Assembly: GCF_947039875.1 (NCBI RefSeq)
Contig: NZ_CAMRAN010000016.1
Span: forward strand, 3,592-67,591
Length of the DNA stretch: 64,000 nucleotides
Direction of reading: 5' to 3'
Origin: an uncultured Photobacterium sp.
GTDB taxonomy: Bacteria; Pseudomonadota; Gammaproteobacteria; Enterobacterales; Vibrionaceae
In this document: positions 1 through 64,000 of the stretch, one piece after another
Layout of the letters: each line of letters opens with the position of its first letter
Numbering within the stretch: the first letter of the stretch is position 1
Notes under the pieces: generated by a model
The model's database searches: none
What the model was told of the DNA's origin: nothing
What the model saw: the letters and a program-made list of their open reading frames with translations, nothing else
Program-made: the position numbers and the translations under genes

Positions 1-512
1 CCTAAATCTAGCGGGCCGAATGAATCAGGTAAGTATTGTTGCAGTGTCATGGGTTCGCGTTGTGGCAGTTGAATCATCATGTCGTTCGCTGATGTTAATT
101 CATTCATAAACTGACGGCAGTGACCACAAGGACTGTAGTTAATAGTGACATCTTTAATGCCCACTTCGCCCTTGATCCATGCATGGCTAATGGCAGATTG
201 TTCAGCATGAATAGTACAAGCCATGCTTGCGTTTTCAAATTCCATATTAGCACCAAAATATAAGCGGCCAGATGTGCCACGTACAATTGCACCAACATAG
301 AAATTAGAAATAGGGACTACAGCATAGGAAGCAGCAAGAGGAAGGAGGGCCAAGCGAAGTTCAGTATCAGTCATGTGCGTTGTTGATAATAAACATTCGA
401 ATTGCTCAGGACTGATCGTTGAGTCGAAATTTGAATCTTCGATAATAGGCTTTAAAGCTGACGCCAATTCAGCAGGTAATAAGCTTAATGCTTTTATAAC
501 ACGTGCGTACAT
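1..512 (-). CDS. cdd: Cytidine deaminase, partial (C-terminus runs off the left edge of the window)
   Basis: The minus-strand reading frame from the ATG at 512 gives [26 protein letters not shown]...[33 protein letters not shown]...[14 protein letters not shown]...[12 protein letters not shown]. The HAE and PCxxC zinc motifs and the layout match two-domain Cdd. It sits downstream of yohJ/yohK as in E. coli. Confidence 0.85.
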
Positions 513-727
513 TGGGTGTTACTCCTTCATTGTTTATGGCAAAACATTCTATGTGAATCACAATGAGTTAGAAGTGATCTTGATCACACTGTTGGTTTTG
601 CCATTACACCTATTACATTACTGAGAGTGGCGTCACACTTGTTTCTGTAACAAAGCATACAACATTTCAATGACTTAGTAAAAATTGACCGTTTTGTATG
701 CTTTGTGCTCAATCGTGCTATTGCTGA

Positions 728-1414
728 TCAAGCATGTCCAAAAATACGTAATAGTAGAGGAAACATCAGTGGGGCTAATAAGGTGGTCATAATGCCGCAA
801 ATAACCAAAGCTAAAGAACTAAATGCACCTTCTTGATAGTTTTCTTCTACGGCTTTTGCTGTACCTAATGCATGTGACACCGTACCAATTGACAAGCCTT
901 TTGCTAGTGGATGTTTCACGCGGAATAATTTCATGATTGGGTAACCTAATACCGCGCCAAATAACCCGACAATAATCACCATTGCAGAGGTAATCGCAGG
1001 AATCCCTCCAATTTGCTGAGAAGCCGCCATTGCAAGAGGGGTAGTGATAGATTTAGGTAAAATACTTGCTGCAAGTTGAGCATCCGCACCCATTGAAAAA
1101 GCAATCGCAGTACCAAAGGTCATTGATAACACGCTACCGACAAAACAAGAGGTTAAAATGGTTTTCCACTTACTGCGAATAAGCCCAATTTGTTGATATA
1201 GCGGGAAAGCTAATGCAACAACCGCAGGACCCAATAAATAGTTAATCACTTCATTTTGTGCAAAATAGGTCTGATAAGGCACTTCCAACCATTTTAAGGC
1301 CAAAATCATAACAATAAGCGTGATTAAAAGAGGGTTGAAAAAAGGATTTTTAATTTTCATTGCTAAATAACGTGCAACATAAAAGCAGACTAAGGTTGCC
1401 ACCAACCAAATCAT
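728..1414 (-). CDS. yohK: LrgB/YohK-family membrane protein
   Basis: The 228-aa polytopic membrane protein contains LGPAVVALAFPLY and SITTPLAMAAS, typical of the LrgB family. Its start overlaps the stop of the upstream LrgA-like gene by 4 nt. Confidence 0.85.
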   Translation of the reverse strand: MIWLVATLVCFYVARYLAMKIKNPFFNPLLITLIVMILALKWLEVPYQTYFAQNEVINYLLGPAVVALAFPLYQQIGLIRSKWKTILTSCFVGSVLSMTFGTAIAFSMGADAQLAASILPKSITTPLAMAASQQIGGIPAITSAMVIIVGLFGAVLGYPIMKLFRVKHPLAKGLSIGTVSHALGTAKAVEENYQEGAFSSLALVICGIMTTLLAPLMFPLLLRIFGHA

Positions 1415-1755
1415 GACTGTTTCTCCTTATGGTGTACCGCTAGGCCAATAACAATTAACACAATAACGGTGCTGCCAAGGGTACTTGCAAAAATGATCGC
1501 TGCGTTATTTTCAATGACACCTAAATAATTCATTAAACCAACACCAACAGGTACAAATAACAATGCCATGTGTTTAATTAATAAATTACAGGTACTTTCA
1601 ACCCACTCTGCACGACAAATGCCAGTGACAAGAGCAATAAAAAGAATAAATAAGCCGATGATACTGCCAGGAACCGGTAATCCAGACCAGTGCTGAATGC
1701 CTTGTCCTAAAAAGAAACAGATCATGACGATAGCAAATGAGCGTATATAATTCAT
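1411..1755 (-). CDS. yohJ: LrgA/CidA/YohJ-family small membrane protein
   Basis: The product has four predicted TM helices (PGSIIGLFILF, LLFVPVGVG). I prefer the internal ATG at 1755 (MNYIRSF...) over the long ORF start at 1794. Confidence 0.8.
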   Translation of the reverse strand: MNYIRSFAIVMICFFLGQGIQHWSGLPVPGSIIGLFILFIALVTGICRAEWVESTCNLLIKHMALLFVPVGVGLMNYLGVIENNAAIIFASTLGSTVIVLIVIGLAVHHKEKQS

Positions 1756-1876
1756 GGGTGGTATGACTCTTAAATATTTCCAATCATCATACAAATAAAC
1801 ATGATAATTGTCACACTAATTAATGGCGGTTAATGAACTATATTGGTTTCTGTTGATAAAACAAGCATTAATGTTG

Positions 1877-2398
1877 CTATATTGTCAAAATGTACCCACC
1901 AAGCAGTAGTGTAAATGTAATGATTATTAAGGTGCAAATAGTTGCGTAATTAGTCTTTATTCCCAAAGGGAACGGTTTTATTGTGTGCTTTTTTGTAATG
2001 TTTGACCATGACGGTGCTTTTTTTAATGCAGGTGTTTCATTACGCACTGCTGCGGTATTGGGTAATGACACGCGAAAGCCATAACTAGGGATAATATAGA
2101 TAGGTATCGCCATTTTGCCATTGCGAAGTAATTTTTTAGACAGTGATAATAATAGAATATTGAGATCATAATGATGATCTCCGCTATCCTCGTATGCATT
2201 GGGGTAGGTGAAGGTATAACGATAGACCGACTCAATACTGACAACTTCTCCCGCAAGATGGCAAAGAGAGGCTAAAAAACGGGATTCGTCATTAGTTAAC
2301 AAAGTTTGTTGATTATCATGCCATCGAAGTAGCCTATCTTCAGGAATAAAATCAATACCTTCAAAGCGATAGCATTTTATTGCCGTTTTCGTTGTCAT
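1877..2398 (-). CDS. ToxR/CadC-like winged-helix regulator with a C-terminal membrane anchor
   Basis: The N-terminus (YRFEGIDFIPEDRLLRWHDNQQTLLTNDESRFLASLCHLAGEVVSIESV...YGFRV) resembles an OmpR/PhoB-type DNA-binding domain. The C-terminus has one TM helix (ATICTLIIITFTLLLGGYILTI). An AGGTGG Shine-Dalgarno (SD) precedes the ATG at 2398. Confidence 0.55.
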   Translation of the reverse strand: MTTKTAIKCYRFEGIDFIPEDRLLRWHDNQQTLLTNDESRFLASLCHLAGEVVSIESVYRYTFTYPNAYEDSGDHHYDLNILLLSLSKKLLRNGKMAIPIYIIPSYGFRVSLPNTAAVRNETPALKKAPSWSNITKKHTIKPFPLGIKTNYATICTLIIITFTLLLGGYILTI

Positions 2399-2563
2399 TA
2401 TCCACCTACTTGTAAGCCCTTCGAACACAACCTCACTCGATAGCATTAAGTGTTGACGGAATTACGATAATCATCAAATAACAGATCTCATTAATAATAA
2501 AAAAGCCCATCACAAGATTCCTGTGATGAGCTTATTGTATTTTTAAATATGTAACACCATGAA

Positions 2564-3985
2564 TTACATCAATTTACTAATATAGTCATATAGTGATTTC
2601 ATGATCTTCATTTTGTGCTCATTTGACTGACAATCGAGCGCTGCTGCTTCAAAGTTCTCCATGTATTTGGTCATGTTCTCTTCAAAGAAATCTTGGCAAT
2701 GATGCTTCCAACGTTGTTGTTCTTGATAGGTGAGTGTTAATGGGTAGTTACGCGCACGATAGCGGAACAACAGCGGTTTAATACGCTCATCTTCAACATT
2801 GATTTCCAATGTAGCCAGTGACTCAACCTCTGTTTCACGAATAATATCCATCGTTGAGCGATCAGCGGTGGAGAAGAAACCATCGTAAAGCATGGTATCA
2901 ACGTTATCACTATTGGCGTATTCACGTTTAACACTGAACATTTCCAGCAATTTAGCCCGTATTTCAGGGTGCTGCTTTAATAACGCCAAATTTTTAAGGC
3001 ATAACTCACGATCAATACCGAGTCGCGCTGCATCTTCTGCTTTTAATGTTTTGGCAGGGGCGAGCACAGGACACTTGTTTAAATGCACTTCTTTAATCGG
3101 GACGGGGAGTTCATCTGGGCCAAGATCGATACGCTTAGTGTATAAACGCTCACGCAGTTGATCGGCATTCATCTCAATCAATGGGGTCGGATCTTGGGCT
3201 AGGTTAACGCAGATCACCGCATTTTTGTTATCAGGATGCCACGCCATCGGCACGATCCAACTGGTATTGCCACATTCAGTGCCAAACATACCCGATACAT
3301 GCACAATCGGGGTTAGATCAACAATATCAATCAGATCTTGTAATTTACGCTTATGACGCAACTCAAACAGGTAATCAAACAGTTTAGGTTGGTTGTGCTT
3401 TAAAATCTTCGCCAGCTCAATCGTGGCGTACACATCAGCCATGGCATCATGGGCATTCGCGTGTTCAATGCCATTGGCGATAGAGAGCTTCTCAAGCTTA
3501 AAGCTCGGACGACCTTCATCATCTGTTGGCCAGTTAATGCCATCAGGACGCAATGCATAACAAGTACGCATGATATCGAGTAAATCCCAACGAGAGTTAC
3601 CGTTTTGCCACGCCCAGCCATAAGGATCATAAAAGTTACGGTATAACGTATAACGGGTCACTTCATCATCAAAGCGCACGTTGTTATAACCAATGACACA
3701 GGTATTTGGCTTTGATAGCTCAGCATGAATTTGCGCAATAAACTCAGGCTCTGATAAACCCTTCTCCATTGCCTCTTGTGGTGTAATACCTGTAATCAAA
3801 CAGGCTTCAGGTGAAGGTAGGTAATCGGCTGGTGGCTTACAATAGATCACCAAAGGCTCACCGATGATGTTCATCTCCATATCGGTACGCACCCCTGCAA
3901 ACTGGCAAGGGCGATCATTTGCTGGACTGGCACCAAAGGTTTCGTAATCAATCCAGTATAAGCTTGGTTCGTTGGTTTTTTTCAT
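2564..3985 (-). CDS. sbcB: Exodeoxyribonuclease I
   Basis: The 473-aa protein begins FYWIDYETFG-type (SLYWIDYETFGASPANDRPCQFAGVRTD) and carries the DEDDh exonuclease motifs (GYNNVRFDDEV, HDAMADVYATI). Confidence 0.95.
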   Translation of the reverse strand: MKKTNEPSLYWIDYETFGASPANDRPCQFAGVRTDMEMNIIGEPLVIYCKPPADYLPSPEACLITGITPQEAMEKGLSEPEFIAQIHAELSKPNTCVIGYNNVRFDDEVTRYTLYRNFYDPYGWAWQNGNSRWDLLDIMRTCYALRPDGINWPTDDEGRPSFKLEKLSIANGIEHANAHDAMADVYATIELAKILKHNQPKLFDYLFELRHKRKLQDLIDIVDLTPIVHVSGMFGTECGNTSWIVPMAWHPDNKNAVICVNLAQDPTPLIEMNADQLRERLYTKRIDLGPDELPVPIKEVHLNKCPVLAPAKTLKAEDAARLGIDRELCLKNLALLKQHPEIRAKLLEMFSVKREYANSDNVDTMLYDGFFSTADRSTMDIIRETEVESLATLEINVEDERIKPLLFRYRARNYPLTLTYQEQQRWKHHCQDFFEENMTKYMENFEAAALDCQSNEHKMKIMKSLYDYISKLM

Positions 3986-4143
3986 AGTTTTCCCAAAAGC
4001 CGTTGGCTCAATATCAAGTTACTGCAATCCATGACACGCTGCATATCAACTTAATATTTTCTTAAAGCAATACGTTATAAAGCTAAGTATCCCGTAACTG
4101 ACCTAATAGAGGCAAGTTTTTAGGGAAAATAAAGCGTCCCCCT

Positions 4144-4216
4144 CGTCATTCTCTACAGTGAATGCCCAACTCCCCGTCATTCCCTACAGTGAATGCCCGC
4201 GAGGGCGATAGGGAAT
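4144..4216. repeat. Tandem 24-bp direct repeat plus an 8-bp inverted repeat at the left junction of the island
   Basis: CGTCATTCTCTACAGTGAATGCCC (4144-4167) recurs as CGTCATTCCCTACAGTGAATGCCC (4175-4198) with one mismatch. ATTCCCTA (4179-4186) pairs with TAGGGAAT (4209-4216). Confidence 0.6.
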
Positions 4217-4261
4217 CTACTATCCGCGTGTTGTAGGGATTATTAGTAGTGGTATCGTTAT

Positions 4262-4917
4262 TGCCGTAAAAGTAAATTCATTATTGAAAAAACGGACTTA
4301 GACCGCATTAAGAGACAACACGTAGGTAAAGCACCAGAAGTAGGAACCCGAGTACCAACGTTTTCAGAACTCAGCATGATTTGGTTGGCTATCGAACGTA
4401 GCCGCGCTAGCTCATCTAATAAAGCGTTGCATCAACTAACCATGTTGTGGGGCAGTGTCTTTCAGAACTGCGCCTTGCTCGTCGTAGCCATTTTGATATG
4501 GAAGCAGGTATATGGACGGTACCGAAAGAGCTCAGTAAAACCAATACGCCAATAAGACGCCCAATTCCCACTAAAGCAAGGGCGATATTAGAGCGGGTAA
4601 TGGCAACTTATGATGATGTGTTGTTCCCTGGTGGTGATCTTGATAAGCCGATAACCATTTCAGCAGCTAACCGTTATATCCGCCGTATAAGAGATGGTTT
4701 ACCCATTGAAGATTGGCGAACTCATGATTTTAGACGTTCGTTATCTACTGGTGCATCAGAACTAGGTGTAATGCCACATGTGGTTGAAAAGATGCTTGGC
4801 CATGAGCTAGGTGGGGTATTAGCTGTTTATAACAAACATGATTGGTTAAAAGACCAGTTAGAAGGGTATGAGCTGTATGCTGAGAAGTTGGATAGTTACT
4901 TTTGTGCTTTCACTTGA
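4262..4917 (+). pseudogene. P4/CP4-57-type tyrosine integrase fragment, lacking its N-terminus and frameshifted
   Basis: One frame from 4262 reads ...VPTFSELSMIWLAIERSRASSSNKALHQLTML. The sequence then continues in another frame from about 4447 as GQCLSELRLARRSHFDMEAGIWTVPKE...HDFRRSLSTGASELG...EKMLGHELGGVLAVYNKHDW, which holds the catalytic R, HxxR and Y region. No N-terminal arm-binding part is present upstream. Confidence 0.8.
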
Positions 4918-5196
4918 GGCGTGGTATCTGTTAAATGTAGCTTCTTTGAGTCAAATATTGTCAGTTTTAATATTTGTACCGGATCGTGGAATCGAATCTT
5001 TGAAGGCTGTGCCAGTAGATTTTACAATCTGTTCCCTTTAGCGGAAACTCCACCTAAAACTTAACTATATTCTAAGCTATTGTGCGGAGAGATAAAGGAG
5101 GAAAACTATGCTTATCATGCGAAATTGTATTTACTTCACGCGAACTTTTTGTCTGTCAAAAGAATTGTTTAAATTAATAGCCCTGTTCATAGAAAT

Positions 5197-5227
5197 AAAC
5201 AAGCGATCCAATTGGTTCGCTTGTTTA
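5197..5227 (-). terminator. Rho-independent terminator candidate for the patatin/small-ORF operon
   Basis: AAACAAGCGATCC-AATT-GGTTCGCTTGTTT forms a 13-bp stem with one mismatch. On the minus strand it is followed by TTTATTTCT, about 25 nt past the stop at 5252. Confidence 0.55.
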
Positions 5228-5251
5228 TCGGGGAAATTTAAACACATTCAA

Positions 5252-5434
5252 TTATTTGTCATTTGGATTTTTTTGCTTGTTTGAAATGTGAATAATTTCT
5301 GGGTTCTCGTCTACTTCAGACTGAACGAGATCAATGATATGATCTAAACCAATCTTTAAGTTTTTGAACTTCTTATTTTTTTTCCTAGGAGCCATTTTAG
5401 GTTTCTCTGTGTGTTGCATTTCTATACATGTCAT
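5252..5434 (-). CDS. Small 60-aa protein coupled to the upstream patatin gene; function unknown
   Basis: A GGGAG SD lies inside the last codons of the upstream gene, 8 nt before the ATG at 5434, and the gap is 5 nt. The N-terminal half is basic (KPKMAPRKKNKKFKNLK) and the centre is acidic (SEVDENPE). Confidence 0.5.
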   Translation of the reverse strand: MTCIEMQHTEKPKMAPRKKNKKFKNLKIGLDHIIDLVQSEVDENPEIIHISNKQKNPNDK

Positions 5435-5439
5435 ACTAG

Positions 5440-7320
5440 TTACTCCCTATTTTGCTTTGTGCCTATCTCTGCTGAAAATTCACTAATTGCTGTAGAAGCG
5501 ATGTAGCAGTACAAAGATAGTATAGAAGCATTGAAGTTATGCTCGTAAAGTGCATTAATCACATCCCTACTATCATCGTATAAAAAGTAATCGTCAAAAT
5601 CAATGGCCAGTACTGCTTTAGGTTTTATATTGTGCTTTGTAATTTCAGAAAAATTTATTAAATGCTCATCCAATTTATTAGTGCTGCCGTGAATAACCCC
5701 TTTCTCATTTAGCTCTCTTATACTAAAGATAGGAATTGTTATGATAACTTTCAATCCTTTCTTTACAAGAGCATTTCGATTAGTACTCATTGATAGAGAA
5801 TCTTTCATATGGCGGGTTAAATGGGTGCCACTTGGAACATAACTTTTATTGAAGTCAGGTAGGTAAATCATTGGTATCCCTGTATTGAGACAAATACCTG
5901 ACGCTCCTTCTAAACTATCAAACTCAAGATAACGATCTAGATCGTTGTCCATATTGTAATGGTAAACGATCTTGCTTGTATTCAGATTATGGTCTACTGA
6001 CGCAATCAAGCAAGCTCTAGAGTTTTCAAGATTGCCAATTATTCCCCCCCCATATTGAATAAATTGTGTTAATACTTTTGAATAAGCTGTAATGAATGAG
6101 TGGCTAATATCCTGTAACCAGTTTCGTGCGCTTCGTTTTGGGAAAAGAGCATAGTTGTCAATTAACGAATCTCGAGTTTGATTGTAGGCATTATTGTAAA
6201 GTTCAAATACATCATTTTCCTTAAGTGAAAATGAGAGGGTTTTTACTGGACCTGTATCAATCTTTATCAGATCCAGTCCTTTAACACTGATATTCTCTAT
6301 AGAACTGGCTCCCCACAGTGCTGTAATTGCTAAATTTTTGAAATATGTTATAGGATTGTCAACATCTTTTCTAATCCGGAGTGATGGAGATAATTTGACA
6401 CCGATTGTATGCTTCAGGTCATCTAGAAGTAGGTGCTTTCTATAGCTCCAAGCTGGAAAATTACTCAGCATCCCACCATCAACGAATTGATAAATATTTC
6501 CATTTATTTCAATTTTTTTACATTTAAAAAATAATGGTATGGAAATACTTGCTAAAATTCCATCTATTACTTTAACGTTCTTAGTTAATTCGTTTTCATG
6601 GGAAAAAATTGTAATTTCACGAGTGCTAATATCAGATGAAATTAGTTTTAAGTGAAGGTTACTTATCTTAAACAATTGATCAAACGTTAGATCTTTGGCC
6701 TTAATAGATGCAGGCGCAGATGTTAAAAGAGGGGAGTCTTGGATTATCGTCTCAAGCCATTTTTCAATAGATTTTGTAGATAACAGCCCAAAACCCCACA
6801 TAACAAATGTTGCCGGTATAATCGTTGGTATGATAATTATCAAGAAAGATACTATTGTTATGGAAGCAAAAGCTGCTCTGAGAAATTTTCTAAGATAAGA
6901 TAACGAAACCTTTTTGCTAAGATTAAAAGCTATTATAGAAATTGAAAAAGTAAGTACTATATACAGTAGGATTTCAAAAGATACAAAATATACCAAAGCA
7001 GAATAAGGTAAAATAAAGATGGTAGCTATCTTTAAAAATAACGTAATATAATCTTTTAGTGAGCTGAAAATTATCGTTTTTAAATTATGTGGAAGTTTAC
7101 CTTTTTTAGTTTTTGGATTATACAAGTCATCTGCACTGTATCCTAACGCTATCATAGTCGCTATGATAGATCCTGCTGATGTGCCTGCTAATTTATCTAC
7201 TCGTAAGTTATATTGTTCTATAGCCTTAAAAGCACCAATATGAGCGATACCCTTAGCGCCACCCCCTTCAAAAACAGCATTACAAAACATTTTTAATATT
7301 AACTTCTTAGTAATATACAA
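5440..7320 (-). CDS. Patatin-like phospholipase with inserted TM helices and a GAF-like C-terminal domain
   Basis: The oxyanion motif FEGGGAKG, the nucleophile elbow AGTSAG (Ser48) and the catalytic Asp motif VDGGMLSNFP are all present. Between the Ser and Asp motifs lie hydrophobic stretches (ATIFILPYSALVYFVSFEILLYIVLTFSISIIAF; ASITIVSFLIIIIPTIIPATFVMWGFGLL). The last ~200 aa show a GAF-like strand pattern (RACLIASVD...IVYHYNM...EGASGICLNTGIPMIY...VIITIPIFS...AVLAIDFDD). An alternative start exists at 7290. Confidence 0.85.
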   Translation of the reverse strand: MYITKKLILKMFCNAVFEGGGAKGIAHIGAFKAIEQYNLRVDKLAGTSAGSIIATMIALGYSADDLYNPKTKKGKLPHNLKTIIFSSLKDYITLFLKIATIFILPYSALVYFVSFEILLYIVLTFSISIIAFNLSKKVSLSYLRKFLRAAFASITIVSFLIIIIPTIIPATFVMWGFGLLSTKSIEKWLETIIQDSPLLTSAPASIKAKDLTFDQLFKISNLHLKLISSDISTREITIFSHENELTKNVKVIDGILASISIPLFFKCKKIEINGNIYQFVDGGMLSNFPAWSYRKHLLLDDLKHTIGVKLSPSLRIRKDVDNPITYFKNLAITALWGASSIENISVKGLDLIKIDTGPVKTLSFSLKENDVFELYNNAYNQTRDSLIDNYALFPKRSARNWLQDISHSFITAYSKVLTQFIQYGGGIIGNLENSRACLIASVDHNLNTSKIVYHYNMDNDLDRYLEFDSLEGASGICLNTGIPMIYLPDFNKSYVPSGTHLTRHMKDSLSMSTNRNALVKKGLKVIITIPIFSIRELNEKGVIHGSTNKLDEHLINFSEITKHNIKPKAVLAIDFDDYFLYDDSRDVINALYEHNFNASILSLYCYIASTAISEFSAEIGTKQNRE

Positions 7321-7495
7321 TAATTCGCTGCATCATACATTGATATGGGATGTGTTGCAAAGGGAGATGGTTTTAGTACAAGTTCAATTTAATACACTGT
7401 TGTGTGTAATTTCAGTCTCAATAATAACTATTTATTATTAAAAGGATTTTTATTAGTGGTAAGCTATTAAAACTTTAGTTTATGGGGCTGATACG

Positions 7496-7705
7496 ATGGG
7501 TAATTATAGTATTACTTATGCGATTTATAATCCTAGGTGGGTATATGGAGTCGATGAAAAACTTTTAAAAATAGGTTCTTCTGAAATTGCACCTGAAGAT
7601 TATGAGCAATACATGCATGGTTCGATATTTTGTCCTAAGTGTTTTACTCCCTTATCAAGGAACCCATCGAAAAAGAATATATCAAAAAATGCTAAAACAA
7701 CATAA
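7496..7705 (+). CDS. 69-aa ORF with a CPxC element, possibly the N-terminal stub of a truncated gene
   Basis: MGNYSITYAIYNPRWVYGVDEKLLKIG...IFCPKCFTPLSR ends about 60 nt before the integrase 3' remnant. The SD is weak. Confidence 0.3.
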   Translation: MGNYSITYAIYNPRWVYGVDEKLLKIGSSEIAPEDYEQYMHGSIFCPKCFTPLSRNPSKKNISKNAKTT

Positions 7706-7767
7706 TACATCTGTTGGAATTTAGACACTTTGCTTTATGCGGGTTTTTCATTGCCAGGAAAACAAGT

Positions 7768-7808
7768 CAGTTAGAAGGGTATGAGTTGTATGCTGAGAAG
7801 CTGGATAG
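7768..7808 (+). repeat. Second copy of the integrase 3' end (a remnant of another integrase gene)
   Basis: Positions 7768-7808 match 4855-4895 at 39 of 41 bp. They read QLEGYELYAEKLDS then a stop soon after. Both differences are synonymous Leu codon changes (CTG/TTG). Confidence 0.75.
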
Positions 7809-7895
7809 CAATATAAAATAGATTTATCATTGATTGGATATGTAATTTATTTGGTATAAAATTGGTTTTAATTAAATATTACAAGTGGTTAAAAG

Positions 7896-9929
7896 ATGAA
7901 TGCTATAATTGAGACCAATATTATAAGCGACACTATAGTATTATCACAAATTGATAAAACCGTTAATTTTAAAAATTGTCTTGGAGTTTTTCAAGGTGGT
8001 GGATGTAAAGCTCTTGCGTTTGTTGGGGCTTATGGAGAAGCTAAATCTCGCGGTGTCAATTTTTCTGAAGTAGCGGGGACATCTGCTGGATCAATATTTG
8101 CTGCATTGATAGCTGCTGGTGCAACGCCTCAGTATATGGAAAATTTAATAAAGGATATTGACTTTAATAGATTTAATCACCCTATAGATAAGAATTTATC
8201 AAACAAATATGGATTTAATGAATATAAATATTCTCGAAAAATAGCAGGAAGGCTTTTTAAAAAAAATAAGATAATATCTAATATTCTAAACTTTGTAGAT
8301 AATATTGGTCTGTTTTCATCTGAAGAACTAGATCTGTGGTTAAATGATGAATTAAAAACTCTTTTAAATATTGAAAATAAAACAGTTACTTTTAAAGATT
8401 TAAAAATACCTCTTCATGTGATTGCGACTGATCTTATTAAAAAGAAGCAAAAGATTTGGAATGAAAATACTCCAGATGTTTCAGTCGCGTATGCTGTTCG
8501 CTGCTCTTGTAGTATACCTTTATATTTTCAGCCTGTTAATATGGAGTTTGTTGATGGGGGGTTAGTGAGTAACTTACCTTCATTTTCTTTAAATAATGGA
8601 GTAGGGCATTTTGAAAAAATATTATGCTTTACTTTGAGTAGTAAACCAGAAGAAATTAAATGTATAAAAACTTATTTAGAAAGTATTGCAGGCTCTGTTG
8701 TTGATGGTGCAATTCAAATACAAGAAACGCTTCAATATAATACATATAATATTAAAATTAATGATTTACCAGTTACAACAACAGGATTTGAAATTCTTAC
8801 TCCTGAGTTAATTCAAGATACTATTTCTATAGGTAAAAGAGCTGCAGCAGAATTTTTTAACGATGAAACAACTAAAATAAGTGAAAAAGAAGATATATCA
8901 ACACCAAAATTAACCAAAGATTATATTTTGAATTCGGTTGTTATGGAGGATGTAGATTGTCATAATCATATATATATGTGTTTTAATGATACAAAACATA
9001 TATATGGATTATTTCCTACAATATTGAGTTGGTTGGTTGAAAAAAAGATCAGAATAACATTTATAACTAGGTATATTAAAAATATTACAACTGATCATGA
9101 TAGTGTTTTGCATGAAAAATATCGAAGAAAACTAATTGAAAGATTTGGTATTCATTTAATTGAGAGAGAATCTATTCCTTTTGATGCATTTATATTTGAG
9201 GGTGATTACAAATATAATGATAAGGCGATATTCCTTTATGATAAAGACGACTTAGAATTTAATATAGGACATGGTGCAATATATGATGGTAAATATAACT
9301 TACATATCATATCATCATTAATAAAAATGTTAAATTTGACAGATAAAGATAAAAAAAATCATGACCTTATCATATCTAATTTAAAGAACTTTACTATTGA
9401 AAAATGTTCAAGTAAACAGCATATAAGAAAGCTAAAGAATGTACAGCAATACAAAGGAAAAAATGTTTCAATTAAAGAAATAAAACTTAATCTTTCTAAT
9501 GTTAAGTTAATGACAAAATATGTTAAATCATATAAGTACAACCAAATAGATAAGCTATATGAAATATTAAATAAAAACGGAATTTCATTATTTGATTACT
9601 CAGTAATAACTTTTTCTGATGGTTTACAGTTTTTAATTACACCTATTATTGTAGAAAAGCATGGAAATGATTATATTGTAATAAAAGGGAATAGTCGTTT
9701 AAATTATGCGTATAGAGAGTTAGAGTTAAATGGATATTTTAGTGCGGTTGTAGCTAATAAGGTATCAATTAACTTACCATCTATCGGATGCTATCCTACT
9801 TCAGATTGTATTATAACTACTATAAATAAAGAGGGATCAACCCGATATGAAAACTGGAGTTATCGCAATTTTAGACGTGTTGAAGAAACAATAAGAAATC
9901 CGAGTGATTTTTTAGAGGAGGAGATTTAA
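7896..9929 (+). CDS. Three-part fusion protein: patatin-like phospholipase, unknown middle domain, ParB/Srx-like C-terminal domain
   Basis: The N-terminus has FQGGGCKA, AGTSAG (Ser63) and VDGGLVSNLP. Residues ~340-520 carry no motif I recognise. The C-terminus reads ITPIIVEKHGNDYIVIKGNSRLNYAYRELELNG, matching the ParB N-terminal/sulfiredoxin-fold pattern (hydrophobic strand, Y-x-h-h-x-G-x-x-R). Confidence 0.85.
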   Translation: MNAIIETNIISDTIVLSQIDKTVNFKNCLGVFQGGGCKALAFVGAYGEAKSRGVNFSEVAGTSAGSIFAALIAAGATPQYMENLIKDIDFNRFNHPIDKNLSNKYGFNEYKYSRKIAGRLFKKNKIISNILNFVDNIGLFSSEELDLWLNDELKTLLNIENKTVTFKDLKIPLHVIATDLIKKKQKIWNENTPDVSVAYAVRCSCSIPLYFQPVNMEFVDGGLVSNLPSFSLNNGVGHFEKILCFTLSSKPEEIKCIKTYLESIAGSVVDGAIQIQETLQYNTYNIKINDLPVTTTGFEILTPELIQDTISIGKRAAAEFFNDETTKISEKEDISTPKLTKDYILNSVVMEDVDCHNHIYMCFNDTKHIYGLFPTILSWLVEKKIRITFITRYIKNITTDHDSVLHEKYRRKLIERFGIHLIERESIPFDAFIFEGDYKYNDKAIFLYDKDDLEFNIGHGAIYDGKYNLHIISSLIKMLNLTDKDKKNHDLIISNLKNFTIEKCSSKQHIRKLKNVQQYKGKNVSIKEIKLNLSNVKLMTKYVKSYKYNQIDKLYEILNKNGISLFDYSVITFSDGLQFLITPIIVEKHGNDYIVIKGNSRLNYAYRELELNGYFSAVVANKVSINLPSIGCYPTSDCIITTINKEGSTRYENWSYRNFRRVEETIRNPSDFLEEEI

Positions 9930-10612
9930 TGAACAATTTAAGTTATTTAAATTTTATTTGTAAAAAAAATCCTAATATAAACATATTGAGGGTTTTTGAT
10001 TTTTCTTTTTCCAATAAATTTCAAGAAATAAATGAAGAATTAACTGTAGATGAATTTGAAGCTGTAAAAAATTGTATAAAATATAAAAATAAATATGATA
10101 TGAGTTTTTGGGAATCATTATTTATATTAATGAAAGAAGGGCAGACTGTTAGTAAAAGAATGCTTAATCATTCAATTTTTCATAATGAGAATAATAAATA
10201 TATTAATATTAAGCGTGATGATTTTTTTGATTATATCAAAACTGATATTGATGGTAATGTAGCATTAAATTCTAAAGTAGTACTTAAAGATGGAACTGTA
10301 ATGCATATTCCAATGTTAGACTTTAAAATACCATCAAATAAAAGTAATTTAGACATTGTTCATAATGTTATTGAAATGTTTAACTTAGATGGATTAATAC
10401 TTAATAGTGGAAAGTCTTTTCACTTTATTGGATTTGATTTGATAACTGAAAATGATTTAATTAATCTACTTTCTAAGTTTATTCTTCTTCACCCTATCTC
10501 AGATAAAGCTTGGGCTGCTCATCAAATAATTGAACGCTCAGCTTCATTAAGAATATCAAAAAAATATGGTAAATATCCGTATTTAATGGAAAGTAAAATA
10601 AATCTATCTTAG
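9929..10612 (+). CDS. 227-aa protein of unknown function, translationally coupled to the patatin-ParB gene; motif spacing resembles primase-polymerases
   Basis: Its ATG overlaps the upstream TAA (TAATG) and a GGAGGAG SD sits 7 nt upstream. The C-terminal half contains HIPMLDFK, then about 30 aa, LNSGKSFHFIGF, then about 30 aa, LLHPISDKAW. The AEP resemblance is an inference only, because the DxD motif is incomplete. Confidence 0.75.
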   Translation: MNNLSYLNFICKKNPNINILRVFDFSFSNKFQEINEELTVDEFEAVKNCIKYKNKYDMSFWESLFILMKEGQTVSKRMLNHSIFHNENNKYINIKRDDFFDYIKTDIDGNVALNSKVVLKDGTVMHIPMLDFKIPSNKSNLDIVHNVIEMFNLDGLILNSGKSFHFIGFDLITENDLINLLSKFILLHPISDKAWAAHQIIERSASLRISKKYGKYPYLMESKINLS

Positions 10613-10664
10613 ATTATTTTAAAAATTTAAACCAAAGCGATCTCTCACCAAGATCGCTTTGTTT

Positions 10665-11006
10665 CTAAAACCGCTTTCCAAACCGACTGGTATTATCTTT
10701 CCATTCTTCAACTGCAGAACGTAACCAACGTAAGGGCATGAGTGTAATTGGTTCAGGGAAGCCACGTGTTTGTCGCCACTTATAAATTGTTGCTCGACTT
10801 GTGATTTGAAACATTTCTAATACTTCAACGTGACTAATTAAAAGATGCGTTGATTGCTCATTAAGTTCAGCATAAGTTTTTGCTGGTGGCGGTGAATATC
10901 GGTAGTTGCTTTGTTGTTTACTTTTGTAGTGTGACGGTGTCACGTTTAAGTTGTTTTCTGTGGCATAAGAAATATTTACAGTAGGGTAGCTGTTGTAATC
11001 GAACAT
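10665..11006 (-). CDS. AlpA/Vis-family phage-type helix-turn-helix (HTH) regulator or excisionase-like protein
   Basis: The C-terminus (LISHVEVLEMFQITSRATIYKWRQTRGFPEPITLMPLRWLRSAVEEW) is the typical AlpA HTH. I prefer the start at 11006 (MFDYNSY). Confidence 0.75.
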   Translation of the reverse strand: MFDYNSYPTVNISYATENNLNVTPSHYKSKQQSNYRYSPPPAKTYAELNEQSTHLLISHVEVLEMFQITSRATIYKWRQTRGFPEPITLMPLRWLRSAVEEWKDNTSRFGKRF

Positions 11007-11016
11007 GTTTGATTCC

Positions 11017-11172
11017 TTATTGGCATGTTGTACTAACAAAATTAGAAAGACGAACCCGATTCATGGTGTGCCAGCAACGGGCATCACCTTTAAATAAGCC
11101 TCCCGTCTTTAATTTTGCACATCCTTCCGGTAATGACTCACCACAATGTTGGCAAGTATCTAATGAGCTCAA
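11017..11172 (-). CDS. Possible 51-aa Cys-rich (zinc-ribbon-like) ORF just upstream of alpA
   Basis: A TTG start gives LSSLDTCQHCGESLPEGCAKLKTGGLFKGDARCWHTMNRVRLSNF. The stop lies 10 nt before the alpA ATG. I saw no ATG start and no clear SD. Confidence 0.3.
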   Translation of the reverse strand: MSSLDTCQHCGESLPEGCAKLKTGGLFKGDARCWHTMNRVRLSNFVSTTCQ

Positions 11173-11371
11173 ATAAATAACTCTTTATTTTTAATTGGTT
11201 AGGTTCTTCTGGGCGCTCAGAAACCGCAAACGAGTCAGACTCTCGGGAAATAAAAATTTTCTGGCCTTCTTAGCCACCACCGAGGTTGGTGATTAAGTCC
11301 ATTTTCGGTGGTGAAGGGCTGAGCGTGATGCGTAACGCTTATCTTAAATATAATTTACTTGCCATCATCCG

Positions 11372-11442
11372 TTTAGCCATAAACGGCTAAATTCTAACAA
11401 TTAGCCAGATATAGCTAAATTACGAAAGAAAATTATGGCTAA
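11372..11442. promoter_or_regulatory. Cluster of TTAGCC-N6-GGCTAA-type palindromes (candidate operator or iteron set)
   Basis: TTTAGCCATAAACGGCTAAA (11372-11391) is a perfect 7+7 palindrome. TTAGCCAGATATAGCTAA (11401-11418) is imperfect. A further GGCTAA half-site lies at 11437-11442. Confidence 0.4.
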
Positions 11443-11467
11443 TATGAATCAACTCTATTTAATTGTA

Positions 11468-11534
11468 CTAATGAGTAAGTAATTACACATTAAAGTGTTT
11501 AATCCTCATTAATGTGTATTAAATTACTCATTAA
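11468..11534. repeat. Imperfect 26-bp inverted repeat (a long hairpin or cruciform candidate)
   Basis: CTAATGAGTAAGTAATTACACATTAA (11468-11493) faces TTAATGTGTATTAAATTACTCATTAA (11509-11534), separated by a 15-nt spacer. Confidence 0.5.
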
Positions 11535-11712
11535 TACTTTAAATAAGTAATTGGTGTATTTTTATTGTGGGTGTTTGAATCATCAGATGTCGCTTGATGG
11601 TTGGGTGTGATGCGTAACGTGGTTTAAATATGAAGGGAATATTGATTTAAAGGATATAAAAAAAGGCAACTCAAGACACAAGATTCTGTGTATTAAATCA
11701 CCTTTTATTCGG

Positions 11713-11856
11713 TTAGCAAATGGCTTGCTTTTTTTTCTCACCGGATAATTCTGGTGCAGATGTTTTGTATTTATTCGACATTAATGTTTTAGCATTTTTT
11801 AAGAGTAGACTACGCATGTCTTGAGCCGATAAACGCTTAGTTTTTGTTTTGTTCAT
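11713..11856 (-). CDS. Possible 47-aa basic small protein
   Basis: A strong GGAGGA SD precedes the ATG at 11856. The product is MNKTKTKRLSAQDMRSLLLKNAKTLMSNKYKTSAPELSGEKKKQAIC. It lies downstream of the 178-aa gene on the same strand. Confidence 0.35.
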   Translation of the reverse strand: MNKTKTKRLSAQDMRSLLLKNAKTLMSNKYKTSAPELSGEKKKQAIC

Positions 11857-11924
11857 GGTTCCTCCAACTCATTCTTATATGGTTGTATTATAGCCTAACT
11901 AAAAGTAGGAATGAAGATTTAAGT

Positions 11925-12461
11925 TTAATTCAACAATTCAGCTAATATACGCTCTTGAGCGGCCTGTAATGACTCATAGCTTGCATACATTGCTACATTT
12001 GCATCAGATGTCGCCTCAAAGCCAAATTGTTCATAATGTTGGATAAGATCTTGGTGTGGCTGGACAACATATGCACCAACACTTTCTTCTCTTAATGCAA
12101 GAAAGTAAGTGGCTGCGATGACGACTAGTGTTGTTAGTCTTCCATTCAGAGGGTGAGTTCTATTATTTCTGACCAGTGATTCAATTAAGAAAATATGTAA
12201 TTGGCCATCTGATGCAGCATAAATACCAAGCATTGCGCCATCAATGTCTAATTCAGATACTAATCGAAATCCTAAATGAAAAGAATCTTCATGTAAGTAA
12301 TGCCCATGCATAGCAAGCCAATTGAGGACGGTCCGATCATCTCGAACGAGTGCTTCAAAGTCATTATCAGTTAGGCTTTGAACACTAAGACCTAAATCAA
12401 CTTGATCAATAAATTGTTGTAAGAATGAAACCGTTTCTTGAAGGTCTTGTTGTATAGTCAC
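11925..12461 (-). CDS. Hypothetical protein with a GNAT-like acetyltransferase fold (tentative)
   Basis: The 178-aa product has LHIFLIESLVRNNRTHPLNGRLTTLVVIAATYFLA (an R-x-x-G-x-like segment) and a C-terminal QHYEQFGFE, reminiscent of GNAT motifs A and B. Confidence 0.45.
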   Translation of the reverse strand: MTIQQDLQETVSFLQQFIDQVDLGLSVQSLTDNDFEALVRDDRTVLNWLAMHGHYLHEDSFHLGFRLVSELDIDGAMLGIYAASDGQLHIFLIESLVRNNRTHPLNGRLTTLVVIAATYFLALREESVGAYVVQPHQDLIQHYEQFGFEATSDANVAMYASYESLQAAQERILAELLN

Positions 12462-12648
12462 TGATTGATCCTGATATGACGTTTTAATATTAGTATTATA
12501 TTGAGGTTATGTTGGCATGAATCGCCAATAATGATGGAAACAGCACCTTTATCTAAATACCTTATAGAGGTGCACAGTTTTACGTGACCACTTTAGTCGT
12601 GAGTGTGCTGGCTGTCGTAATTTATTGAGCGACTATAAATATAGTTAA

Positions 12649-13671
12649 TTATTCTTTCATTGATGAATTATGTAATTTAGTCGGGGGATTACCCGTCCAA
12701 CGTTTAAATGCACGAGAAAAGCTGCTCAATTCAGAAAAACCTAATTGATAAGTTATTTCTGTCATGCTTATTTCTGGTTTTTTTAATAGGCGAATAGCTT
12801 TATTTAAACGGTAACAATCAAGAGTACTTGTAAAGCTTGTATTAACACTTGCAAGACGCCGAATTAGGGTACGAGGACTTATGTGTAGTTGTTGAGCAAC
12901 ATAATTAGCATTAATATCTTTTAGAGATTTACATTGCTCAAATATATTACAAATTTGTAAGCAAATATCACTTTTTTTCAAATTTTCAACACGTTGATGT
13001 ACAAAGGTTAAATTATGATAATGTATTTCAGGGTGATAATTTTCAACTGTTGGAATGAGATCTTTTTCTTTAAAGGTTAGTTTTATGACTTTTTTGTTGA
13101 TTAATTTTGTACAATTGTACCTCTGCTTTAAGTAATTTTTTTCACTTTCATTATAGTTTAGATCTGGCGCATATAATTGAAATGGAATGGCTTTTTTATT
13201 ATTTAAATTCCGCATCATTTCTAACAAAGTGCAGATAACAATAATATAGCCTGATTTAGTTACACGAGAGTCTTTTGGGAAAGGGTTTTGAATGAATATG
13301 ATTTCAATCTCATCATTGTTTTGATTAAGTGATAAATTTATTTGTGGTGCGATATAAATGAAATTATCACAAGTAATCTTTAGGAAATCATATAATGAGC
13401 GACATGTAGAAAGAGCAATGGAATAACATCCAAAAGTGAAAGGAGTAAAATGTTTTGCTGCTTGAATTGACATTTGAAAATTTTGGTCATTTTCAATGAG
13501 TTCAGAATGAAGCATTCGTAATAAACGAATGTCATATTCTCCCTCATCATTCGCTTTAATATTTTTATAAGATTCTGCTATTTTTATATTGGATTCATTT
13601 GTTTGCGCTGTAAGGATCGTATACCAACCGGCATGTAAGAAGTAATGATTAGTGTTTTTGTTGCTGAGCAT
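12649..13671 (-). CDS. AraC-family transcriptional regulator
   Basis: The C-terminus has the double HTH (ISPRTLIRRLASVNTSFTSTLDCYRLNKAIRLL...MTEITYQLGFSELSSFSRAFKRWTGNPP). The N-terminus is a ~230-aa putative ligand-binding region. Confidence 0.85.
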   Translation of the reverse strand: MLSNKNTNHYFLHAGWYTILTAQTNESNIKIAESYKNIKANDEGEYDIRLLRMLHSELIENDQNFQMSIQAAKHFTPFTFGCYSIALSTCRSLYDFLKITCDNFIYIAPQINLSLNQNNDEIEIIFIQNPFPKDSRVTKSGYIIVICTLLEMMRNLNNKKAIPFQLYAPDLNYNESEKNYLKQRYNCTKLINKKVIKLTFKEKDLIPTVENYHPEIHYHNLTFVHQRVENLKKSDICLQICNIFEQCKSLKDINANYVAQQLHISPRTLIRRLASVNTSFTSTLDCYRLNKAIRLLKKPEISMTEITYQLGFSELSSFSRAFKRWTGNPPTKLHNSSMKE

Positions 13672-14530
13672 TTTGTTAACCTTAGCACTAATAGTTAATC
13701 AATCATTAAAATAGTCATCTTTTTGTGTGACCTATTTTAACAATTCTATTAATTATTGTCGATGAAGTGGGTCACAACTTGGTCTAATGTCGAAAATTGA
13801 CAACCATATGGCATTTTTTGTCAATGATGATCGGTTCCTGATTAACGATGTTATGTTTATTTATCAAGATACTAGCACCTTATTTATTAATAAAAGGTCA
13901 CCCAATGACTAATTTAATGCTGGTAGATTAAATAATGTAAGGTGAATTGCTTTATATGCATTATAAGTAAAGGAATATATTACATGTAAATAAGGTTAAT
14001 TATTAAATGTAAGGTGTTATTTTGACATTTTAGGACACTTACTTATCTATAACTGTCATGAAAAATAAAATGAGATATAAGTCATAGTTAATATTTAAGT
14101 GTTATGTTTATATGTTGATAGATATTTAATTTTAAGTGATATGTTTAAGGGGGGATAATAATGATCTTCAAATAATTTAAGGGTTTATAACTGTGGTTTT
14201 TTGCTATTGCGGAATAAGGTACGTAGTGAAAATGCTCTCAAATAAATAATGAATCTAAAAGTGTTGTGTAAAGCTAAACAATAATTTTGTCTACATAACT
14301 ATTTATATAATCGATATAGAACAATAACTTACTACTAAAGTTTAATTCGTACAGATAATTTCAAATCTAATCCTAAAGTAAAAAATAAAGCTCTTAAATT
14401 ATAAAGATTTAAGTGTTTGATATTATAAGTAATATAGGGGAGCGCTCTCAGGAAATGGTTTTAAATTGACGGTGTAGATTATAAGTAACGAATAGTTTTT
14501 TCATTAATAAAATAAATAAAAGAGTGTTTT

Positions 14531-15808
14531 ATGAATAAAATAAATACGGTATCTATGCTAGACGCGGTGTCTAAAATAAAATCAGGTGATCGTCTGTGGG
14601 TTAGCGGGGCTATTGGTATTTCTTATGAGTTTTTAACGACTCTTGAAAAAATGAGTTCAGAGCTTAAAAATGTTGAAATAATCAGTGGAATGATTTTAAA
14701 CCCTAAACAGGAGTTTATGTCTCCAGCATATAAAGGTCGAATTTACTATCGAAGCCTTTTTTTAGGCCCCTTGGAACGTGTAATGCGTCCTTTAGGTAAT
14801 ATGGAATTAAATACGACTCATTACAGTAGTATGAAAGATTTATTTTTAGAATTAAAACCAAATGTTGTGGTGCTAGAAGTTTCTCCGCCAAATGAGGACG
14901 GGTTTTGTAGTTTAGGGCCAATTGGTGGATTAGGTTCTCAGTTAATGGCGAGCTATGCAAATAAAGTTATTTTGGTCATAAATGAAAATGTACCGCATTG
15001 CGGCGGGTATCGTAATTTTATTCATATTGATAAAGCCACAACAATCACTACATCAAAGCTCCCATTAATTGCAATTCCAACTGAAACAGTAAGTGATATT
15101 GATACTCAAATTGGGGAAATTGTTGCTGATATTATTGATGATGGATGTACGTTACAAATCGGTATTGGTTCAATTTCTAATGCTGTTGGTTATGCATTGA
15201 AAAAAAAGAAGAATATAAAGATTCATACTGAAATGCTAACTAGCTCAATGGTTGAGTTAATTCAAGCGGGTGCAGTAGATCCAACCGTAAATGTCACTTG
15301 TACTTTAGCAATGGGAGATCAAAACTTATTAGATTATTTGAAATCAGCAGATAATTTAGTTATCGAACCATGCTATGACGTTACAGACCCATATATTGTC
15401 TCTAAGCATGATTATTTTACCTCTGTTAATACTTGCATTGCTGTTGATTTAACGGGGCAAGTCACTGCCGAAGGTATGGGGTATAGACAAATATCCGGGA
15501 CGGGAGGGGCATACGATTTTGCTCGTGCAGCGAAAATGTCCAATGGTGGAAAATCTATTATTGCGCTTAAATCAATGTATACCAACAAAGAAGGTAAATT
15601 AGTTTCAAATATTATGGTGGGATTTCCTGAAGGTACACCAATTACTTATTTACGTTCAGATGTTGATTATATTGCAACAGAATACGGTATTGTACGTTTG
15701 ATGAATAAGTCATATGAAGAACGAACCAAATTATTAATCAGTATTGCTCACCCTGATTTACGTGAATCCTTAAAAGACGAAGCAATCAAAAGTGGTTTAA
15801 TTCATTAG
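14531..15808 (+). CDS. Acetyl-CoA hydrolase/transferase-family CoA-transferase (4-hydroxybutyrate/short-chain acyl-CoA transferase-like)
   Basis: The 425-aa product contains LQIGIGSISNAV, IHTEMLT (the catalytic Glu context) and ISGTGGAYDFARAA (the GxGGxxDF motif). Confidence 0.85.
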   Translation: MNKINTVSMLDAVSKIKSGDRLWVSGAIGISYEFLTTLEKMSSELKNVEIISGMILNPKQEFMSPAYKGRIYYRSLFLGPLERVMRPLGNMELNTTHYSSMKDLFLELKPNVVVLEVSPPNEDGFCSLGPIGGLGSQLMASYANKVILVINENVPHCGGYRNFIHIDKATTITTSKLPLIAIPTETVSDIDTQIGEIVADIIDDGCTLQIGIGSISNAVGYALKKKKNIKIHTEMLTSSMVELIQAGAVDPTVNVTCTLAMGDQNLLDYLKSADNLVIEPCYDVTDPYIVSKHDYFTSVNTCIAVDLTGQVTAEGMGYRQISGTGGAYDFARAAKMSNGGKSIIALKSMYTNKEGKLVSNIMVGFPEGTPITYLRSDVDYIATEYGIVRLMNKSYEERTKLLISIAHPDLRESLKDEAIKSGLIH

Positions 15809-15867
15809 AATTCCTAAGTGGAGAGATGATGTTCTTTCCATTTCATATTACATATAAGGATATATTT

Positions 15868-17961
15868 ATGTTGTTTAATGGTGCTCATTTTAATCTTGCT
15901 CTTGGTGAGAGAAATATTGCTATTTTAGATTTTTTTTCCCCTGCTCGCTTAATGTCAAAAGCTGTTATCGTAGAATTAAATGATATCTTGGATCAATTAC
16001 TTTTTGAAAAAAATATCAATGGATTAGTCATTACTACATCGACAGAGAATTTCGCTTTTGGGGCTGACATTCATGAGTTCTTGCCATTATTTAAAGGTGG
16101 CGCTGGAGAACATTTAGCTTATACACATTCTGTTTATAATAAATTAGAAGATCTTCCATTTCCAACAGTCACTATTATTAAGGGTCACTGTTATGGTGGA
16201 GGTGTCGAGTTTTCCCTTACTAGTGATTTCCGTCTTGGAACCCCTAATATTTCAGTTGGTTTTCCTGAAGTTAAGATTGGTATTTTCCCTGCCATGGGTG
16301 GGGTTACTCGTATGCCTCGTCTTATTGGTCTTGATACATCGCTTGCTTGGCTAACTTCGGGACGAAACTTTAAAGCTGAAAATGCATTAAAAGATGGTTT
16401 TGTAGATGGTGTCGTTGAAGTTGAAGACTCAATGACTGCTGCGATTAATTTGATCACAGAATGTTTAGATAATAAACGTGATTACATAAACATTCGTGAG
16501 AAGAAAAAAGGGAAAATATCTCTTTCAGCTTATGAATTACAAATGTCTATTGGTGTTGCTAAAGGAATGATAGCGAAGGCGGCTGGCCCTAATTATCCTG
16601 CACCAATGACAATCATAAAAGTGATTGAAGAATCAGCGAATCTTGGACGTAAAGAGTCTTTAGAAAATGAAATTACAGGTGTGGTTGAACGTTTAATTAA
16701 TACCGGCCACTCAGCAGCTATGTGTCATATGTACTTAGCTGATTTAGCTGTTAAGAGTAAAGCAAAAAAACTAGCGGGTGATAAAACTGTGGAATGTGCC
16801 GTTATAGGTGCAGGGATTATGGGAGGAGGGATTGCATATTCTAATGCGATCAAAGGTATTCGCTCACCATTAAAGGATGTTAATCAAACAGGGCTAGATC
16901 TTGGTTTAAGTACGGCAGTTAGTTTACTTGAAAAACCAGTCAAGCGTGGAAAAATGGAGTTCAAAAAAGCGGCGACGGCACTGAATAATATCATTCCTAC
17001 ATTAACATACGACTCTTTACAACAAGCCGATATGGTAATTGAAGCTGTTGTTGAAAACCCTAAAGTGAAGAGTATTGTTCTAAAACAATGTGAAGATGCA
17101 ACAAAAGAAAATACAGTTATCGCATCTAATACATCGACAATAAGTATTACCCAGTTAGCCTCATCTCTTGATCATCCCGAGAATTTCATTGGTATTCATT
17201 TCTTTAATCCAGTAAATAAAATGCCTTTAGTGGAAGTTATTCGTGGAGAGAAAACCAGCGATGAAACAGTGAAAAAAGCCGTTACATATGTGAATCAAAT
17301 TGGAAAAACACCCATTGTTATTAATAATTGTGCGGGCTTTTTTGTCAACCGTATATTAACGCCTTACATGCGGGCTTATTCTAATTTATTAGCGAAAGGT
17401 GTGGATTTTAATTTTATTGAAAACACAATGAAAAAATACGGTATGCCAATGGGACCTGCTGAGTTAATTGATGTTGTAGGTATGGATACTTCAGCTCATG
17501 TGCTTGAACTTATGTCACAAAGCTATTCACATATGCCTCAACCTGAAAATAATATTGTACAAAGACTATTTGATAACAATATGTTAGGTCGTAAAAATGG
17601 TGAAGGTTTTTATCTTTGGTCAACAGATAAACGTGGTCGTCCGGTAAAAGAAATAAATGAGAAATCATTGACGTTATTTAAGAGTGTAGGAAATCTAGAA
17701 TTAACGGAGGAGCAAATTACCAATGCGCTAATCTTACCGATGATGTTTGAAGCTAGACGAGCACTCAATGAAGGCATTATCGCATCTAAAGAGGAAGCCG
17801 ACTTAGCAATGATTTATGGTACTGGTTTTCCACCATTCCGCGGTGGTTTAGTCTATCAGATGGACAAGAAAACGCTTGAAGAGCTCCAGCAAGAGGCGGC
17901 CGAAATGTCAGAAGTTCTTGTTGATGACATTACATATACTGTCCCTGAAATGCAGGCTTAA
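15868..17961 (+). CDS. fadB: Fatty-acid oxidation complex alpha subunit paralog (enoyl-CoA hydratase / 3-hydroxyacyl-CoA dehydrogenase)
   Basis: The N-terminal crotonase part has FAFGADIHEF and GHCYGGGVEFSL. The central NAD-binding motif is VIGAGIMGGGIA, followed by the HFFNPV motif. The alignment to FadB starts at MLFNG (ATG 15868, AGGA SD); the long ORF begins at 15826. Confidence 0.9.
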   Translation: MLFNGAHFNLALGERNIAILDFFSPARLMSKAVIVELNDILDQLLFEKNINGLVITTSTENFAFGADIHEFLPLFKGGAGEHLAYTHSVYNKLEDLPFPTVTIIKGHCYGGGVEFSLTSDFRLGTPNISVGFPEVKIGIFPAMGGVTRMPRLIGLDTSLAWLTSGRNFKAENALKDGFVDGVVEVEDSMTAAINLITECLDNKRDYINIREKKKGKISLSAYELQMSIGVAKGMIAKAAGPNYPAPMTIIKVIEESANLGRKESLENEITGVVERLINTGHSAAMCHMYLADLAVKSKAKKLAGDKTVECAVIGAGIMGGGIAYSNAIKGIRSPLKDVNQTGLDLGLSTAVSLLEKPVKRGKMEFKKAATALNNIIPTLTYDSLQQADMVIEAVVENPKVKSIVLKQCEDATKENTVIASNTSTISITQLASSLDHPENFIGIHFFNPVNKMPLVEVIRGEKTSDETVKKAVTYVNQIGKTPIVINNCAGFFVNRILTPYMRAYSNLLAKGVDFNFIENTMKKYGMPMGPAELIDVVGMDTSAHVLELMSQSYSHMPQPENNIVQRLFDNNMLGRKNGEGFYLWSTDKRGRPVKEINEKSLTLFKSVGNLELTEEQITNALILPMMFEARRALNEGIIASKEEADLAMIYGTGFPPFRGGLVYQMDKKTLEELQQEAAEMSEVLVDDITYTVPEMQA

Positions 17962-17975
17962 TTGGAGAATAGATC

Positions 17976-19145
17976 ATGACTAAAGCAGTAATTGTCGATT
18001 TCGTACGTACCCCAATGGGTAAATCAAAAAATGGCGTTTTCCGTAATGTTCGTGCAGATAAATTGAGTGCGCATTTAATCAAAGCATTAATGGAACGAAA
18101 TCCAAAAGTAGCGCCATTAGAAGTAGAAGATGTTGTGTGGGGCTGTGTGCAACAGACGTTAGAGCAAGGAGCTAATTTAGCTAAAATTGTGGCGTTACAA
18201 GCAGGGTTGCCTGTTGAAGTCACTGGTACAACGGTGAATCGTTTATGCGGTTCATCAATGGACGCTTTACATATTGCCGCTCGTCAAATTAAATCAGGAG
18301 AAGGCGATATCTTTATTGTGGGTGGTGTTGAGCATATGGGACATGTTCCGATGACTCATGGCGTTGATTTATCAGGACCATCAGATTTTGTAATGGCACA
18401 AGCATCGGCAGCAATGGGGCTGACAGCAGAAGCATTAGCAAAACTAAATCACATTTCTCGTGAAGAGCAAGATGAGTTAGGTGTACGTTCACATAAATTA
18501 AGTCTTCAAGCTCAAAATAATGGTTATTTTAAGACTCAAATTGTTCCTACTCCTGGCCATGATGAGATGGGCACACCGATTATGGTTGATCGCGATGAGG
18601 TGATTCGTGAAGATGCAACTATTGAATCCTTCAGTAAATTACGTCCATGCTTTGATCCTTCATCTGCTGGTACCGTTACGGCTGCAACGTCATCTGCTTT
18701 ATCTGATGGCGCTTCGGCATTATTAGTAATGAGTGAAGAAAAAGCAAAATCATTAGGTTTAACCATTCGAGCTGAGATTATATCAATGGCGACGGCTGGC
18801 GTACCTGCTGCGATTATGGGGATTGGTCCCGTTCCTGCTTCAGAAAAAGCGCTTAAACGAGCAGGATTGACACTAAATGATATTGATAAATTTGAGTTAA
18901 ATGAAGCCTTTGGAGCTCAAGCAATCAGTTGTATTCGAAAAATGGGATTAACAGAGCGAATGGATGATATCAATATGCATGGGGGGGCGATTGCACTAGG
19001 TCACCCACTTGGTTGCTCTGGATCTCGTATTGTTGGTAGTGTAATTAACGTGCTAGAAACTCATGGTGGGGAATATGGCCTAGCGACAATGTGTATTGGT
19101 TTTGGACAAGGGATTGCAACGGTAGTTAAGATGTATAAAAACTAA
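17976..19145 (+). CDS. fadA: 3-ketoacyl-CoA thiolase paralog
   Basis: The 389-aa product has [11 protein letters not shown] (active-site Cys), [21 protein letters not shown] and MCIGFGQG. Confidence 0.9.
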
Positions 19146-19391
19146 TATTAGGAACAACAAAAATAGCGTCTAATTAACGATAAATTCTAATTTAAATCGG
19201 TTTGTGTCATAGTTTTTCTGAATAATAAGGGAGAACTATGACCAATTCGATAATTACTTTTATCAAATAACAAGAAATAGGACAATTTCTTTATCGCTAA
19301 ACTGAAATATTCATGTGTTCTGATATGACATTTGTTGTGGCTTAATGAACTTGGAGTAGGTGAAATATTCTGTATTGTTTGTACCTTACAA

Positions 19392-19973
19392 TTATTCTGT
19401 AATGTTTAAAACGACACTAAAGTAGTTGTTAACGACTGCCTGAATATAATTAGCATCTTTAAATTGTGAAATAAGCATACAGCCTTCTAATGATACAAAA
19501 TAAAGGCGCGCGGCATCTGTGGCAATTAATTGCGATGGAAATTCACCGGTGTTAATACCTGCCGTTATTACTTGTTCTATCCATTGCTCATTAAAAGTAA
19601 CAAATCGATCAAGCTGAATTTCTAAGCTATCAGTGAGAGAATAAAAGTCCGATGCATACATACCACATAAACACAGTTTATCTTCATTACGTACTGTAAT
19701 AAAAATATTGGCTAACGCTTTTAATTTATCTGTAGCGGTTACATGTTGTTGCTCGATGGATATTAACGCTGTTTTATATCGTGCAAGGTAACGTTCAAAG
19801 ACAACAATGGCTAAATCTTGCTTAGTTTTATAGTGATAATGAATGCTGGCTGTTTTTATGCCCAGCTCATCTTGAATATCACGAAAACTAAACCCGTTAA
19901 AACCACGGCATTGAATGTATTTTTCGGCAATATCAGCAATTTTTGCTGCTGTAGGATTAATATCTTTCATCAT
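19392..19973 (-). CDS. TetR-family transcriptional regulator
   Basis: The N-terminal HTH is GFNGFSFRDIQDELGIKTASIHYHYKTKQDL. Confidence 0.85.
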   Translation of the reverse strand: MMKDINPTAAKIADIAEKYIQCRGFNGFSFRDIQDELGIKTASIHYHYKTKQDLAIVVFERYLARYKTALISIEQQHVTATDKLKALANIFITVRNEDKLCLCGMYASDFYSLTDSLEIQLDRFVTFNEQWIEQVITAGINTGEFPSQLIATDAARLYFVSLEGCMLISQFKDANYIQAVVNNYFSVVLNITE

Positions 19974-20033
19974 TGATATTCACATTGTTAAGAAGATCAA
20001 TAATCTATCATTTAGTATTAAATAACACAATTC

Positions 20034-20053
20034 TTTCTACCTATGAGTAGAAA
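20034..20053. promoter_or_regulatory. Palindromic operator candidate upstream of the TetR gene
   Basis: TTTCTAC-CTATGA-GTAGAAA shares the half-site TTTCTACCTAT with the palindrome at 21041-21061. Confidence 0.4.
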
Positions 20054-20128
20054 GGTAATGGTGACGTATTCATCACCATTATTCAATAAAAATGACTGCT
20101 ATTGTTTCTGTGAATTGTTTCCTGTTAA

Positions 20129-20899
20129 TTAATTACGTCCCGCCATTACGCCACCGTCGACGTCAAGCACCGTACCTGTGATCCATTTTGCTTTATCTGA
20201 TAATAAAAACTCAACCGCATCTGCAATATCGGTGGTTGAACCGATGTGTCCAATCGGGTGGAAATCATTAAACCCTTGTAGAGCGGTTTCAATTTCATCT
20301 TCAGCAATAAATGATTTATAAATTGTTGACAGTACAACCGCCGGGGCGACAGCATTTGCACGAATATTGTCGTCTGCTAATTCCATCGCTAAATTGCGGG
20401 TAAACGCATGTAAGGCTGCTTTTTGCATTGAATAAGCCGATGATGGGGTTGCTTTAATCGCTTGATGTGCCCACATTGAACCAATATTTACGATTGAACC
20501 GCCACCATGTTGTTGCATGTTTTTTGCAACGGCTTGAGTAATGAAGAAAAATGCTTTATTGATATCTAATTGAAGATTGTAATCTTTTTCGGTATGTTCT
20601 AGAAAACTGACGGGTTTAAAAAAACCAGCAGCGTTAACTAGATAGCCAATATGGCGGCTTTCACTTTCAAGTTGGCCAATAAAAGTATTTACGTCTTCAG
20701 GATTATATAAATCAACTTGTGCTGTTTCAACAATGCCGCCTGTACGTTGTTCTAAATCGGCTTTTGCTGTGGCCAAGTTTTCTGCATTGTGCGATAAAAT
20801 CATAACAGGAACGCCTGCGGTTAATAAGCGTTCTGCGGTTGCTTTACCCATACCTGATGAACCGCCAACGATGAGTGCTATTGATGATGTAGTAAACAT
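20129..20899 (-). CDS. Short-chain dehydrogenase/reductase (SDR)
   Basis: [13 protein letters not shown] is a TGxxxGxG-type motif. NAAG and the catalytic YSMQK (YxxxK) are also present. Confidence 0.9.
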
Positions 20900-20923
20900 A
20901 ATGTATTCCTTTATTATCTGGCT

Positions 20924-21061
20924 ACCTACTGGTTGGTAGGTCGTTTGATTGAAAAAAAAGCGAGCATCTTAGTTAAATAGTTTGTGCTTCGCTTCATTGG
21001 TTTTAAATATAATGTGATTTGTTTTTAACGTCAAATTATTTTTCTACCTATCTGTAGGTAG
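20924..21061. promoter_or_regulatory. Two palindromes in the SDR promoter region (TetR operator candidates)
   Basis: ACCTAC-TGGTTG-GTAGGT lies at 20924-20941 and CTACCTA-TCTG-TAGGTAG at 21044-21061. Both contain a CTACCTA/TAGGTAG core. Confidence 0.4.
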
Positions 21062-21313
21062 TTTTGCTATTTCATTGATTTTTAATGTTTTGTTTTTAAA
21101 AAATATTGCCTTTTGTTACGGCTATTTTGTGTCTTCGACTAAAATTACGTTGCTATAAAGTGATTATGTATATTCACATTCAATGCGCTATAACTCAATA
21201 AGAGTACAAAGGCACGTATTTAAATTAGGGTGACTTGGTTAGTTACGATAGAGATATGACGGTTTTGTTTTATGTTATAATACCGCCAGTGTTTCCAATT
21301 AGATAAATGAACT

Positions 21314-22153
21314 ATGCTTGGCTATTACCTTCATACAAAAAATGCGCAACAGGCATTAGATGCCATCAAGCAAGGGCTTTCTAGCGTCCGAATATCGACA
21401 GATCTTAATCTCACAGAGCAAGACTTTATCGTAAATGATCAAGGTTTAATTCTTGATGAAGAGAATCATCTTTCTATTGCTGATCTGAAAAAAATCGTTA
21501 AAAAAACGCAAAGAATTTATCTTTGTAATGATGGCGAGATGGATCCGTTAGAAGATCGCAGTGTAGGTTATTACAAATTAGCACCAACAGAGGGTGCGCC
21601 ACTGCTTGAGATAAGTGGTGTTAAAATGCATATCTCGAAAGGAACCGATCCTTTCAAAAGTGCATCAGAGATGGCGCAACAAGCGGTTCGTTGTGGTGAT
21701 AATGTACTCGACTGCTGCAGTGGTTTAGGCTACGCCGCGATTGCCGCACACCGTTTAGGTGCTAAAAAAGTATTAACCATTGAACTAAGCGAATCTGTAA
21801 TGGGTTTACGAGCTCAAAATCCTTGGTCACGTGACTTGAACAATGATGGGATTGAACAACGTCAGGGCAGTAGCTTTGAGTTGATTGAAACAATGCCTTC
21901 AATGTCTTTTGATGCTGTTATTCATGATCCACCACGTTTTTCTCTTGCTGGTGAACTGTATAGCGAAGAGTTCTATAGTGAGATCTACCGTGTGTTGCGT
22001 CAAGATGGACGTCTTTTCCATTATACGGGAAATCCACATATCATGAAGAAAGGCAGCGGTTTTGTTGATGGGGTTATCCGTCGATTAAAAGCGGCTGGTT
22101 TTAAAAACATACAGAAGATTGATCACTTAATGGGTGTAAGTGCCCAAAAGTAA
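21314..22153 (+). CDS. Class I SAM-dependent methyltransferase (N6-A/N2-G type DPPxF motif)
   Basis: VLDCCSGLGYAAIAA is the SAM motif I and VIHDPPRF is the motif IV found in amino-methyltransferases. Confidence 0.7.
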   Translation: MLGYYLHTKNAQQALDAIKQGLSSVRISTDLNLTEQDFIVNDQGLILDEENHLSIADLKKIVKKTQRIYLCNDGEMDPLEDRSVGYYKLAPTEGAPLLEISGVKMHISKGTDPFKSASEMAQQAVRCGDNVLDCCSGLGYAAIAAHRLGAKKVLTIELSESVMGLRAQNPWSRDLNNDGIEQRQGSSFELIETMPSMSFDAVIHDPPRFSLAGELYSEEFYSEIYRVLRQDGRLFHYTGNPHIMKKGSGFVDGVIRRLKAAGFKNIQKIDHLMGVSAQK

Positions 22154-22232
22154 TGCGAAAGAGTAGGGGTCGCAGGCAGTCATACGCGGTATCGCGGATA
22201 ATTGTCGCGACTCCTTTTTTATTGCAGTCTAA

Positions 22233-22448
22233 TCACGATGATTTACTTTTCTTTATAACATGGTGCTCTTTATTTTCGGGATGATGAAACTTTGAATTGA
22301 TCACTCTATTGTCAATAACGGTTGGTATTTCTATTTTTTGGCTGATCTTTTTGTTATTTGGGTTATGGAATTTTGAATTTATAACGTCAGTACTAGAGAA
22401 AGCTGATGTTGAAACAAATAATAAACAGAAAATAAAAGAAAGTTTCAT
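22233..22448 (-). CDS. Small secreted protein with an internal duplicated motif
   Basis: The signal peptide is MKLSFIFCLLFVSTSAFSS. VINSKFHNPNNKK and VINSKFHHPENKE are repeated about 30 aa apart. Confidence 0.45.
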   Translation of the reverse strand: MKLSFIFCLLFVSTSAFSSTDVINSKFHNPNNKKISQKIEIPTVIDNRVINSKFHHPENKEHHVIKKSKSS

Positions 22449-22693
22449 ATGAATTGTCCTTTTTTCATGTGCATACTTATAATTCTATATGTTATAGCTA
22501 TATTAAATTATAGCTGTTATACATGTATGCGAATAAACTTATATTTATCCTTATGCCATTATAATGATTATTATCAAAGACAATTATTATTGATATGTGA
22601 CCGATGTCAAATGTGAAATTATTTAAAATATGACATTATGGAAAGAGGCTAGATGGCCATTATGTTTTTATAATGGCTATCTCATTAAAATAA

Positions 22694-23263
22694 CTACTTA
22701 TTATCATTAAGAATAATATTGAGATACATTTCTTTCGCCATCGGAATTAAATTGGTGTTTTTTGTTATTTGTAACGATGCAAGTAGGCCATTAAAGATTA
22801 ATTCTGCTTGTTGTGATTTAAGTTCAGCATTATTAATATTATTTTCAATTAACAACGCTTTAATCATATCGACACGCATATTCTTATAGCCACTGCATAT
22901 ATCTGCAATGTCATCGTCAGTATGGTTGAATTCACTATAGGCTAATTGAAAATAACACCCATTAAATAAATCATCTTTTACTAATGCGACTAAGAGATCA
23001 AACCGTTCTGATAGCTTTTGTTCAAGTGTTAATGATGGGTCAGAAAACGTAAGAACGAGGTGATTCAAGGCGCGTTCACTGAATAAAATAAGCGCTTCTT
23101 TTATAAGATTTTCTTTTGAAATGAAATACTTATAGATGGTTGCTTTTGATACCCCTGTTGCAGTTGTGATCGTATCCATACTCGTGCCATGGAAGCCATA
23201 TTGCGCACATAAAGTGATTGTTTTATTAATAATATTCAATCGCTTTTGTTGTTGTTTATTCAT
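22694..23263 (-). CDS. TetR-family transcriptional regulator
   Basis: The HTH is GFHGTSMDTITTATGVSKATIYKYFISKENL. The ATG at 23263 has an AGGTAAGG SD. Confidence 0.85.
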   Translation of the reverse strand: MNKQQQKRLNIINKTITLCAQYGFHGTSMDTITTATGVSKATIYKYFISKENLIKEALILFSERALNHLVLTFSDPSLTLEQKLSERFDLLVALVKDDLFNGCYFQLAYSEFNHTDDDIADICSGYKNMRVDMIKALLIENNINNAELKSQQAELIFNGLLASLQITKNTNLIPMAKEMYLNIILNDNK

Positions 23264-23305
23264 GGACCTTACCTCTTTTGTCATTACCTTGATCATAACA
23301 AAATA

Positions 23306-23375
23306 AACTGTTTAGTTCAAAACTCTTGACAGGTAATCACTTACACACTAGATTGAACTGAACAGTTTAGTTCAA
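23306..23375 (+). promoter_or_regulatory. Sigma70-like promoter with flanking TetR operator repeats
   Basis: TTGACA (23326-23331), a 17-nt spacer, then TAGATT (23349-23354). AACTGTTTAGTTCAA (23306-23320) recurs inside the palindrome TTGAACTGAACAGTTTAGTTCAA (23353-23375), which overlaps the -10 element. Confidence 0.5.
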
Positions 23376-23395
23376 TCTGGTTGGGTAGGATCAAT

Positions 23396-23866
23396 ATGGA
23401 AAGTTTAAGAACAAATACAGTAGCACCACCAGCAACAACGGTAGGGTATAAATTAGGTGTTTTCGGCGTTGTGTTAGTTTTATTGTGGATTGGTATTTTT
23501 AAATTTACGCCAACGGAAGCGGCAGCAATTGAACCGCTTATTAAAAATCATCCCTTAATGGGGTGGACATACCATTTCTTCTCAGTCCAAACCGTGTCTA
23601 ATCTGGTTGGTTTAAGTGAGATAGTGGTGGCAATTGGGCTTATTTATGGCTTCTTTAACCCAAAAATTGGCTATATCTCAGGTGTTATAGCAAGTGCTAT
23701 TTTTATCGTGACACTCAGTTTTTTATTTACGACACCAAATACTTGGAAAGTGGTCGATAACGTTCCCATTGCAAACTTCTTTTTAGTTAAAGACATTCTA
23801 TTTTTAGCAATCGCAATAATGGTTGTTGAACACAATAAAAAATTATTATCTCATAATCCACAATAG
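23396..23866 (+). CDS. YkgB/DUF417-family inner-membrane protein
   Basis: The product has four TM helices, and IGIFKFTPTEAAAIEPLIKNHPLMGW matches my recollection of the DUF417 signature. Confidence 0.65.
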   Translation: MESLRTNTVAPPATTVGYKLGVFGVVLVLLWIGIFKFTPTEAAAIEPLIKNHPLMGWTYHFFSVQTVSNLVGLSEIVVAIGLIYGFFNPKIGYISGVIASAIFIVTLSFLFTTPNTWKVVDNVPIANFFLVKDILFLAIAIMVVEHNKKLLSHNPQ

Positions 23867-23876
23867 GTGCTTTATT

Positions 23877-24119
23877 ATGAAATACGTTATTCATGCTTTT
23901 TTAATTACAGTAATTAGTTTAGTTTCTTATGCAGCATCGGCTAAAGATGGCGACTTTATGGGAACTGTTAGCTTTGATAAAGCCGCCACAAATACGATCT
24001 CTTTACAACGATACATGAAGAAAGCATCGATTGATAAATCATATTCTGGCGTATTAATAAAGCAGAAAGTAACAATGCTTACTTTCCAAGAAAAGTTATT
24101 ATCAGCGGCAGATAAGTAA
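23877..24119 (+). CDS. Small secreted/periplasmic hypothetical protein
   Basis: The signal peptide is MKYVIHAFLITVISLVSYAASA. The gene starts 11 nt after the DUF417 gene stop. Confidence 0.5.
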   Translation: MKYVIHAFLITVISLVSYAASAKDGDFMGTVSFDKAATNTISLQRYMKKASIDKSYSGVLIKQKVTMLTFQEKLLSAADK

Positions 24120-24173
24120 TTATAAAACAGAGACTATTCTATGATACATAGCGACACTCTTTGAATACTAGGA

Positions 24174-24416
24174 GTGTCGCAGTTATATGTTAGTAGCGCT
24201 AGGTTAGACGTCATGGATAAGCAAACATCCAAAGGGCAGGTGATTAAGGCGGTGCGTGATCAATTTGGATTTACGTTTGAAAATAGTATGAGTTTTTGTG
24301 ACTTTTTCAATGATGTTGAAATGCTTAATGAAACCTATTTTAGTTACGCGATGACTAATGCCCATCCTGATATTAAAAAACTAGCTCGGTTTATTGTGCC
24401 AAGTAGTAATGAGTAA
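24174..24416 (+). pseudogene. C-terminal fragment of a Cof-type HAD phosphatase (truncated paralog of the 24877..25674 gene)
   Basis: LDVMDKQTSKGQVIKAVRDQFGFTFENSMSFCDFFNDVEMLNETYFSYAMTNAHPDIKKLARF aligns colinearly with LDVMHKTASKGAAIKELQRIFDFTFEESMSFGDFLNDVEMLKETYFSYAMDNAHPEIKQLARF. The N-terminal ~185 aa are absent. Confidence 0.7.
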
Positions 24417-24582
24417 GACGTCGTTAGCGTAATCAAATTGCAGGTGTTACAGTGTCACGAGCGAGGGGTAAGGTATGACATTTTTACACTTAAGTGAGGC
24501 TATAAATTCTATTGACAAATATTGGTAATGAATTACATTCTTATTTAGGTTGTTGATACATTGCATAACTAAGGCGCATTTT

Positions 24583-24759
24583 ATGAGCACAGATGAACTA
24601 TTTCCTTTATATGTCATTATTTCTGTCGTTGTTTTTTTATTCTTTATGTTCTTTTTATTTATACAGTTATACCTAAAAGCAAAAAAAGAAAATATTGGGG
24701 GGTGCTGTAACGCAGAAGTAAAATCATCATCAAAGAAAAAAAGGAACAATCATCATTAA
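24583..24759 (+). CDS. Possible 58-aa single-pass membrane protein
   Basis: MSTDELFPLYVIISVVVFLFFMFFLFIQLYLKAKKENIGGCC... has a Lys-rich tail and is followed by a good terminator. The SD is weak. Confidence 0.3.
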   Translation: MSTDELFPLYVIISVVVFLFFMFFLFIQLYLKAKKENIGGCCNAEVKSSSKKKRNNHH

Positions 24760-24774
24760 TTGTTCCGTTGAAAG

Positions 24775-24805
24775 AACACCATTATGTAATGTAATGGTGT
24801 TTTTT
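24775..24805 (+). terminator. Rho-independent terminator
   Basis: AACACCATTA-TGTAATG-TAATGGTGTT forms a 10-bp stem followed by a T-run (TTTTT). A second hairpin, GGAACAAT-N8-ATTGTTCC, lies at 24743-24766. Confidence 0.55.
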
Positions 24806-24876
24806 GATTAAAATTAATATCATTAGCAGGTAGAATATTCAGCATTAATAATAACATGTTGGAATAATTACTGTTT

Positions 24877-25674
24877 ATGGCATCTTCAATTAAATTTATC
24901 GCAACAGACATGGATGGCACGTTACTGAGTGATGACAAGGTACTTCCTGCTGATTTTTACGAAGTATTTAATCAATTGGATGCTAAAAATATTCTGTTTG
25001 CTGCGGCGTCTGGTCGGCAGTATCAGAGTTTAGCGAATACGTTTGAGCCAATTAAAGACAAGATGTTATTTATTGCTGAAAACGGTACGTTAGTGATGCA
25101 CCAAGGCAAAGAGCTTTACAGTTCAACTATCCCTACGCCTGAAATTCATGCCATCATTACTAGTATTAAAACGATTGATGATACCTTCATTGTTCTCTGC
25201 GGTAAAAACTCTGCTTATACTGAAACAACAGATGAACACGCGCTAGAAGAAATTAAGAAATATTACCATAACCTTGAATTCGTTAATGATTTACTGGCTG
25301 TTGATGATGAATTTATTAAGATTGCGGTACTTAACTTTAATGGTACCGAGGCGCTGGTATATCCTATTATTGCGCCGTTATATTCTCAAACTCATCAAGT
25401 AGTGATCAGTGCTAAAGTATGGCTTGATGTGATGCATAAAACCGCCTCTAAAGGTGCTGCGATTAAGGAATTACAACGTATTTTTGATTTTACGTTTGAA
25501 GAAAGCATGAGTTTTGGTGATTTCTTAAATGATGTTGAAATGCTAAAAGAAACCTATTTTAGTTATGCGATGGACAATGCGCATCCTGAAATAAAACAAC
25601 TAGCGCGCTTTCATGCACCGAGCAACAATGACCAAGGCGTAATGACCGTGATTAAAGAGAAAGTATTAAACTAA
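24877..25674 (+). CDS. Cof-type HAD-IIB sugar phosphatase
   Basis: FIATDMDGTLL is the DxD motif I, AASGR is motif II, and SFGDFLNDVEML is motif IV (GDxxND). Confidence 0.9.
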   Translation: MASSIKFIATDMDGTLLSDDKVLPADFYEVFNQLDAKNILFAAASGRQYQSLANTFEPIKDKMLFIAENGTLVMHQGKELYSSTIPTPEIHAIITSIKTIDDTFIVLCGKNSAYTETTDEHALEEIKKYYHNLEFVNDLLAVDDEFIKIAVLNFNGTEALVYPIIAPLYSQTHQVVISAKVWLDVMHKTASKGAAIKELQRIFDFTFEESMSFGDFLNDVEMLKETYFSYAMDNAHPEIKQLARFHAPSNNDQGVMTVIKEKVLN

Positions 25675-25803
25675 ATGTTGGGATAGAGTATTGATTTTAT
25701 TTAGATATTAACAAATTATTCAAACTGTTTTGATGATGATGTTTTTAAATATAATGAAGCAATACAGTGAGTTGTATTTGTATACTTAAATAAAGGAAAA
25801 GGA

Positions 25804-27189
25804 ATGTCACCTCAACGCATATTTGCCAGTGTTGCACTTGTTATTGCTTTAGGATCGCTAGAAAAAAGTATTGTTACTACACCATTATCTCTTATTGGCC
25901 AGGATCTCAATGCAGGACAGGCATTAACTTGGGTCGTAACGGCCTATTTATTAGCGGCAACTGCTGTCCTTCCTGTTTACGGTAAATTGAGTGATATTTT
26001 TGGGCGTGTAAAAATGCTCAACGTAAGTATTGTTTTATTTATGCTGGGCTCTATTGCGTGTGGTTTATCTGATACGTTAGGTCAATTAATTGCAAGTCGT
26101 GTTTTGCAAGGACTGGGGGGCGGTGGTTTAATTGCATTAGCCTTTACGGTGATCGCAGACAGTATTCCTGCTCGTATTGTAGGTAAATATCAAGGTTATA
26201 TTTCGATTGTTTATGCGGTATCCAGTATTGCAGGACCATTACTGGGGGGCTTTTTTGCAGAACATCTTAACTGGCGCTGGATCTTTTGGATCAATTTACC
26301 ATTAGGTTTACTGGCTTTATTGATGGTTAATCGTACTTTATCTCATTTAAGTAAAGGTCGAAAATCGCCATTTGACTGGAAAGGGGCGGCACTGCTTATC
26401 AGTGTGACGACACTGGTGCTATTACTGTTATCTCCTGAATCTCAACTTCCAATAGGTTGGGTGTCAAGTGCGTTATTGTTATCGCTAATACTGCTTTATA
26501 TTGTGGAAAAATTCGCGAAAGATCCAATCCTTCCTGCTCGTTTAGCGCGTTTGCCTGGTTACTTAGTTAGCGTGAGTTTAATTTTATGTTCACAGTTACT
26601 GATGTTTGCCGTGTTGGTTTATTTTCCTTTACAGCTTCAATGGCAAAAAGGATTAACCGCATCAGAGAGTGGACTATTTATGATGATCTTCATGTTTAGT
26701 ATTACAACCGGCGCATTTATTGGCGGCAAGTTAATCGCGCGTTGGGGTAATTATAAAATTTTCGTCATGCTTGGATTTTTCATGACAGCCTTGGCTTTAT
26801 GGCAATTACATTTTGATTTTGAAGTGAAATTAGCACTTATTTTTGCTGGTCTTGGATTGGGTTTCACATTGCCTGCTTTAAGTGTGGTTGTACAAAATGT
26901 ATTACCACCGCGAGATCGTGGTATTGGGATGTCATTGTTTAATTTTGGGCGTGAGCTAGGCGGTGCTATTGGTGTTGCTGTTTGTTCTGCGGTCTTCCAT
27001 TTCCAATTGCCTGATAATGTGTTGGCGAGTAGTCAAAATGGTTTAGCAGGGGTTGATTCTCGTCTGTTAGAGTCAGGGTTTACTTCGACTTATCTTATGA
27101 TGGCAGTAGTCGCCGTAATCGCCTTTATTTTGGCTGTATTTGCATTAAAAAAACGCCCATTATCAGATGAAGTTGAGTTAGATTCATAA
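25804..27189 (+). CDS. MFS transporter, DHA2 (14-TMS, EmrB/QacA-like) family
   Basis: The 461-aa polytopic protein has GKLSDIFGRVKM (MFS motif A) and LQGLGGGGL (motif C-like). Confidence 0.85.
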   Translation: MSPQRIFASVALVIALGSLEKSIVTTPLSLIGQDLNAGQALTWVVTAYLLAATAVLPVYGKLSDIFGRVKMLNVSIVLFMLGSIACGLSDTLGQLIASRVLQGLGGGGLIALAFTVIADSIPARIVGKYQGYISIVYAVSSIAGPLLGGFFAEHLNWRWIFWINLPLGLLALLMVNRTLSHLSKGRKSPFDWKGAALLISVTTLVLLLLSPESQLPIGWVSSALLLSLILLYIVEKFAKDPILPARLARLPGYLVSVSLILCSQLLMFAVLVYFPLQLQWQKGLTASESGLFMMIFMFSITTGAFIGGKLIARWGNYKIFVMLGFFMTALALWQLHFDFEVKLALIFAGLGLGFTLPALSVVVQNVLPPRDRGIGMSLFNFGRELGGAIGVAVCSAVFHFQLPDNVLASSQNGLAGVDSRLLESGFTSTYLMMAVVAVIAFILAVFALKKRPLSDEVELDS

Positions 27190-27389
27190 ATAAATCAGTT
27201 GTGGAATAATGTGATGCAAAGACTGAGAGTAATATCTAAATAAAGCGGGTTAATCACAGTATTATTATTCATGGGTGAATGTAGCCAACTGAAAGTGATA
27301 CAAATCTAACTATTGGGATTATTGAGTATCTCCTACAATTTGATAGGAGTAATGTCTTTACTTAAGAATACTACTATTCAGAGGTGATT

Positions 27390-27605
27390 ATGAGTTTGTT
27401 TTATGTTGATAAAAATGCGCAAGATAACGGCGATCATGAAATTCATACAGCAACATGTAGCCACAGCCCAGGTTCAAAAAATTGTGATGCGCTTGGTTAT
27501 CATACAGCCTGTAGTACTGCATTAGAGGCAGCTAAAAAGATATATCCTCAATCAAATGGTTGCTATTACTGCTCATATTCCAGCTATACATCTGAAAATA
27601 AGTAA
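27390..27605 (+). CDS. Small Cys-rich hypothetical protein
   Basis: A GAGGTG SD lies 5 nt upstream. MSLFYVDKNAQDNGDHEIHTATCSHSP...CDALGYHTACSTALEAAKKIYPQSNGCYYC has a Cys/His pattern suggesting metal binding. Confidence 0.5.
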   Translation: MSLFYVDKNAQDNGDHEIHTATCSHSPGSKNCDALGYHTACSTALEAAKKIYPQSNGCYYCSYSSYTSENK

Positions 27606-27787
27606 AATATTACTAGCGATGTGATAATGCAGATTATTACGTCGCTATTTTTTATCTGTAATTTACTTCCCCCCGAATTTCACCTTTGAACCTCATAACA
27701 TTAAATTAATTACTGATATTGACGCGCTATAATTACAATTTAGTGTAGTATTCAAATCATAGATAACGTCAGCGTTAAAGGGTTAAA

Positions 27788-28207
27788 ATGGAAATTGACT
27801 ATAAAGTTAATCATCCAATCACAGTACATCAATACATTGAATTAATGAACAAAATAGCATTAAATGAACCTCGAATGGTTGATGATGAAGCGGTTGTCCA
27901 AAGTATATTAAACAATAGTAATTTAATCGTCACGGCATGGGTTGATGAGCAACTTGTGGGATTGGCGCGTTCAATGACAGATTTCTATGCTTATTGCTAC
28001 TTATCTGATCTTGCGGTTGATGAAAATGTTCAATCGATGGGTATTGGTAAATATCTTATTTTAGTCACGGCAGAATCTGTGGCTGAGAGTTGTAAAATTG
28101 TTTCATTATCCGCGCCTGAAGCGGCAGGATATTATTCTAAAATTGGTTTTAAGGAACAGAATTGTACGTGGGCATTAACGGATATTAGTGAGTTAATATT
28201 ACCCTAA
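27788..28207 (+). CDS. GNAT-family N-acetyltransferase
   Basis: YLSDLAVDENVQSMGIGKYLI is GNAT motif A (Q/RxxGxG) and YYSKIGFK is motif B. Confidence 0.8.
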   Translation: MEIDYKVNHPITVHQYIELMNKIALNEPRMVDDEAVVQSILNNSNLIVTAWVDEQLVGLARSMTDFYAYCYLSDLAVDENVQSMGIGKYLILVTAESVAESCKIVSLSAPEAAGYYSKIGFKEQNCTWALTDISELILP

Positions 28208-28415
28208 GATAACAGTTATATTGATTCTTATGAGCTGTATATTATATAAAGTAATAACAATAGAGTAATAAGATGATCTGATTATTGTCTTGTCTATCTA
28301 TTGACCATGTTAGTAGAACAATGCAAAAAAATAGAGATTGAACTATCATATTACTTGCTATAAATCTGCATCTTGGTGTAATTTCTCACCACTATTTATT
28401 TTTGGAATAATGATC

Positions 28416-28988
28416 ATGCCAAAGGCTAGTGAGATTAAAAAATTTGCTGCTATTGAACTTAACGGTAAAGTAGCTTTAGTTAAAGAAATTACTAAGCTAA
28501 CGCCTAGTGGTCGTGCAGGCGCAAGTCTTTACCGTATGCGTATTTATGATGTTGCAACGGGCTCAAAATCAGATGTTAGCTTCAAAGCTGATGAAATGAT
28601 TACGTTGGCAGATTTCCGTCGTCAAAAAGCATCGTTCTCATACATTGATGGTGAAGAATATGTGTTTATGGATGATGAAGATTACACTCCATACACTTTC
28701 ACTAAAGAATCAATTGCAGAAGAATTACTGTTCATCACTGAAGATACTAAAGGTATTGAAGTATTGACTGTAGACGGTGCACCTGTTGCACTAGAACTAC
28801 CAGCAACAGTAGAGCTAACAATTGTTGAGACAGATCCGTCAATTAAAGGCGCATCTGCAAGTGCTCGTACTAAGCCTGCAACATTATCTACAGGTCTTGT
28901 TGTTCAAGTTCCTGAGTACATTGCAAACGGTGAAAAAATTAAAATCAACACAGCTGAACACAAGTTCATGAGCCGTGCTGATAAATAA
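28416..28988 (+). CDS. yeiP: Elongation factor P-like protein (YeiP/EfpL)
   Basis: The 190-aa product ([24 protein letters not shown]...[35 protein letters not shown]) has the EF-P three-domain pattern and YeiP-type length. Confidence 0.9.
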
Positions 28989-29078
28989 TAATTAGTTATT
29001 ATTGTCTTATAAAGCCAGTGTCGTTATGCGATGCTGGTTTTTTTATAATCGTCATAAACATAATGCATAGGGAATAAT

Positions 29079-29540
29079 GTGGTTCAGACAATAACGATTG
29101 GCGTAGCTAAAAAAGAAGATTTATACGCGGTCTATCAGTTAGAACAGCATTTGTTTGGTGATCATGGCTATCCTGATTTTTTTATTCGTCAGGCTTATGA
29201 TTGTTGGCCTGCTGGCTTATTAGTCGCTCGTGAACAGAATAATGTTATTGGCTATGTGCTGTGTGCACCTCAATTTAATGGTATATCCTTAAAGGCAATC
29301 GATGGCTGGATATTGGCATTAGCTGTCGATAGTAGTGTACAGGGACGTGGGGTAGGGAAAAAACTAATGCAAGAAGCTATGGCGGCACTTACTGGGTGTG
29401 AAAAACTGTGGTTAACAGTACATCCAGACAATCATGCTAAAAATTTGTATCAACAGCTCGGTTTTACAGATGTAGAACAAGAAAGTGATTATTTTGGTCT
29501 TGCTCAACCACGCGTAAAAATGGTGTACGAGGCGGTGTGA
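29079..29540 (+). CDS. GNAT-family N-acetyltransferase (RimI-like)
   Basis: LALAVDSSVQGRGVGKKLMQEA is motif A and LYQQLGF is motif B. The start codon is GTG. Confidence 0.8.
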   Translation: MVQTITIGVAKKEDLYAVYQLEQHLFGDHGYPDFFIRQAYDCWPAGLLVAREQNNVIGYVLCAPQFNGISLKAIDGWILALAVDSSVQGRGVGKKLMQEAMAALTGCEKLWLTVHPDNHAKNLYQQLGFTDVEQESDYFGLAQPRVKMVYEAV

Positions 29541-29570
29541 TCTGCGGTTACATAAAGAATAGATACAAAA

Positions 29571-29593
29571 AAAGGGTATTTAGAATACCCTTT
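29571..29593. terminator. Bidirectional Rho-independent terminator (GNAT gene / csp)
   Basis: The hairpin AAAGGGTATT-TAG-AATACCCTTT is flanked by an A-run upstream and T-rich sequence downstream. Confidence 0.6.
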
Positions 29594-29619
29594 ACTTCTT
29601 TCAACTGTCCGTTGAAAAA

Positions 29620-29829
29620 TTAAACGCGCTCAACGTTAGCAGCTTGAGGGCCTTTTTGGCCTTGCTCAACGTCAAAAGAAACTTTTTGACCTTCAGCTAG
29701 AGATTTGAAGCCTTCACCAGTGATAGCACGGAAGTGAACGAATACGTCAGCACCGCCATTGTCTTGAGTGATAAAACCGAAACCTTTCTCATCGTTGAAC
29801 CACTTAACGATACCAGTTGCTTTAGACAT
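29620..29829 (-). CDS. Cold-shock protein, CspA family
   Basis: [33 protein letters not shown] carries the RNP1 (KGFGFI) and RNP2 (VFVHF) motifs. Confidence 0.95.
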
Positions 29830-30197
29830 GTTATGTCTCCTGAAATAATAAATTAATAGCGCACATTACGCTGTTTTACTTATGTACAAAAGAATAATGA
29901 AGCGCTTCAGGACAACTGTGAACATTTGAACAGTATATCGAAGTTTTCTCTTTCAATTTGTTGCATAAATAGGTCTTTAATAAAACCACGAGTATTAGGC
30001 CATTTTCACTTTAAAAGGGCAAGTTTCTCTTGTAAGAACAAGCTAATAATGTGACCACTTTAACAAAATAACATGTCACTAAATTATGCTACTGAGTGCT
30101 CATTGTGAGGGGGCGAGCGGCTAGAATTGGGTTTTTATTATGTATCGAATGATATTGTGTTTATTAAGCTTGTATGTCTGTTGTGAGCAAAGATAGA

Positions 30198-30218
30198 AAA
30201 GGGCCCAATGAGCCCTTT
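30198..30218 (-). terminator. Rho-independent terminator of the second csp gene
   Basis: AAAGGGC-N7-GCCCTTT is followed by TTTT on the minus strand. Confidence 0.55.
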
Positions 30219-30241
30219 AGTATTGCTACTGTTCAAGATTA

Positions 30242-30451
30242 TTAGACTCTTTCAACGTTTGCAGCTTGAAGACCTTTAGGACCTTGCTCTGTTTCGTAAG
30301 ATACTTTTTGGCCTTCAGCTAAGGTTTTAAAGCCATCGCCACTAATCGCACGGAAGTGTACAAATACATCAGCACCGCCGTCATCTTGAGTGATAAAACC
30401 AAACCCTTTTTCTTCGTTAAACCACTTAACGGTACCTGTTGCTTTTGACAT
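30242..30451 (-). CDS. Cold-shock protein, CspA family (paralog)
   Basis: [33 protein letters not shown] is 69 aa and highly similar to the 29620..29829 product. Confidence 0.95.
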
Positions 30452-30992
30452 GTTGTCTCCTGATCAATCTATTTTCACACGGTATGGCCAATATTTGATT
30501 ACGGAGCGATTTGAGTGTTGAACTCTGTTGCTGATCATGAAGATGACAGCGAAGATATCCTTGTTCAGATTGCTTTCATTGTAAATAAGTACTGGTCTAT
30601 TATGAAGATTAGGCGGTGATCGGTGATTTGCAAATCAAATTGATTATTTTTATGAAGAAAACATCATTATTGTCGTGTCATCATTATTTCTTTGGTCTTT
30701 CATCTAAATGTCTTTTTTATTAGTTATTATCTCAAATGTTTCTTGAACGAAATCAAAGCAAATTTAAATAAGAAAGGGCATAATTTAGCTAATGAAAGAT
30801 CTTTGAGCGTATGTTAACGCATCACCTAGATGATAATCTGCGGTTATTACTTGAGTTTACAGCAGATTTTCTGTTATAACGATTTTAGAAAAAAACTGAG
30901 ACTCGACGGTTATGTACTAGGAAGTGCATTTTTCCTAATTATTAGCATTAAATCAGTTTCACAAGGCTTTATTTTCAGACTAAGGACAAAAC

Positions 30993-31307
30993 ATGAACAA
31001 CATCCTTGAACTTGTTCGTCAGACTCGCCGTAAAAATAAACTTAAACGCGAGATCCTAGATAACGATCGTAAAATTCGTGATAACCGTAAGCGTGTAGAA
31101 TTATTAGAAAACATGCTGGATTATATCAAACCAGATATGAGTCACGATCAAATGTTAGAAATCATCGAAAATATGAAAGCTGATTACGAAGATCGTGTTG
31201 ATGATCATATCATCATTAGTGCGGAGCTATCTAAAGAGCGCCGTGACGTTAGCAAGAACGTTAAAGATCTTAAAAAAGCAGAAATTACAGCACACAAACA
31301 TAATTAA
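30993..31307 (+). CDS. yeeX: YeeX/UPF0265 (DUF496) family protein
   Basis: [46 protein letters not shown]...[22 protein letters not shown] aligns closely with E. coli YeeX as I recall it. Confidence 0.9.
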
Positions 31308-31332
31308 TCTTATGTTTGTTGGTTAATGAAGG

Positions 31333-31361
31333 CCTGGGCTATAATTGCTCAGGTTTTTTTT
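31333..31361 (+). terminator. Rho-independent terminator of yeeX
   Basis: CCTGGGC-N7-GCTCAGG is followed by a run of eight T. Confidence 0.6.
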
Positions 31362-31601
31362 GCTTGTTTTTTATTCGGTATGTTTGAGGCTAGAGTAAAA
31401 AAGAATGACAAAGCATAAAAAGAGCCCGAAACTATTCCTGTATCGGGCTTAGGGGAATAGGCTCAGTGATGAGCCTTGCGCTAACTGGTTATATCTGGAA
31501 TGTGATTACACTATCAATATTAGCTCAGCTTTGATGATTTTCCAGTTTTTATGACTATTTTATCAATAAAGTTGTAGTTAACCCTAGTGCGTTGAATAGA
31601 A

Positions 31602-33050
31602 TTAAATATCAAACAAGTTAGTATCACGTACTAATTCACGAGGTAAACCATTTTTAATTCGATTCCCAACCCATTTACCGATACCAATAGGGTAGTCACG
31701 GTAAGTCACAATAACTTCGCCTTTACCTGTTAAGTTTTCTGGGCGGATATCACGCCCCATAAACCACTCTTTAGCTTGGGCAGCTGTTAATGCAATAGCA
31801 ACAGATTCTTGACCTGTCGCTAGTGTCATTATCGCCTCATGTTGCCAGCGATAACCTTTCTTATGTTGCTCTGCTAATTTAATACCGATACGTTGGAAAC
31901 GAATCTCACCAATTAAATGTTTTATTTGCGTTGGAAATAACCAAACTTCTTTATCTCGTAACCAAATATCACTGTTAGCCGATAAACTAATATTAAGATC
32001 GGTATTGAGTTGTTCAGCAATTAGTTGTTGTTCGTCGGTTTTAACTTGGCTAAAAGGAAATTTGCCCATGCGTTTTTTAACTGGATCGGTGTCAACGGAA
32101 GCATGCTTACGAATCCGTGCAACAAAGAAGCCTTCACTATCAAAAACCTGAGGATAAACGTGTAAGAAGCCTTCAGTCGTTAATGCCTTGGCTGCGCCTT
32201 CGAATAAATCCCCTAAAGATTCAAATTCAACCGCATCACCAAAGGTTTCTTTTAGGTAATGACAGACTTCTTGGTTTTCACGCTGGTTAAGGGTACAGGT
32301 TGAATACACCATAACACCGTCTGGTTTTAGTGCTTGGAATGCACTAACAATTAACCTGCGTTGTACTGCGGCAATTTCATCGATAGATTCAAGGCTCCAG
32401 TTTGCCATTGCGTCATCATCTTTACGAATCGCGCCTTCACCAGAACAGGGGGCATCGAGCAAGATTGAGTCAAACGCTTCAGGTGCCCATGTACCAAAGA
32501 CACAACCATCAAAGTGTGTTAAGGCCGCGTTATGGACGCCGCAACGCTGTAGGTTGGCGTGTAATACTTTAATACGGCTTGCAGCAAGTTCATTTGCTAC
32601 TAATGCGCCTTGGTTTTGCATCGTACAAGCAATTTGAGTTGTTTTAGAACCTGGTGCTGATGCCATATCAAGCACGCAATCAAGGGCGTGGTTGTTATCA
32701 AGTAAAGCGGTAACCGGCATCATTGAACTGGCTTCTTGAATGTAAAACAATCCAGCCATATGTTCGGCAGTGTTACCTAATGAAACGCTTTCTTCATCCT
32801 CACGTTTGATCCAAAAACCTGTATCACACCAAGGAACTGGGGTTAAGGTCCAATCTTTATCAGCAACGCGAGTAAGAAAGTCAGCCACACTTATTTTAAG
32901 TGTATTAACGCGAATGCTGCGACGTAGCGGCGTTTTACAACAGCTAATAAACTCATCAATACTCAGGTTTTCTGGCATTGTATGCTTGATGAGATCAATA
33001 AAAGCGTCAGGAATATAGATATTAGGATGCAAGGTAGCACTCTCTGTCAA
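31602..33050 (-). CDS. rsmF: 16S rRNA m5C1407 methyltransferase RsmF (YebU)
   Basis: The 482-aa product has the NOL1/NOP2/Sun motifs (DMASAPGSKTT, LLDAPCSGEG, VYSTCT). It is adjacent to letB as in E. coli. Confidence 0.9.
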   Translation of the reverse strand: MTESATLHPNIYIPDAFIDLIKHTMPENLSIDEFISCCKTPLRRSIRVNTLKISVADFLTRVADKDWTLTPVPWCDTGFWIKREDEESVSLGNTAEHMAGLFYIQEASSMMPVTALLDNNHALDCVLDMASAPGSKTTQIACTMQNQGALVANELAASRIKVLHANLQRCGVHNAALTHFDGCVFGTWAPEAFDSILLDAPCSGEGAIRKDDDAMANWSLESIDEIAAVQRRLIVSAFQALKPDGVMVYSTCTLNQRENQEVCHYLKETFGDAVEFESLGDLFEGAAKALTTEGFLHVYPQVFDSEGFFVARIRKHASVDTDPVKKRMGKFPFSQVKTDEQQLIAEQLNTDLNISLSANSDIWLRDKEVWLFPTQIKHLIGEIRFQRIGIKLAEQHKKGYRWQHEAIMTLATGQESVAIALTAAQAKEWFMGRDIRPENLTGKGEVIVTYRDYPIGIGKWVGNRIKNGLPRELVRDTNLFDI

Positions 33051-33188
33051 ACTAGCAATGTCGGGATTCTATACTAAATAGGAACAAATATATATCAGCT
33101 ATCAATGCTTCTAAGTTTGTTATAGATGAGGGCGGATTATCCGTTTTATATTGTGTACAAAAACCGTATTTATTTGCGTTAAGCGATC

Positions 33189-33216
33189 AAAAAAGGAGCA
33201 TCAGATGCTCCTTTTA
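33189..33216 (-). terminator. Rho-independent terminator of letAB
   Basis: The palindrome GGAGCATC-A-GATGCTCC is flanked by an A-run, which is a T-run on the minus strand. Confidence 0.55.
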
Positions 33217-33234
33217 TATAGGGTGTTTATGTGA

Positions 33235-35862
33235 TTATTTGATAGGAATAGCGGTGCGCCAATTTACCCATTGTGGATTAACTTCTTTATTAAGTAAAAA
33301 GTGTTTACCTTGTTTTGCCTGTGGTGCCAATGGCTGTGTCGCAGGCGTTGCAAATGAGATCCCACCGCGCAGTAAGCTATCAAACGTACCTGCTTTTACT
33401 TTTGCACCTGTAATGCCTACATCGACATTTAGGCCAGAAGTATTCCAGAATACGCTATTTGCACGAACAAGATGACGGTATTTTTGTTCGATTTGAACGG
33501 TAATTAATACCCGATCCGCTAATGCACCTAAAGTAACTTTGATGACTTGTCCGACTTGAATATCACGGTAAAGTAGTGGTGTACCTTCACTGATAGATCC
33601 ACGTTGTTCACTTTCAAGAATAAAGGTTTTTCCTGCATCAAATAATTCAGCAGAGCCTAATTTAAAACGATTAGCGCTGACTCCTTTTCCTGGTTGTACG
33701 GCAATATATGAGCTTAATAGTGAGTCTAAATTTTCACTACCACTTAAACTGATTTTTGGTTTTACAACCCAGAAGTAACTATCTTTACGCGCAACGATAT
33801 TGGCATACTGAGGGAATAAGCGCGCTTCTACAGTGACATTATTATGGTCAAAGTTTGGTTTGATATTATCCACTTTACCAATGATGACACCTTGATATTT
33901 AATCGCGGTTGATTTTGATATCGAACGGGCATCATTAGCAGTTAATGTGATCATGACACCAAAATCTTGCGCATCACTTAAACTTGAGTAAAGTTTATAA
34001 CTATTACCAGAACGATTAACCACACCTTTGATTGAATCAAACGCAATGCCACCTTTTAATAATGTTGATAAGGGATCTGCTTTGATTTTAACGCCGTTAA
34101 GCCCAGCTTCAACTTCTACACCTGAACGGTTCCAAAAGACGGTATTACTGTCGATTAGATGGCGGTATTGCTTTTGGATGTTGAGTTTAATTTCAACCCC
34201 TGAGGTTGTAAGTGAAAAACTGGTGATTTCACCTACTTGTAAATTACGATAAAGCACGGGGCTACCTTCAGAGATAGGTGGCAAGTTTTTCGTTACAAGT
34301 GTTAGTGTTGTAAATCCTTTTAATTTCTCATCAGCAAGTTTAGCTAAGTGTCTATTTTTAAATAGTGAATATTGCTTTTTTATGCCTGGTTTGCCACTTG
34401 CAGTAAAGCTTATTGCACTGCTTATTAGTTGATCTGCTGCGGGAATCGAAACGTCGACACCGTTATTACTGATATTGGCTTCAATGCCGCCATCAATAAA
34501 GAAACGACTGTGAGAGCGAACTAAATGGGTATATTGTGGTTGAATTAATGCATCAAATCGAACCTGATCACCATCGAGTTTTACTACGGTAATATGGCCA
34601 ACATCAATGCCACGGTAGCGCAGTGCTGTACCTGATTTTAAGCCATAGCTCTTGTCTGCAAAAAGAGAGAATACAGCAACGCCGGGTTGTTGTTCTTCAA
34701 GTGTATTTTTGGTAATAGCGGTAAAGTGACGGGCTTTTTTACCTTCGCCTGGAATTAAGCGTAAGTAGTTACCGCGTACAAGGTTGCCAATATTTTTAAC
34801 ACCAGAAAGTGAGACTTGTGCTTCTTCAAGTAATAATCGAGAACCGCTGTTGAGCAAATCACTCATGCTTGGCTCAATTGCAGCATGAGCAATAATTTTA
34901 TTGGTTTTATTATCCAACTTTAGATCGGAAATTTTACCAATCTGTAAGCCTCGATACATAATGGGCGCGCCTGCATTGCTGACGTCATTGTTATCAGGCA
35001 ATGTAATAGTGATCGCAATACCACGCCCAGCAGTATTAATATCTGGATAGAGATTAAATAAGTGCCCTTCATCAATCGGTTTGCCAGCATCAGGCGAATC
35101 AAAGGCAATGGCTCCGGCAATGAGTGCCGATAGACTTTCAAATTGAACATCAACACCATTAAAACCAATATTGGCATTTACACCGCTAACATTCCAAAAA
35201 CGACTTTTATTGGTGACTAAATTAGCATAACGTGGCTTGATAAGTGCATCTATTAAGACTTCTTTTTTATTAGCACTAAGTGTGTAGTTATAAATCTCAC
35301 CGACAGGGATCTTTTTATAAAAAATTTGGGAGCCAATACTTAAGGAGCCCAAATTAGGGGCTTTTAATTGCAGGGTTAAACCATTATGTGCTGGTAAGTT
35401 GGCGGGTTGATTTTCAAGTGCAGTAAACTTAGTCGCAAACTCACCAGAGCCAGGTTGAAGGGCAATGTAGTTACCAGATACAAGCGCATCTAATCCTGAA
35501 ATACCAGTAATGGATGCTTTTGGTTTTACTAGCCAAAATTGAGTATGTGTGTGTAACGTTTTGACCGCTTCAGGATAAATATCAGCAGACACATAAATAC
35601 TTTTAAGATCTTTAGATAATGTCACATCTCGAACGATACCGACTTCTAAGCCTTGATAACGAATTGTTGTACGGCCAGCAACTAAACCGACAGCATCATT
35701 AAAGTGAATTTGGATACGCTCGCCACCTTCATTAACCGCTTTATATAATAACCAGCCTGCGACAATAATGGCGAGAAGGGGTAATAACCATAGGGGAGAT
35801 AAGCCGCGATCACGACGGATATTAACCTGTTGTGGTTGTGTGTTATTTGGTTCGTTGTTCAT
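33235..35862 (-). CDS. letB: Lipophilic envelope-spanning tunnel protein LetB (YebT), multi-MCE-domain protein
   Basis: The 875-aa product has an N-terminal TM helix and then repeated MCE modules (recurring YRGL/I.VG.V motifs). Its size matches the 7-MCE YebT. Its start overlaps the end of letA by 20 nt. Confidence 0.9.
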   Translation of the reverse strand: MNNEPNNTQPQQVNIRRDRGLSPLWLLPLLAIIVAGWLLYKAVNEGGERIQIHFNDAVGLVAGRTTIRYQGLEVGIVRDVTLSKDLKSIYVSADIYPEAVKTLHTHTQFWLVKPKASITGISGLDALVSGNYIALQPGSGEFATKFTALENQPANLPAHNGLTLQLKAPNLGSLSIGSQIFYKKIPVGEIYNYTLSANKKEVLIDALIKPRYANLVTNKSRFWNVSGVNANIGFNGVDVQFESLSALIAGAIAFDSPDAGKPIDEGHLFNLYPDINTAGRGIAITITLPDNNDVSNAGAPIMYRGLQIGKISDLKLDNKTNKIIAHAAIEPSMSDLLNSGSRLLLEEAQVSLSGVKNIGNLVRGNYLRLIPGEGKKARHFTAITKNTLEEQQPGVAVFSLFADKSYGLKSGTALRYRGIDVGHITVVKLDGDQVRFDALIQPQYTHLVRSHSRFFIDGGIEANISNNGVDVSIPAADQLISSAISFTASGKPGIKKQYSLFKNRHLAKLADEKLKGFTTLTLVTKNLPPISEGSPVLYRNLQVGEITSFSLTTSGVEIKLNIQKQYRHLIDSNTVFWNRSGVEVEAGLNGVKIKADPLSTLLKGGIAFDSIKGVVNRSGNSYKLYSSLSDAQDFGVMITLTANDARSISKSTAIKYQGVIIGKVDNIKPNFDHNNVTVEARLFPQYANIVARKDSYFWVVKPKISLSGSENLDSLLSSYIAVQPGKGVSANRFKLGSAELFDAGKTFILESEQRGSISEGTPLLYRDIQVGQVIKVTLGALADRVLITVQIEQKYRHLVRANSVFWNTSGLNVDVGITGAKVKAGTFDSLLRGGISFATPATQPLAPQAKQGKHFLLNKEVNPQWVNWRTAIPIK

Positions 35863-37102
35863 ATTTGTCCCAGATTAGACGAGAATCTAAGCTCTCTGCT
35901 GCTAACATTGTTAAGATAACGACCATGGCAAAAGCGATTGCTCCAGGTCCAGGCGTGAAATCAAGAATTTGTCCACGATCGATTAACGCGACCATAATCG
36001 CGATAACAAAAAGATCCATGACTGACCATTTTCCAATCCAATGCACCATTCGAAAAATACGCATACGTTGTAGGCGGTGGCGATGTTGTTTAAATTGAAT
36101 GCATAACAATATATATGCTAACCCAATGATTTTAGCGACGGGAACAACAATACTAGCAACAAATATAATGATGGCAATACTCGTCATTCCTGTTTTAACC
36201 AATCCAGCCACTCCTGAAAAGATAGTATCTTCAATACGCTTGCCGTTATTCATAAAGATAGAAATAGGATAAAGGTTTGCGGGTAAAATGAAAATACTGG
36301 CGGTAATAAGGTAAGCCCATGTTTTTTGTAGCGACTTAGGAATTCGATGATGCAAGTGGCTATCACAACGGCGGCAATTGGGTAATGCTTCTTGGGTTAA
36401 TTGACAGCAATGGCAAACAGTATCGAGCTTATCACTGATATGTTCATCTTCTGGTTGCCATGCATCCCAGTAACGACGAACACTGATTTTCGTTAGTAAT
36501 ACTGACAATAATATTTGCATACTGATTAAACAATATAATCCTACGCCAACATAAATTTCCGCTACCTCTTGTACTTTAAAACATGAAATAGCCAAGCTAA
36601 CTAAGAAGACCTCTAACATTGTCCATTGTTTTAAATGGGACAAGATCCATAACGACATTTTAAAAATACGGAAGTATCGAAGACGTAATGAGAACTGCGC
36701 GCTCAAAACTGCACTGATCAGTAATAAGGGGGCAATGGCACTACAAAAAAGAATTAATATGGCGACAGCGGGGAAAGTCGGTGCGAGTGCTATGGTGCCA
36801 GATGCCAGTGTGGCGGGGATCATTTGACCCACTAGACGAATAGTAATTAGCGGTAAACTAATAGTGGGGATATAAATAATAAGACAAGCAACCGCAAGCG
36901 CTAATTCTGCATTAAAGTGTGCAATACCACCGCGATAGAGTCGAGTATGACAACGTGGGCAATAGGCACTGTGTCCTTGTGTTGCCGTTTCAGGCTGCAC
37001 AAGTAAATCGCAGCCTGGGCAGCGTCGAGCCTTCGACATGGTGCGTTTCTTCCTTTTGTAATGAGGTGCACAAAAGCGCTCATTGAGTGTCGAGTTATCC
37101 AT
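35843..37102 (-). CDS. letA: LetA (YebS), PqiA-family integral membrane protein
   Basis: Two PqiA-type repeats are each preceded by CxxC...CxxC zinc-ribbon motifs (CPGCDL...CPRCH; CHCCQL...CRRCD). Confidence 0.85.
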   Translation of the reverse strand: MDNSTLNERFCAPHYKRKKRTMSKARRCPGCDLLVQPETATQGHSAYCPRCHTRLYRGGIAHFNAELALAVACLIIYIPTISLPLITIRLVGQMIPATLASGTIALAPTFPAVAILILFCSAIAPLLLISAVLSAQFSLRLRYFRIFKMSLWILSHLKQWTMLEVFLVSLAISCFKVQEVAEIYVGVGLYCLISMQILLSVLLTKISVRRYWDAWQPEDEHISDKLDTVCHCCQLTQEALPNCRRCDSHLHHRIPKSLQKTWAYLITASIFILPANLYPISIFMNNGKRIEDTIFSGVAGLVKTGMTSIAIIIFVASIVVPVAKIIGLAYILLCIQFKQHRHRLQRMRIFRMVHWIGKWSVMDLFVIAIMVALIDRGQILDFTPGPGAIAFAMVVILTMLAAESLDSRLIWDKYEQRTK

Positions 37103-37154
37103 TGTTAATACAAACGATGAATACTCTCAATGAGCGCCGATCGATGACACTATA

Positions 37155-39008
37155 TTATTTTGCGTTGACGCTGGCTACTGCTTCGTGAGAATCGATATGA
37201 TGAGAAGGGACGTCAACTGACTGAATTGGCCCATAAAGTGTTTGATATAGCCCTTGTGTATTGACTAACTCTAAGTGTGTACCTGACTGGCTAACTAAAC
37301 CATCTTCAAGTACATAAATAATGTCAGCTTGTTTTACGGCAGATAAACGATGAGCAACAATAAGCGTGGTTTTATTTTTCAAAAAGCCATTAAGTGCGGA
37401 ATGTAGTGCTGCTTCTGTTGAGGTGTCTAATGCTGATGTCGCTTCATCAAGAATAACAAACTCAGGATTGGTTAGTACCATACGCGCAATGGCTAATCGT
37501 TGACGCTGCCCGCCAGATAAGCGAATACCTTGACGGCCAATTTCAGTATCTAAGCCATGGGTCAAGCGTTCTGTTACATCAGCAAGTTGAGCGATATCTA
37601 ATGCTTGCCATAATTGTTCATCACTAAATGATGCGCCAAGGGTTAAGTTATGACGTAACGTTTCATTAAATAACACGGGTTGTTGTAATACCACCGCCAT
37701 TTTTTCACGTAAGGCTTCATAGCTAACGGCTTCAATAGGATGGCTGTTTATTAAAATGTCACCACTATTTTTTTGATAAATACCTAATAGTAATTGAATT
37801 AATGTCGATTTACCGCCGCCAGAGGCTCCCACCAAAGCCACACGCTTACCAGCTGGAATATCAAGGTTTAAGCCGCAGAGCACTTCTTTGTCGTTATCAT
37901 AAGAAAAATGTAAGTTGCGAATTTTAATAGCAATGGTTTGATTATCATTAAAAGGGTAAACCGTTGCTGGTAGACGGGTTTCTTCTTCCAATGATAATAA
38001 ACTATTAAGACGTTGCATTGCCGCAGATGCGCTATACCAAGCGAATTGAATACCTAATAATTCTTGAATTGGCCCTAACATAAACCATAGATAACTAAAG
38101 ACAGCTAACATTTCACCAATGGTTAAATTACTAAATAACACCATCAACATGGCGACAGCGCGAAATATCTCAAATCCGATTAAGAATAAGAGAAAGGAAA
38201 CACGACCAGCAGCTTCTGATTGCCACGCATATTTATCAGCACTGTGGCGAATATCATTGGCATTGCCTTTTAATTGTTCTAAAAAATCATGTTCACGGTT
38301 AGAGGCACGTAATTGATATAGGCCATCTAATACCTCAATTAGACGATGTTGAAAGACTTCATAAGATTTGTTTTCTTTACTTTTTAAATTTTTAACGCGA
38401 CTGCCCATTAGTTTAGAGGCATAAACAACAATAGGGTTGATGATCAAAATGAAAAGTCCAAGCTTCCAATCTAACCACAATAGAACCCCAGCAGTACCGA
38501 CGACGGTAAAGAGCCCAATAATAAAGCGGCTTAATGTATCACCAACAAATTTATCAATCGTTTCAACATCAGTTATAAGGTGGGAGCTAATACCACCGCT
38601 GCCACGCTCTTCATACTGACGCATGCTTATGCGGCCTAATTTATCCAATAAATATTGGCGTAAGTTATAGGTTATATCTTTTGATACTAATGTGAATTGT
38701 CTACTTTGCAGTATATTCAACGCCTGACTAACTGTGCGCATTAATACGACTAAGACCAGTACGAGTAAAATATATCCCGTTGCATTGTGCCAAGCTGAAG
38801 GTAGAAGGGCGTTGAGATAAGTGATGCCTTCACCGGGTTTATGCAATAAAACTTCATCTACCATTAACGGCATTAAAAGTGGGATAGGTACACTGATTAA
38901 AGTTGCAATAACTGCAATAATGTTTGCAACAAGTAATCTTGGTTTATGTAACTTAGCTTGTCGTAGTAACCAAGACCAATTAATCATAAGATGGTTCTTA
39001 TCTTTCAC
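37155..39008 (-). CDS. ABC exporter, fused permease/ATPase (MsbA/MdlB-like)
   Basis: An N-terminal 6-TM domain is followed by Walker A GASGGGKST, the signature LSGGQRQR and Walker B FVILDEATSALD. Confidence 0.9.
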   Translation of the reverse strand: MKDKNHLMINWSWLLRQAKLHKPRLLVANIIAVIATLISVPIPLLMPLMVDEVLLHKPGEGITYLNALLPSAWHNATGYILLVLVLVVLMRTVSQALNILQSRQFTLVSKDITYNLRQYLLDKLGRISMRQYEERGSGGISSHLITDVETIDKFVGDTLSRFIIGLFTVVGTAGVLLWLDWKLGLFILIINPIVVYASKLMGSRVKNLKSKENKSYEVFQHRLIEVLDGLYQLRASNREHDFLEQLKGNANDIRHSADKYAWQSEAAGRVSFLLFLIGFEIFRAVAMLMVLFSNLTIGEMLAVFSYLWFMLGPIQELLGIQFAWYSASAAMQRLNSLLSLEEETRLPATVYPFNDNQTIAIKIRNLHFSYDNDKEVLCGLNLDIPAGKRVALVGASGGGKSTLIQLLLGIYQKNSGDILINSHPIEAVSYEALREKMAVVLQQPVLFNETLRHNLTLGASFSDEQLWQALDIAQLADVTERLTHGLDTEIGRQGIRLSGGQRQRLAIARMVLTNPEFVILDEATSALDTSTEAALHSALNGFLKNKTTLIVAHRLSAVKQADIIYVLEDGLVSQSGTHLELVNTQGLYQTLYGPIQSVDVPSHHIDSHEAVASVNAK

Positions 39009-39073
39009 TATGAGAATAATTCCTATTATTAATGTTATTCTTGCTATTCTAACGGCTATATACGGAGTAAGCT

Positions 39074-39532
39074 ATGAGAAACACAACGGCTTTTTATTAT
39101 CGGCTCACCCAACAAGCATTGGCACTAATTGAAGGTGAAACAGATCTTATTGCTAATCTATCTAATATTAGTGCGCTATTAAATATGGAGTTAGAACAAA
39201 TTAATTGGGTTGGATTTTATTTGCTTAAACAAGAGCAATTAGTCTTGGGTCCATTCCAAGGAAATCCAGCTTGTGTTCGTATTCCTGTTGGGCGAGGTGT
39301 GTGTGGCACCGCTATTTCTGAAAATAAGGTGCAACGTATTGCGGATGTACATACTTTCCCTGGACACATTGCTTGTGATGCTACCAGTAATTCAGAAATC
39401 GTTATTCCGCTTACAGTAAAGGGAAAATTAATCGGCGTGCTGGATATTGATAGCCCAAATTTGTCAAGATTTGACCAAAATGATGAACAAGGTCTAGTTT
39501 CTTTTGTAGAAGCACTACAAAAAGTACTCTAA
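39074..39532 (+). CDS. msrC: GAF-domain free methionine-(R)-sulfoxide reductase (YebR/MsrC)
   Basis: NWVGFYL...LVLGPFQGNPACVRIPVGRGVCGTA...HIACDATSNSEIVIPL is the typical fRMsr pattern with its conserved Cys residues. Confidence 0.85.
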   Translation: MRNTTAFYYRLTQQALALIEGETDLIANLSNISALLNMELEQINWVGFYLLKQEQLVLGPFQGNPACVRIPVGRGVCGTAISENKVQRIADVHTFPGHIACDATSNSEIVIPLTVKGKLIGVLDIDSPNLSRFDQNDEQGLVSFVEALQKVL

Positions 39533-39641
39533 TTTCATGCTTTCGGTGGTTTTTCCTCGTTAGGTAATTATAATAGCAGCACTATTTCTTTTTGAACAAA
39601 GCACAAACAACGAGCAATCCTCGTTTATGTCAGGAAACTCC

Positions 39642-40274
39642 ATGGAAAACTCTGAAAAGTTAACGAACAGTAAAGAAGTTATTGCATACATCGCTGAGCG
39701 TTTCCCTAAATGTTTCACTGTTGAAGGTGAAGCTAAGCCACTTAAAATTGGTATCTTCCAAGACCTTGCAGAGCGTCTGAATGAAGATCCAAAAGTAAGC
39801 AAGACTCAGTTACGTACAGCGTTACGTCAATACACATCTTCTTGGCGTTACCTTCACGGTGTTAAAGCGGGTGTAAACCGTGTTGATCTAGATGGTAACG
39901 ATTGTGATATTCTAGAGCAAGAGCACGTTGAGCATGCGCTTAAAGCTTTAGAAGAAAGCAAAGCTAAAGTACGTACTCGTCGTAAAGAGCAAGCGATTGC
40001 AAAAGCGGCTAAAGAAGGCGAAGTTAAAAAAGTACGAGCAAAAACAGCTAAATCTAGCAATACTAAGCCAAAAACAGCTAGTATTAAGAAGAAGCCTGTA
40101 GAAACGACACGTGCGCTTAATGCTGATGAAGTAATTGTAGGCAAAAATGTTCAGGTGAACATGGGTTCAGGTAATATGCCTGCGACTATTGTTGAAATCA
40201 ATAAAGACGATGTGCGAGTTCGTTTAAATAATGGCCTAGTAATGGCTGTTAAAGCGGAGCACTTGCGTTCATAA
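39642..40274 (+). CDS. proQ: RNA chaperone ProQ
   Basis: [39 protein letters not shown] is the FinO-like N-terminus. It is followed by a Lys/Ala-rich linker and a Tudor-like C-terminus. The gene lies upstream of prc. Confidence 0.9.
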
Positions 40275-40291
40275 AGGAGAGTGCGCGACAC

Positions 40292-42295
40292 ATGAATTGT
40301 CGATTCCGTTTCTCACTGATAGCTGCTGGCATGATGTTAGCAGGTTCGGTTCAAGCCTCTGAGGCTAAGTATTCATTAAGTGATGTGCCGCATCTTGCTT
40401 CTGAAAAGCAGCATGAAACGGCAAGCACTAGGGTGGCTTCGCGTTATACGCGTTCTCACTATAAGCATTTTACACTTGATGATCAGTTTTCTGGACAAGT
40501 ATTCAATCGTTATATTGAAATGCTTGATTATAATAAAAGCTTTCTCAACGTTACAGATGTCGAGCAGTTTGGTAAATGGAAAAACCAGTTAGATGATCAA
40601 CTGAAATCAGGAAATACATCTGCTGCGTTTGATATCTTTAACAAAGTCCTTCAACGTCGTTTTGAACGGTATCAATTTGCACTTACGCAATTAGATACTG
40701 AAATCAAATTCGATGGTCAAGATAATTTTGTTATTGATCGTTCAGAGCTTGGATGGCCAAAAAACAATACTGAACTCAATGAGATTTGGAAGCAACGCGT
40801 TAAATATGATGCGCTAAATCTTAAACTTGCTGGAAAGAAGTGGCCTGAAATTCAAAAGACGTTAACTAAACGCTATAACAATGCAATTAAACGTCTAACG
40901 CAAACACACAGTGAAGATGTATTTCAGCTCTATATGAATGCCTTCTCACGTGAGGTTGATCCACATACAAGCTATTTATCGCCACGTAATGCTGAACAAT
41001 TTCAGGCAGAGATGAATCTGTCATTAGAAGGAATTGGTGCAGTTTTACAGGTTGAAGATGACTATACCAAAATTCGTTCTTTAGTTGCTGGTGGACCAGC
41101 ATCGAACTCGAAAAAAATCACAACAGGTGATCGCATTATTGGCGTAGGCCAAGAAGGCAAGAAAATTGTTGATGTCATTGGTTGGCGTCTTGACGATGTT
41201 GTACAGTTAATCAAAGGGCCGAAAGGCAGTAAGGTTATCCTGGATATACTACCTGAAGGCAATAATGCAAAGAGTTACACCGTAACTATTGTACGCGACA
41301 AGATTCGTCTTGAAGATCGTGCAGCGAAATCGGAAGTGAAAACTGTCGATGGTAAAAAAATTGGTGTAATCGAGATTCCAAGCTTTTACATGGGGTTATC
41401 AGAAGACACCAAAAAAGAACTGATTAAATTAAATAATCAGAAGGTTGATGGTGTTGTGATCGACTTACGTAATAATGGCGGTGGTGCACTAACTGAAGCA
41501 ACTGCATTAACAGGACTCTTTATTGCTAGTGGACCTGTAGTGCAAGTTCGAGACAGTTATGGTCGAATTAAAGTTAATGGTGATTCAGATGGTCAAATTT
41601 CTTTTGGTGGACCATTAACCGTATTAATTAACCGTTATAGTGCATCAGCGTCAGAAATTTTTGCTGCCGCTATGCAAGATTACGGACGCGCTATTGTTTT
41701 AGGTGAACAATCTTTTGGTAAAGGTACGGTGCAACAACACCGGTCATTAAATCATCTTTATGATTTATTCGATAAACCATTAGGCCATGTTCAATATACT
41801 ATTCAAAAATTCTACCGTATTAATGGTGGAAGTACTCAGAACCTAGGTGTTGTGCCTGATATTTCTTTTCCTTCAGCGATTGATCCTGCTGAAACAGGAG
41901 AGAGTGTTGAAGATAATGCATTACCTTGGGATAGTATAAAACCTGCAGGTTATAAGAAGTTACATAATTACACTACGCTTGTACCGAAACTAAGAGCTGA
42001 ACACCAAGCCCGTATTAAAAATAATATGGAGTTTGGTTTTATCAATGAAGATATTTTGACCTATAAGAAGGAAAAAGATATCAATACGATTTCATTGAAT
42101 GAAAAGAGACGTGTAGCCGAACAAGATAAAGAAGATTCAGATCATTTAGCCCGCTTAAATAAACGTCAAAAAGCATTAGGTAAAAAACCTTTTGTTAATT
42201 TGGATGCGGTGCCAAAAGATTATGAAGCACCAGATGTTTATCTTGATGAAGCTGTCGCGACAACAGCTGATTTTAGTGATCAGAAACAATCGTAA
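40292..42295 (+). CDS. prc: Tail-specific (C-terminal processing) protease Prc
   Basis: The 667-aa product has a signal peptide, a PDZ region (GIGAVLQVEDDYTKIRSLVAGGPA) and the S41 catalytic region (DLRNNGGG, SASASEIFA, GKGTVQ). Confidence 0.95.
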   Translation: MNCRFRFSLIAAGMMLAGSVQASEAKYSLSDVPHLASEKQHETASTRVASRYTRSHYKHFTLDDQFSGQVFNRYIEMLDYNKSFLNVTDVEQFGKWKNQLDDQLKSGNTSAAFDIFNKVLQRRFERYQFALTQLDTEIKFDGQDNFVIDRSELGWPKNNTELNEIWKQRVKYDALNLKLAGKKWPEIQKTLTKRYNNAIKRLTQTHSEDVFQLYMNAFSREVDPHTSYLSPRNAEQFQAEMNLSLEGIGAVLQVEDDYTKIRSLVAGGPASNSKKITTGDRIIGVGQEGKKIVDVIGWRLDDVVQLIKGPKGSKVILDILPEGNNAKSYTVTIVRDKIRLEDRAAKSEVKTVDGKKIGVIEIPSFYMGLSEDTKKELIKLNNQKVDGVVIDLRNNGGGALTEATALTGLFIASGPVVQVRDSYGRIKVNGDSDGQISFGGPLTVLINRYSASASEIFAAAMQDYGRAIVLGEQSFGKGTVQQHRSLNHLYDLFDKPLGHVQYTIQKFYRINGGSTQNLGVVPDISFPSAIDPAETGESVEDNALPWDSIKPAGYKKLHNYTTLVPKLRAEHQARIKNNMEFGFINEDILTYKKEKDINTISLNEKRRVAEQDKEDSDHLARLNKRQKALGKKPFVNLDAVPKDYEAPDVYLDEAVATTADFSDQKQS

Positions 42296-42528
42296 TAATG
42301 GGTAACGGAATGACATTAGTGTGTTGATGTCACTATTATTAAAGCGCTCTTAGGAGCGCTTTTTTTGATCGTACCTTTTTATGTCTTATTTTTGAGATAG
42401 ATTAAATCACAAAGTGTGATATTACGCATATTTTTCATCGAGAATTAGGTTTCCCAACTAGCTTTAAGTATATGACCTCTGAAATTTAAAAGAGGCAACT
42501 CAAAAGCTAAAATATCCATCAAGGGGAA

Positions 42529-43200
42529 ATGCGTATGATGAAGGCGTTTTATTTTTTCTGGTTATTTATTTTAAGTTTATTTAGTTTTCACTCTGTTGCT
42601 GATGATATTACTGAATTTGATTATCCATTTTTATTGGGTAATTGGTATTGGTTTAGTGAACAACAAGAAGGTATTGAAAGTGATGGCGAACGGTATCGTG
42701 CAATGCATGTCATGTTCAAATCAGATTATCAATTTGCGATGCGCTTATTACGAATAGATGGTCAAGTTGAGCAGTGGACGGGTGGTTATGATATTGATGA
42801 TACCAATATTACTTTTATTTCAGCAGGTGAAGATGATCAAATTCATACTTACTTACTAAACTATAATCGATTTGTACTTGATGGTGCTCAGTTTACTAAA
42901 TTGGCGCCAGAGCATTTGGCGGGAAACTGGCGAACAAAAGATATTTCAGGTCAAGACGTTGCTGATAATATTTCAGAGTTTGTATTGTCATTACGACCAG
43001 ACTTTTTATTTTCTGCAGAAATATCTAATCAAGCAGGCAAAACAAAAGAACATCGTGGTGTGTATTATTTAGAAGATGATCAAATTGTGCTGTTATATGA
43101 AGAAGGACAACATGATAGCCGCTTTGTATTGAATGGGCAGAATACGCTAACGCTGACGAATAAATATTTTGGTATGGAAGCAATATTAAATAGAGAGTAA
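42529..43200 (+). CDS. Secreted hypothetical protein
   Basis: The signal peptide is MKAFYFFWLFILSLFSFHSVA. I see two repeated halves (GNWYW... / GNWRT...) suggesting a beta-barrel or lipocalin-like fold. Start choice among 42529, 42535 and 42538 is uncertain. Confidence 0.6.
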   Translation: MRMMKAFYFFWLFILSLFSFHSVADDITEFDYPFLLGNWYWFSEQQEGIESDGERYRAMHVMFKSDYQFAMRLLRIDGQVEQWTGGYDIDDTNITFISAGEDDQIHTYLLNYNRFVLDGAQFTKLAPEHLAGNWRTKDISGQDVADNISEFVLSLRPDFLFSAEISNQAGKTKEHRGVYYLEDDQIVLLYEEGQHDSRFVLNGQNTLTLTNKYFGMEAILNRE

Positions 43201-43293
43201 TCACTACGATGAGTTGTATTGATGATGACGTAGAAAAGTAAAAAAGCGAACAAGAGCTGTTCGCTTTTTTATTTAAGGAATTTAGGTAAGTAT

Positions 43294-44493
43294 TTATTCG
43301 TTAACTAATTGAAATGCTGTGCGTAATTGATCAAGATAGTTTTCATCACGACAAATACTTTTACCCGGTTCGTCCGATATCTTCGCGACAGGACGACCTT
43401 CACATTCTGTTAGTTTTAAAACAACATTCAGTGTTTTCACATCGGGTAGGTCACAAGTAAGTTGTGTACCAATACCAAAGCTCACATTAATACGATCATT
43501 AAAATGTTTGTAAATTACTAATGCTTTATCAAGAGTTAGGCTATCAGAAAATACTAAAGATTTTATCTTAGGATCAATACCTAAGTTTTGGTAGTGTGCA
43601 ATGGCTTTTTCACCCCAAGAAATAGGATCACCACTGTCATGGCGTAAACCAATAAAACGCTCTGAAAGACGCTGATCGAAGTCACGTAAAAAAGCATCCA
43701 TATTGATACAGTCTGTTAGTGCTATACCTAAATCATGAGGATATTCTTGTAACCAGCGGTTTAGAGCAAGTTGTTGAGAGTCAGCCAATTCCCCAGAAAG
43801 TTGTTGATGTGCTTGGAACCACTCATGTGCTTGAGTACCAACAGGGGTCAATCCGCGAGTGTAAGCTAAATAGTAATTCGATGTGCCTTTAAATTCAGGC
43901 ATGTTATCTTTTAGGTAATCAACAACATGGTGATGAACATCTTTAGAAAAACGGCGCCGCGTTCCAAAATCAACTAATGCAAATTGGCTTAAATCACAGT
44001 TTTTCGCATCATGATAAAAACGGTCAATTTTAGTTTTTAATTGTTTAATTGCAATGGCAGCAGTTGCTTGTGGGTAAAGATGCTTACAGCGCGTTTCACA
44101 GATAATGGCAAGTAGTGGTACTTCCCATAAAATGATATCAAGCCAAGTGCCACGAATCGTAATCGCGAGTTGATCACCTGAAGCATCAATTTCAACATTA
44201 TTAGCATTAAGTTTGAAATTTTTTAAAAATGCAAGGTAATCAGCATGGAAAAAAGTCAGAGTCGATAAAAAATCGAGTTCACCTTGGGTGAAAGATAAGG
44301 TCGCAATGTGATCAATTTGTGCTTGAATTTCAGCAGCATAAGGACGTAAATCTTCTTCGCTACGGCAATGAAATTCGGCTACAGCTTCAACGCCTGGGTA
44401 TTGATGGAAAACTGCTTGTTGCATATGCAGTTTATAAGCATCAGTATCAAGCAGGGAGTCGATAACCCCATTATTGTGTCTGTTATTATTCAT
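43294..44493 (-). CDS. pncB: Nicotinate phosphoribosyltransferase
   Basis: The 399-aa product contains [24 protein letters not shown] and GTQAHEW. It is divergent from pepN as in E. coli. Confidence 0.95.
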
Positions 44494-44872
44494 ACCTGGT
44501 AGTAGATACTCAAATTAATAAACTTAAAGAATTTATTTTTATAATTATAGGGTCTTTAAATTCAATGTCTTGGACATGATTTATAAGGCTTAGTAAATAA
44601 ATAACTAAACTATTTAACTGGTGTGAGATTGTGACCTAAGAGGTGAACTACGTCAAGGAATATCAAGTTTACGCATTGTGACTGTTGCATTAATCATCTC
44701 AACGTGTATCACGAGTAAACCACGGAAACGATTATGTTTGTATTAATATATATTGTCGACGAAGTCATGCTTGAAAAGTGTTATTGGTGACACAATATTA
44801 ATACATAACAGTCAACATTAATCGGTCGCTCGTGCGCCTAGCATTTGATCAATCATAAAGGATATAAAAATA

Positions 44873-47503
44873 ATGACAGAACATTCTACTGTGACTCAAC
44901 CTGCGGCAAAATATCGTTCAGACTATCGCTCGCCTGATTACACCATTACAGATATCGATCTGACATTTGACCTTCATGATACCAAAACAACTGTTGTTGC
45001 CGTTAGTCATGTAGTACGACTTAGTGATCAAGTAAATGCTGAGTTAGTGTTAGATGGTGATGATTTAACATTGATCAGTGTGACGGTGAATGGCCAAGCG
45101 TGGTCAGATTACCACCAGCAGTCAGGCCATTTGACGTTAACTCATCTTCCTGCTGATTTTGAATTAGCAATTACGACTGAAATTAATCCTGAAGCTAATA
45201 CGCTACTTGAAGGTCTATATAAATCTGGTGGTGGTTTTTGTACTCAGTGTGAAGCAGAAGGTTTCCGCCGCATTACGTTCTATTTAGATCGCCCTGATGT
45301 TTTAGCACGTTTCACTACTAAAATTATTGCAGACAAAGCCGATTTTCCTTACATGCTAAGTAATGGTAATCGAATAGCGGAAGGCGAGCTTGATAATGGT
45401 CGCCATTGGGTACAGTGGCAAGACCCATTCCCTAAACCATCTTACTTATTTGCACTCGTTGCTGGTGATTTTGATGTATTGCGCGACACATTCACCACCA
45501 TGAGTGGACGTGATGTTGCACTAGAAATTTTTGTCGATAAAGGTAATCTTGATCGTGCTGATTATGCAATGACATCATTGAAGAATTCCATGAAGTGGGA
45601 TGAAGAACGTTTCGGTCTTGAATACGATCTAGATATTTACATGATTGTGGCGGTTGATTTCTTTAATATGGGTGCAATGGAGAATAAAGGTCTCAATGTC
45701 TTTAACTCTAAGTTTGTATTAGCAAATCCAAATACCGCAACAGATACTGACTATCAAGGTATTGAAGCAGTGATTGGTCATGAGTATTTTCACAATTGGA
45801 CTGGTAACCGTGTTACTTGTCGTGATTGGTTTCAATTAAGCTTAAAAGAAGGCTTAACGGTTTTCCGTGATCAAGAGTTTTCTTCAGATTTAGGCTCTCG
45901 ACCTGTTAACCGTATTGCTAATGTGCGTATTGTTCGTGGTCCACAATTTGCTGAAGATCGTGGCCCAATGTCTCATCCAATTCGTCCTGAAAAAGTTATT
46001 CAAATGAATAACTTCTATACATTAACCGTGTATGAAAAGGGCAGTGAAGTGATCCGTATGCTGCATACCTTATTGGGTGAAGCAAATTTCCAAGCGGGCA
46101 TGAAGCTATACTTTGAGCGACATGATGGTACAGCAGCAACCTGTGATGATTTCGCACAAGCAATGGAAGATGCTTCTGGGATTGATTTAAGTCGTTTCCG
46201 TCGTTGGTACAGTCAAGCAGGTACACCGGTTGTTAGTGTATCAACCACTTATGATGCACCAGCGAAGAGTTACGCTGTCACTATTAAGCAGCAAACGCTA
46301 CCAACAGCCGAGCAAGTTGAAAAGCAACCACTGCATATTCCGTTTGATATTGAACTGTACAATAGCAAAGGTGAAGTGATTGCCTTACAAATCAATGGTG
46401 AAACAGTACATAATGTACTTGATGTAAAAGAAGCAGAGCAAACATTTGTATTTGAGAATGTCGCAGAGCAGCCTGTCATTTCGATGTTACGTGAATTCTC
46501 AGCACCAGTGATTTTAGAATATGATTACACTGATGATGAGTTGATTTTCTTAATGGTTAATGCATCGAATGAATTTGCTCGTTGGGATGCGGGACAAATG
46601 CTATTAGCGAAATATATTCGTCAGAATGTAACCCAAGTACAACAAGGTCACAGTGTAACGTTACCTGACGCTGTTATTGATGCGTTCCGTGGTGCATTAC
46701 TGGATGAAAATCTTGATCCTGCTTTTATTGCTGAAATGCTAACACTACCAAGTGAAAATGAAATTGCAGGTTGGTATACAACTGTTGACGTTGATGCGAT
46801 CAATCAGGTTGTGGGTGCATTTACCCAGTTACTTGCTTCTGAAATGGAAGATGAGTTTAGTGCGATTTATCACAGCTTAACGCAAGGCAGCTATAGCTTA
46901 GATCATACGGCAATGGCACAACGCGCACTGCGTAATAAATGTTTGTCATACCTCGCATATACTGCACAAGGTAATGTTTTAGTTGCAGCGCAATATAAAG
47001 CAGCTGACAACATGACAGATACGATGGCCGCAATGTCGGCAGCCAATAATGCGCAACTTGATTGTCGTACAGAGCAAATGGCTGATTTCAGTGATAAGTG
47101 GAGCCATGATGGCTTAGTGATGGATAAATGGTTTATGTTGCAAGGTACCAATCCTGCGGCAGATGCATTAGAAAATGTGCGTCAGACAATGAATCATCCT
47201 ACATTTAGCTTGAAAAATCCTAACCGTACTCGTAGCTTAGTGGCGGGTTTTAGTGCTAATAACCCGGTACATTTCCATGCTAAAGATGGTTCAGGTTATG
47301 CGTTTTTAACTGAGATTTTAGAGATTTTAAATACCAGTAACCCACAAGTAGCAGCTCGTTTGATTGAGCCTTTACTTAAACTTCGCCAATACGATGCTAA
47401 CCGTCAGCAATTGATGCGTGAGCAGCTTGAAAAATTAGCGGCGATGGATAACTTGGCTAAAGACTTATTTGAAAAAATCCAAAAAGCGCTTGATCAAAAA
47501 TAA
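44873..47503 (+). CDS. pepN: Aminopeptidase N
   Basis: The 876-aa product has GAMEN, HEYFHNWTGNRVT (HExxH) and LKEGLTVF (the distal Glu). Confidence 0.95.
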   Translation: MTEHSTVTQPAAKYRSDYRSPDYTITDIDLTFDLHDTKTTVVAVSHVVRLSDQVNAELVLDGDDLTLISVTVNGQAWSDYHQQSGHLTLTHLPADFELAITTEINPEANTLLEGLYKSGGGFCTQCEAEGFRRITFYLDRPDVLARFTTKIIADKADFPYMLSNGNRIAEGELDNGRHWVQWQDPFPKPSYLFALVAGDFDVLRDTFTTMSGRDVALEIFVDKGNLDRADYAMTSLKNSMKWDEERFGLEYDLDIYMIVAVDFFNMGAMENKGLNVFNSKFVLANPNTATDTDYQGIEAVIGHEYFHNWTGNRVTCRDWFQLSLKEGLTVFRDQEFSSDLGSRPVNRIANVRIVRGPQFAEDRGPMSHPIRPEKVIQMNNFYTLTVYEKGSEVIRMLHTLLGEANFQAGMKLYFERHDGTAATCDDFAQAMEDASGIDLSRFRRWYSQAGTPVVSVSTTYDAPAKSYAVTIKQQTLPTAEQVEKQPLHIPFDIELYNSKGEVIALQINGETVHNVLDVKEAEQTFVFENVAEQPVISMLREFSAPVILEYDYTDDELIFLMVNASNEFARWDAGQMLLAKYIRQNVTQVQQGHSVTLPDAVIDAFRGALLDENLDPAFIAEMLTLPSENEIAGWYTTVDVDAINQVVGAFTQLLASEMEDEFSAIYHSLTQGSYSLDHTAMAQRALRNKCLSYLAYTAQGNVLVAAQYKAADNMTDTMAAMSAANNAQLDCRTEQMADFSDKWSHDGLVMDKWFMLQGTNPAADALENVRQTMNHPTFSLKNPNRTRSLVAGFSANNPVHFHAKDGSGYAFLTEILEILNTSNPQVAARLIEPLLKLRQYDANRQQLMREQLEKLAAMDNLAKDLFEKIQKALDQK

Positions 47504-47536
47504 ATAATTAATGATCTAACGCGATTGTAAATGCAA

Positions 47537-47576
47537 GTCAGTGACTAATTGATAATAAGTCACTGGCTTTTATTTT
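47537..47576 (+). terminator. Rho-independent terminator of pepN
   Basis: GTCAGTGACT-N11-AGTCACTGGC forms a 10-bp stem with one G-U pair, followed by TTTTATTTT. Confidence 0.6.
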
Positions 47577-47625
47577 ATCTTATTGTTTTAACCGATTTGA
47601 TATTACAACGAATAGGGAATTAGCG

Positions 47626-47844
47626 ATGCGCAGTTTTACGTTTACTATTAATATTAGTTACAACCTTTTTCTGCAACACTATTCAGGTGCCGCCAGTAGT
47701 GTGGTGGTTGTAACGGATACAGGCTTAAAGCTTCAACTTCCTGCAATAAGACTACGAGGTTTTCTAACCCATGCCGGTATTACAGGAAAATTCCGCGTCA
47801 TCGTTAACAGTGATAATAAACTTGAGGCAATCGAACGCCTTTAA
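47626..47844 (+). CDS. DUF2835-family small protein
   Basis: FTFTINISYNLFLQHYSGAASSVVVVTDTGLKLQLPAIRLRGFLTHAGITGKFRV matches my recollection of this ~70-aa family in Vibrionaceae. Confidence 0.55.
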   Translation: MRSFTFTINISYNLFLQHYSGAASSVVVVTDTGLKLQLPAIRLRGFLTHAGITGKFRVIVNSDNKLEAIERL

Positions 47845-48152
47845 CTGTGGTTTTACCTATTTTTAATAGCGACAAATAACGAATGGAAATAATCTTATTG
47901 CATGCTATTTTACAAAGTGGTTATTGTTCTCACGGCATTAAATGCCATCATTAACCTTCTTTATTTAAATTAAAACAAATAAATAACAGCAAAAACGAGA
48001 AGTAAGGAAATACACGTTCGTGGTTAACCGTTTACTCAATCTTTCGTCCACATCTTTTAAAATAAAAAGCATGTTTGTTTATTTTTAACGTAAATGGAAT
48101 GTATCAATTAACAGTCATTATGTGTGATAAATGGTGCGTTTAACGTGAACGT

Positions 48153-48168
48153 ACGAAAACGTTTGCTT
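48153..48168. promoter_or_regulatory. PurR-box-like palindrome upstream of pyrD
   Basis: ACGAAAACGTTTGCTT, read in reverse complement as AAGCAAACGTTTTCGT, matches the PurR consensus ACGCAAACGTTTTCGT at 15 of 16 positions. It lies ~170 nt upstream of the pyrD ATG. Confidence 0.6.
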
Positions 48169-48336
48169 TTTGTGGCAATTATTTGAAACTAATGCCGCTT
48201 ATAAGCCATTGTAAATATTGACATAAAATATAAGTCCATATTTTATTGATAATAATCAAATGAATAGGGATTGTATTTAGCCTTATAACTGTGAATAATA
48301 CCACCCCGTTTATACGGGATTTTTAATGGAGTTATA

Positions 48337-49347
48337 ATGTTATATCGCATCGCACGATCCGCTATTTTCCAGTTGGATGCAGAAAAAGCACACGACCTCG
48401 CTATTCAGAATTTTTCTCGCTTTACTGGTACTCCACTTGATCTCTTTTATCGTCAACATGTTCCTGAGCGTCCTGTTGAAGTTATGGGTATTACGTTTAA
48501 AAATCCTGTCGGTCTAGCGGCTGGCCTAGATAAGAATGGCGAATGTATTGATGCATTTGGCGCAATGGGATTTGGTTTTGTTGAAGTTGGTACTGTAACA
48601 CCTCGCCCTCAGTCGGGTAATGATAAGCCGCGTTTATTCCGTTTGATTCCTGCTGAAGGTATTATTAACCGTTTTGGTTTTAATAACCTCGGTGTCGATA
48701 ATTTAGTTGAGAATGTTAAGAAGTCGACTTATGACGGTGTGATTGGTATTAATATCGGTAAGAATAAAGACACACCGATTGAAAAGGGTGCTGAAGACTA
48801 TCTAATCTGTATGGAAAAGGTCTATCAGTACGCAGGCTATATTGCTGTTAACATTTCATCACCAAACACGCCTGGATTACGTTCGCTACAATATGGCGCA
48901 GCATTAGATGATCTATTATCACAACTAAAACAAAAACAAACTGAGCTAGCTGAATTACATGGCAAGTATGTACCGCTAGCACTTAAGATCGCCCCTGATC
49001 TTGATGATCAAGAAATTGTTCAAGTTTGTGAGTCACTCATTCGTAATAATATCGATGGCGTTATCGGTACGAACACTACATTAGATCGCACCTTGGTTGA
49101 AGGTATGGATCATTGTGATGAAATGGGAGGCTTAAGTGGTCGCCCATTACAAAATAAGAGTACTGATGTTATTCGTAAAATGGCAATTGCGTTGAATGGC
49201 GTATTACCTATTATTGGTGTGGGGGGGATTGATTCGGCAATGTCAGCCCGTGAAAAAATCCAAGCTGGTGCGCAATTGGTTCAAGTTTATACTGGTTTTA
49301 TTTATCACGGCCCACGTTTAGTAAAAGACATTGTTAACGGTCTTTAA
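48337..49347 (+). CDS. pyrD: Dihydroorotate dehydrogenase (quinone), class 2
   Basis: The 336-aa product contains [31 protein letters not shown] and GVGGI. Confidence 0.95.
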
Positions 49348-49571
49348 TATAAACAGCTAAGCCCATCGTTCATCCATCATACGATAATTATTAATAAGCC
49401 AAATTGGATCATGCATTCAATTTGGCTTTTTCATATCTACAAATTAAAAAATTAATAAAACTACATAATTACTTAGAGATTATTGTCATCATTTTTCCCC
49501 TTTTAATTTGTCATCTGTGACGTAAAATTTTATCTATAATCGTTGATACAGAGTAAGAGAGCGAGGGATCC

Positions 49572-50114
49572 ATGCTAACTCCAAACAATTCTTGGCACTG
49601 GCGGTTTGATATAAAACGTAATACGCTGATGCTCGATCTTGGCAATGAATTATTATTTTGTGTTTCCATACCAATCAAAAAATTAGTTGAAGAAGCTAGA
49701 TCAACATCAAAGCAAGTTTTTACGGTAACGGATGTCGCTGCTTACCAAGCGTTTAAAGAAGGGATGGATGAGTTAGCATTATCTGAAGCGCGTAAGTCTG
49801 AATTAGCATTAAATGCTGTGGCAACGTATCGTTTTCAAAAACCGATAATGGCTAAAAGCTGGTTCTTTACGCCACAAGTCGGGGCAGATCCTTATTGGGG
49901 AGAAGTGGTTATGTTACAAACGGAACACAGCTGTGCTCGGTTTATTATTATCGAAAATGACGGTAATTCAAGCCTTTGTATGTTAGCTGATGTGACACCT
50001 ATGGCATTAGATAATAATAAGGTAATGAACTTTTCTGATACGATCCGTGTAATGAATAATCGAATAACATCTTATTTAGGCTCTAAGCCAATGAACTTTG
50101 CTTTAGTAGGGTAG
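49572..50114 (+). CDS. zapC: Cell-division protein ZapC
   Basis: NSWHWRFDIKRNTLMLDLGNELLF...KSWFF... is colinear with E. coli ZapC (YcbW). It lies downstream of pyrD as in E. coli. Confidence 0.85.
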   Translation: MLTPNNSWHWRFDIKRNTLMLDLGNELLFCVSIPIKKLVEEARSTSKQVFTVTDVAAYQAFKEGMDELALSEARKSELALNAVATYRFQKPIMAKSWFFTPQVGADPYWGEVVMLQTEHSCARFIIIENDGNSSLCMLADVTPMALDNNKVMNFSDTIRVMNNRITSYLGSKPMNFALVG

Positions 50115-51059
50115 GGAATAGTATTTTCGTTATTCTTTACCTGCTTTAGTGAATTATTTTTAAAATGCTGCATTATTCATTTCAAAAACGTTACCTTCAC
50201 GTAATGGTATGATTCTTCATTAATACGATAAAACTTGATTCCACTTCTTTCTACTACCTACTATTTCCCGCTTTGTGTTCATACCTTCATCACTGTTATC
50301 TGCTTGGTTATCTTTCGTCGGCGTTTGCTATATCGTTCTATATTTAATCCATCATTTCTTAATATCACTATATTGGCTTGTATACTTCGTTGTATAGCCG
50401 TGTTCTTATTTCATCTATGAGCTATTAGTTCGCTGGTGGTTTTGATTAAATTGTGCCAAAGGAGTGATATGAATATCAATAGCTGTGTGATCTATCTCAA
50501 AAAATTGAACATTCTAGTCTAAATAATAAGCAATATAAGCACAGTTAAATACTAATAATCTTCTTATATTGCGATGAATAACCGCATTTATTATCTGTTA
50601 ATTTCCTTATTTTGAAGACGTCAGCCCTTTAGCTGTAAAATAGCGTGCCTGATTATTCCAATTATTCCAGATTGTAACTGAAAGGTCAGCGATTCGTTTT
50701 TACTTGGCGCCATGTTCACTATGAAACCAATATTTTTTCATGTTATATCATTACTAATTAATGGCTTGAGTATTATCTTTGTATGTAAACAATATGTTCT
50801 ACCTTGTTTTTATTGGTAGTCATCAGCAAAATTAAGTCACATTGTTTCCACCCGTGCTCAATGGTGCTCATTATGAATGATGAAGGATTTACTAGTAAAA
50901 ATATGCGCTGAATTTATGTTCAAAAAACGAGGTTAAAATGCCTATCCGTTAGCAAAGGCTGTTTTTTTCAGCTAATTAGGAAATTGATTGTGGTAAAAGC
51001 GAGGTATTTAATGTGATTTCAGTTATAATTCGACGCAATATTAGTGTGAAAAGAACGCC

Positions 51060-53198
51060 ATGAATCAATATTTAGCGATTACTTCCCGCGGCCTAGAAAA
51101 CTTGCTTGCGGATGAACTAGAACAATTAGGTGCACAAAACATTCAAGTTGTGCATGCCGGTGTCCGTTTTAAAGCAGATCAAGCAATGGCTTATCGTTGC
51201 TGCCTATGGACTCGTATTTCATCTCGAATCATCCAAGTGTTGAGTGAGTTTAATGTCCGTGATGATATGGACTTATACTTAGGTGCAACGGCGATTAATT
51301 GGATGAGCCACTTTGATAGCAATACCCGTATTGTGGTTGATTTCAATGGTACTAACCGTGAAATACGTAATAGCCAATACGGTGCGATGAAAATCAAAGA
51401 TGCGATTGTGGACCGTTTTACTAAAGCGGATCTTCGTCGCCCTAATATCGATCGTGAAAATCCAGATTTACGAATTCATATGCGTCTTTCTGGTGAGAAA
51501 GGTATTCTTGGCCTAGATATGGCGGGTAGCGGTTTACACCAACGTGGTTACCGTAGTGAAGCTGGTCGTGCCCCTTTACGTGAAACGCATGCTGCGGCAT
51601 TAGTGATGAAAAGTGGCTGGACACCCGAAACCGCATTGTTAGATCCAATGTGTGGTTCTGGTACGTTAGTGATTGAAGCCGCTATGATGGCTGCCGACAT
51701 TGCCCCTGGCCTTAAACGTAAGCGTTGGGGCTTTGAGTCAATTAAAGACTTTGACAAAGAAGCATGGTTAGAGATTCATGCAGAAGCGACAGTGAAAGCG
51801 CGTCGTGGTCCTGCAAAAGTAACCACAAAGTTCTTTGGTCGTGAAATGGATCAACGTGTCTTAGCGATTGCTCGTGATAATGCGGGTCGTGCTGGTGTGA
51901 AGAGTTTGATTGATTTTGCCTACGGTGATGCAACACAACTGATTCGCCCAGAAGGCTTTGATACTGGCATCATTCTTTGTAACCCTCCTTACGGTGAGCG
52001 TTTAGGTACAACATCTGAACTTATCTCATTGTACAAAGAGTTTGGTAACCGTTTAAAGCTGGCTTTTGAAGGTTCAGTTGCGGCTATCTACTCTGGTTCT
52101 AATGAATTGTTAAGCTGCATGCGTATGCGTGCTGACAAACAATTTAAATTAAGTAACGGTGCATTAGATTGTGTACTTAAAACATACTTAATTACAGCGG
52201 GTAGTGTTAAGAAAGAGGAAGGTGAGGAAGAAGGCGTTATCGTTCAAGAAGACGTAGCTCCTGATTTTGCTAACCGTTTAAAGAAAAATATTGCTAAGTT
52301 AGGCAAGTGGGCTAAGCGTGAAGGCGTTGATTGTTACCGTATTTATGATGCGGATCTGCCTAACTACAATGCAGCTATTGATAAATATAATGATTATCTG
52401 ATCATTCAAGAATATGCAGCACCAAAGACGGTTTCTGAAGAAACAGCGCGTCGTCGTATTATGGATGTATTGCGTGCTACGATTGAAGTAACTGGCGTTG
52501 AGCCAAATAAAGTTATTTTAAAAATACGTGAGCGCCAAAAAGGCCGTAATCAATATCAAAAGCTATCAAGTGCAGAACGTCACATGACAGTGGATGAATA
52601 TGGTATTAAGTTTAAAGTGAATCTTTATGATTACCTTGATACAGGTTTATTCTTAGATCACCGCATTACGCGTCGTATGCTTGGTCAAATGGCAGCAGGT
52701 AAAGATTTCCTTAACTTATTTGCTTACACTGGTTCTGCAACGGTTCATGCAGCAGTCGGTGGTGCTAAGTCAACCACAACGGTTGATATGTCGAATACTT
52801 ACTTGCGTTGGGCTCAAGAGAACATGGAGCTTAATAACCAAGTGGGTGATCAACATGAATTTGTTCAAGCTGATTGTCTACAGTGGCTACAAGAAGTTGA
52901 TGATACGTTTGATCTGATCTTTATCGATCCACCAACGTTCTCAAACTCTAAGCGTATGAAGCAGACGTTTGACATTGAACGTGATCACATCATGTTAATG
53001 GAAAACTTAAAGCGTATGCTGCGTCCAGAAGGACAGATTGTATTCTCTAATAACAAGCGTCACTTCAAGATGGATCTTGAAAAACTGACTGAACTTGGCC
53101 TACAGGCTAAGAACATTTCAGATAAGACTTTACCACTTGATTTCGCTAAGAATAAGCAAATCCATAACTGTTGGATTATCACTCACAAGGAAGACTAA
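51060..53198 (+). CDS. rlmL: Bifunctional 23S rRNA m2G2445/m7G2069 methyltransferase RlmL(KL)
   Basis: The 712-aa product has a THUMP N-terminus, [16 protein letters not shown], and a C-terminal second MTase ([10 protein letters not shown]). Confidence 0.95.
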
Positions 53199-53459
53199 GT
53201 GTTACTAACACTTTATGGCACACAAGGATGTCATCTCTGCGAGCAAGCTTATGGTTTGCTGGTAGAGATGGGTGTGCAGCATCAAGTAAGCATCGTTGAT
53301 ATTGTCTTTGATGATGCTTTATTCTCTCGTTACGGTGTAACTATACCCGTACTCGCAATTTCAAATCATGATGATCTCACTATTTCGAAGCCAGAACTTC
53401 ATTGGCCGTTTGACAGAAATAGGTTAGCAGCATGGTTAACTATTAATGAGCTTGGTTAA
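53199..53459 (+). CDS. Glutaredoxin-like small protein (DUF836 type)
   Basis: LTLYGTQGCHLCEQA carries the CxxC motif. The GTG start directly abuts the rlmL stop. Confidence 0.7.
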   Translation: MLLTLYGTQGCHLCEQAYGLLVEMGVQHQVSIVDIVFDDALFSRYGVTIPVLAISNHDDLTISKPELHWPFDRNRLAAWLTINELG

Positions 53460-53464
53460 AAAAG

Positions 53465-55399
53465 ATGGCACTAATTAAAATCAGTAACGCCCAACTAGCC
53501 TATGGCGATCATGCTTTACTCGATAAAGCTGAATTTCTTCTTCATTCTCATGAGCGTGTTTGTCTTGTTGGTCGTAATGGCGCAGGCAAATCAACACTAA
53601 TGAAAGTGATTGCTGGTGAGGTATTACTTGATGACGGTAGTATTCAACGTCAAAACGAGCTGGTGGTTTCACGCTTAGAGCAAGATCCACCACGTAATGC
53701 TGAAGGTTCAGTATTTGATTATGTTGCTGAAGGTCTTGCTGACGCAGGTCGTGTATTACGTGAATATCATCACCAGTTAGATTTAGTGACAGAAGATCCT
53801 AGTGAAGCGAATATTAATAAGCTAGCACGCATTCAAGAACAAGTTGATCACCATAATGGTTGGCAGCTTGATACACGCATTGCCGCTGTGCTAGAAAGTT
53901 TAAAATTAGAACCACATACATTGTTAACTGACCTGTCTGGTGGTTGGCAACGTAAAGCGGCACTTGCTCGTGCGCTTGTATGTGATCCTGATATCCTTTT
54001 ATTGGATGAGCCAACCAACCACCTTGACGTAACAACGATTGAATGGCTTGAAGGTTTCCTAAAAGATTTCCGTGGTTCAATTATCTTTATTTCTCACGAC
54101 CGCGCATTCATTCGTTCAATGGCAACACGTATTATCGATTTAGATCGTGGTCAATTAGTGTCTTTCCCTGGTGACTATGAAGCTTACTTAGATGCTAAAA
54201 CTGAACTATTACGTGTAGAAGAAGAACAAAACGCGTTATTTGATAAGAAATTGGCGCAAGAAGAAGTATGGATCCGTCAAGGTATTAAAGCACGTCGTAC
54301 GCGTAATGAAGGTCGTGTTCGTGCGCTAAAAGCATTACGTAACGAGCGTAGTGAGCGTCGTGATGTTGTTGGTAAAGCTGATATGCAGCTACAAGATGCT
54401 AACCGTTCAGGTAAGATTGTCTTTGAAGCGAAAAATATCGGGTATAGTTACGGTGACAAGCAAATCGTTAAAGACTTTAGCTTTAATGTGATGCGTGGCG
54501 ATCGAATTGCACTTATTGGCCCTAACGGCTGTGGTAAGAGTACCTTGATTAAAGTAATGCTTGATAAGTTACAAGCAACAGAAGGTAACTTCCATTGTGG
54601 TACTAAGCTTGAAGTGGCTTACTTTGACCAATACCGTGAAATTTTAGACCCAGAGAAAACGGTAATGGATAACCTTGCTGATGGTAAGCAAGAAGTGACT
54701 ATTAATGGTAAGACGCGTCATGCGTTAGGTTACCTACAAGATTTCTTATTCCATCCTCGTCGTGCCCGAACGCCGGTTAAAGCACTATCAGGTGGAGAGA
54801 AAAACCGTTTGTTACTCGCAAAACTGTTCCTTAAACCTAATAATTTGTTGGTTCTCGATGAACCAACAAACGATTTAGATATCGAAACATTGGAACTTTT
54901 AGAAGATATTCTTGCCAATTATCAAGGGACATTACTATTAGTGAGTCACGATCGTCAATTTGTTGATAATACTGTGACTACAAGCTGGATTTTTGAAGGT
55001 GATGGCGTTGTTAACGAATACGTTGGCGGTTACCATGATGCTCAATCTCAGCGTGCTAATTCTTATGCGAATCAAGCGAAAGAGCAGGCTGCTCAAATTG
55101 AATTAGCAAAAAAGAAAAAAGCAGAGCAAGAACAAAAGCAGCAACAAGCAACACCTAAACGCGCAGGTAAGAAGTTATCTTTTACGCTTCAACATGAGCT
55201 AGCAGGCTTACCGCAAAAAATTGAAGACTTAGAGAATGAAATCGCAACATTGCAGGAACAAGTCAATGATCCTGCGTTTTTCTCGGATCCGAAGAATGAT
55301 ACACAAACGACTCTGACTGCTTTAGCTAAGCTTGAAGAAGAATTTGAAGTAGCTTTTGAACGATGGGAAGAGCTGGACGCGATGCAAAAGGAATCCTAA
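53465..55399 (+). CDS. uup: ABC-F ATPase Uup
   Basis: Two ABC cassettes are present (GRNGAGKST / LSGGWQRK / LLLDEPTNHLD; GPNGCGKST / LSGGEKNR / LVLDEPTNDLD). The C-terminus is a coiled-coil DNA-binding tail. Confidence 0.95.
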   Translation: MALIKISNAQLAYGDHALLDKAEFLLHSHERVCLVGRNGAGKSTLMKVIAGEVLLDDGSIQRQNELVVSRLEQDPPRNAEGSVFDYVAEGLADAGRVLREYHHQLDLVTEDPSEANINKLARIQEQVDHHNGWQLDTRIAAVLESLKLEPHTLLTDLSGGWQRKAALARALVCDPDILLLDEPTNHLDVTTIEWLEGFLKDFRGSIIFISHDRAFIRSMATRIIDLDRGQLVSFPGDYEAYLDAKTELLRVEEEQNALFDKKLAQEEVWIRQGIKARRTRNEGRVRALKALRNERSERRDVVGKADMQLQDANRSGKIVFEAKNIGYSYGDKQIVKDFSFNVMRGDRIALIGPNGCGKSTLIKVMLDKLQATEGNFHCGTKLEVAYFDQYREILDPEKTVMDNLADGKQEVTINGKTRHALGYLQDFLFHPRRARTPVKALSGGEKNRLLLAKLFLKPNNLLVLDEPTNDLDIETLELLEDILANYQGTLLLVSHDRQFVDNTVTTSWIFEGDGVVNEYVGGYHDAQSQRANSYANQAKEQAAQIELAKKKKAEQEQKQQQATPKRAGKKLSFTLQHELAGLPQKIEDLENEIATLQEQVNDPAFFSDPKNDTQTTLTALAKLEEEFEVAFERWEELDAMQKES

Positions 55400-57453
55400 T
55401 GCCACATAAGATGTTAAAGCTTTCTACACTTGCTATTTTAATTGCAGGGGCATCACAAGCGAGTGCTGCTGTATATACTGTCGTGCCTGTTGCAAATACT
55501 GATAGTGCTGGTGTTAAGCAACTCGCTACTCAAGACTATTTTGCAGAAGCTCAGGCTAACGCAAATAGTACGCCGATCACTGTATCAAGTACGGGGATTA
55601 AGCCCTCAGCCGAGAATGCTGACTGTTTTACAGGTACTGAGTGTGCTGTTGATGATTACACTGTTACAGGTGTTGCTCGTCGTGGTACAGAAGGCATGCC
55701 TATTACAGACGTCACACCGTATAATCAAAATAGCCAAGACATCGTTAATCAATATGAATTACGACGCTATTGCGATAATAACTTAGGTTATGGTACCTGT
55801 GATATTTGGGCTGAAAATCAGTTTTTTGGTATTAATTATACCGATGAGGATGAGTGGGATGGTCAAGGCGTAGGTGGCTTACAGAAAAAACAAGCTGCTT
55901 GGGTTAATGGTTACCATTCTAATGCTCAAGGCTTAGTAAATGGTGAAGCTATAGATTCTTTTGCTACTGATACTACAAAGTATGATGGTACTCAGAAAGC
56001 GAATCTTGGTGATATTATTGCAGACACTACAGACACGCTTGTAAAGGGCGCTGTAGGAACTGATTTTGTTTACGGTATTACATCATCGTCATTATTTAAG
56101 AATGGCTCTGGTATGCCACGCGCATTTGAAAAGCGTGGTTTTGTTAATACAAATGGTGAGTCTGTTCAATTAGCGCCGGTAACAACATCAAATGTGCTTG
56201 TTTCAAATATGGGGCAAACATTAGCAAATGACGCTGTTGCTATGAAAGATGGCCAATTACTTGTCGTTGGTTCATCGTCTTACGCGCCAAGTTTTTATGC
56301 TAAAGACAGTAATGGTAAAAATCGTGAAGATGATAATAAATTACCAAGTTCTGATGATATTTTAAATAATGGTTCACATCCGCTTGATTTTGCTAGAATG
56401 AAGCAATGTGCAACTAATACATCGGATAATCTTTATGCAAATTGGGAGTGTCAATTTAGTACGTTTGCCAACGAAGCTGCATTTTGGTTAGTGAATACAG
56501 ACGGTACTGTAACATCTCACGCAATTACAGCTGGTAGTGGTGATAATCGTGACGGTTTAGCTGTTATTGACAAAGACAATGACGAATTATCATTCCAAGC
56601 ATCTGCTCAAGCGGTAGCATTAGATACTAATGGTGATCCAATTGCTGTTGGTTATTCAACGACAGATGTTAGAAATGATTTCTATGCGATGCAAGCAGCA
56701 TACTTTACTGCGAAATCGGCTGATTTAACGTCATGGACACGTACTTTAATTCCTGGATTAGATATTAAGCCTGGTGATGATCGTGACTTTACTTACACTA
56801 TGGCAAATGGCGTTAACAATAAGTCTGTAATTGTAGGTGATGCAAAAGGTAATGGTGAAAAGCCACAACGTGCATTTGTTTACAAAGCAGGACAAAGTAA
56901 AGCGCAGTTTTTTGATGATCTAGCTCCCGCTATTTTCTTCAAAGATTCAAACAGTAATGCAGCTGCAGTCAATGATAATGATCAAGTTGTAGGCTGGGTT
57001 GATATTGAAGCAAGTAATGGTAAAGAAGCGCGTCATCGTGCATTTACTTATATGGCAAATAATTCTGTTATTAAGAATGCTAATGGTGATGTTGTGCTTG
57101 CGCCAAATAAGGCATGGATACTTGATGATTTAATCAATGATCCAAATGCCGGTACGGGTTCTGTAGCAAACTCATACCGTATTTTAGACGCAACAGGCGT
57201 TAATAATGCGGGAGTGATTGCGGCGACAGCTTATTACTGTCAAGGTGGTTATGAGAGCCTTAGCAATCTTGCGCACTGTAATGGTACCGAGCAACGAGTT
57301 ATCGTTAAGTTAGTACCTAATGCAAATGCAACAGCTAATGATATCCAAGCACGTGTAAAAGATGAAGATGAACCTTTGAAGCGCTCTGGTGGTTCACTAG
57401 GTATTTTAGCTTTGACAGCGTTAGGCTTTATTGGTTTCAGAAGAAGAAAATAA
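55399..57453 (+). CDS. DUF3466-like secreted protein with a GlyGly-CTERM sorting signal
   Basis: The signal peptide is MPHKMLKLSTLAILIAGASQASA. The C-terminus, SGGSLGILALTALGFIGFRRRK, has the GlyGly-CTERM architecture (GG, TM helix, basic tail). The ATG overlaps the uup stop (TAATG). Confidence 0.8.
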   Translation: MPHKMLKLSTLAILIAGASQASAAVYTVVPVANTDSAGVKQLATQDYFAEAQANANSTPITVSSTGIKPSAENADCFTGTECAVDDYTVTGVARRGTEGMPITDVTPYNQNSQDIVNQYELRRYCDNNLGYGTCDIWAENQFFGINYTDEDEWDGQGVGGLQKKQAAWVNGYHSNAQGLVNGEAIDSFATDTTKYDGTQKANLGDIIADTTDTLVKGAVGTDFVYGITSSSLFKNGSGMPRAFEKRGFVNTNGESVQLAPVTTSNVLVSNMGQTLANDAVAMKDGQLLVVGSSSYAPSFYAKDSNGKNREDDNKLPSSDDILNNGSHPLDFARMKQCATNTSDNLYANWECQFSTFANEAAFWLVNTDGTVTSHAITAGSGDNRDGLAVIDKDNDELSFQASAQAVALDTNGDPIAVGYSTTDVRNDFYAMQAAYFTAKSADLTSWTRTLIPGLDIKPGDDRDFTYTMANGVNNKSVIVGDAKGNGEKPQRAFVYKAGQSKAQFFDDLAPAIFFKDSNSNAAAVNDNDQVVGWVDIEASNGKEARHRAFTYMANNSVIKNANGDVVLAPNKAWILDDLINDPNAGTGSVANSYRILDATGVNNAGVIAATAYYCQGGYESLSNLAHCNGTEQRVIVKLVPNANATANDIQARVKDEDEPLKRSGGSLGILALTALGFIGFRRRK

Positions 57454-57480
57454 TTATTTAATTAAATAATTTAATTGCCA

Positions 57481-57513
57481 CGGGCTCACAAATTGTGAGC
57501 CCGTTTTGTTTTT
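57481..57513 (+). terminator. Rho-independent terminator
   Basis: CGGGCTCACA-AAT-TGTGAGCCCG is a perfect 10-bp stem followed by TTTTGTTTTT. Confidence 0.65.
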
Positions 57514-57624
57514 AGGCTTGATCAATTTCAGAATCTGACCCATTTTTAATAAAGGAGTCATAACACTCCGTCATTACTTTATTGTGATGAAAAGTACCAA
57601 ACAGATAAGGATGAGGATCGAACT

Positions 57625-57798
57625 ATGAAGAGACAAAAGCGGGATCGTTTAGAACGCGCACAAGCTCGAGGTTATCAAGCCGGTTTGAATGGCCGTTCTA
57701 CAGAGGATTGTCCATATAATGGTACAGATGCCCGTACGAATTGGTTAGGCGGTTGGCGAGACGCAAGAGAGGAAATGCAACAAGGTCTCTATAAATAA
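57625..57798 (+). CDS. rmf: Ribosome modulation factor
   Basis: This 57-aa ORF is absent from the supplied track because it is shorter than 60 aa. MKRQKRDRLERAQARGYQAGLNGRSTEDCPYNGTDARTNWLGGWRDAREE is nearly colinear with E. coli Rmf. Confidence 0.9.
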   Translation: MKRQKRDRLERAQARGYQAGLNGRSTEDCPYNGTDARTNWLGGWRDAREEMQQGLYK

Positions 57799-57829
57799 GA
57801 TAACCTCCCTCATGGTTAACCTTTCTGAG

Positions 57830-57853
57830 GCCCCTTAGGAGAAGGGGCTTTTT
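57830..57853 (+). terminator. Rho-independent terminator of rmf
   Basis: GCCCCTT-AGGAG-AAGGGGC is followed by TTTTT. Confidence 0.6.
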
Positions 57854-58060
57854 ATTATAACAAGCATTATTGCTATCATTTTTCCGTGGTGGTGTTTATT
57901 ACACCCGCACAAAAAGCTATCTATATTTATTTTTTTGCTGGTGGGTTTTAAATTAGATGGCATTGTATTTGAAAGTGATTTATTTGCAGTTATATTTTCT
58001 GAGACGATTGCTAGTGGGCTTAATATGATATCGAACACTATTTCTAACGATAAAATATGA

Positions 58061-58090
58061 AAAAGCTCTGAAGAAAGACTTCAGAGCTTT
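58061..58090 (-). terminator. Rho-independent terminator of fabA
   Basis: AAAGCTCTGAAG-N5-CTTCAGAGCTTT forms a 12-bp stem with a T-run on the minus strand. Confidence 0.6.
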
Positions 58091-58112
58091 AATGTTTTAG
58101 TTTCTAATCGAA

Positions 58113-58637
58113 TTAGAAGTTGTCAGTATCTTTAAACAGACCTACTTTAAGATCTTTAGCAACATAGATTTCTTTGCCATCAACAAGTACACGGCCATCT
58201 GCAACACCCATAATAAGCTTACGGTTAATAACACGTTTAAGCTGGATGTCGTAAGTGACTTTTTTAGCTGTTGGTAGTACTTGGCCTGTAAATTTAACTT
58301 CACCCACACCAAGTGCACGGCCTTTACCTTCACCACCAGACCAGCCAAGGAAGAAGCCTACAAGTTGCCACATCGCATCAAGGCCAAGACAACCAGGCAT
58401 TACTGGATCACCGATAAAATGGCAGTTAAAGAACCATAGATCAGGATTGATATCTAATTCCGCATGGATAAACCCTTTGCCGTGGTCTCCACCTTCAGCA
58501 GAGATATTCACAACACGGTCAATCATCAGCATATTGTCTACTGGTAGTGATGGAAATTCAGGACCGTATAGTTCGCTTTTACCACATGCAACTAGTTCTT
58601 CGTGTGTATAAGAATTCTGGCGTGTCATTAGAATCAT
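58113..58637 (-). CDS. fabA: 3-hydroxydecanoyl-ACP dehydratase/isomerase
   Basis: [41 protein letters not shown]...[26 protein letters not shown] is near-identical to E. coli FabA over the active-site region. An alternative start exists at 58628. Confidence 0.95.
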
Positions 58638-58666
58638 TTACTCCTTCAAAAGTATGCAAGCAATTT

Positions 58667-58684
58667 AGCTTACACGTGTACGCT
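58667..58684. promoter_or_regulatory. FabR-type palindromic operator upstream of fabA
   Basis: AGCTTACACGTGTACGCT is self-complementary at 16 of 18 positions. Its reverse complement closely matches the E. coli fabA FabR site as I recall it (AGCGTACACGTGTTAGCT). Confidence 0.6.
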
Positions 58685-58685
58685 A

Positions 58686-58703
58686 AACAACTCGGATCAG
58701 TTC
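58686..58703 (-). promoter_or_regulatory. FadR-box-like site adjacent to the FabR box
   Basis: The minus strand reads GAACTGATCCGAGTTGTT. The E. coli fabA FadR site as I recall it is GAACTGATCGGACTTGTT, giving 16 of 18 matches. Its position relative to the FabR box is the same as in E. coli. Confidence 0.55.
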
Positions 58704-60412
58704 TGGCCCAACCAGTTGGATATCATTAATCGAAGTCGATTCACAATACCAATCTCACTTGAAAGGTCGCCATGGTGGAAATAATCGATGCGTTCTTCAA
58801 TTAAAGAGAGGATAGTTTCGTCGTCCTCATTTTCACTGCGGAACGCTTTATTTGTAAGACGAGGAATCGCTTCATCGACATTATTTACCGCCCAAACATG
58901 GAATTGTTTCGCTTTAATTGCTTCAATCACTTCATCGTTTAAGCAAAGGCTAGATAGATTTGTATGCGGTAAAATCACACCTTGATTGCCAGTAAGGCCA
59001 CGATGAACACAAACCTTATAGAAGCCTTCAATTTTTTGATTGATACCGCCAACCGCTTGTACACGACCAAATTGGTCAACAGCACCAGTCACTGCAATCT
59101 CTTGATTAATCGGTTGCAATGATAATGCAGACATTAATGCACAAAGTTCAGCTAATGACGCGCTATCACCATCAACTTCTGAGTAAGATTGTTCAAAAAC
59201 TATTGACGCAGAGTAGGGAAGAGCCTGATCTAAATCGAGTGCGGTTGCGACAAAGGCTTGCATAATCATCATCCCTTTTGCATGAATATTACCGCCAAGT
59301 TCAACTTTTCGTTCAACGTCGGTAATATCACCATCGCCAAAATGGACCACACATGAAATACGAGCAGGTTCGCCATAAGCGCTAGGGTGCCCAGGCATTT
59401 CAACAACAGTTAAGCCATTCACCTGTCCGACTTCTTCGCCCTCTGTGGCAATTAATACTTGGCCATGATGAATATCTGCAATCGCACGTTCAGGTAAGTA
59501 TGACTCGCGGTATTCTTTTGCTCTTAACGACGCTTTAATGTGACCCGCAGTGATTGATTTACCTTCTGATTCGACTGATGCTTCTGAGAGTAAATTCAAA
59601 TGCCATAATGGGCATAAAGGTAAACGTGTTTGATCTTCTGCGTGGCGAGCCCCTGCCAGTAACAGGGCATGGATCGCATCTGAGTCAGCAAGAGCGGGTA
59701 AGTTATAGTATTGGCTAATACCTTTAACATAACTGATATAATCGGTCAGCGTTGCTTCATTAAGCAATAGATCTTGCTCAAATTCACCATACATTGCCAT
59801 ACCATCACTTAAATCAGGCTCAGCAGCATCAAGCTCAGCCATGAGATAACGTTCACCTATAATTATAAGCTTAACGTTAACTGTTTCTGCTACTGGTATT
59901 TCATAGAGACGTTTATTCGTGATAGGTTGCCATTCAAGTTGGCCATCCATCAAAACATTTTTTAACTGTGGCCATAAGCTTGGATCACTTAAAATGGCAG
60001 TAATAGATAAAACAAGGTAGCCGTTATGTGCTTGATGAAGTAAGCCGTGCTTTAGTTGCGCCTGTGTTTCACCATCTTTAGCCGGATAAACTGCGCCGAA
60101 TAACTTCTCATGAGTGACGTTGTCACCTGCAATGATGATGGGTTGTTCTACAGTGTTTTCATTATTTTCGCTTGATTTATTAATACTTTTTTTTAGCAGT
60201 TCAATAATGTAATCACGATATAACGTGTTATCGGAAGCTGTAATGCGTAGAATGTGTGGTTGTAAATTCATCGCGGTGAAGCGGCGTATAGCATCTGATA
60301 AGCGAGACTGAAGGATGCCGACCAGAGTAGGTTCTAGATCATCATATTGATCTAATACGTGTTGATACGGGCTGTAATCTGGAAACATGTTACGCCAAGA
60401 TTCTTCATGCAT
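58697..60412 (-). CDS. ycbZ: Lon-like protease without AAA+ Walker motifs (YcbZ/LonH family)
   Basis: The C-terminal Lon protease domain contains EVDGDSASLAELCALMSAL and VTGAVDQFGRVQAVGGINQKIEGF (a Ser-Lys dyad context). The position between fabA and matP matches E. coli ycbZ. I prefer the ATG at 60412 because the 60463 start is TTG. Confidence 0.85.
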   Translation of the reverse strand: MHEESWRNMFPDYSPYQHVLDQYDDLEPTLVGILQSRLSDAIRRFTAMNLQPHILRITASDNTLYRDYIIELLKKSINKSSENNENTVEQPIIIAGDNVTHEKLFGAVYPAKDGETQAQLKHGLLHQAHNGYLVLSITAILSDPSLWPQLKNVLMDGQLEWQPITNKRLYEIPVAETVNVKLIIIGERYLMAELDAAEPDLSDGMAMYGEFEQDLLLNEATLTDYISYVKGISQYYNLPALADSDAIHALLLAGARHAEDQTRLPLCPLWHLNLLSEASVESEGKSITAGHIKASLRAKEYRESYLPERAIADIHHGQVLIATEGEEVGQVNGLTVVEMPGHPSAYGEPARISCVVHFGDGDITDVERKVELGGNIHAKGMMIMQAFVATALDLDQALPYSASIVFEQSYSEVDGDSASLAELCALMSALSLQPINQEIAVTGAVDQFGRVQAVGGINQKIEGFYKVCVHRGLTGNQGVILPHTNLSSLCLNDEVIEAIKAKQFHVWAVNNVDEAIPRLTNKAFRSENEDDETILSLIEERIDYFHHGDLSSEIGIVNRLRLMISNWLGQN

Positions 60413-60608
60413 AAATTTATGATTTCTATTGTTACTGTGATAAAGATGTGCAGTATAAAGCAATCAAAGGGCTCATAATAGACACTTATCGTCTATATTT
60501 AAATTTCAATATTAGGCCTACTTAATATTAAGAGAATTGATTGTTATTTTACCGATCAAGAGTTACACTGTAACAGTTAACCTAAATAGTTTGAGAATTA
60601 TCAATCCT

Positions 60609-61070
60609 ATGAAATATCAGCAACTTGAGAACCTTGAAGCAGGTTGGAAATGGACTTATTTGGTGAAAAAATGGAAAGAAGGAGAGGTAATAACAAGCTT
60701 TGTTGATCAAAGTGAAGCTGACGCAGCAATACAAACCTTGCTTGCGATTGAGCATGAACCAACCAAGGTTATTGAGTGGATTAATAATAATATGGCGAAT
60801 AGTTTAGAGAATAAACTAAAACAAGCCATTAGAGCCAAACGTAAGCGACATTTTAATTCGGAACAGACGCATACCAAAAAGAAATCCATTGATTTGGATT
60901 TCCGCGTTTGGGAAAAATTAGCTGAAAAATCACAAGAATTAGGTTCAACATTATCAGACACGATCGAATACTTGATCAGTGAAAGCTCTCGAACCGAGCA
61001 AGCAAGTAAAACCGTTTCAAATTTAAAGAATGATCTTAACCAACTACTTAATTCAGATTCTTTTGAATAA
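60609..61070 (+). CDS. matP: Macrodomain Ter protein MatP
   Basis: MKYQQLENLEAGWKWTYLVKKWKEGEVIT...AIRAKRKRHFNSEQTHTKKKSIDLDF is nearly colinear with E. coli MatP. Confidence 0.9.
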   Translation: MKYQQLENLEAGWKWTYLVKKWKEGEVITSFVDQSEADAAIQTLLAIEHEPTKVIEWINNNMANSLENKLKQAIRAKRKRHFNSEQTHTKKKSIDLDFRVWEKLAEKSQELGSTLSDTIEYLISESSRTEQASKTVSNLKNDLNQLLNSDSFE

Positions 61071-61136
61071 TATACTTTTTGATGACGTCGTTGGGGCTTT
61101 TCTTTCAAGCTAAACTTTATTATTGAGGAGTGTGTA

Positions 61137-61442
61137 ATGGAATATGTTCTTTTATTAGCTGTTGTGGTCATTTTTCTTGTATTTAAAGATCGACCTATAA
61201 TGGTACTAGAGTTTAAAGACGGTGATCTTATTAAGACAAAAGGGCAAGTACCTACAGGATTTCAAACAGCGTGTAGAGATATTGCTCATAAAATCCCATT
61301 CTCTGGACGAGTAAAAGTATATAAAACACGATTTGCAACGAAATTAGATTTTTCAAATACAATTCCACAGAAAGTAAAACAACGTATAAAAAATGTTTTC
61401 CCTCATAATATATCGACATCTAAACGTGGAAAAAGAGCGTAA
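61137..61442 (+). CDS. DUF3634-like small membrane-anchored protein
   Basis: An N-terminal TM helix (MEYVLLLAVVVIFLVF) is followed by VLEFKDGDLIKTKGQVP...RIKNVFPH. The family assignment is from memory. Confidence 0.55.
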   Translation: MEYVLLLAVVVIFLVFKDRPIMVLEFKDGDLIKTKGQVPTGFQTACRDIAHKIPFSGRVKVYKTRFATKLDFSNTIPQKVKQRIKNVFPHNISTSKRGKRA

Positions 61443-61462
61443 ATGTGGATTTTAAATAAAAA

Positions 61463-61490
61463 AACGCTATCGTTAACGGTAGCGTTTTTT
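61463..61490 (+). terminator. Rho-independent terminator
   Basis: AACGCTATCG-TTAA-CGGTAGCGTT is followed by a run of T (TTTTTT). Confidence 0.6.
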
Positions 61491-61508
61491 ATTTAAATAA
61501 GGTTTTAA

Positions 61509-61896
61509 ATGATAACTCCTCACGCAAAACGATTATTAAAAGGGGATGATTTACGTCATTCATTATTAGAATTTATTCAATTAAATAAGATACAATCTGG
61601 TTCATTATTAACAGGTGTTGGTTGCTTATCTCAAGTTAAAATCAGATTAGCAAAAAATATTAGATCTCGATGGACCATTAGAAATTATATCTTTGTCTGG
61701 AACATTAACACCTAAACATATACATATATCTGTAGCTGATGGTGAAGGGCGAGTATATGGTGGCCATTTAATTCCTGGTTGTATAGTGTCTTATACGGCA
61801 GAGTTATGCATGATCGAATATAAGAATTTAAAATTTGAGTGTGAATATGATTATGAAACTGGATTTGATGAATTGGTTATATTGAAGCGCGATTAA
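61509..61896 (+). pseudogene. PPC/DUF296-domain protein interrupted by a frameshift in an A6 run
   Basis: ORF 61509..61715 (MITPHAKRLLKGDDLRHSLLEFI...GVGCLSQVKIRLAK) continues logically in the +1 frame (ILDLDGPLEIISLSGTLTPKHIHISVADGEGRVYGGHLIPGC...). The frame switch falls in AAAAAA at 61652-61657. Confidence 0.7.
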
Positions 61897-61920
61897 TATA
61901 ACCAATTCATTTTTGGCTTA

Positions 61921-62166
61921 TTATCCAATAGATTTCATTAATGCTTCTTTACTTTTAATGAAAATAGTAACTTTTTCCTTTAATTCCGCTAGTTCTTTTT
62001 CGGCTTTTAATCGTCGAATAGTTTCTTGTTCTAATTGTTCACCTATTTCAACAGCTAAATAACCACCTTTAATTAATGCCTTTGTTGTTACATTTGTTTC
62101 TGTCAGAGATTTTAAAGCCTCAATCATATAATAATGTTGGTCGATATCTCTAATTGTAATTGCCAT
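61921..62166 (-). CDS. 81-aa hypothetical protein with a coiled-coil C-terminus
   Basis: A strong AAGGAG SD precedes the ATG at 62166. The product reads MAITIRDIDQHYYMIEALKSL...RRLKAEKELAELKEK. Confidence 0.5.
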   Translation of the reverse strand: MAITIRDIDQHYYMIEALKSLTETNVTTKALIKGGYLAVEIGEQLEQETIRRLKAEKELAELKEKVTIFIKSKEALMKSIG

Positions 62167-62285
62167 AGATACTCCTTTTGTTATTAATAATATCAAGAAG
62201 TAAGCATTCAGTGAATCTTTTATTCTAATGCACTATAACTTTCAAGGTGGCTATAAAAAAGCTACCTATCGATAGCTTTAGTACT

Positions 62286-62705
62286 CTAACTTATTGTTCT
62301 TTTGCCTATTAAAATCTCTGAAAAATCCGTATTTTGACAAGAGAAAGGAGAACGTGATATATAAATAGCATCACCAGAACGTAATGAATCTATAAAAAAG
62401 TTACTAAACATTAATTGTGAATTATTATTATCTAAATGTTCCATTCCTAATAAGTAATAATGATTTTGGAATCGTAAAAATAAACCATTAAAACGACTAG
62501 AATAATAATTATTCGTACTACACTTTCGTGAAATCAACATTGAGGCATAGCCATCATTTAATGTTAACTGTAATGTATCCTGTACGGTATTATTATGTTT
62601 TGTTGAAAACTCATATGTAGCTTTCGTATTTACCGAGCTGATAATAGCTTGGATCAATAAAAAAACAATCGCACCAATAATGCCAATAATTGCTTTATTT
62701 AACAC
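62286..62705 (-). CDS. ToxS-like membrane-anchored periplasmic protein (tentative partner of the upstream ToxR-like gene)
   Basis: The N-terminal TM helix is AIIGIIGAIVFLLIQAIISS, followed by a ~120-aa soluble part. A GTG at 62705 overlaps the upstream stop by 11 nt; the ATG at 62753 would overlap by 59 nt. Confidence 0.45.
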   Translation of the reverse strand: MLNKAIIGIIGAIVFLLIQAIISSVNTKATYEFSTKHNNTVQDTLQLTLNDGYASMLISRKCSTNNYYSSRFNGLFLRFQNHYYLLGMEHLDNNNSQLMFSNFFIDSLRSGDAIYISRSPFSCQNTDFSEILIGKRTIS

Positions 62706-63489
62706 TACAAATTTCCTGTTTAACTGTCGATGAATAATCAACAAAATGGCCATTACTTATGCTAAATAATTGATAATAATTACATCTTTTGTTCATAGGA
62801 AATGCATACCATTGGCTGATACTACTATTATCATTCTGTAAAATTGCATTCTGTACTGGTTTTGGTAAATCAACGCCATTATAAATAACAGGTAATCCTT
62901 CAACAGAAGTAGTATTAACAAAAAATAAAAAACGATAACAAACTATTAACGTAGTAAAGAAAAAAGCAAGAACAACAATAATATCAAACAATTTGATATT
63001 ACGAACACGGGGGCTTTTAATTGTTGTATCATCTAATTCTTGATGAGTGAAATCTTCTTTTTCTTCGATATTAGCAATAGATTGAATTTCATCTTTTAAA
63101 TGTATACTTTTATCATCACTCTTTACAGCATTATATTTCGGAGGGTGAGAGCCATCATCAATAAGTGCTGTTTGTCGAATGCAGTAGCCTAATTTAGGTT
63201 CTGTTGTGATTATTTTATATTCACCAATTTTTGTAAAGGCAGTACGTAAATTTTTAATTGCAACCGTTAATGAATTATTGGTAACAACCTTACCTTGCCA
63301 GCATTCAGCTAATAAAACTTCTCTATATATTGTATTATCAGCAGACTCAGCAAGAAGTGTAAAAATTAAGGTTTCTGATCGTGATGCTTTAATAAAAGCA
63401 CCATCACTAATTCGCGTTATAGTTCTACGTGCAAAATCAACATCGAAACGTCCAAGACGTTTACAACAGCCGTTTACTTCATCGTTCAT
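62695..63489 (-). CDS. ToxR-like transmembrane transcriptional regulator
   Basis: The N-terminal winged-helix domain reads FDVDFARRTITRISDG...SRSETLIFTLLAESADNTIYREVLLAECWQGKVVTNNSLTVAIKNLRTAF...GYCI. It is followed by an acidic linker, one TM helix (LFDIIVVLAFFFTTLIVCYRFLFF) and a ~70-aa periplasmic tail. Confidence 0.65.
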   Translation of the reverse strand: MNDEVNGCCKRLGRFDVDFARRTITRISDGAFIKASRSETLIFTLLAESADNTIYREVLLAECWQGKVVTNNSLTVAIKNLRTAFTKIGEYKIITTEPKLGYCIRQTALIDDGSHPPKYNAVKSDDKSIHLKDEIQSIANIEEKEDFTHQELDDTTIKSPRVRNIKLFDIIVVLAFFFTTLIVCYRFLFFVNTTSVEGLPVIYNGVDLPKPVQNAILQNDNSSISQWYAFPMNKRCNYYQLFSISNGHFVDYSSTVKQEICSVK

Positions 63490-64000
63490 TTTTATTCTTA
63501 TCTATCAGTTTTAGCTATAAGATAATAGCTAAATTGTCATCAAATACACAATATCAAAATAAAGATAGTGTCTTAGTATTCTATACAAAACCGCTAAAGA
63601 TGCAATTGTGAAACGAGTATAACCACCATAAAACCTATAACTATTCGATATAATTCATTCTCTTTAAAAGATAATCTATACACTATTGTCTAAAATATAA
63701 GTGCTTTTATCGTAAATGTTAATTATCTGCATGATTAATGTAGAGGCGCTTATAATAAGCGCAGAAATATTAAATACTGAGAGTAAAGGCTGGTTTCTTA
63801 TAGCTAAAAATAGGGAAGTTATTCATTGTAACTGACTCGTTTTGTTGAAGTCAGCTTAATCAATGGATGTTGATCACGATAAAAATAGTGTTAAGTAAGC
63901 TACACCGATAAAGATCAGATTATTAGAGCAGGGAAGTCAGACATTTTTCAATGTGTTGTGACCACCTAATCAAACGCAGATTCTGTTTCACTAAACCGTA

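Follow-up and report, generated by a model that had tools for sequence, protein, structure and literature searches.

The block of AT-rich DNA that lies next to sbcB in the 64-kb window, by which we mean the whole stretch of Photobacterium DNA that was analysed, is in our assessment (probability about 0.8) what decay has left of the left-hand end of lambda-like prophages whose integration site is the 5' end of sbcB, and represents a remnant of a temperate lambdoid lineage of Photobacterium. The feature is of an ordinary kind. This reading draws on homology, the geometry of the insertion site, similarity breakpoints and a series of decay stages seen at the same site in related genomes. In P. aquimaris (L009; the loci compared carry L numbers) sbcB is accompanied by int, alpA, a regulator, cI, cro, cII, O, a DnaC-like gene and Q; in IMG/VR proviruses (30-67 kb) there are also endolysin, Rz, tape-measure and tail genes. 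As the phage immunity, replication, lysis and structural genes found in these relatives are absent from the window, the latter holds a remnant and not a prophage. Its features are as follows.

2564-3985, minus strand: sbcB (exonuclease I), 473 aa, intact (Pfam RNase_T and Exonuc_X-T_C).
3941-3952, minus strand: att core GATTACGAAAC, sbcB codons Asp13-Tyr14-Glu15, exonuclease motif I (similarity breakpoints in relatives).
3948-4091, minus strand: 38-nt start of sbcB with 106 nt of upstream sequence, duplicated in a site occupied by an element (copies in relatives).
4092-4259, plus strand: unassigned 168-bp segment of 48% GC, positioned where a P arm and int codons 1-172 would be expected, with two 27-nt direct repeats inside.
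4259-4902, plus strand: truncated integrase, aa 173-386 of 387, without the arm-binding and SAM-like domains (protein matches).
5195-5228, no strand: inverted repeat I9, 17 bp, perfect loop, 94% complementary, a likely terminator downstream of orf60 and pat1.
5252-5434, minus strand: orf60, small gene directly downstream of pat1, no family match, called as a gene in public contigs.
5440-7320, minus strand: pat1, patatin-like phospholipase of 616-626 aa, cargo set 1 (Pfam Patatin 5e-28).
7496-7705, plus strand: orf69, small ORF between pat1 and the second integrase scrap, no family match.
7768-7821, plus strand: second integrase scrap, last 17 codons (aa 371-387) plus stop (nucleotide and protein match).
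7896-9929, plus strand: pat2, 677 aa, cargo set 2 (Pfam Patatin 2.6e-25).
9929-10612, plus strand: AEP-like protein (PF24387, by Pfam), the ATGA overlap with pat2 indicating translational coupling.
10630-10664, no strand: hairpin I23, bidirectional-terminator-like, between the convergent AEP-like and alpA genes.
10665-11039, minus strand: alpA, AlpA-family excisionase/regulator-like prophage gene (Pfam, prophage and Sf101 matches).
11017-11172, minus strand: C-terminal 50 codons of a phage regulator of 130-152 aa (phrog_536).
11176-11900, no strand: block whose homologues form the att-distal end of elements integrated here.
11204-11345, plus strand: conserved 145-nt structured non-coding element, present once per element at this att site.
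11713-11856, minus strand: orf47, within the 11176-11900 block.
11925-12461, minus strand: orf178, phage gene of unassigned function (phrog_4350, 1.5e-18).
12506-12533, plus strand: 28-nt scrap resembling a Q-like antiterminator gene (26/28 matches).

The gene at the left end, sbcB, belongs to the host (its product is 99% identical to P. piscicola SbcB), and its 5' end is the phage attachment site. In L011, L023, L048 and L094-L097 the far or orphan copies of this region stop resembling sbcB inside GATTACGAAAC, and seven such copies break within GATTAYGAAA. The core in the window overlaps the 13-bp attP published for phages Sf101 and 2851, TTTCACGATTACG (PMC4159516). A second copy of the 3948-4091 unit lies at L011:2487-2630 (89%), and the orphan copies in L094-L097 start exactly at the equivalent of window position 3948 and continue into an int fragment. 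The left junction of the window thus falls inside the sbcB 5' end at a GATTACG core, with sbcB start codons and promoter that are borne by the element; element-derived DNA is already present from ~3941-3952, within sbcB, and not from 4144, where the initial annotation had started the segment. The far counterpart (attR) was not seen, the sbcB 5' region occurring only once in the 64-kb window. Around intact int loci, likewise, the 10 kb of flank examined contained no far att copy, which implies that those prophages exceed the flank length. The initial annotation had remarked on the lack of a tRNA gene at the junction, and indeed a tRNA/tmRNA scan of the whole 64-kb window returned no gene. This absence is no puzzle, since the integrase lineage targets the 5' end of sbcB, like Sf101 and 2851. 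That the site is used across hosts probably reflects the position of the core within the invariant Asp-x-Glu motif of exonuclease I.

The two parts of the truncated integrase, 4259-4456 (aa 173-237) and 4450-4902 (aa 236-386 of the 387-aa protein), match at 95-97% identity in different frames, one C being missing after 4456 in the window specifically. The loss of the N-terminus and a frameshift, previously placed near 4447, are therefore both real, the latter as a 1-nt deletion after 4456, but the assignment of the integrase to the P4 type does not hold. The 387-aa integrase, which comprises Arm-DNA-bind_3, SAM_3 and Phage_integrase domains and is encoded 179 bp from sbcB in P. phosphoreum and relatives, is of the Sf101/2851 type, being 46% identical to Sf101 Int over its full length (E 6e-124). 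In E. coli a Sf101-type int lies 181 bp from sbcB, with phage DNA from ~46 nt inside the gene. The closest E. coli Stx-phage integrase (48%) was set aside because it targets tRNA-Arg and not sbcB; the sbcB-targeting relatives are the Sf101 group. The 4092-4259 segment is common to all stumps with the same int breakpoint. The junction repeat reported earlier is present as two 27-nt copies, at 4141-4167 and 4172-4198, with no further copies in the window; L008 and L011 also have two copies, and L076, L003 and L004 have one.

The Photobacterium elements share with Shigella phage Sf101, the E. coli Stx2c phage 2851 and other lambdoid prophages of that group in sbcB a homologous Int and an AlpA-family partner (46 and 40% identity), a target at the sbcB 5' end with a GATTACG core in Asp-Tyr-Glu codons, and an int gene that diverges from sbcB across a 179-181 bp spacer, the phage supplying a new sbcB 5' end. 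They differ in that their hosts are Vibrionaceae, in that int and alpA, which overlap tail to tail in the enterobacterial phages, are separated by 2-7 kb of variable cargo, and in the length of AlpA (124 aa here against 63 aa); the window copy, moreover, is only a stump. Decay at this site has a precedent, as decayed integrases of the Sf101 kind are reported upstream of sbcB in eight of ten S. flexneri genomes (PMC4159516). Islands and prophages that integrate into the 5' end of dusA (PMC4482086) similarly rely on a tyrosine integrase whose target is the beginning of a conserved protein-coding gene and not a tRNA gene, although they differ in integrase lineage and in the gene targeted.

At the other end of the cargo, the AlpA-family excisionase-like gene is convergent with int. 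Its Pfam matches are under cut-off (HTH_17 8e-4, Phage_AlpA 9e-3), it is 94% identical to alpA of intact prophages, and its product is homologous to Sf101 AlpA (40% identity over 47 aa, E 7e-12), so the AlpA-type label stands. The prophage deletion breakpoint lies at ~11166, beyond which the 11176-11900 block is 95% identical to L011:2777-3454, a segment situated 147 bp from the L011 far att copy. The non-coding block described earlier as repeat-rich exists, but its repeats are few: 11.2-11.9 kb holds one 29-nt inverted repeat (11465-11537) and one 21-nt direct repeat in addition to the 145-nt element. An Rfam scan of 3.5-15 kb (E<=1) gave no match. The next gene, orf178 (11925-12461), had been called GNAT-like; it has no GNAT match and belongs instead with phrog_4350. 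Its homologue gp23 in the lambdoid phage mEp460 sits between int and xis, no homologue occurs among the Photobacterium loci compared, and orf178 is probably slot cargo of a third phage. The 12506-12533 match is suggestive of a phage Q-like antiterminator gene. The corC-like right flank seen in L011 was looked for and is absent from the window. Debris reaches ~12.53 kb. With the far att copy, the right-hand boundary is missing from the window, in line with the initial annotation, and we infer from the scraps where the right end lies and how many phages contributed.

All stages of decay are represented among related genomes: some retain the entire early region next to sbcB, others only a stump comparable to that in the window. 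Of 80 species genomes, 29 have a full or partial int no more than 10 kb from the sbcB 5' end, 12 of these copies being full-length. The same int breakpoint is combined with differing cargo in the window, L076, L003, L008 and L094-L097; in the last four a newer element stands in tandem between sbcB and the same truncated-int stump. In L092 a fragment of alpA (aa 53-124) is fused to one of int (aa 305-387), and L023 and L048 contain small elements that lack int and have flanking att repeats. All of the public contigs with an identical SbcB or AraC (6-7 of 6-7) carry the identical island. Metagenome contigs yielded no AraC relatives, and a scan with SbcB found one close contig only, with a 519-bp flank. 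In the nearest species, P. piscicola, DNA identity is 96.6% over sbcB and the int fragment, and the same flanks enclose different cargo. More distant Photobacterium species have no element at the sbcB site; they also lack the 12.6-28.3 kb region there, sbcB being followed directly by efp-like/csp/DUF496/rsmF. The different cargo in P. piscicola and the empty site in distant species indicate that the segment was acquired and is not ancestral, in agreement with the initial annotation.

Against a window mean of 36.8% GC, 4.1-4.9 kb stands above the mean at 42-48%, and the drop starts at ~4.95-5.0 kb; the abrupt change previously put at 4.1 kb is not there. Relative to backbone genes (GC 38.8+-3.6%, GC3 29.3+-5.4%) the clear outliers are only pat2 (27.7%, z -3.1), its AEP-like partner (23.1%, z -4.4) and the AraC gene (30.0%, z -2.5). 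Within the 5.2-10.6 kb that the initial annotation described as AT-rich, pat1 is only mildly low (GC 33.5%, z -1.5, GC3 27.1%). Similarly, of the AraC and fad-like genes that were thought to be AT-rich, the former is and the latter (CoA-transferase/FadB/thiolase) are compositionally normal (z -1.0 to +0.9).

The interval between int and alpA is a variable slot. Across the loci compared we found 22 slots of 2.0-7.0 kb with unrelated contents, in which ORFs match the models for Septu PtuA (1.6e-187), PARIS AriA and PDC-M01A; variable cargo, including known defence systems, hence lies between conserved phage genes, as in a phage-borne defence hotspot. Temperate phages and satellites of the P2 and P4-like kinds reportedly possess such hotspots (Rousset et al. 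2022). There, as here, interchangeable cargo that includes known defence systems occupies a fixed spot between conserved phage genes; in contrast, the phage family and the flanking genes (int, alpA) differ, and the hotspot described here outlives its phage.

In the window the slot contains pat1, the 17-codon second integrase scrap, and pat2 with the AEP-like gene. The product of pat1 has the motifs GGGxxG, GTSAG and DGG and a hydrophobic insert, its C-terminal half has no assigned family, and its full-length homologues occur in Vibrionaceae only (35-76% identity). Pat2 is laid out as a patatin domain, a PLD/HKD-like middle domain (its homologues carry PF24402 iHKD) and a conserved C-terminal domain; in its predicted structure (pLDDT 87.9) the N-terminal fold is closest to CBASS CapV/CapE and PlpD. 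The single-sequence model of the AEP-like protein reached a pLDDT of 38.7, too low to be of use. The pat2 and AEP-like pair also occurs by itself in P. damselae and a Vibrio species. As pat1, pat2 and the AEP-like gene are of the same length as their homologues, the cargo is intact. No relatives of pat1 or pat2 were found in IMG/VR, neither cassette was found in another int-alpA slot, and a literature search on the patatin/AEP/iHKD combination returned nothing relevant. CBASS CapV/CapE share the patatin fold and catalytic motifs and are the best structural matches to pat2 (E ~1e-11), but pat2 adds the HKD-like and C-terminal domains and an AEP-like partner, its sequence scores far under the family cut-offs (CBASS_lipase 37 against 200), and no cyclase for CBASS was matched in ORFs scanned over 4.4-12.5 kb, a set that excludes 40-59-aa ORFs at 4.9-5.1 kb. 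In PADLOC and NCBIfam, similarity of both cassettes is limited to the generic patatin domain.

We propose the following history. In the intact phage a 387-aa tyrosine integrase with an arm-binding domain would recombine at the core in sbcB codons Asp13-Tyr14-Glu15, and sbcB would stay intact because the phage carries its own ~13 first codons and promoter. From int, ~180 bp from the sbcB start and transcribed divergently, the gene order runs through the 2-7 kb variable slot, the convergent AlpA-family gene, a small regulator, cI, cro, cII, O, a DnaC-like gene and Q to the lysis and structural genes. In the window the phage backbone has been deleted: int has lost codons 1-172, the frameshift probably following later, and nothing is left from the small regulator onward or of the far att copy. 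The second integrase scrap means that more than one element contributed. As the initial annotation had noted, a second integrase survives as 41 bp (4855-4895 and 7768-7808 are identical at 39 of 41 nt), which at the protein level extends to aa 371-387 at 7768-7818. A second, related phage would have provided these 17 codons, pat2 with the AEP-like gene, and alpA; most likely it joined the site in tandem, after which the two elements were fused by a deletion that put int codon 371 of the newcomer directly where cargo 1 ends. Then orf178 and the Q-gene scrap would probably be leftovers of a third phage. The resulting stump is unable to excise. Sister species possess the same dead int and alpA flanks (93-97% conserved) with different cargo, which implies that cargo is probably replaced nowadays through homologous recombination when related phages enter. 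The truncated int unit, shared between species, is old. In the tandem cases observed the old stump is distal to the newcomer, whereas in the window the old int is proximal, and this arrangement is less easily reconciled with simple re-use of the sbcB core than with homologous insertion or with integration at the far att copy.

It could be argued that there was never a tandem, and that a single resident stump captured the integrase scrap together with pat2, its AEP-like partner and alpA from a related phage, either infecting or resident in the same cell; a single homologous crossover in alpA and a single illegitimate join where cargo 1 ends would have sufficed. The conserved flanks around differing cargo show that recombination through flanks occurs, and short int-3' and alpA-3' fragments recur inside the slots of L003, L007, L086, L087 and L101. 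The tandem arrays and the alpA/int fusion scar at this same site, together with the non-colinear debris to the right of alpA (end-block, orf178 and Q scrap), which is easier to explain with several stacked elements, make this route the unlikely one, if still worth considering. The tandem-then-deletion account also retains much of the initial annotation, which had two tandem satellites or islands immobilised while their cargo was kept: the DNA is acquired and mobile in origin, its mobility genes are broken, its cargo is intact and more than one element took part. What fails is the element class, since the intact relatives carry cI, cro, cII, O, DnaC-like, Q, lysis and tail genes. That the block derives from P4-type satellites or integrative defence islands with no phage of their own is highly improbable: arm-binding architecture is shared with P4-type integrases, an AlpA-family gene is present and the elements in L023 and L048 are small and int-less, yet the region shows no Pfam, PHROG or NCBIfam match (4-12.6 kb) to a primase/helicase alpha, psu, delta, sid, cos or packaging gene, its intact relatives are full lambdoid prophages, and the closest characterised Int and AlpA pair is that of phage Sf101. 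Both gene content and site therefore speak against a P4-like satellite. PICMI satellites are also small Vibrionaceae elements with int and alpA, but their definition also demands a DUF3987/DUF5906 primase, and they usually lie beside fis, as does the prototype PICMI115 (PMC10803314); here the site is sbcB, that primase is absent, the AEP-like gene being PF24387 and linked to pat2, and the intact relatives are full prophages.

Within this remnant of lambdoid prophages, the cargo probably acts in abortive-infection defence; as the effector, the patatin phospholipase would damage the membrane, with sensing left to the C-terminal domains and the AEP-like partner. Alternatively, the patatin genes may be ordinary phage morons or host-directed lipases (lysis, membrane remodelling, virulence) that are in the slot by chance. 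No known defence model reaches past the patatin domain, the best full-length NCBIfam match is a Legionella effector family, far under cut-off, and pat1 has membrane-spanning segments. We nevertheless regard this alternative as doubtful, as the same slot in relatives carries Septu, PARIS and other defence genes, pat2 and the AEP-like gene form a patchy two-gene module in unrelated contexts, the pat2 fold is nearest to CBASS effectors, and the cargo stayed intact while the phage decayed. More speculatively, and with rather little confidence on our part, the int fragment and alpA may have been kept as a landing pad for recombination, on which defence cassettes of related phages entering the cell are caught and stacked, with pat1-orf60 and pat2-AEP-like (the HKD domain of pat2 being inactive) as undescribed anti-phage systems and 11204-11345 as a new phage-borne regulatory RNA.

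These findings correct the class of the element and account for the missing tRNA. They extend known patterns to a new host group and leave current understanding unchanged: the sbcB 5' attachment site known from phages of Shigella and E. coli is in use across Photobacterium and Enterovibrio too, and the remnant shows clearly how cargo can outlast the phage that brought it. The int-alpA slot for defence cargo in this phage lineage can be mined in Vibrionaceae genomes, and both patatin cassettes are reasonable candidates for defence testing.

The window comes from a member of the phosphoreum clade of Photobacterium. Its SbcB shares 99% identity with the P. piscicola protein, and at the DNA level the two are 96.6% identical across positions 1-4901. 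As sbcB lies on the minus strand, the feature studied here is located upstream of its start codon. From left to right the region comprises:

2564-3985, minus strand: sbcB
~3941-3952: att core, inside sbcB
3948-4091: unit containing the sbcB 5' end and promoter
4092-4259: unassigned 168-bp segment with two 27-nt repeats
4259-4902: truncated integrase gene
minus strand: cargo 1, orf60 and the patatin-type gene pat1; then orf69
7768-7821: integrase scrap
between this scrap and the hairpin: cargo 2, the patatin-type gene pat2 and an AEP-like gene
10630-10664: hairpin
10665-11039: alpA, then the last 50 codons of a phage regulator
~11166: deletion breakpoint in the phage regulator
right of the regulator remnant: 0.7-kb block; comparison locus L011 has a 95% identical sequence located 147 bp from its far att copy (the second sbcB 5'-end copy)
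right of that block: orf178, matching phrog_4350
12506-12533: 28-nt scrap of a Q-like gene

Several mobility hallmarks recognized in the initial annotation are confirmed. The integrase is indeed truncated and frameshifted, retaining amino acids 173-386 of a 387-residue protein, with the frame broken by one missing C after position 4456; the second integrase scrap repeats the final 17 integrase codons (7768-7818), and the AlpA-type gene is present. The proposed parentage, a P4-type satellite or island, was not upheld. When the sbcB neighbourhoods of 80 species genomes were compared, the integrase or pieces of it occurred within 10 kb upstream of sbcB in 29, with 12 full-length copies. Intact copies encode an enzyme with catalytic, SAM-like and arm-binding domains; the gene is transcribed divergently from sbcB, beginning 179 bp away from its start codon, and in such loci a convergent alpA homologue lies 2-7 kb past the int 3' end. 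Beside sbcB in P. aquimaris are int, alpA, a gene for a regulator of 130-152 amino acids, cI, cro, cII, O-like and DnaC-like genes and Q, while endolysin, Rz spanin, tape-measure and tail genes are added by IMG/VR proviruses (30-67 kb) that share this int and alpA. Thus, the element associated with sbcB is a lambdoid temperate phage, and the satellite reading is rejected because relatives with the same int and alpA encode immunity, replication, lysis and tail functions.

The attachment site was located from duplicated sequence. In three loci (L011, L023 and L048) the 5' end of sbcB occurs again in direct orientation, together with 106 to >249 bp of upstream DNA, and in all three the similarity to sbcB ends at nucleotide +37 to +45. 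In four proviruses (L094-L097) an orphan copy begins precisely at position 3948 of the window (sbcB nucleotide +38) and continues unbroken across the equivalent of 4092-4259 into the same truncated integrase; here a newer element separates sbcB from an old stump structurally identical to that of the window. The junction sequences place the crossover within GATTAYGAAA, encoding Asp13-Tyr14-Glu15, the Asp-x-Glu of exonuclease motif I. The lack of a tRNA gene at the junction, remarked on initially and now extended to the whole 64-kb window, is therefore expected. No second att copy was found in the 64-kb window. In L094 (4006-9459) the interval from a tail-gene module to the orphan att copy holds an HNH-containing gene pair, an unrelated 434-residue integrase and an HTH/metalloprotease-type regulator. 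The elements stacked at this locus are of more than one kind. In Photobacterium aquae (L038, 7889-9718) a CRISPR-like array of ~30 copies of a 28-32-nt repeat, with a 60-bp period, lies directly upstream of sbcB.

Similar insertions are found in enterobacteria. The integrase of Shigella phage Sf101 is 46% identical (E 6e-124) to the full-length Photobacterium enzyme, and its AlpA-family protein displays 40% identity over 47 amino acids to that of the window. Sf101 attP bears sbcB-like codons 1-15, diverging after GATTACG. An Sf101-type integrase is present in 583 of 5426 complete E. coli genomes; in the one example examined int starts 181 bp from sbcB, and phage sequence begins ~46 nt inside the gene. 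A highly variable region with Sf101-like integrases lies upstream of sbcB in 8/10 S. flexneri genomes (PMC4159516), sbcB is among the four common Stx-prophage sites of E. coli O157 (PMC8309913), and for V. cholerae it is classed as an insertion site of prophages only (bioRxiv 10.1101/2024.07.25.605194). Another E. coli integrase, slightly closer at 48%, targets tRNA-Arg, indicating that target choice varies within the family.

Base composition was assessed with a 300-bp sliding window and per-gene statistics against 23 backbone ORFs (GC 38.8±3.6%, GC3 29.3±5.4%). The compositional break claimed at 4.1 kb does not exist: GC is 42-48% at 4.1-4.9 kb, above the window mean of 36.8%, and declines only from ~4.95 kb. 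AT-richness does hold for the three outliers, pat2 (27.7%), the AEP-like gene (23.1%) and the AraC gene (30.0%), and mildly for pat1 (33.5%), but not for the CoA-transferase, FadB-like and thiolase genes, which are normal. The CoA-transferase, FadB-like and thiolase genes and AraC belong to a 15.7-kb stretch (12649-28300), also encoding two TetR regulators, SDR, methyltransferase, DUF417, HAD, MFS and GNAT proteins, that is absent from the sbcB neighbourhood of more distant Photobacterium species. Within this stretch, intergenic DNA at 13.7-14.5 kb has a GC content of only 23-26%. In the more distant species the genes after sbcB are an efp-like gene, two csp genes, DUF496 and rsmF, corresponding to 28.3-33 kb of the window, and 12.6-28.3 kb thus lies outside the shared backbone at this locus. 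The compared flanks of close relatives reach only as far as prophage remains of their own.

A structured, non-coding 145-nt element (11204-11345, plus strand) is 79-95% identical between loci with unrelated flanks. The plus strand gives the stronger consensus fold (-33 versus -21 kcal/mol), invariant G-U pairs in the predicted stems can form on that strand only, and in several further pairs G-C has changed to G-U on one side without loss of pairing. A covariance model returned 15 further plus-sense hits at 14 other loci (two in L023). Most elements at the sbcB att site contain one copy, as do small int-less elements of L023 and L048; Rfam contains no match. It may be a phage-borne small RNA. 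In L023 (P. satsumensis, 3382-10028) the two int-less elements have 241-bp copies of the sbcB 5' region at their borders and hold one 145-nt element each; they may be further remnants or elements mobilized in trans.

The same int breakpoint and 168-bp segment are shared by the window, P. piscicola, P. iliopiscarium, P. malacitanum and four proviruses, whose cargo differs; the truncation is thus old and the cargo changed later which, without a working integrase, requires homologous recombination through the int and alpA flanks. A 31-bp repeat unit (4141-4198), in two copies in the window, L008 and L011 and one in L076, L003 and L004, is possibly a binding site for the arm domain of the integrase or for an accessory factor. 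Right of the equivalent P. piscicola stump (L076, 1-6166) are a DnaC-like fragment, a Q-like gene, a Septu-like AAA_15/21 and HNH pair, a KAP NTPase fragment and a leukocidin/hemolysin-family gene. Two steps most likely produced the junction of the two cargo sets: another related phage would have joined in tandem, and a subsequent deletion would have left the sets meeting at the integrase scrap. It is possible, alternatively, that direct capture, through one illegitimate and one homologous crossover, joined them. Short extra copies of the int and alpA 3' ends occur within several int-alpA intervals, and L092 has a fusion between an alpA fragment and a piece of int; the window adds a further scar of this kind, the 41-bp scrap. 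The orf178 product, initially described as GNAT-like, has no GNAT match; its homologue in lambdoid phage mEp460 lies between int and xis, so orf178 looks like cargo from the int-alpA interval of a third phage.

In enterobacterial phages the 3' ends of int and alpA overlap, in contrast to the Photobacterium lineage, where 2.0-7.0 kb of genome-specific DNA separates them. Among 76 ORFs from 22 such slots, matches to PADLOC models included Septu PtuA (1.6e-187), PARIS AriA, PDC-M01A and others. The int-alpA slot of these Photobacterium phages constitutes a defence hotspot. Both patatins of the window retain the GGGxxG, GTSAG and DGG motifs. Full-length relatives of pat1 are confined to Vibrionaceae; the pat2 family is widespread, many members also containing an inactive-HKD domain, and pat2 is always accompanied by the AEP-like gene, the pair forming a bare two-gene insert in P. 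damselae and a Vibrio species. The confident pat2 model (pLDDT 87.9) matches the CBASS effectors CapV/CapE, and PlpD, in its N-terminal half and PLD/HKD-fold proteins in its middle domain. The C-terminal ~180 residues (9380-9929), without a Pfam match in the window protein, are the most conserved part of the family, with a highly conserved E-G-N-S-R-L string in which G and R are invariant. Of the ORFs screened at 4.4-12.5 kb none matches a cyclase, and a CBASS identity is therefore rejected; the most likely role would be defence by membrane damage once infection is sensed. The region upstream of sbcB is what remains of a prophage at an attachment site of a known type, its cargo intact and probably defensive.

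Follow-up and report, generated by a model that had tools for sequence, protein, structure and literature searches.

A patatin lipase with a putative membrane anchor, a GAF domain and a coupled mini-protein as a candidate mobile conflict module of Vibrionaceae

Introduction

Among the described systems, the patatin lipases CapV and CapE of CBASS are some of the closest to the locus analysed here. They are soluble proteins of approximately 300–360 aa and follow a simple logic, in which a lipase that is inactive at first becomes activated and destroys the membrane of its own cell. According to the titles of the PDB entries, filament formation follows from binding of the ligand to the patatin-domain protein itself, and CBASS possesses a CD-NTase (cGAS/DncV-like cyclase) partner. 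In the case of ExoU, VipD and PlpD, the same catalytic fold occurs in secreted virulence factors (T3SS, T4SS and T5SS) with other C-terminal domains. The active sites of ExoU and VipD stay disordered or blocked as long as no partner is bound, the partner being ubiquitin for ExoU and Rab5 for VipD, and exoU is followed by a small gene, spcU. Generic proteins of approximately 500 aa, annotated as "NTE family" or "RssA-like", combine a patatin domain with a GAF domain, and a literature search found no functional account of them. Furthermore, type II toxin-antitoxin and abortive-infection modules are compact, bicistronic and mobile, and consist of an enzyme that can be lethal and a small partner that is partly disordered.

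The window, a 64,000-nt stretch of a contig from an uncultured Photobacterium sp., contains a two-gene cassette that encodes a 616-aa patatin lipase and a 60-aa protein (Table 1). The lipase has the fold of CapV and CapE and their GGGxK/RG, GxSxG and DGG motifs, and the proposed mode of action is also common to them; however, CapV and CapE lack the TM insertion, the GAF domain and the mini-partner found here. The initial annotation had noted that no cyclase or other signal generator is encoded nearby, and indeed neither a CD-NTase nor any other such gene was found in the neighbourhood within the window or in eight homologous loci. Unlike ExoU, VipD and PlpD, the lipase has no secretion apparatus; its distinctive features are a GAF domain and a putative membrane anchor within the chain. 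A search of the literature on patatin and GAF proteins, including phage defence, found no description of such a module.

Table 1. Positions of the cassette and its features in the window
Feature	Position	Strand	Basis or remark
41-nt direct repeat, left copy	4855..4895	+	in 3' end of truncated integrase ORF 4447..4917
60-aa partner gene	5252..5434	-	conservation in Vibrionaceae loci
Patatin-TM-GAF phospholipase gene	5440..7290	-	616 aa; Pfam Patatin and homologue starts
GAF domain and flanking long helices, residues ~385-616	5443..6138	-	Foldseek, Pfam in homologues, invariant columns
Shine-Dalgarno AGGGAG of small ORF	5443..5448	-	inside last patatin codons, 8 nt 5' of ATG
Catalytic Asp motif D271-G-G (VDGG)	6472..6480	-	invariant in 45 sequences
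Hydrophobic three-helix insertion (putative TM hairpin and re-entrant segment), residues ~78-170	6781..7059	-	hydropathy, AF2, TM-less homologues
Nucleophile elbow G-T-S-A-G, Ser38	7171..7185	-	alignment
Gly-rich oxyanion-hole motif G-G-G-A-K-G, residues 9-14	7249..7266	-	family alignment
41-nt direct repeat, right copy	7768..7808	+	95% identical

Results

The lipase gene and its catalytic domain

The mechanical ORF (7320..5440 on the reverse strand) comprises 626 aa when read from a TTG at 7320. The ATG at 7290 is the true start, because all homologues begin with M-x-C-N, which matches this ATG. The residue numbers of the initial annotation belong to the 626-aa frame, and its S48 is Ser38 in the 616-aa protein.

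The Pfam Patatin profile (PF01734) matches residues 16–290 with 99.1 bits (cutoff, 27.7). The AF2 model (pLDDT 90.4) displays the patatin alpha/beta fold, with Foldseek matches to PlpD, CapE, CapV, VipD and patatin at E values from 1e-11 to 1e-7. Of the PDB entries, PlpD scores best (E 1e-11, TMt 0.72); CapV and CapE rank near the top (E 7e-11 to 2e-10), and ExoU is also present among the structural neighbours. The GGGAKG, G-T-S-A-G and VDGG motifs, previously described as intact, are so, and they are invariant across the family: G9, G10, G11, K13 and G14 in 15 family members, and G36, S38 and G40 in 45 sequences. Its sequence identifies the product of the first gene as a patatin-like phospholipase A and predicted acyl hydrolase whose Ser–Asp dyad is intact.

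Searches with the lipase against the PADLOC, NCBIfam and PHROG defence families returned generic partial patatin matches only. The PADLOC phospholipase effector model aligns partially (52 bits, profile positions 52–189 of 331), and NCBIfam CBASS_lipase gives 37 bits (cutoff, 200). DS2_1_antiphage, the lipase of the CBASS-DAC system, was rejected as an identity, the score being far below its cutoff.

The hydrophobic insertion and its predicted membrane topology

Between the catalytic Ser and Asp, in the lid/cap region, lies a hydrophobic stretch of approximately 90 residues, which had been read as a membrane insertion with at least three helix-length segments. The insertion is genuine and is missing from TM-less homologues, in which the Ser–Asp spacing is approximately 184 residues compared with 235 in the lipase. 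Kyte–Doolittle windows of at least 1.6 occur only at residues 91–136 and 145–181 (626-aa numbering), with peaks up to 2.56 across the three segments. An Eisenberg 21-residue <H> of at least 0.68 is confined to the insertion; the segments have <H> values of 0.58–0.79 and moments of 0.26 (H1), 0.09 (H2) and 0.12 (H3). AF2 places the helices at residues 78–102, 105–127 and 131–163 (616-aa numbering). Across 15 homologues the hydropathy of the insertion is kept and its sequence is poorly kept, the frequency of the top residue being 0.36–0.40 in H1/H2 and 0.54 in H3, compared with 0.66–0.75 in the catalytic core. A basic amphipathic linker (127–142) follows H1/H2, the loop between H2 and H3 is basic (+5.2/−0.2), and H3 contains a conserved Pro155 and a W165-x-F167-G168 motif.

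Both AF2 and the hydropathy profile bear out the three helices of the initial annotation. Three full membrane passes are untenable: Ser38 and Asp271 must share one side of the membrane and three passes would separate them, so that a re-entrant course is the more likely one for the third segment. H1 and H2 would then form a putative TM hairpin, and the likeliest topology is this hairpin followed by a re-entrant segment with a proline kink, both ends being cytoplasmic. Such an insertion would anchor the lipase in the cytoplasmic membrane and place its active site at the surface of the bilayer.

The C-terminal GAF domain

The C-terminus, earlier called GAF-like from its pattern of hydrophobic strands, corresponds by its predicted fold to a GAF domain and not to a domain of another type. 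At E ≤ 0.1, all the non-patatin-type PDB matches found by Foldseek are GAF domains; the GAF matches are Lcd1 (5w10, E 4e-4), NreA, the PtsP GAF and SA1058, with probabilities of at least 0.92. The order of secondary-structure elements was read from the AF2 model, and the domain contains the GAF-type signature EGASGICLNTGIPMIYLPD. The lipase itself has no Pfam GAF (PF01590/PF13185) match at E ≤ 0.1. Over the same region, homologues pass the Pfam GAF threshold of 22.4 bits (P0130, 29.3; P0033, 26.1; P0055, 25.4), Pfam GAF matches occur in 13 of 45 homologues, and P0130 is linked directly to the lipase C-terminus by phmmer. Taken with the structural model, the C-terminus is best described as a predicted GAF regulatory domain.

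R425, D452, P520 and D564 are invariant in this domain, including in the generic patatin-GAF homologues, and R425, D452 and D564 are invariant in more than 70 diverse sequences. E456/F457 and E461/G462 are also conserved. The invariance of R425, D452 and D564 points to a ligand or an interface that is conserved, and not to a passive domain; the GAF domain would bind a ligand and gate the lipase. When the C-terminal 242 aa were used as a single-sequence phmmer query, a set of 1.84 billion representatives yielded only the lipase's own family and P0130, with no evidence of a GAF of the same type fused to other effectors.

The coupled 60-aa protein

As originally noted, the small ORF begins 5 nt (ctagt) after the patatin stop, and its Shine-Dalgarno sequence is embedded in the end of the patatin gene. 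The small gene is translationally coupled to the lipase gene. The small ORF is present in all eight distinct Vibrionaceae loci, where its start lies between −20 and +10 nt from the patatin stop and where N44–P45 of its product is invariant. Since it recurs in every related locus with the invariant N–P motif, the ORF is beyond chance. Between the window and locus L081, dN is 0.19 and dS is saturated. The family is very small, with only nine clusters in 5.8 billion proteins; the clusters with a source name are all from Vibrionaceae, and the loci that could be checked adjoin this patatin clade.

The protein is hydrophilic, and its N-terminal 25 aa are basic (net +6) and probably disordered. A lone amphipathic helix (residues 30–43, pLDDT 91) and N44–P45 are followed by a polar tail. 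No match to Pfam, PADLOC, NCBIfam or PHROG was found. The protein is presumably labile, and it would act as an inhibitor of the lipase.

Genomic context and mobility

The close family of the lipase is rare and patchy, comprising about 16 clusters. Of the eight distinct loci examined in Vibrionaceae, five are carried as cargo by Tn7-like/CAST transposons or integrase islands: one copy is situated in a type I-F3 CAST with a SIR2 gene next to it, and others occur in P4-like integrase islands with BrxR. The other three (L088, L089 and L096) have housekeeping flanks and no recognisable mobile element. The composition is atypical, with a GC content of 0.27–0.32 compared with approximately 0.39 in the window, and the two copies of a 41-nt repeat bracket a 2.9-kb block holding this cassette. 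A second patatin gene, described before as adjacent and divergent, was confirmed at 7896..9929 on the forward strand; with the direct repeat bracketing the first cassette, the two are probably independent acquisitions.

No other conserved partner gene was found near the lipase. Homologues of the lipase are absent from the phage collection searched, plasmids contain distant ones only, and BFVD contains generic viral patatins only. Beside the V. parahaemolyticus copy, an SMC-like four-gene cluster was considered as Wadjet and set aside; because PADLOC did not recognise it as such, it is labelled Mks/Wadjet-like by Pfam names only. The island was also considered as a member of the PICMI satellite family and is not assigned to it, the integrase being truncated, the integration site not being fis and the primase being of a different type.

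Distant patatin-GAF homologues

Among the matches listed, the scan of genome contigs contained distant relatives only and no member of the close Vibrionaceae clade, which was collected through the contigs encoding its proteins. The generic patatin-GAF proteins are homologous to the lipase over the patatin and C-terminal domains, and in several the Pfam GAF match attains the gathering score. Many of them lack the hydrophobic insertion (Ser–Asp spacing of approximately 184), and some have a HAD phosphatase at the N-terminus instead.

Most of them are also accompanied by a coupled small ORF. An ORF of 50–100 aa follows 14 of 19 distant patatin-GAF genes compared with 103 of 713 control genes (14%), and the conservation claimed for the small ORF thus extends, in position, even to distant loci. 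Two of these ORFs were independently gene-called, and their GC1/2/3 pattern is coding-like and matches that of the adjacent patatin gene. An HMM of the Vibrionaceae small protein found nothing beside the distant homologues, and an all-against-all phmmer comparison of the distant small ORFs gave no significant links; their homology is therefore unproven. They are alike only in position, size and character, and have no detectable sequence similarity to the Vibrionaceae partner.

Most distant homologues are situated among housekeeping genes without a recognisable mobile element, with neighbours such as uvrA, gdh, cobT, bioB and accBC. In L030, GC3 is 0.41 in a locus with a GC content of 0.60. A gene with a SocA/Panacea antitoxin domain lies near one distant homologue, and NT5C, dCMP-deaminase or NMP-kinase-like genes are neighbours in relatives.

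Discussion

The architecture of the pair is well supported. There is about an even chance that it constitutes a mobile two-gene conflict module, in which a membrane-anchored, GAF-regulated lipase and a mini-protein act in abortive-infection defence or in the manner of a toxin-antitoxin system; the module looks like an anti-phage or addiction element. Other patatin-type PLA enzymes show no activity before a cofactor has ordered the active site; by analogy, the GAF domain, the mini-protein or both would keep the lipase in check. A change in the ligand state of the GAF domain, or loss of the mini-protein, for example in a phage takeover, would serve as the trigger. The released lipase would then hydrolyse the phospholipids of the cell's own inner membrane, and the infection would be aborted or a cell that had lost the element would be killed.

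A wider form of this proposal, doubtful as it stands, extends the module beyond Vibrionaceae as a self-contained abortive-infection system, in which the GAF domain monitors a metabolite and the mini-protein is a labile brake or decoy. A single membrane-embedded polypeptide would combine the sensor (GAF) and the effector (patatin) and would require no dedicated signal synthase. The GAF domain may monitor a housekeeping or phage-made nucleotide or metabolite, and the fast-evolving mini-protein may be the labile brake or a decoy that diverts phage inhibitors; jointly they would guard the metabolite pools and host translation. The HAD-phosphatase fusions and the nucleotide-related neighbours of relatives (NT5C, dCMP-deaminase and NMP-kinase-like) hint at such a role.

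The foremost rival, unlikely on the present evidence, is a physiological, non-conflict role: the GAF domain would sense a metabolite, and the enzyme, a membrane-bound lipase or lysophospholipase, would respond by remodelling or recycling the lipids of the inner membrane. The mini-protein would then be an accessory protein or help in assembly, with the copies in Vibrionaceae hitch-hiking on mobile elements. GAF domains classically sense metabolites, which fits this role; the housekeeping neighbours of the distant homologues, the similar flanks of three Vibrionaceae loci and the lack of matches to defence-family models point in the same direction. However, the close family is rare and patchy and is carried on mobile elements in five of eight loci, the composition is atypical both in the window and in GC3 at L030, a direct repeat brackets the cassette, and BrxR and SIR2 genes adjoin copies of it.

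Quite improbable is a pure addiction module that stabilises the transposon or island, with the lipase as the toxin, the labile mini-protein as the antitoxin, a GAF domain for dimerisation or autoinhibition only, and no part in phage defence. The tight operon of two genes, the small size and partial disorder of the partner, the carriage of the pair on Tn7-like elements and integrase islands, and the SocA/Panacea-domain gene near a distant homologue would suit such a module. Compared with type II systems, however, the partner gene lies 3' of the toxin gene, its product matches no known antitoxin family and has no DNA-binding domain that could be found, and the putative toxin carries its own sensor domain, whose R425, D452 and D564 are invariant well beyond the close family. 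This reading also overlaps the preferred conflict module, because many toxin-antitoxin systems act in phage defence.

An exported antibacterial or anti-host phospholipase with an immunity protein or chaperone, like T6SS Tle/Tli or ExoU–SpcU, is very improbable: the order of phospholipase and small gene resembles effector–immunity or effector–chaperone pairs, and ExoU and VipD are structural neighbours, but no secretion-system genes were found in any locus examined, the catalytic domain begins at residue 1 without a secretion signal or a PAAR/MIX/VgrG-type delivery domain, the producer's own membrane would retain the protein through its internal hydrophobic helices, and the small protein has neither the signal peptide nor the lipobox expected of a periplasmic immunity protein.

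As effectors that destroy membranes, patatin lipases are well established both in CBASS and among secreted toxins, where they need a separately encoded signal or a host cofactor. The conflict module proposed here would dispense with these; it would carry its own membrane anchor in the lid, a GAF sensor and a conserved mini-protein. The membrane-inserted lid would provide a model for the access of patatins to bilayer substrates. If the module acts in defence or addiction, it would represent a new sensor–effector logic, possibly the direct sensing of a cellular metabolite, together with a new class of regulators of approximately 60 aa, and it would give a function to the widespread "NTE family protein" annotations.

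Catalytic domain of the lipase

The lipase gene of cassette 1 (patatin-1) opens at ATG 7290, the start matching the M-x-C-N-x-V-F-E-G-G-G onset of all database homologues, and the protein is thus 616 aa long and 100% identical to the database entry P0001; its numbering is used here unless stated otherwise. A sigma-70-like sequence, matched by consensus only, lies at 7360-7332, and the upstream TTG 7320 would have no leader if it were used. The Pfam Patatin domain is reached with 99 bits (cutoff 27.7), and the GGGAKG, GTSAG and VDGG motifs are invariant across 15 close and 45 wider homologues, the nucleophile being Ser38 (Ser48 in the initial annotation). Patatin-1 is a member of the patatin superfamily and of a patatin-GAF group, annotated as "NTE family protein", that is uncharacterised. 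The initial annotation had described intact patatin motifs, a hydrophobic stretch between the Ser and Asp motifs and a GAF-like C-terminus, and all three descriptions held.

Hydrophobic insertion and membrane topology

Kyte-Doolittle values of at least 1.6 (19-residue windows) occur solely at residues 91-136 and 145-181 (626-aa numbering), and Eisenberg <H> values of at least 0.68 (21-residue windows) solely at 82-125 and 137-172. In the AF2 model, computed from a 45-sequence alignment (pLDDT 90.4, pTM 0.88), three long helices, H1, H2 and H3, are situated at 78-102, 105-127 and 131-163, with helical moments of 0.26, 0.09 and 0.12, respectively; given such low moments, H2 and H3 are hydrophobic on all sides and not amphipathic. 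H1 and H2 are joined by a short turn without charges; between H2 and H3 runs an amphipathic linker (muH 0.51) of strongly basic character (summed charges +5.2/-0.2). For H3, Pro155 is near-invariant and W165, F167 and G168 are invariant. The Ser-Asp spacing is 232-246 residues in this clade, compared with ~172-190 in patatin-GAF relatives without hydrophobic segments, and the segment, judged from sequence, is a true insertion. Across the 15 homologues its hydropathy is kept, its sequence is not: the mean frequency of the top residue, 0.66-0.75 in the catalytic core, drops to 0.54 in H3 and to 0.36-0.40 in H1/H2. Comparable insertions exist in many relatives of ~540-600 aa from other phyla.

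Three complete membrane passes were ruled out: they would separate Ser38 from Asp271 by the bilayer, and a single catalytic domain cannot be split in this way. We infer that H1 and H2 form an in-out-in hairpin and that H3, kinked by its proline, is re-entrant or spans half the bilayer; the rest of the protein is probably cytoplasmic. In patatin-fold enzymes, the lid or cap is carried between the nucleophile elbow and the catalytic Asp; the insertion, which the sequence places there, would keep the active site close against the membrane.

C-terminal GAF domain

When the full model was compared with the PDB using Foldseek, patatin-type structures came first and all other matches at E <= 0.1 were GAF domains, namely the GAF-cAMP structure of Lcd1 (5w10, E 4e-4), NreA, the PtsP GAF, SA1058 and NitrOFF (probability 0.92-1.0). 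Pfam GAF is not reached by the window protein itself; it is reached by 13 of the 45 aligned homologues, three of which lie above the gathering threshold (22.4 bits) over the aligned region (P0130, 29.3; P0033, 26.1; P0055, 25.4), and the C-terminal 242 aa of the window protein match P0130 directly. The EGASGICLNTGIPMIYLPD stretch shows the usual GAF G-x-x-G-x-v-x-x-t-G-x-P signature. As modelled, the C-terminal domain is a GAF domain. In addition, none of R425, D452, P520 and D564 varies in any of the three alignments (>70 sequences), which points to a putative conserved ligand or interface.

The coupled mini-protein

The patatin gene and the 60-aa mini-ORF are joined as ...AAT AGG GAG TAA ctagt ATG, in agreement with the 5-nt gap and embedded SD read initially. 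The initial annotation had asked whether homologous loci retain the mini-ORF: all distinct Vibrionaceae loci that were examined do, and it starts -20 to +10 nt relative to the patatin stop. Common to the mini-proteins are a basic stretch over the first 25 aa (net +4 to +6), an amphipathic helix and N44-P45, which is invariant; between the window and V. parahaemolyticus (L081), dN is 0.19 and dS is saturated. When 5.8 billion proteins were searched with a profile of the mini-protein, only nine clusters emerged, all unnamed or hypothetical, those with a named source being from Vibrionaceae; one member, J7X56_004594, adjoins patatin J7X56_004593. In the AF2 model a single helix, residues 30-43, is predicted with confidence (pLDDT ~91), and the tails are of low confidence. 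The mini-ORF is a real, conserved partner.

Among distant patatin(-TM)-GAF loci, a same-strand ORF of 50-100 aa starting -30 to +20 nt from the stop follows the patatin gene in 14 of 19 cases, versus 103/713 (14%) for other large ORFs of the same loci; this presence is independent of the TM insertion. Two more small ORFs are independently gene-called (L104, 63 aa; L105, 77 aa). The distant small ORFs have coding-like GC1/GC2/GC3 values tracking the adjacent patatin gene, and all are hydrophilic and K/R/E-rich with a helical segment. No sequence similarity links these distant ORFs detectably to one another or to the Vibrionaceae mini-proteins.

Genomic neighbourhood

Cassette 1 lies in a low-GC tract (0.27-0.32 versus ~0.39 elsewhere), beside a truncated integrase that itself adjoins sbcB. 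One copy of a 41-nt direct repeat lies within the truncated integrase ORF, and the second, in intergenic DNA, shortly precedes patatin-2; the 2.9-kb block that they bracket holds patatin-1, the mini-ORF and a 69-aa ORF not kept beside patatin-GAF homologues elsewhere. The repeat thereby sets cassette 1 apart from the patatin-2 cassette, which suggests that islands inserted in tandem or nested fashion and that the two cassettes arose separately.

Patatin-2 (677 aa) has an N-terminal patatin domain (90 bits), and its C-terminal ~430 aa matched nothing in Pfam above the gathering score (Ybfg_C, weakly, at 239-289) and no sequence in the PDB. The ATG of its partner, a 227-aa AEP-like protein (primase-fold, PF24387), overlaps the patatin stop by 1 nt. 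No PADLOC or PHROG match was obtained. The two genes may form a further candidate defence pair; alternatively, the AEP could be the replication gene of the island. The integrase remnant, the AlpA-like gene and the phrog_4350-matching gene are mobile-element remnants around the cassettes. Their int/AlpA/primase-like content resembles that of small Vibrionaceae satellites such as PICMIs, whose defining features are lacking. The interval from sbcB to the integrase remnant contains a near-identical 27-nt sequence in two copies (4141-4198; 93% identical, 31 nt apart), which may be an att-site or REP-like element.

Features of the window and of homologous loci
Feature	Location	Strand	Remarks
Patatin-1 ORF	7320..5440	minus	626 aa if counted from TTG
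Mini-ORF	5434..5252	minus	60 aa
Mini-ORF SD, AGGGAG	5448-5443	minus	within last patatin codons
Integrase remnant	4447-4917	plus	C-terminal 156 aa; adjoins sbcB
41-nt direct repeat	4855-4895 and 7768-7808		95% identical; encodes integrase C-terminus QLEGYELYAEKLDS
69-aa ORF	7496-7705	plus	CPKC half-zinc-ribbon motif; within repeat-bracketed block; gene-called in public assemblies
Patatin-2 cassette	7896-10612	plus	two genes
AlpA/excisionase-like HTH protein	10665-11039	minus	
178-aa protein	11925-12461	minus	phrog_4350 match
Mini-ORF, V. parahaemolyticus	L081-84		63 aa
Mini-ORF, V. mediterranei	L085		59 aa
Mini-ORF, Enterovibrio	L087 7887-8057		56 aa, not gene-called
Mini-ORF, A. fischeri	L088		61 aa
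Mini-ORF, V. vulnificus	L089		58 aa
Mini-ORF, V. campbellii	L091		59 aa
Mini-ORF, metagenomic	L096 9868-10044		58 aa, not gene-called
SMC-like four-gene cluster	L081 10132-16636	minus	DUF3584 (1255 aa), weak MksE match, 413-aa protein, DUF7281
Nucleotide-metabolism links of TM-less relatives	L001 9740-10858; L005 7407-7994, 9686-10222		P0018, P0024, P0034, P0038, P0049, P0055, P0091

In V. parahaemolyticus, the cassette is Tn7-like cargo; its neighbours are an SMC-like cluster (DUF3584/MksE/DUF7281) and a WYL regulator of the BrxR family. By Pfam names the cluster resembles a Wadjet/Mks-type system, of which it may be a divergent variant, with no PADLOC model matched at E<=1e-5. The V. mediterranei copy is also Tn7-like cargo, and that of V. 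campbellii lies in a P4-type integrase island with AlpA, VapE, BrxR and HNH genes. In Enterovibrio sp. ZSDZ35, the copy has tnsC on one side and tniQ on the other, both belonging to a type I-F3 CRISPR-associated transposon (CAST), and a 1261-aa SIR2 protein comes after the cas genes; here the patatin-GAF gene, mini-ORF and an HTH gene (L087 5549-9435) are inside the transposition/targeting array, not the usual downstream cargo. Three other Vibrionaceae loci show no recognisable mobile element. The phage genomes searched hold no homologues, and the plasmids only remote ones.

Functional implications

The architecture of a membrane-anchored patatin with a GAF domain and a coupled mini-protein is solid; our literature search turned up no account of patatins fused to GAF or carrying a TM insertion, nor of the Vibrionaceae mini-protein. 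No cyclase or other conserved neighbour occurs in any locus examined; for the window, the lack of a nearby cyclase had been noted initially. A CBASS effector was ruled out by this absence and by scores far below the curated model cutoffs; compared with CapV and CapE, the patatin-GAF module would be alike in the outline of its working.

Distant relatives mostly occupy housekeeping contexts, a few being on viral or prophage contigs, and the main rival to a conflict function, a physiological, metabolite-regulated lipid-remodelling enzyme, is possible but rather unlikely. TM-less relatives show repeated links to nucleotide metabolism, among them N-terminal HAD-phosphatase fusions, a dCMP-deaminase + NT5C fusion gene directly downstream, and NMP-kinase-like P-loop genes on the flanks; these links may hint at the GAF ligand class. 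A pure addiction module, for which the coupled mini-ORF might speak and against which the conserved GAF residues do, is doubtful, and a secreted effector with an immunity protein is very improbable.

We favour, at about even odds, a conflict module of the abortive infection or toxin-antitoxin-like kind. ExoU, VipD, CapV and CapE are patatin PLA enzymes that become active only once their site has been ordered by a cofactor or ligand, a lipase in its own cell's membrane needs restraint, and the Vibrionaceae clade has a mobile, defence-island-like setting, all of which argue for such a function. In this conflict module, the lipase would be restrained by the GAF domain, the mini-protein or both until it is triggered.

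Follow-up and report, generated by a model that had tools for sequence, protein, structure and literature searches.

A coupled gene pair joining a patatin-iHKD-ParB fusion to a primase-fold protein, a candidate two-gene anti-phage cassette

In a window of 64,000 nucleotides from an uncultured Photobacterium sp. (by window we mean the whole stretch of DNA analysed), we found two coupled genes that are inherited together and that horizontal transfer has carried widely. The first encodes a patatin-iHKD-ParB fusion protein; the product of the second, AEP-1D, is a minimal protein of the archaeo-eukaryotic primase fold whose motif I has a single Asp. We put at about even the chance that the pair is a self-contained two-gene cassette against phages or mobile elements, of the abortive-infection type, in which a signal from AEP-1D would pass through the iHKD-ParB module to the lipase. 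The abortive-infection part of this reading, already contained in the original prediction, is a reasonable one to draw from the sequence.

Gene 1 (7896..9929, + strand) codes for 677 amino acids and gene 2 (9929..10612, + strand) for 227. They share one base, with the TAA stop codon at 9927-9929 and the ATG at 9929-9931, and a GGAGGAG Shine-Dalgarno sequence inside gene 1 (9917-9923) lies 5 nt before the start codon of gene 2, giving a coupling junction at 9917..9931 (+ strand). Both ORFs, the TAATG overlap and the GGAGGAG are located as originally described, and so are the motifs quoted for the two products: FQGGGCKA (G34-G36), G61-T-S63-A-G65, VD220GG and ITPIIVEKHGNDYIVIKGNSRLNYAYRE (aa 581-608) in the large protein, and HIPMLDFK (126-133), SGKSFHFIG (160-168) and ISD (190-192) in the small one. 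Using a threshold of E<=1e-3, we collected 485 homologues of the large protein, mostly of 620-690 aa and matched over their full length, and 43 of the small protein. The quoted motifs are invariant in the corresponding alignments, which comprise 39 and 37 sequences, respectively. Because of these homologues and invariant motifs, we take both to be real genes and not chance ORFs.

Regarding the N-terminal part of gene 1, the patatin phospholipase domain (7986..8579, + strand; aa 31-228) matches Pfam PF01734 with an E-value of 2.6e-25 and 90.2 bits, for a cut-off of 27.7. Its catalytic set, predicted to be intact, is indeed complete, with the oxyanion loop G34-G36 plus K38, the nucleophile S63 in G61-x-S63-x-G65, and D220-G221; the GGG, GxSxG and DG elements, together with K38, are invariant in the 39 homologues. 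Judged by these residues, the domain is an active-looking patatin phospholipase. Between it and the middle domain lies a conserved region (8616..8903, + strand; aa 241-336) for which we built a custom HMM, 'LINK', that matches every family member. Residues Q276, F298, G313 and E324 of this region are invariant in the 39-sequence alignment, and the region probably caps the lipase domain at its C-terminal end.

The middle region, in which no motif had previously been recognised, is predicted by modelling to be an inactive HKD (phospholipase-D-fold) domain (8916..9359, + strand; aa 341-488). The iHKD-ParB part was modelled by AlphaFold2 with a pLDDT of 92.5 and compared by Foldseek, and the middle domain matched BfiI (E 2.3e-4), TrmBL2, Zucchini, PLD1/2 and MITD1. 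The Pfam family PF24402 (iHKD) is matched by 18 of the 22 full-length homologues, with a best E-value of 5.5e-14; the window protein itself gives no match, so its membership rests on transitivity. The homologues do not keep the catalytic HxK(x)4D motif: His405 is frequent but missing in some sequences, different residues stand at the Lys position, and there is no Asp at +4, which is consistent with an inactive HKD domain.

The C-terminal domain (9381..9917, + strand; aa 496-674) shows in the model a ParB/Srx fold, as had been proposed, and is a putative nucleotide-binding domain. In the Foldseek comparison its matches were Myxococcus xanthus ParB-CDP (7bnk, probability 0.96), PadC (6ryk, 0.92), Bacillus subtilis ParB (6sdk, 0.89) and human Srx-ATP (3cyi, 0.84), with weak E-values of 0.06-0.18. 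Besides, Pfam PF24392 (ParB-CE) is matched by nine of the 22 homologues (best E 3e-5), and not by the window protein itself. Invariant columns of the domain are P583, E587, G598, R601 (in GNSR), P628, R650, R660 and E663. A strand leads into a GxxR that opens a helix (YIVIKG598NSR601), with both the G and the R invariant, and the AlphaFold2 model places strand E257-262 and helix 264-273 around it. By hhalign, GNSR falls in register with GERR of B. subtilis Spo0J and GCHR of human Srx, an alignment without significance and made with approximate reference sequences.

The product of gene 2 consists of an N-terminal helical region (aa 1-105) and a primase-fold core (aa 107-217; nt 10247-10579). 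The core matches Pfam PF24387, 'Archaeo-eukaryotic primase 1D-like', with an E-value of 3.3e-24 and 85.6 bits (cut-off 27), and homologues carry the UniRef label 'primase 1D-like protein'. The AlphaFold2 model reached a pLDDT of 95, and its top 22 Foldseek matches are all of the AEP fold, with probabilities up to 0.96; among the top ones are the poxvirus D5/E5 AEP domains, S-2L PrimPol, LigD PolDom, human Pri1 and HP0184, the last of which we assume to be AEP-like. These results bear out the primase-like spacing first noticed, with its single acidic residue in motif I. Eleven residues are invariant in 37 sequences (H126, D131, S160, G161, S163, H165, D192, W195, H198, E202 and R208), and six of them (H126, D131, S163, H165, D192 and R208) remain so across bacterial and archaeal members. 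Motifs II (S160-G-x-S-x-H165) and III (D192) can both be recognised and do not vary. In motif I, LD131F(K/E), the whole family has a single carboxylate in place of the canonical DxD/DxE, which makes polymerase chemistry uncertain. Profile searches against all PDB sequences gave no match for the iHKD-ParB half and three chance matches for AEP-1D (E>0.8), so both assignments came only from fold comparison and Pfam.

The pair occurs with tight coupling in Gammaproteobacteria, Alphaproteobacteria, Bacteroidota and metagenomes. Pattern-based scans recovered few loci, from 5 genomes and 18 metagenome contigs. Among them, a ParB module lies directly upstream in 17/17 bacterial-type AEP-1D loci that retain upstream sequence. 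In 7/7 loci looked up from the patatin side, an AEP-like gene lies directly downstream. Elsewhere, ATGA is the commonest form of the junction, and loci with the pair have gaps of -35 to +40 nt. When loci are compared two by two, the identities of the one protein and of the other go together (r=0.96, Mantel 0/2000). These figures and the overlapping junctions support the co-occurrence and coupling expected of the two genes. Several effector sets that are unrelated to one another share AEP-1D as their constant partner. A variant locus carries a PNP_UDP_1-iHKD-ParB protein, which retains the ParB motifs, with a Metallophos neighbour and then the AEP-like gene; on a Mycolicibacterium plasmid the AEP-like gene follows SIR2/STALD, DprA-SLOG and PRTase genes, and on a Pantoea plasmid it follows HD and dGTPase genes. 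Immune systems typically show such swapping of modules, here of effectors around AEP-1D. In archaea, PF24387 is also found next to RadA and RPA, in a context that looks like housekeeping.

We then considered the neighbours of the cassette in other genomes, and found defence genes or mobile islands in about six of the ten contexts read, a qualitative count. These include Kiwa KwaAB with an integrase; an MmeI-like RM system with GT4-conflict; AAA_18-dCMP deaminase with RES-Xre and an integrase; MazEF with an IS element; and XamI/Eco57I RM. Other instances lie outside obvious defence islands, in a Parabacteroides polysaccharide locus and as a solitary insertion in a Vibrio.

The original prediction held that the cassette could not be placed among known systems. 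As worded, this was not supported, since Pfam includes a dedicated family for each of the three unusual domains (PF24402 iHKD, PF24392 ParB-CE and PF24387 AEP 1D-like), and we presume these families to derive from the work of Nicastro, Burroughs, Iyer and Aravind (NAR 2023). Given these families and the UniRef label, the parts have already been described by comparative genomics, and probably the system itself. The closest relatives are the predicted nucleotide-centric conflict systems with ParB-CE, iHKD and AEP '1D' domains: gene 2 is a bona fide PF24387 member, homologues of gene 1 match iHKD and ParB-CE, and the alternative partners of AEP-1D (PNP, Metallophos, PRTase, HD and SIR2/SLOG) make up the effector repertoire of those families. 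The difference is that the gene 1 of the window, from a low-GC Vibrionaceae clade, is too divergent for the iHKD and ParB-CE models. As foreseen, PADLOC made no system call on the locus; in PADLOC-DB 2.0.0, AEP-1D has only a chance-level match (E 0.0067) and the large protein matches through its patatin domain only. Our search of the full-text literature, which does not cover the probable source study, returned no paper on the patatin-iHKD-ParB plus AEP architecture and no experimental work on the pair; DefensePredictor and a domain-centric discovery paper mention CBASS-type phospholipases only.

Several characterised systems resemble the pair in part. Type I CBASS (CD-NTase and CapV) shares with it a compact operon whose patatin lipase would be the suicide effector, presumably under the control of a nucleotide-related partner enzyme; a defence-island context is shared in part of the loci read. 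Membership in CBASS was rejected, since the locus has no CD-NTase and NCBIfam CBASS_lipase gives the lipase 18 bits, its cut-off being 200; the PADLOC matches are to generic phospholipases only, and here the regulatory module is iHKD plus ParB and the partner has an AEP fold. GmrSD/BrxU and SspE likewise fuse a ParB/Srx-fold domain with a GxxR-type motif to a destructive effector, and in GmrSD/BrxU the ParB-like (DUF262) NTPase domain switches that effector. Their effector is an HNH nuclease and their ParB domain is N-terminal, whereas here we find a lipase and a C-terminal ParB domain, with an additional iHKD, an obligatory AEP-like partner and no implied sensing of DNA modification. For SspE, NTP hydrolysis by the ParB-like domain is reported to act as an allosteric switch of the fused effector (PMC13251355). 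The Cas10/mCpol palm-domain synthases of type III CRISPR and Panoptes offer an analogy only, that of a polymerase-like fold making nucleotide messengers that control an effector; their fold is the Cas10 palm, whereas ours is AEP, and AEP-1D carries no cyclase motif.

In the preferred reading, AEP-1D would be the upstream component and would sense infection through invader nucleic acid or altered nucleotide pools. From these it would probably make a small nucleotide or a short 5'-triphosphate oligonucleotide, the kind of product with which the chemistry of every primase begins. The iHKD-ParB module would read this product, and an NTP-dependent dimerisation or switching of ParB, as in the ParB CTPase clamps and the DUF262 domains of GmrSD/BrxU/SspE, would release the patatin. 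The lipase would then hydrolyse membrane phospholipids, and the infected cell would die before phage release, as with CapV in CBASS. With clearly less confidence, we can conceive of AEP-1D as a new class of immune signal synthase built on a single-Asp primase fold. Its product, a short 5'-triphosphorylated oligonucleotide or some other nucleotide derivative synthesised when invader DNA is present, would be a second messenger. The receptor would be the ParB/Srx domain with iHKD, and no ParB-type sensor of a second messenger would have preceded it; in sister systems this messenger would also drive the lipase, PNP, SIR2, PRTase and dGTPase effectors.

The same defence could be wired otherwise, an arrangement that we regard as rather doubtful: AEP-1D would be a non-catalytic or nucleic-acid-binding sensor acting by direct contact, ParB an NTP-hydrolysing second effector (a nucleotide-depletion arm), and iHKD an oligomerisation or membrane module. 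The single Asp in motif I fits this, and the tight coupling and co-divergence (r=0.96) fit a stoichiometric complex. The Pfam name 'ParB CE domain' suggests that its authors see this ParB clade as a nucleotide-degrading effector and not as a receptor, the variant locus joins ParB to two nucleotide-degrading enzymes (PNP and Metallophos), and the MITD1 and PLD-fold matches suggest lipid or membrane binding by iHKD. However, the invariance of H126, D131, S163, H165, D192 and R208 exceeds the needs of a scaffold and mirrors AEP motifs I-III, the partners of AEP-1D include SLOG proteins, known nucleotide-ligand sensors that fit a diffusible product, and the ParB-family NTPases characterised to date are slow switches. 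The pair could also be a toxin-antitoxin or addiction module that stabilises an integrative element, in which the AEP-like protein, an antitoxin or immunity factor, would restrain the toxic patatin fusion. An overlapping two-gene operon on mobile islands beside integrases, with classical TA pairs among its neighbours, is what such a module might look like, but we judge it improbable, given that the AEP-1D family joins unrelated effectors (lipase, PNP, SIR2, PRTase and HD-dGTPase) whereas antitoxins and immunity proteins are normally toxin-specific, and given that AEP-1D retains an enzyme-like set of invariant residues. A TA role and phage defence can, moreover, coexist.

Two further readings were rejected as very unlikely. 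That the lipase is a secreted or injected phospholipase effector with an accessory protein, like ExoU, VipD/VpdC or a T6SS Tle, is suggested by the best NCBIfam match of the lipase domain, the Legionella T4SS effector VpdC; this match covers the patatin domain only and scores 43 bits against a cut-off of 1000. Moreover, no secretion-system, PAAR or VgrG genes lie nearby, the fusion partners are cytoplasmic nucleotide-binding folds, and the large-protein family also has members among free-living bacteria of soil and sea (Bacteroidota, Planctomycetota and Bradyrhizobium). Primase-polymerases are common on integrative elements and satellites, and the AEP fold of gene 2 raises the equally slim prospect that it is the replicative primase of the element and the lipase unrelated cargo. 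AEP-1D does share with PrimPol, LigD PolDom and the poxvirus D5 AEP domain the fold and recognisable motifs II (SGxSxH) and III (D192). Yet it has one Asp where those enzymes have DxD/DxE, and its minimal 120-aa core comes without helicase, Zn-binding (Zn-finger) or PriCT modules. No relatives were found in the phage collections searched (IMG/VR, INPHARED and PHROGs; 50,697 phage records plus IMG/VR), and only 2 of 72,556 plasmids carry one, both in variant systems. It is also always coupled to an effector, even where the two genes form a solitary insertion that carries nothing else of an element.

Should the pair prove to work in defence, a primase-fold protein would join the few enzymes known to set off bacterial immunity, and a ParB-fold NTP-binding domain the modules that gate suicide effectors. 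The iHKD-ParB half alone forms 756 clusters at 50% identity, and with members in several phyla such a family would be a considerable, as yet unexplored share of the immune repertoire of bacteria. Since AEP-1D links at least four effector classes, knowing what it makes or binds would account for all of these systems at once. As to annotation, the proteins of Vibrionaceae, Pseudomonas and Bacteroidota genomes labelled 'patatin-like phospholipase family protein' and 'hypothetical protein' make up one conserved functional unit.

Finally, we analyzed the surroundings of the cassette in the window, which had been described as an AT-rich integrase/AlpA island. The AT-richness holds, with a GC content of 0.25-0.31 at 7-11 kb versus about 0.37-0.45 in most of the window, and the description as an integrase/AlpA island holds in part. 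The tyrosine integrase is only a remnant (4447..4917, + strand), limited to the C-terminal 156 aa and matching Pfam Phage_integrase with an E-value of 1.2e-14 over profile positions 38-168 of 172; other genomes have an intact integrase gene directly upstream of the cassette. The AlpA/excisionase-like HTH gene (10665..11039, - strand) stays below the Pfam cut-offs (HTH_17, E 8e-4; Phage_AlpA, E 0.009), and the excisionase assignment is supported by PHROG 33798 (E 2e-16) and phrog_66, 'excisionase and transcriptional regulator' (E 6e-7). We counted 25 promoter-like sites where 24.4 are expected, no more than chance gives in DNA so rich in AT. A terminator-like hairpin with a 12-bp stem (10633..10661, no strand assigned) lies between the convergent genes, and a 41-nt copy of the integrase 3' end (4855-4895), 95% identical, is found at 7768..7808 (+ strand), 88 nt upstream of gene 1.

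The two-gene cassette described by the original prediction was found in the window as two ORFs on the + strand. Gene 1 (7896-9929, +) encodes a large protein of 677 aa and gene 2 (9929-10612, +) a small one of 227 aa. The final base of the gene 1 stop codon TAA (9927-9929) doubles as the first base of the gene 2 ATG, giving the expected TAATG overlap, and a GGAGGAG site lies 5 bases 5' of this ATG. All the protein motifs that had been quoted are also present, with the residue numbers as stated. Nowhere in the window is the DNA more AT-rich: the GC content is 0.25-0.31 here versus about 0.37-0.45 over most of the window. We also detected an 18-nt inverted repeat (89% complementary, 7810-7827 and 10598-10615) that brackets the two genes almost exactly, and which could be a product of chance in AT-rich DNA.

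Using Pfam, we located a Patatin domain at aa 31-228 of the large protein (E 2.6e-25). Across 39 aligned full-length homologues, sharing 32-68% identity, there is no variation in the GGG of the oxyanion loop, the nucleophile elbow G-x-S63-x-G or D220-G221. The catalytic set is hence intact, as had been read from the sequence, and this conservation argues that the lipase is under selection for catalysis. Beyond the Patatin domain, the large protein of the window itself reaches no Pfam model. Among the C-terminal halves of 22 homologues, PF24402 ('iHKD, inactive HKD-REase', a phospholipase D or HKD fold) matches 18, with a best E of 5.5e-14, and PF24392 ('ParB CE domain') matches nine, with a best E of 3e-5. 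Residues 336-677 were modelled with confidence by AlphaFold2 (pLDDT 92.5, pTM 0.89), and comparison of this model with the PDB by Foldseek resolves two domains, one with a PLD/HKD fold and one with a ParB/sulfiredoxin (Srx) fold. The former matches BfiI, TrmBL2, Zucchini, PLD1/2 and MITD1. Since the HKD signature shows no conservation in the 39-homologue alignment, this middle domain is predicted to be non-catalytic.

The second domain matches PadC, the CDP-bound ParB proteins of M. xanthus and B. subtilis, and human sulfiredoxin with ATP (probability 0.84-0.96, E 0.06-0.18). Residues P583, E587, G598, R601, P628, R650, R660 and E663 are invariant in the same alignment, and most of them are also present in a variant protein carrying another effector. 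A sequence-only search against solved structures returned nothing for the iHKD-ParB half, and hhalign placed the ParB region in the correct register with Spo0J and Srx at no significance. The assignment of the C-terminal domain to the ParB/Srx fold, which agrees with the original prediction, is therefore based on the fold of the model, the motif and the Pfam matches of the homologues.

Regarding the small protein, aa 107-217 score 85.6 bits with Pfam family PF24387 ('AEP-like, Archaeo-eukaryotic primase 1D-like'), for which the cut-off is 27. Its structure was predicted with a pLDDT of 95, and the best 22 PDB matches of the model all have the archaeo-eukaryotic primase (AEP) fold, including poxvirus D5/E5, the PrimPol of cyanophage S-2L, LigD PolDom, human Pri1 and HP0184, which we take to be AEP-like. 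Twelve residues are invariant in 37 homologues (H126, L130, D131, S160, G161, S163, H165, D192, W195, H198, E202 and R208). Motif I reads LDF(K/E), with one carboxylate, and is the same in distant bacterial and archaeal members. According to these matches, the remark on primase-like motif spacing with a single acidic residue in motif I was accurate, and the '1D' of the Pfam name presumably refers to this lone carboxylate. We will call this protein AEP-1D. The archaeal members, of around 200 aa, adjoin RadA and an RPA-like gene, a housekeeping-type context for a single-Asp primase family, and the fold may have had a housekeeping ancestor. One archaeal-looking metagenome contig (Ga0209541_10025479, L025 1750-7126) carries an RPA-like OB-fold gene, YdjM, RadA, a 200-aa PF24387 AEP-like gene and IMPDH.

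The two genes belong together as a unit. With the small protein as anchor, scans recovered five genomic and 18 metagenomic loci. The ParB module lies directly upstream in 17/17 bacterial-type loci with upstream sequence, and on every contig of sufficient length it is fused to iHKD and patatin. Conversely, an AEP-like gene is directly downstream in all seven loci anchored on large-protein homologues (Pseudomonas, Parabacteroides, Bradyrhizobium, Vibrio metschnikovii, Phytobacter, Pedobacter and Vibrio sp.). The intergenic gap ranges from -35 to +40 nt, with ATGA as the commonest junction, and the pairwise identities of the two proteins correlate over 18 loci (r=0.96; Mantel 0/2000). The iHKD-ParB half is found in 756 clusters at 50% identity, 298 of them at E<=1e-30, nearly all of which are patatin fusions of 620-690 aa. 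Relatives of the small protein were absent from 50,697 phage records, IMG/VR and PHROGs, and only two were detected among 72,556 plasmids.

As anticipated, no model in PADLOC 2.0.0 covers the pair, and NCBIfam gave just domain-level lipase matches for the large protein, far under the cut-off. Among the papers that we could search, none was found to treat the Patatin-iHKD-ParB plus AEP-1D architecture. Three closely numbered Pfam families (PF24387, PF24392 and PF24402) nevertheless fit exactly the three 'unknown' parts of the cassette, and UniRef names the homologues 'primase 1D-like protein'. The three families reportedly stem from a 2023 survey of nucleotide-targeting effectors by the Aravind laboratory. 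The structural calls of the original prediction were largely right, but its claim of novelty was overstated, and we classify the cassette as a divergent member of a group already catalogued computationally.

Other loci show AEP-1D as the constant element, with the effectors swapped. In a Logan contig (SRR30545107, L030 1-5026), a Metallophos gene (493 aa) is followed by a PNP_UDP_1-iHKD-ParB fusion (814 aa) and an AEP-like gene (245 aa), so that a nucleoside-phosphorylase domain replaces patatin while the iHKD-ParB scaffold and the AEP-like partner are unchanged. On the Mycolicibacterium chubuense plasmid pMYCCH.01 (L034 2656-6600), an operon of SIR2(+STALD), DprA-SLOG and PRTase genes, located between two integrases, is closed by an AEP-like gene (PF24387, E 1e-47). 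An AEP-like gene also closes an operon of an HD protein and a dGTPase on Pantoea pSOD02 (L035 4208-6381; E 2e-41), and at another locus one lies downstream of NACHT, YaaC and unknown genes. Immune components that act as sensors or generate signals typically show such a pattern.

Our data directly support the domain architecture, the conservation of catalytic-type residues, the coupling and co-inheritance of the genes, the effector modularity and the mobile or defence-type neighbourhoods. The mechanism that we propose is one in which AEP-1D would sense infection and then trigger the large protein, most likely through a small nucleotide product. We favor this route because primases intrinsically begin by forming a dinucleotide, and because the SLOG-domain proteins found as partners are sensors of nucleotide ligands. 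The iHKD-ParB module would turn this signal into lipase activation, probably via NTP-dependent dimerisation or switching of the ParB domain, for which ParB clamps and the DUF262 domains of GmrSD, BrxU and SspE offer a model, and membrane hydrolysis would abort the infection.

One could argue that the roles are distributed differently. In the main alternative the function is still defence, but AEP-1D would be a sensor lacking catalysis, and the ParB domain would degrade NTPs as a co-effector, a reading at which the 'CE' label of the Pfam family hints. Less likely, given the patterns described, are a toxin-antitoxin or addiction module, a secreted effector in the case of the large protein, and, for AEP-1D, a primase of the integrative element.

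The cassette is mobile, with neighbours that differ from genome to genome. In Pseudomonas, Bradyrhizobium and V. metschnikovii, the gene immediately 5' of it encodes an integrase. At single loci, the neighbours are Kiwa; an MmeI-like RM system with a GT4-conflict glycosyltransferase locus; AAA_18-dCMP-deaminase with RES-Xre; MazEF with an IS element; or a XamI/Eco57I RM. In one genome the cassette sits within a polysaccharide locus, and in another it is a bare two-gene insertion. The integrase of the window is reduced to a remnant of 156 aa, and an excisionase/AlpA-like gene lies downstream of the cassette. A 41-nt direct repeat, 95% identical, occurs at the 3' end of the truncated integrase ORF (4855-4895) and 88 nt upstream of the cassette (7768-7808), its copies flanking a 2.9-kb segment that holds a second patatin gene. 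This arrangement points to a hotspot linked to the integrase, at which cargo has accreted or been exchanged.

The second patatin gene (5440-7320, -; 626 aa) is unrelated to the first and oriented divergently from the cassette, and its lipase domain is split by a hydrophobic insert of ~110 aa. The C-terminal ~330 aa of its product have no Pfam, PADLOC or NCBIfam match, and just two sequences make up its 90%-identity cluster. The gene may be a further stand-alone lipase that serves in defence. Two further ORFs lie inside the degenerate integrative element: one of 69 aa (7496-7705, +) with a CPKC motif and a match to no family, and one of 178 aa (11925-12461, -) whose sole match is PHROG 4350 (E 1.5e-18), where function is unassigned. 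The spacer separating sbcB and the integrase remnant contains two tandem copies of a 27-nt repeat (CCTCGTCATTCTCTACAGTGAATGCCC, 93% identical; 4141-4198). The host belongs to the Vibrionaceae, and two markers leave its genus ambiguous, as sbcB (2564-3985) clusters at 90% identity with Photobacterium proteins and FadA (17976-19145) with Aliivibrio proteins.
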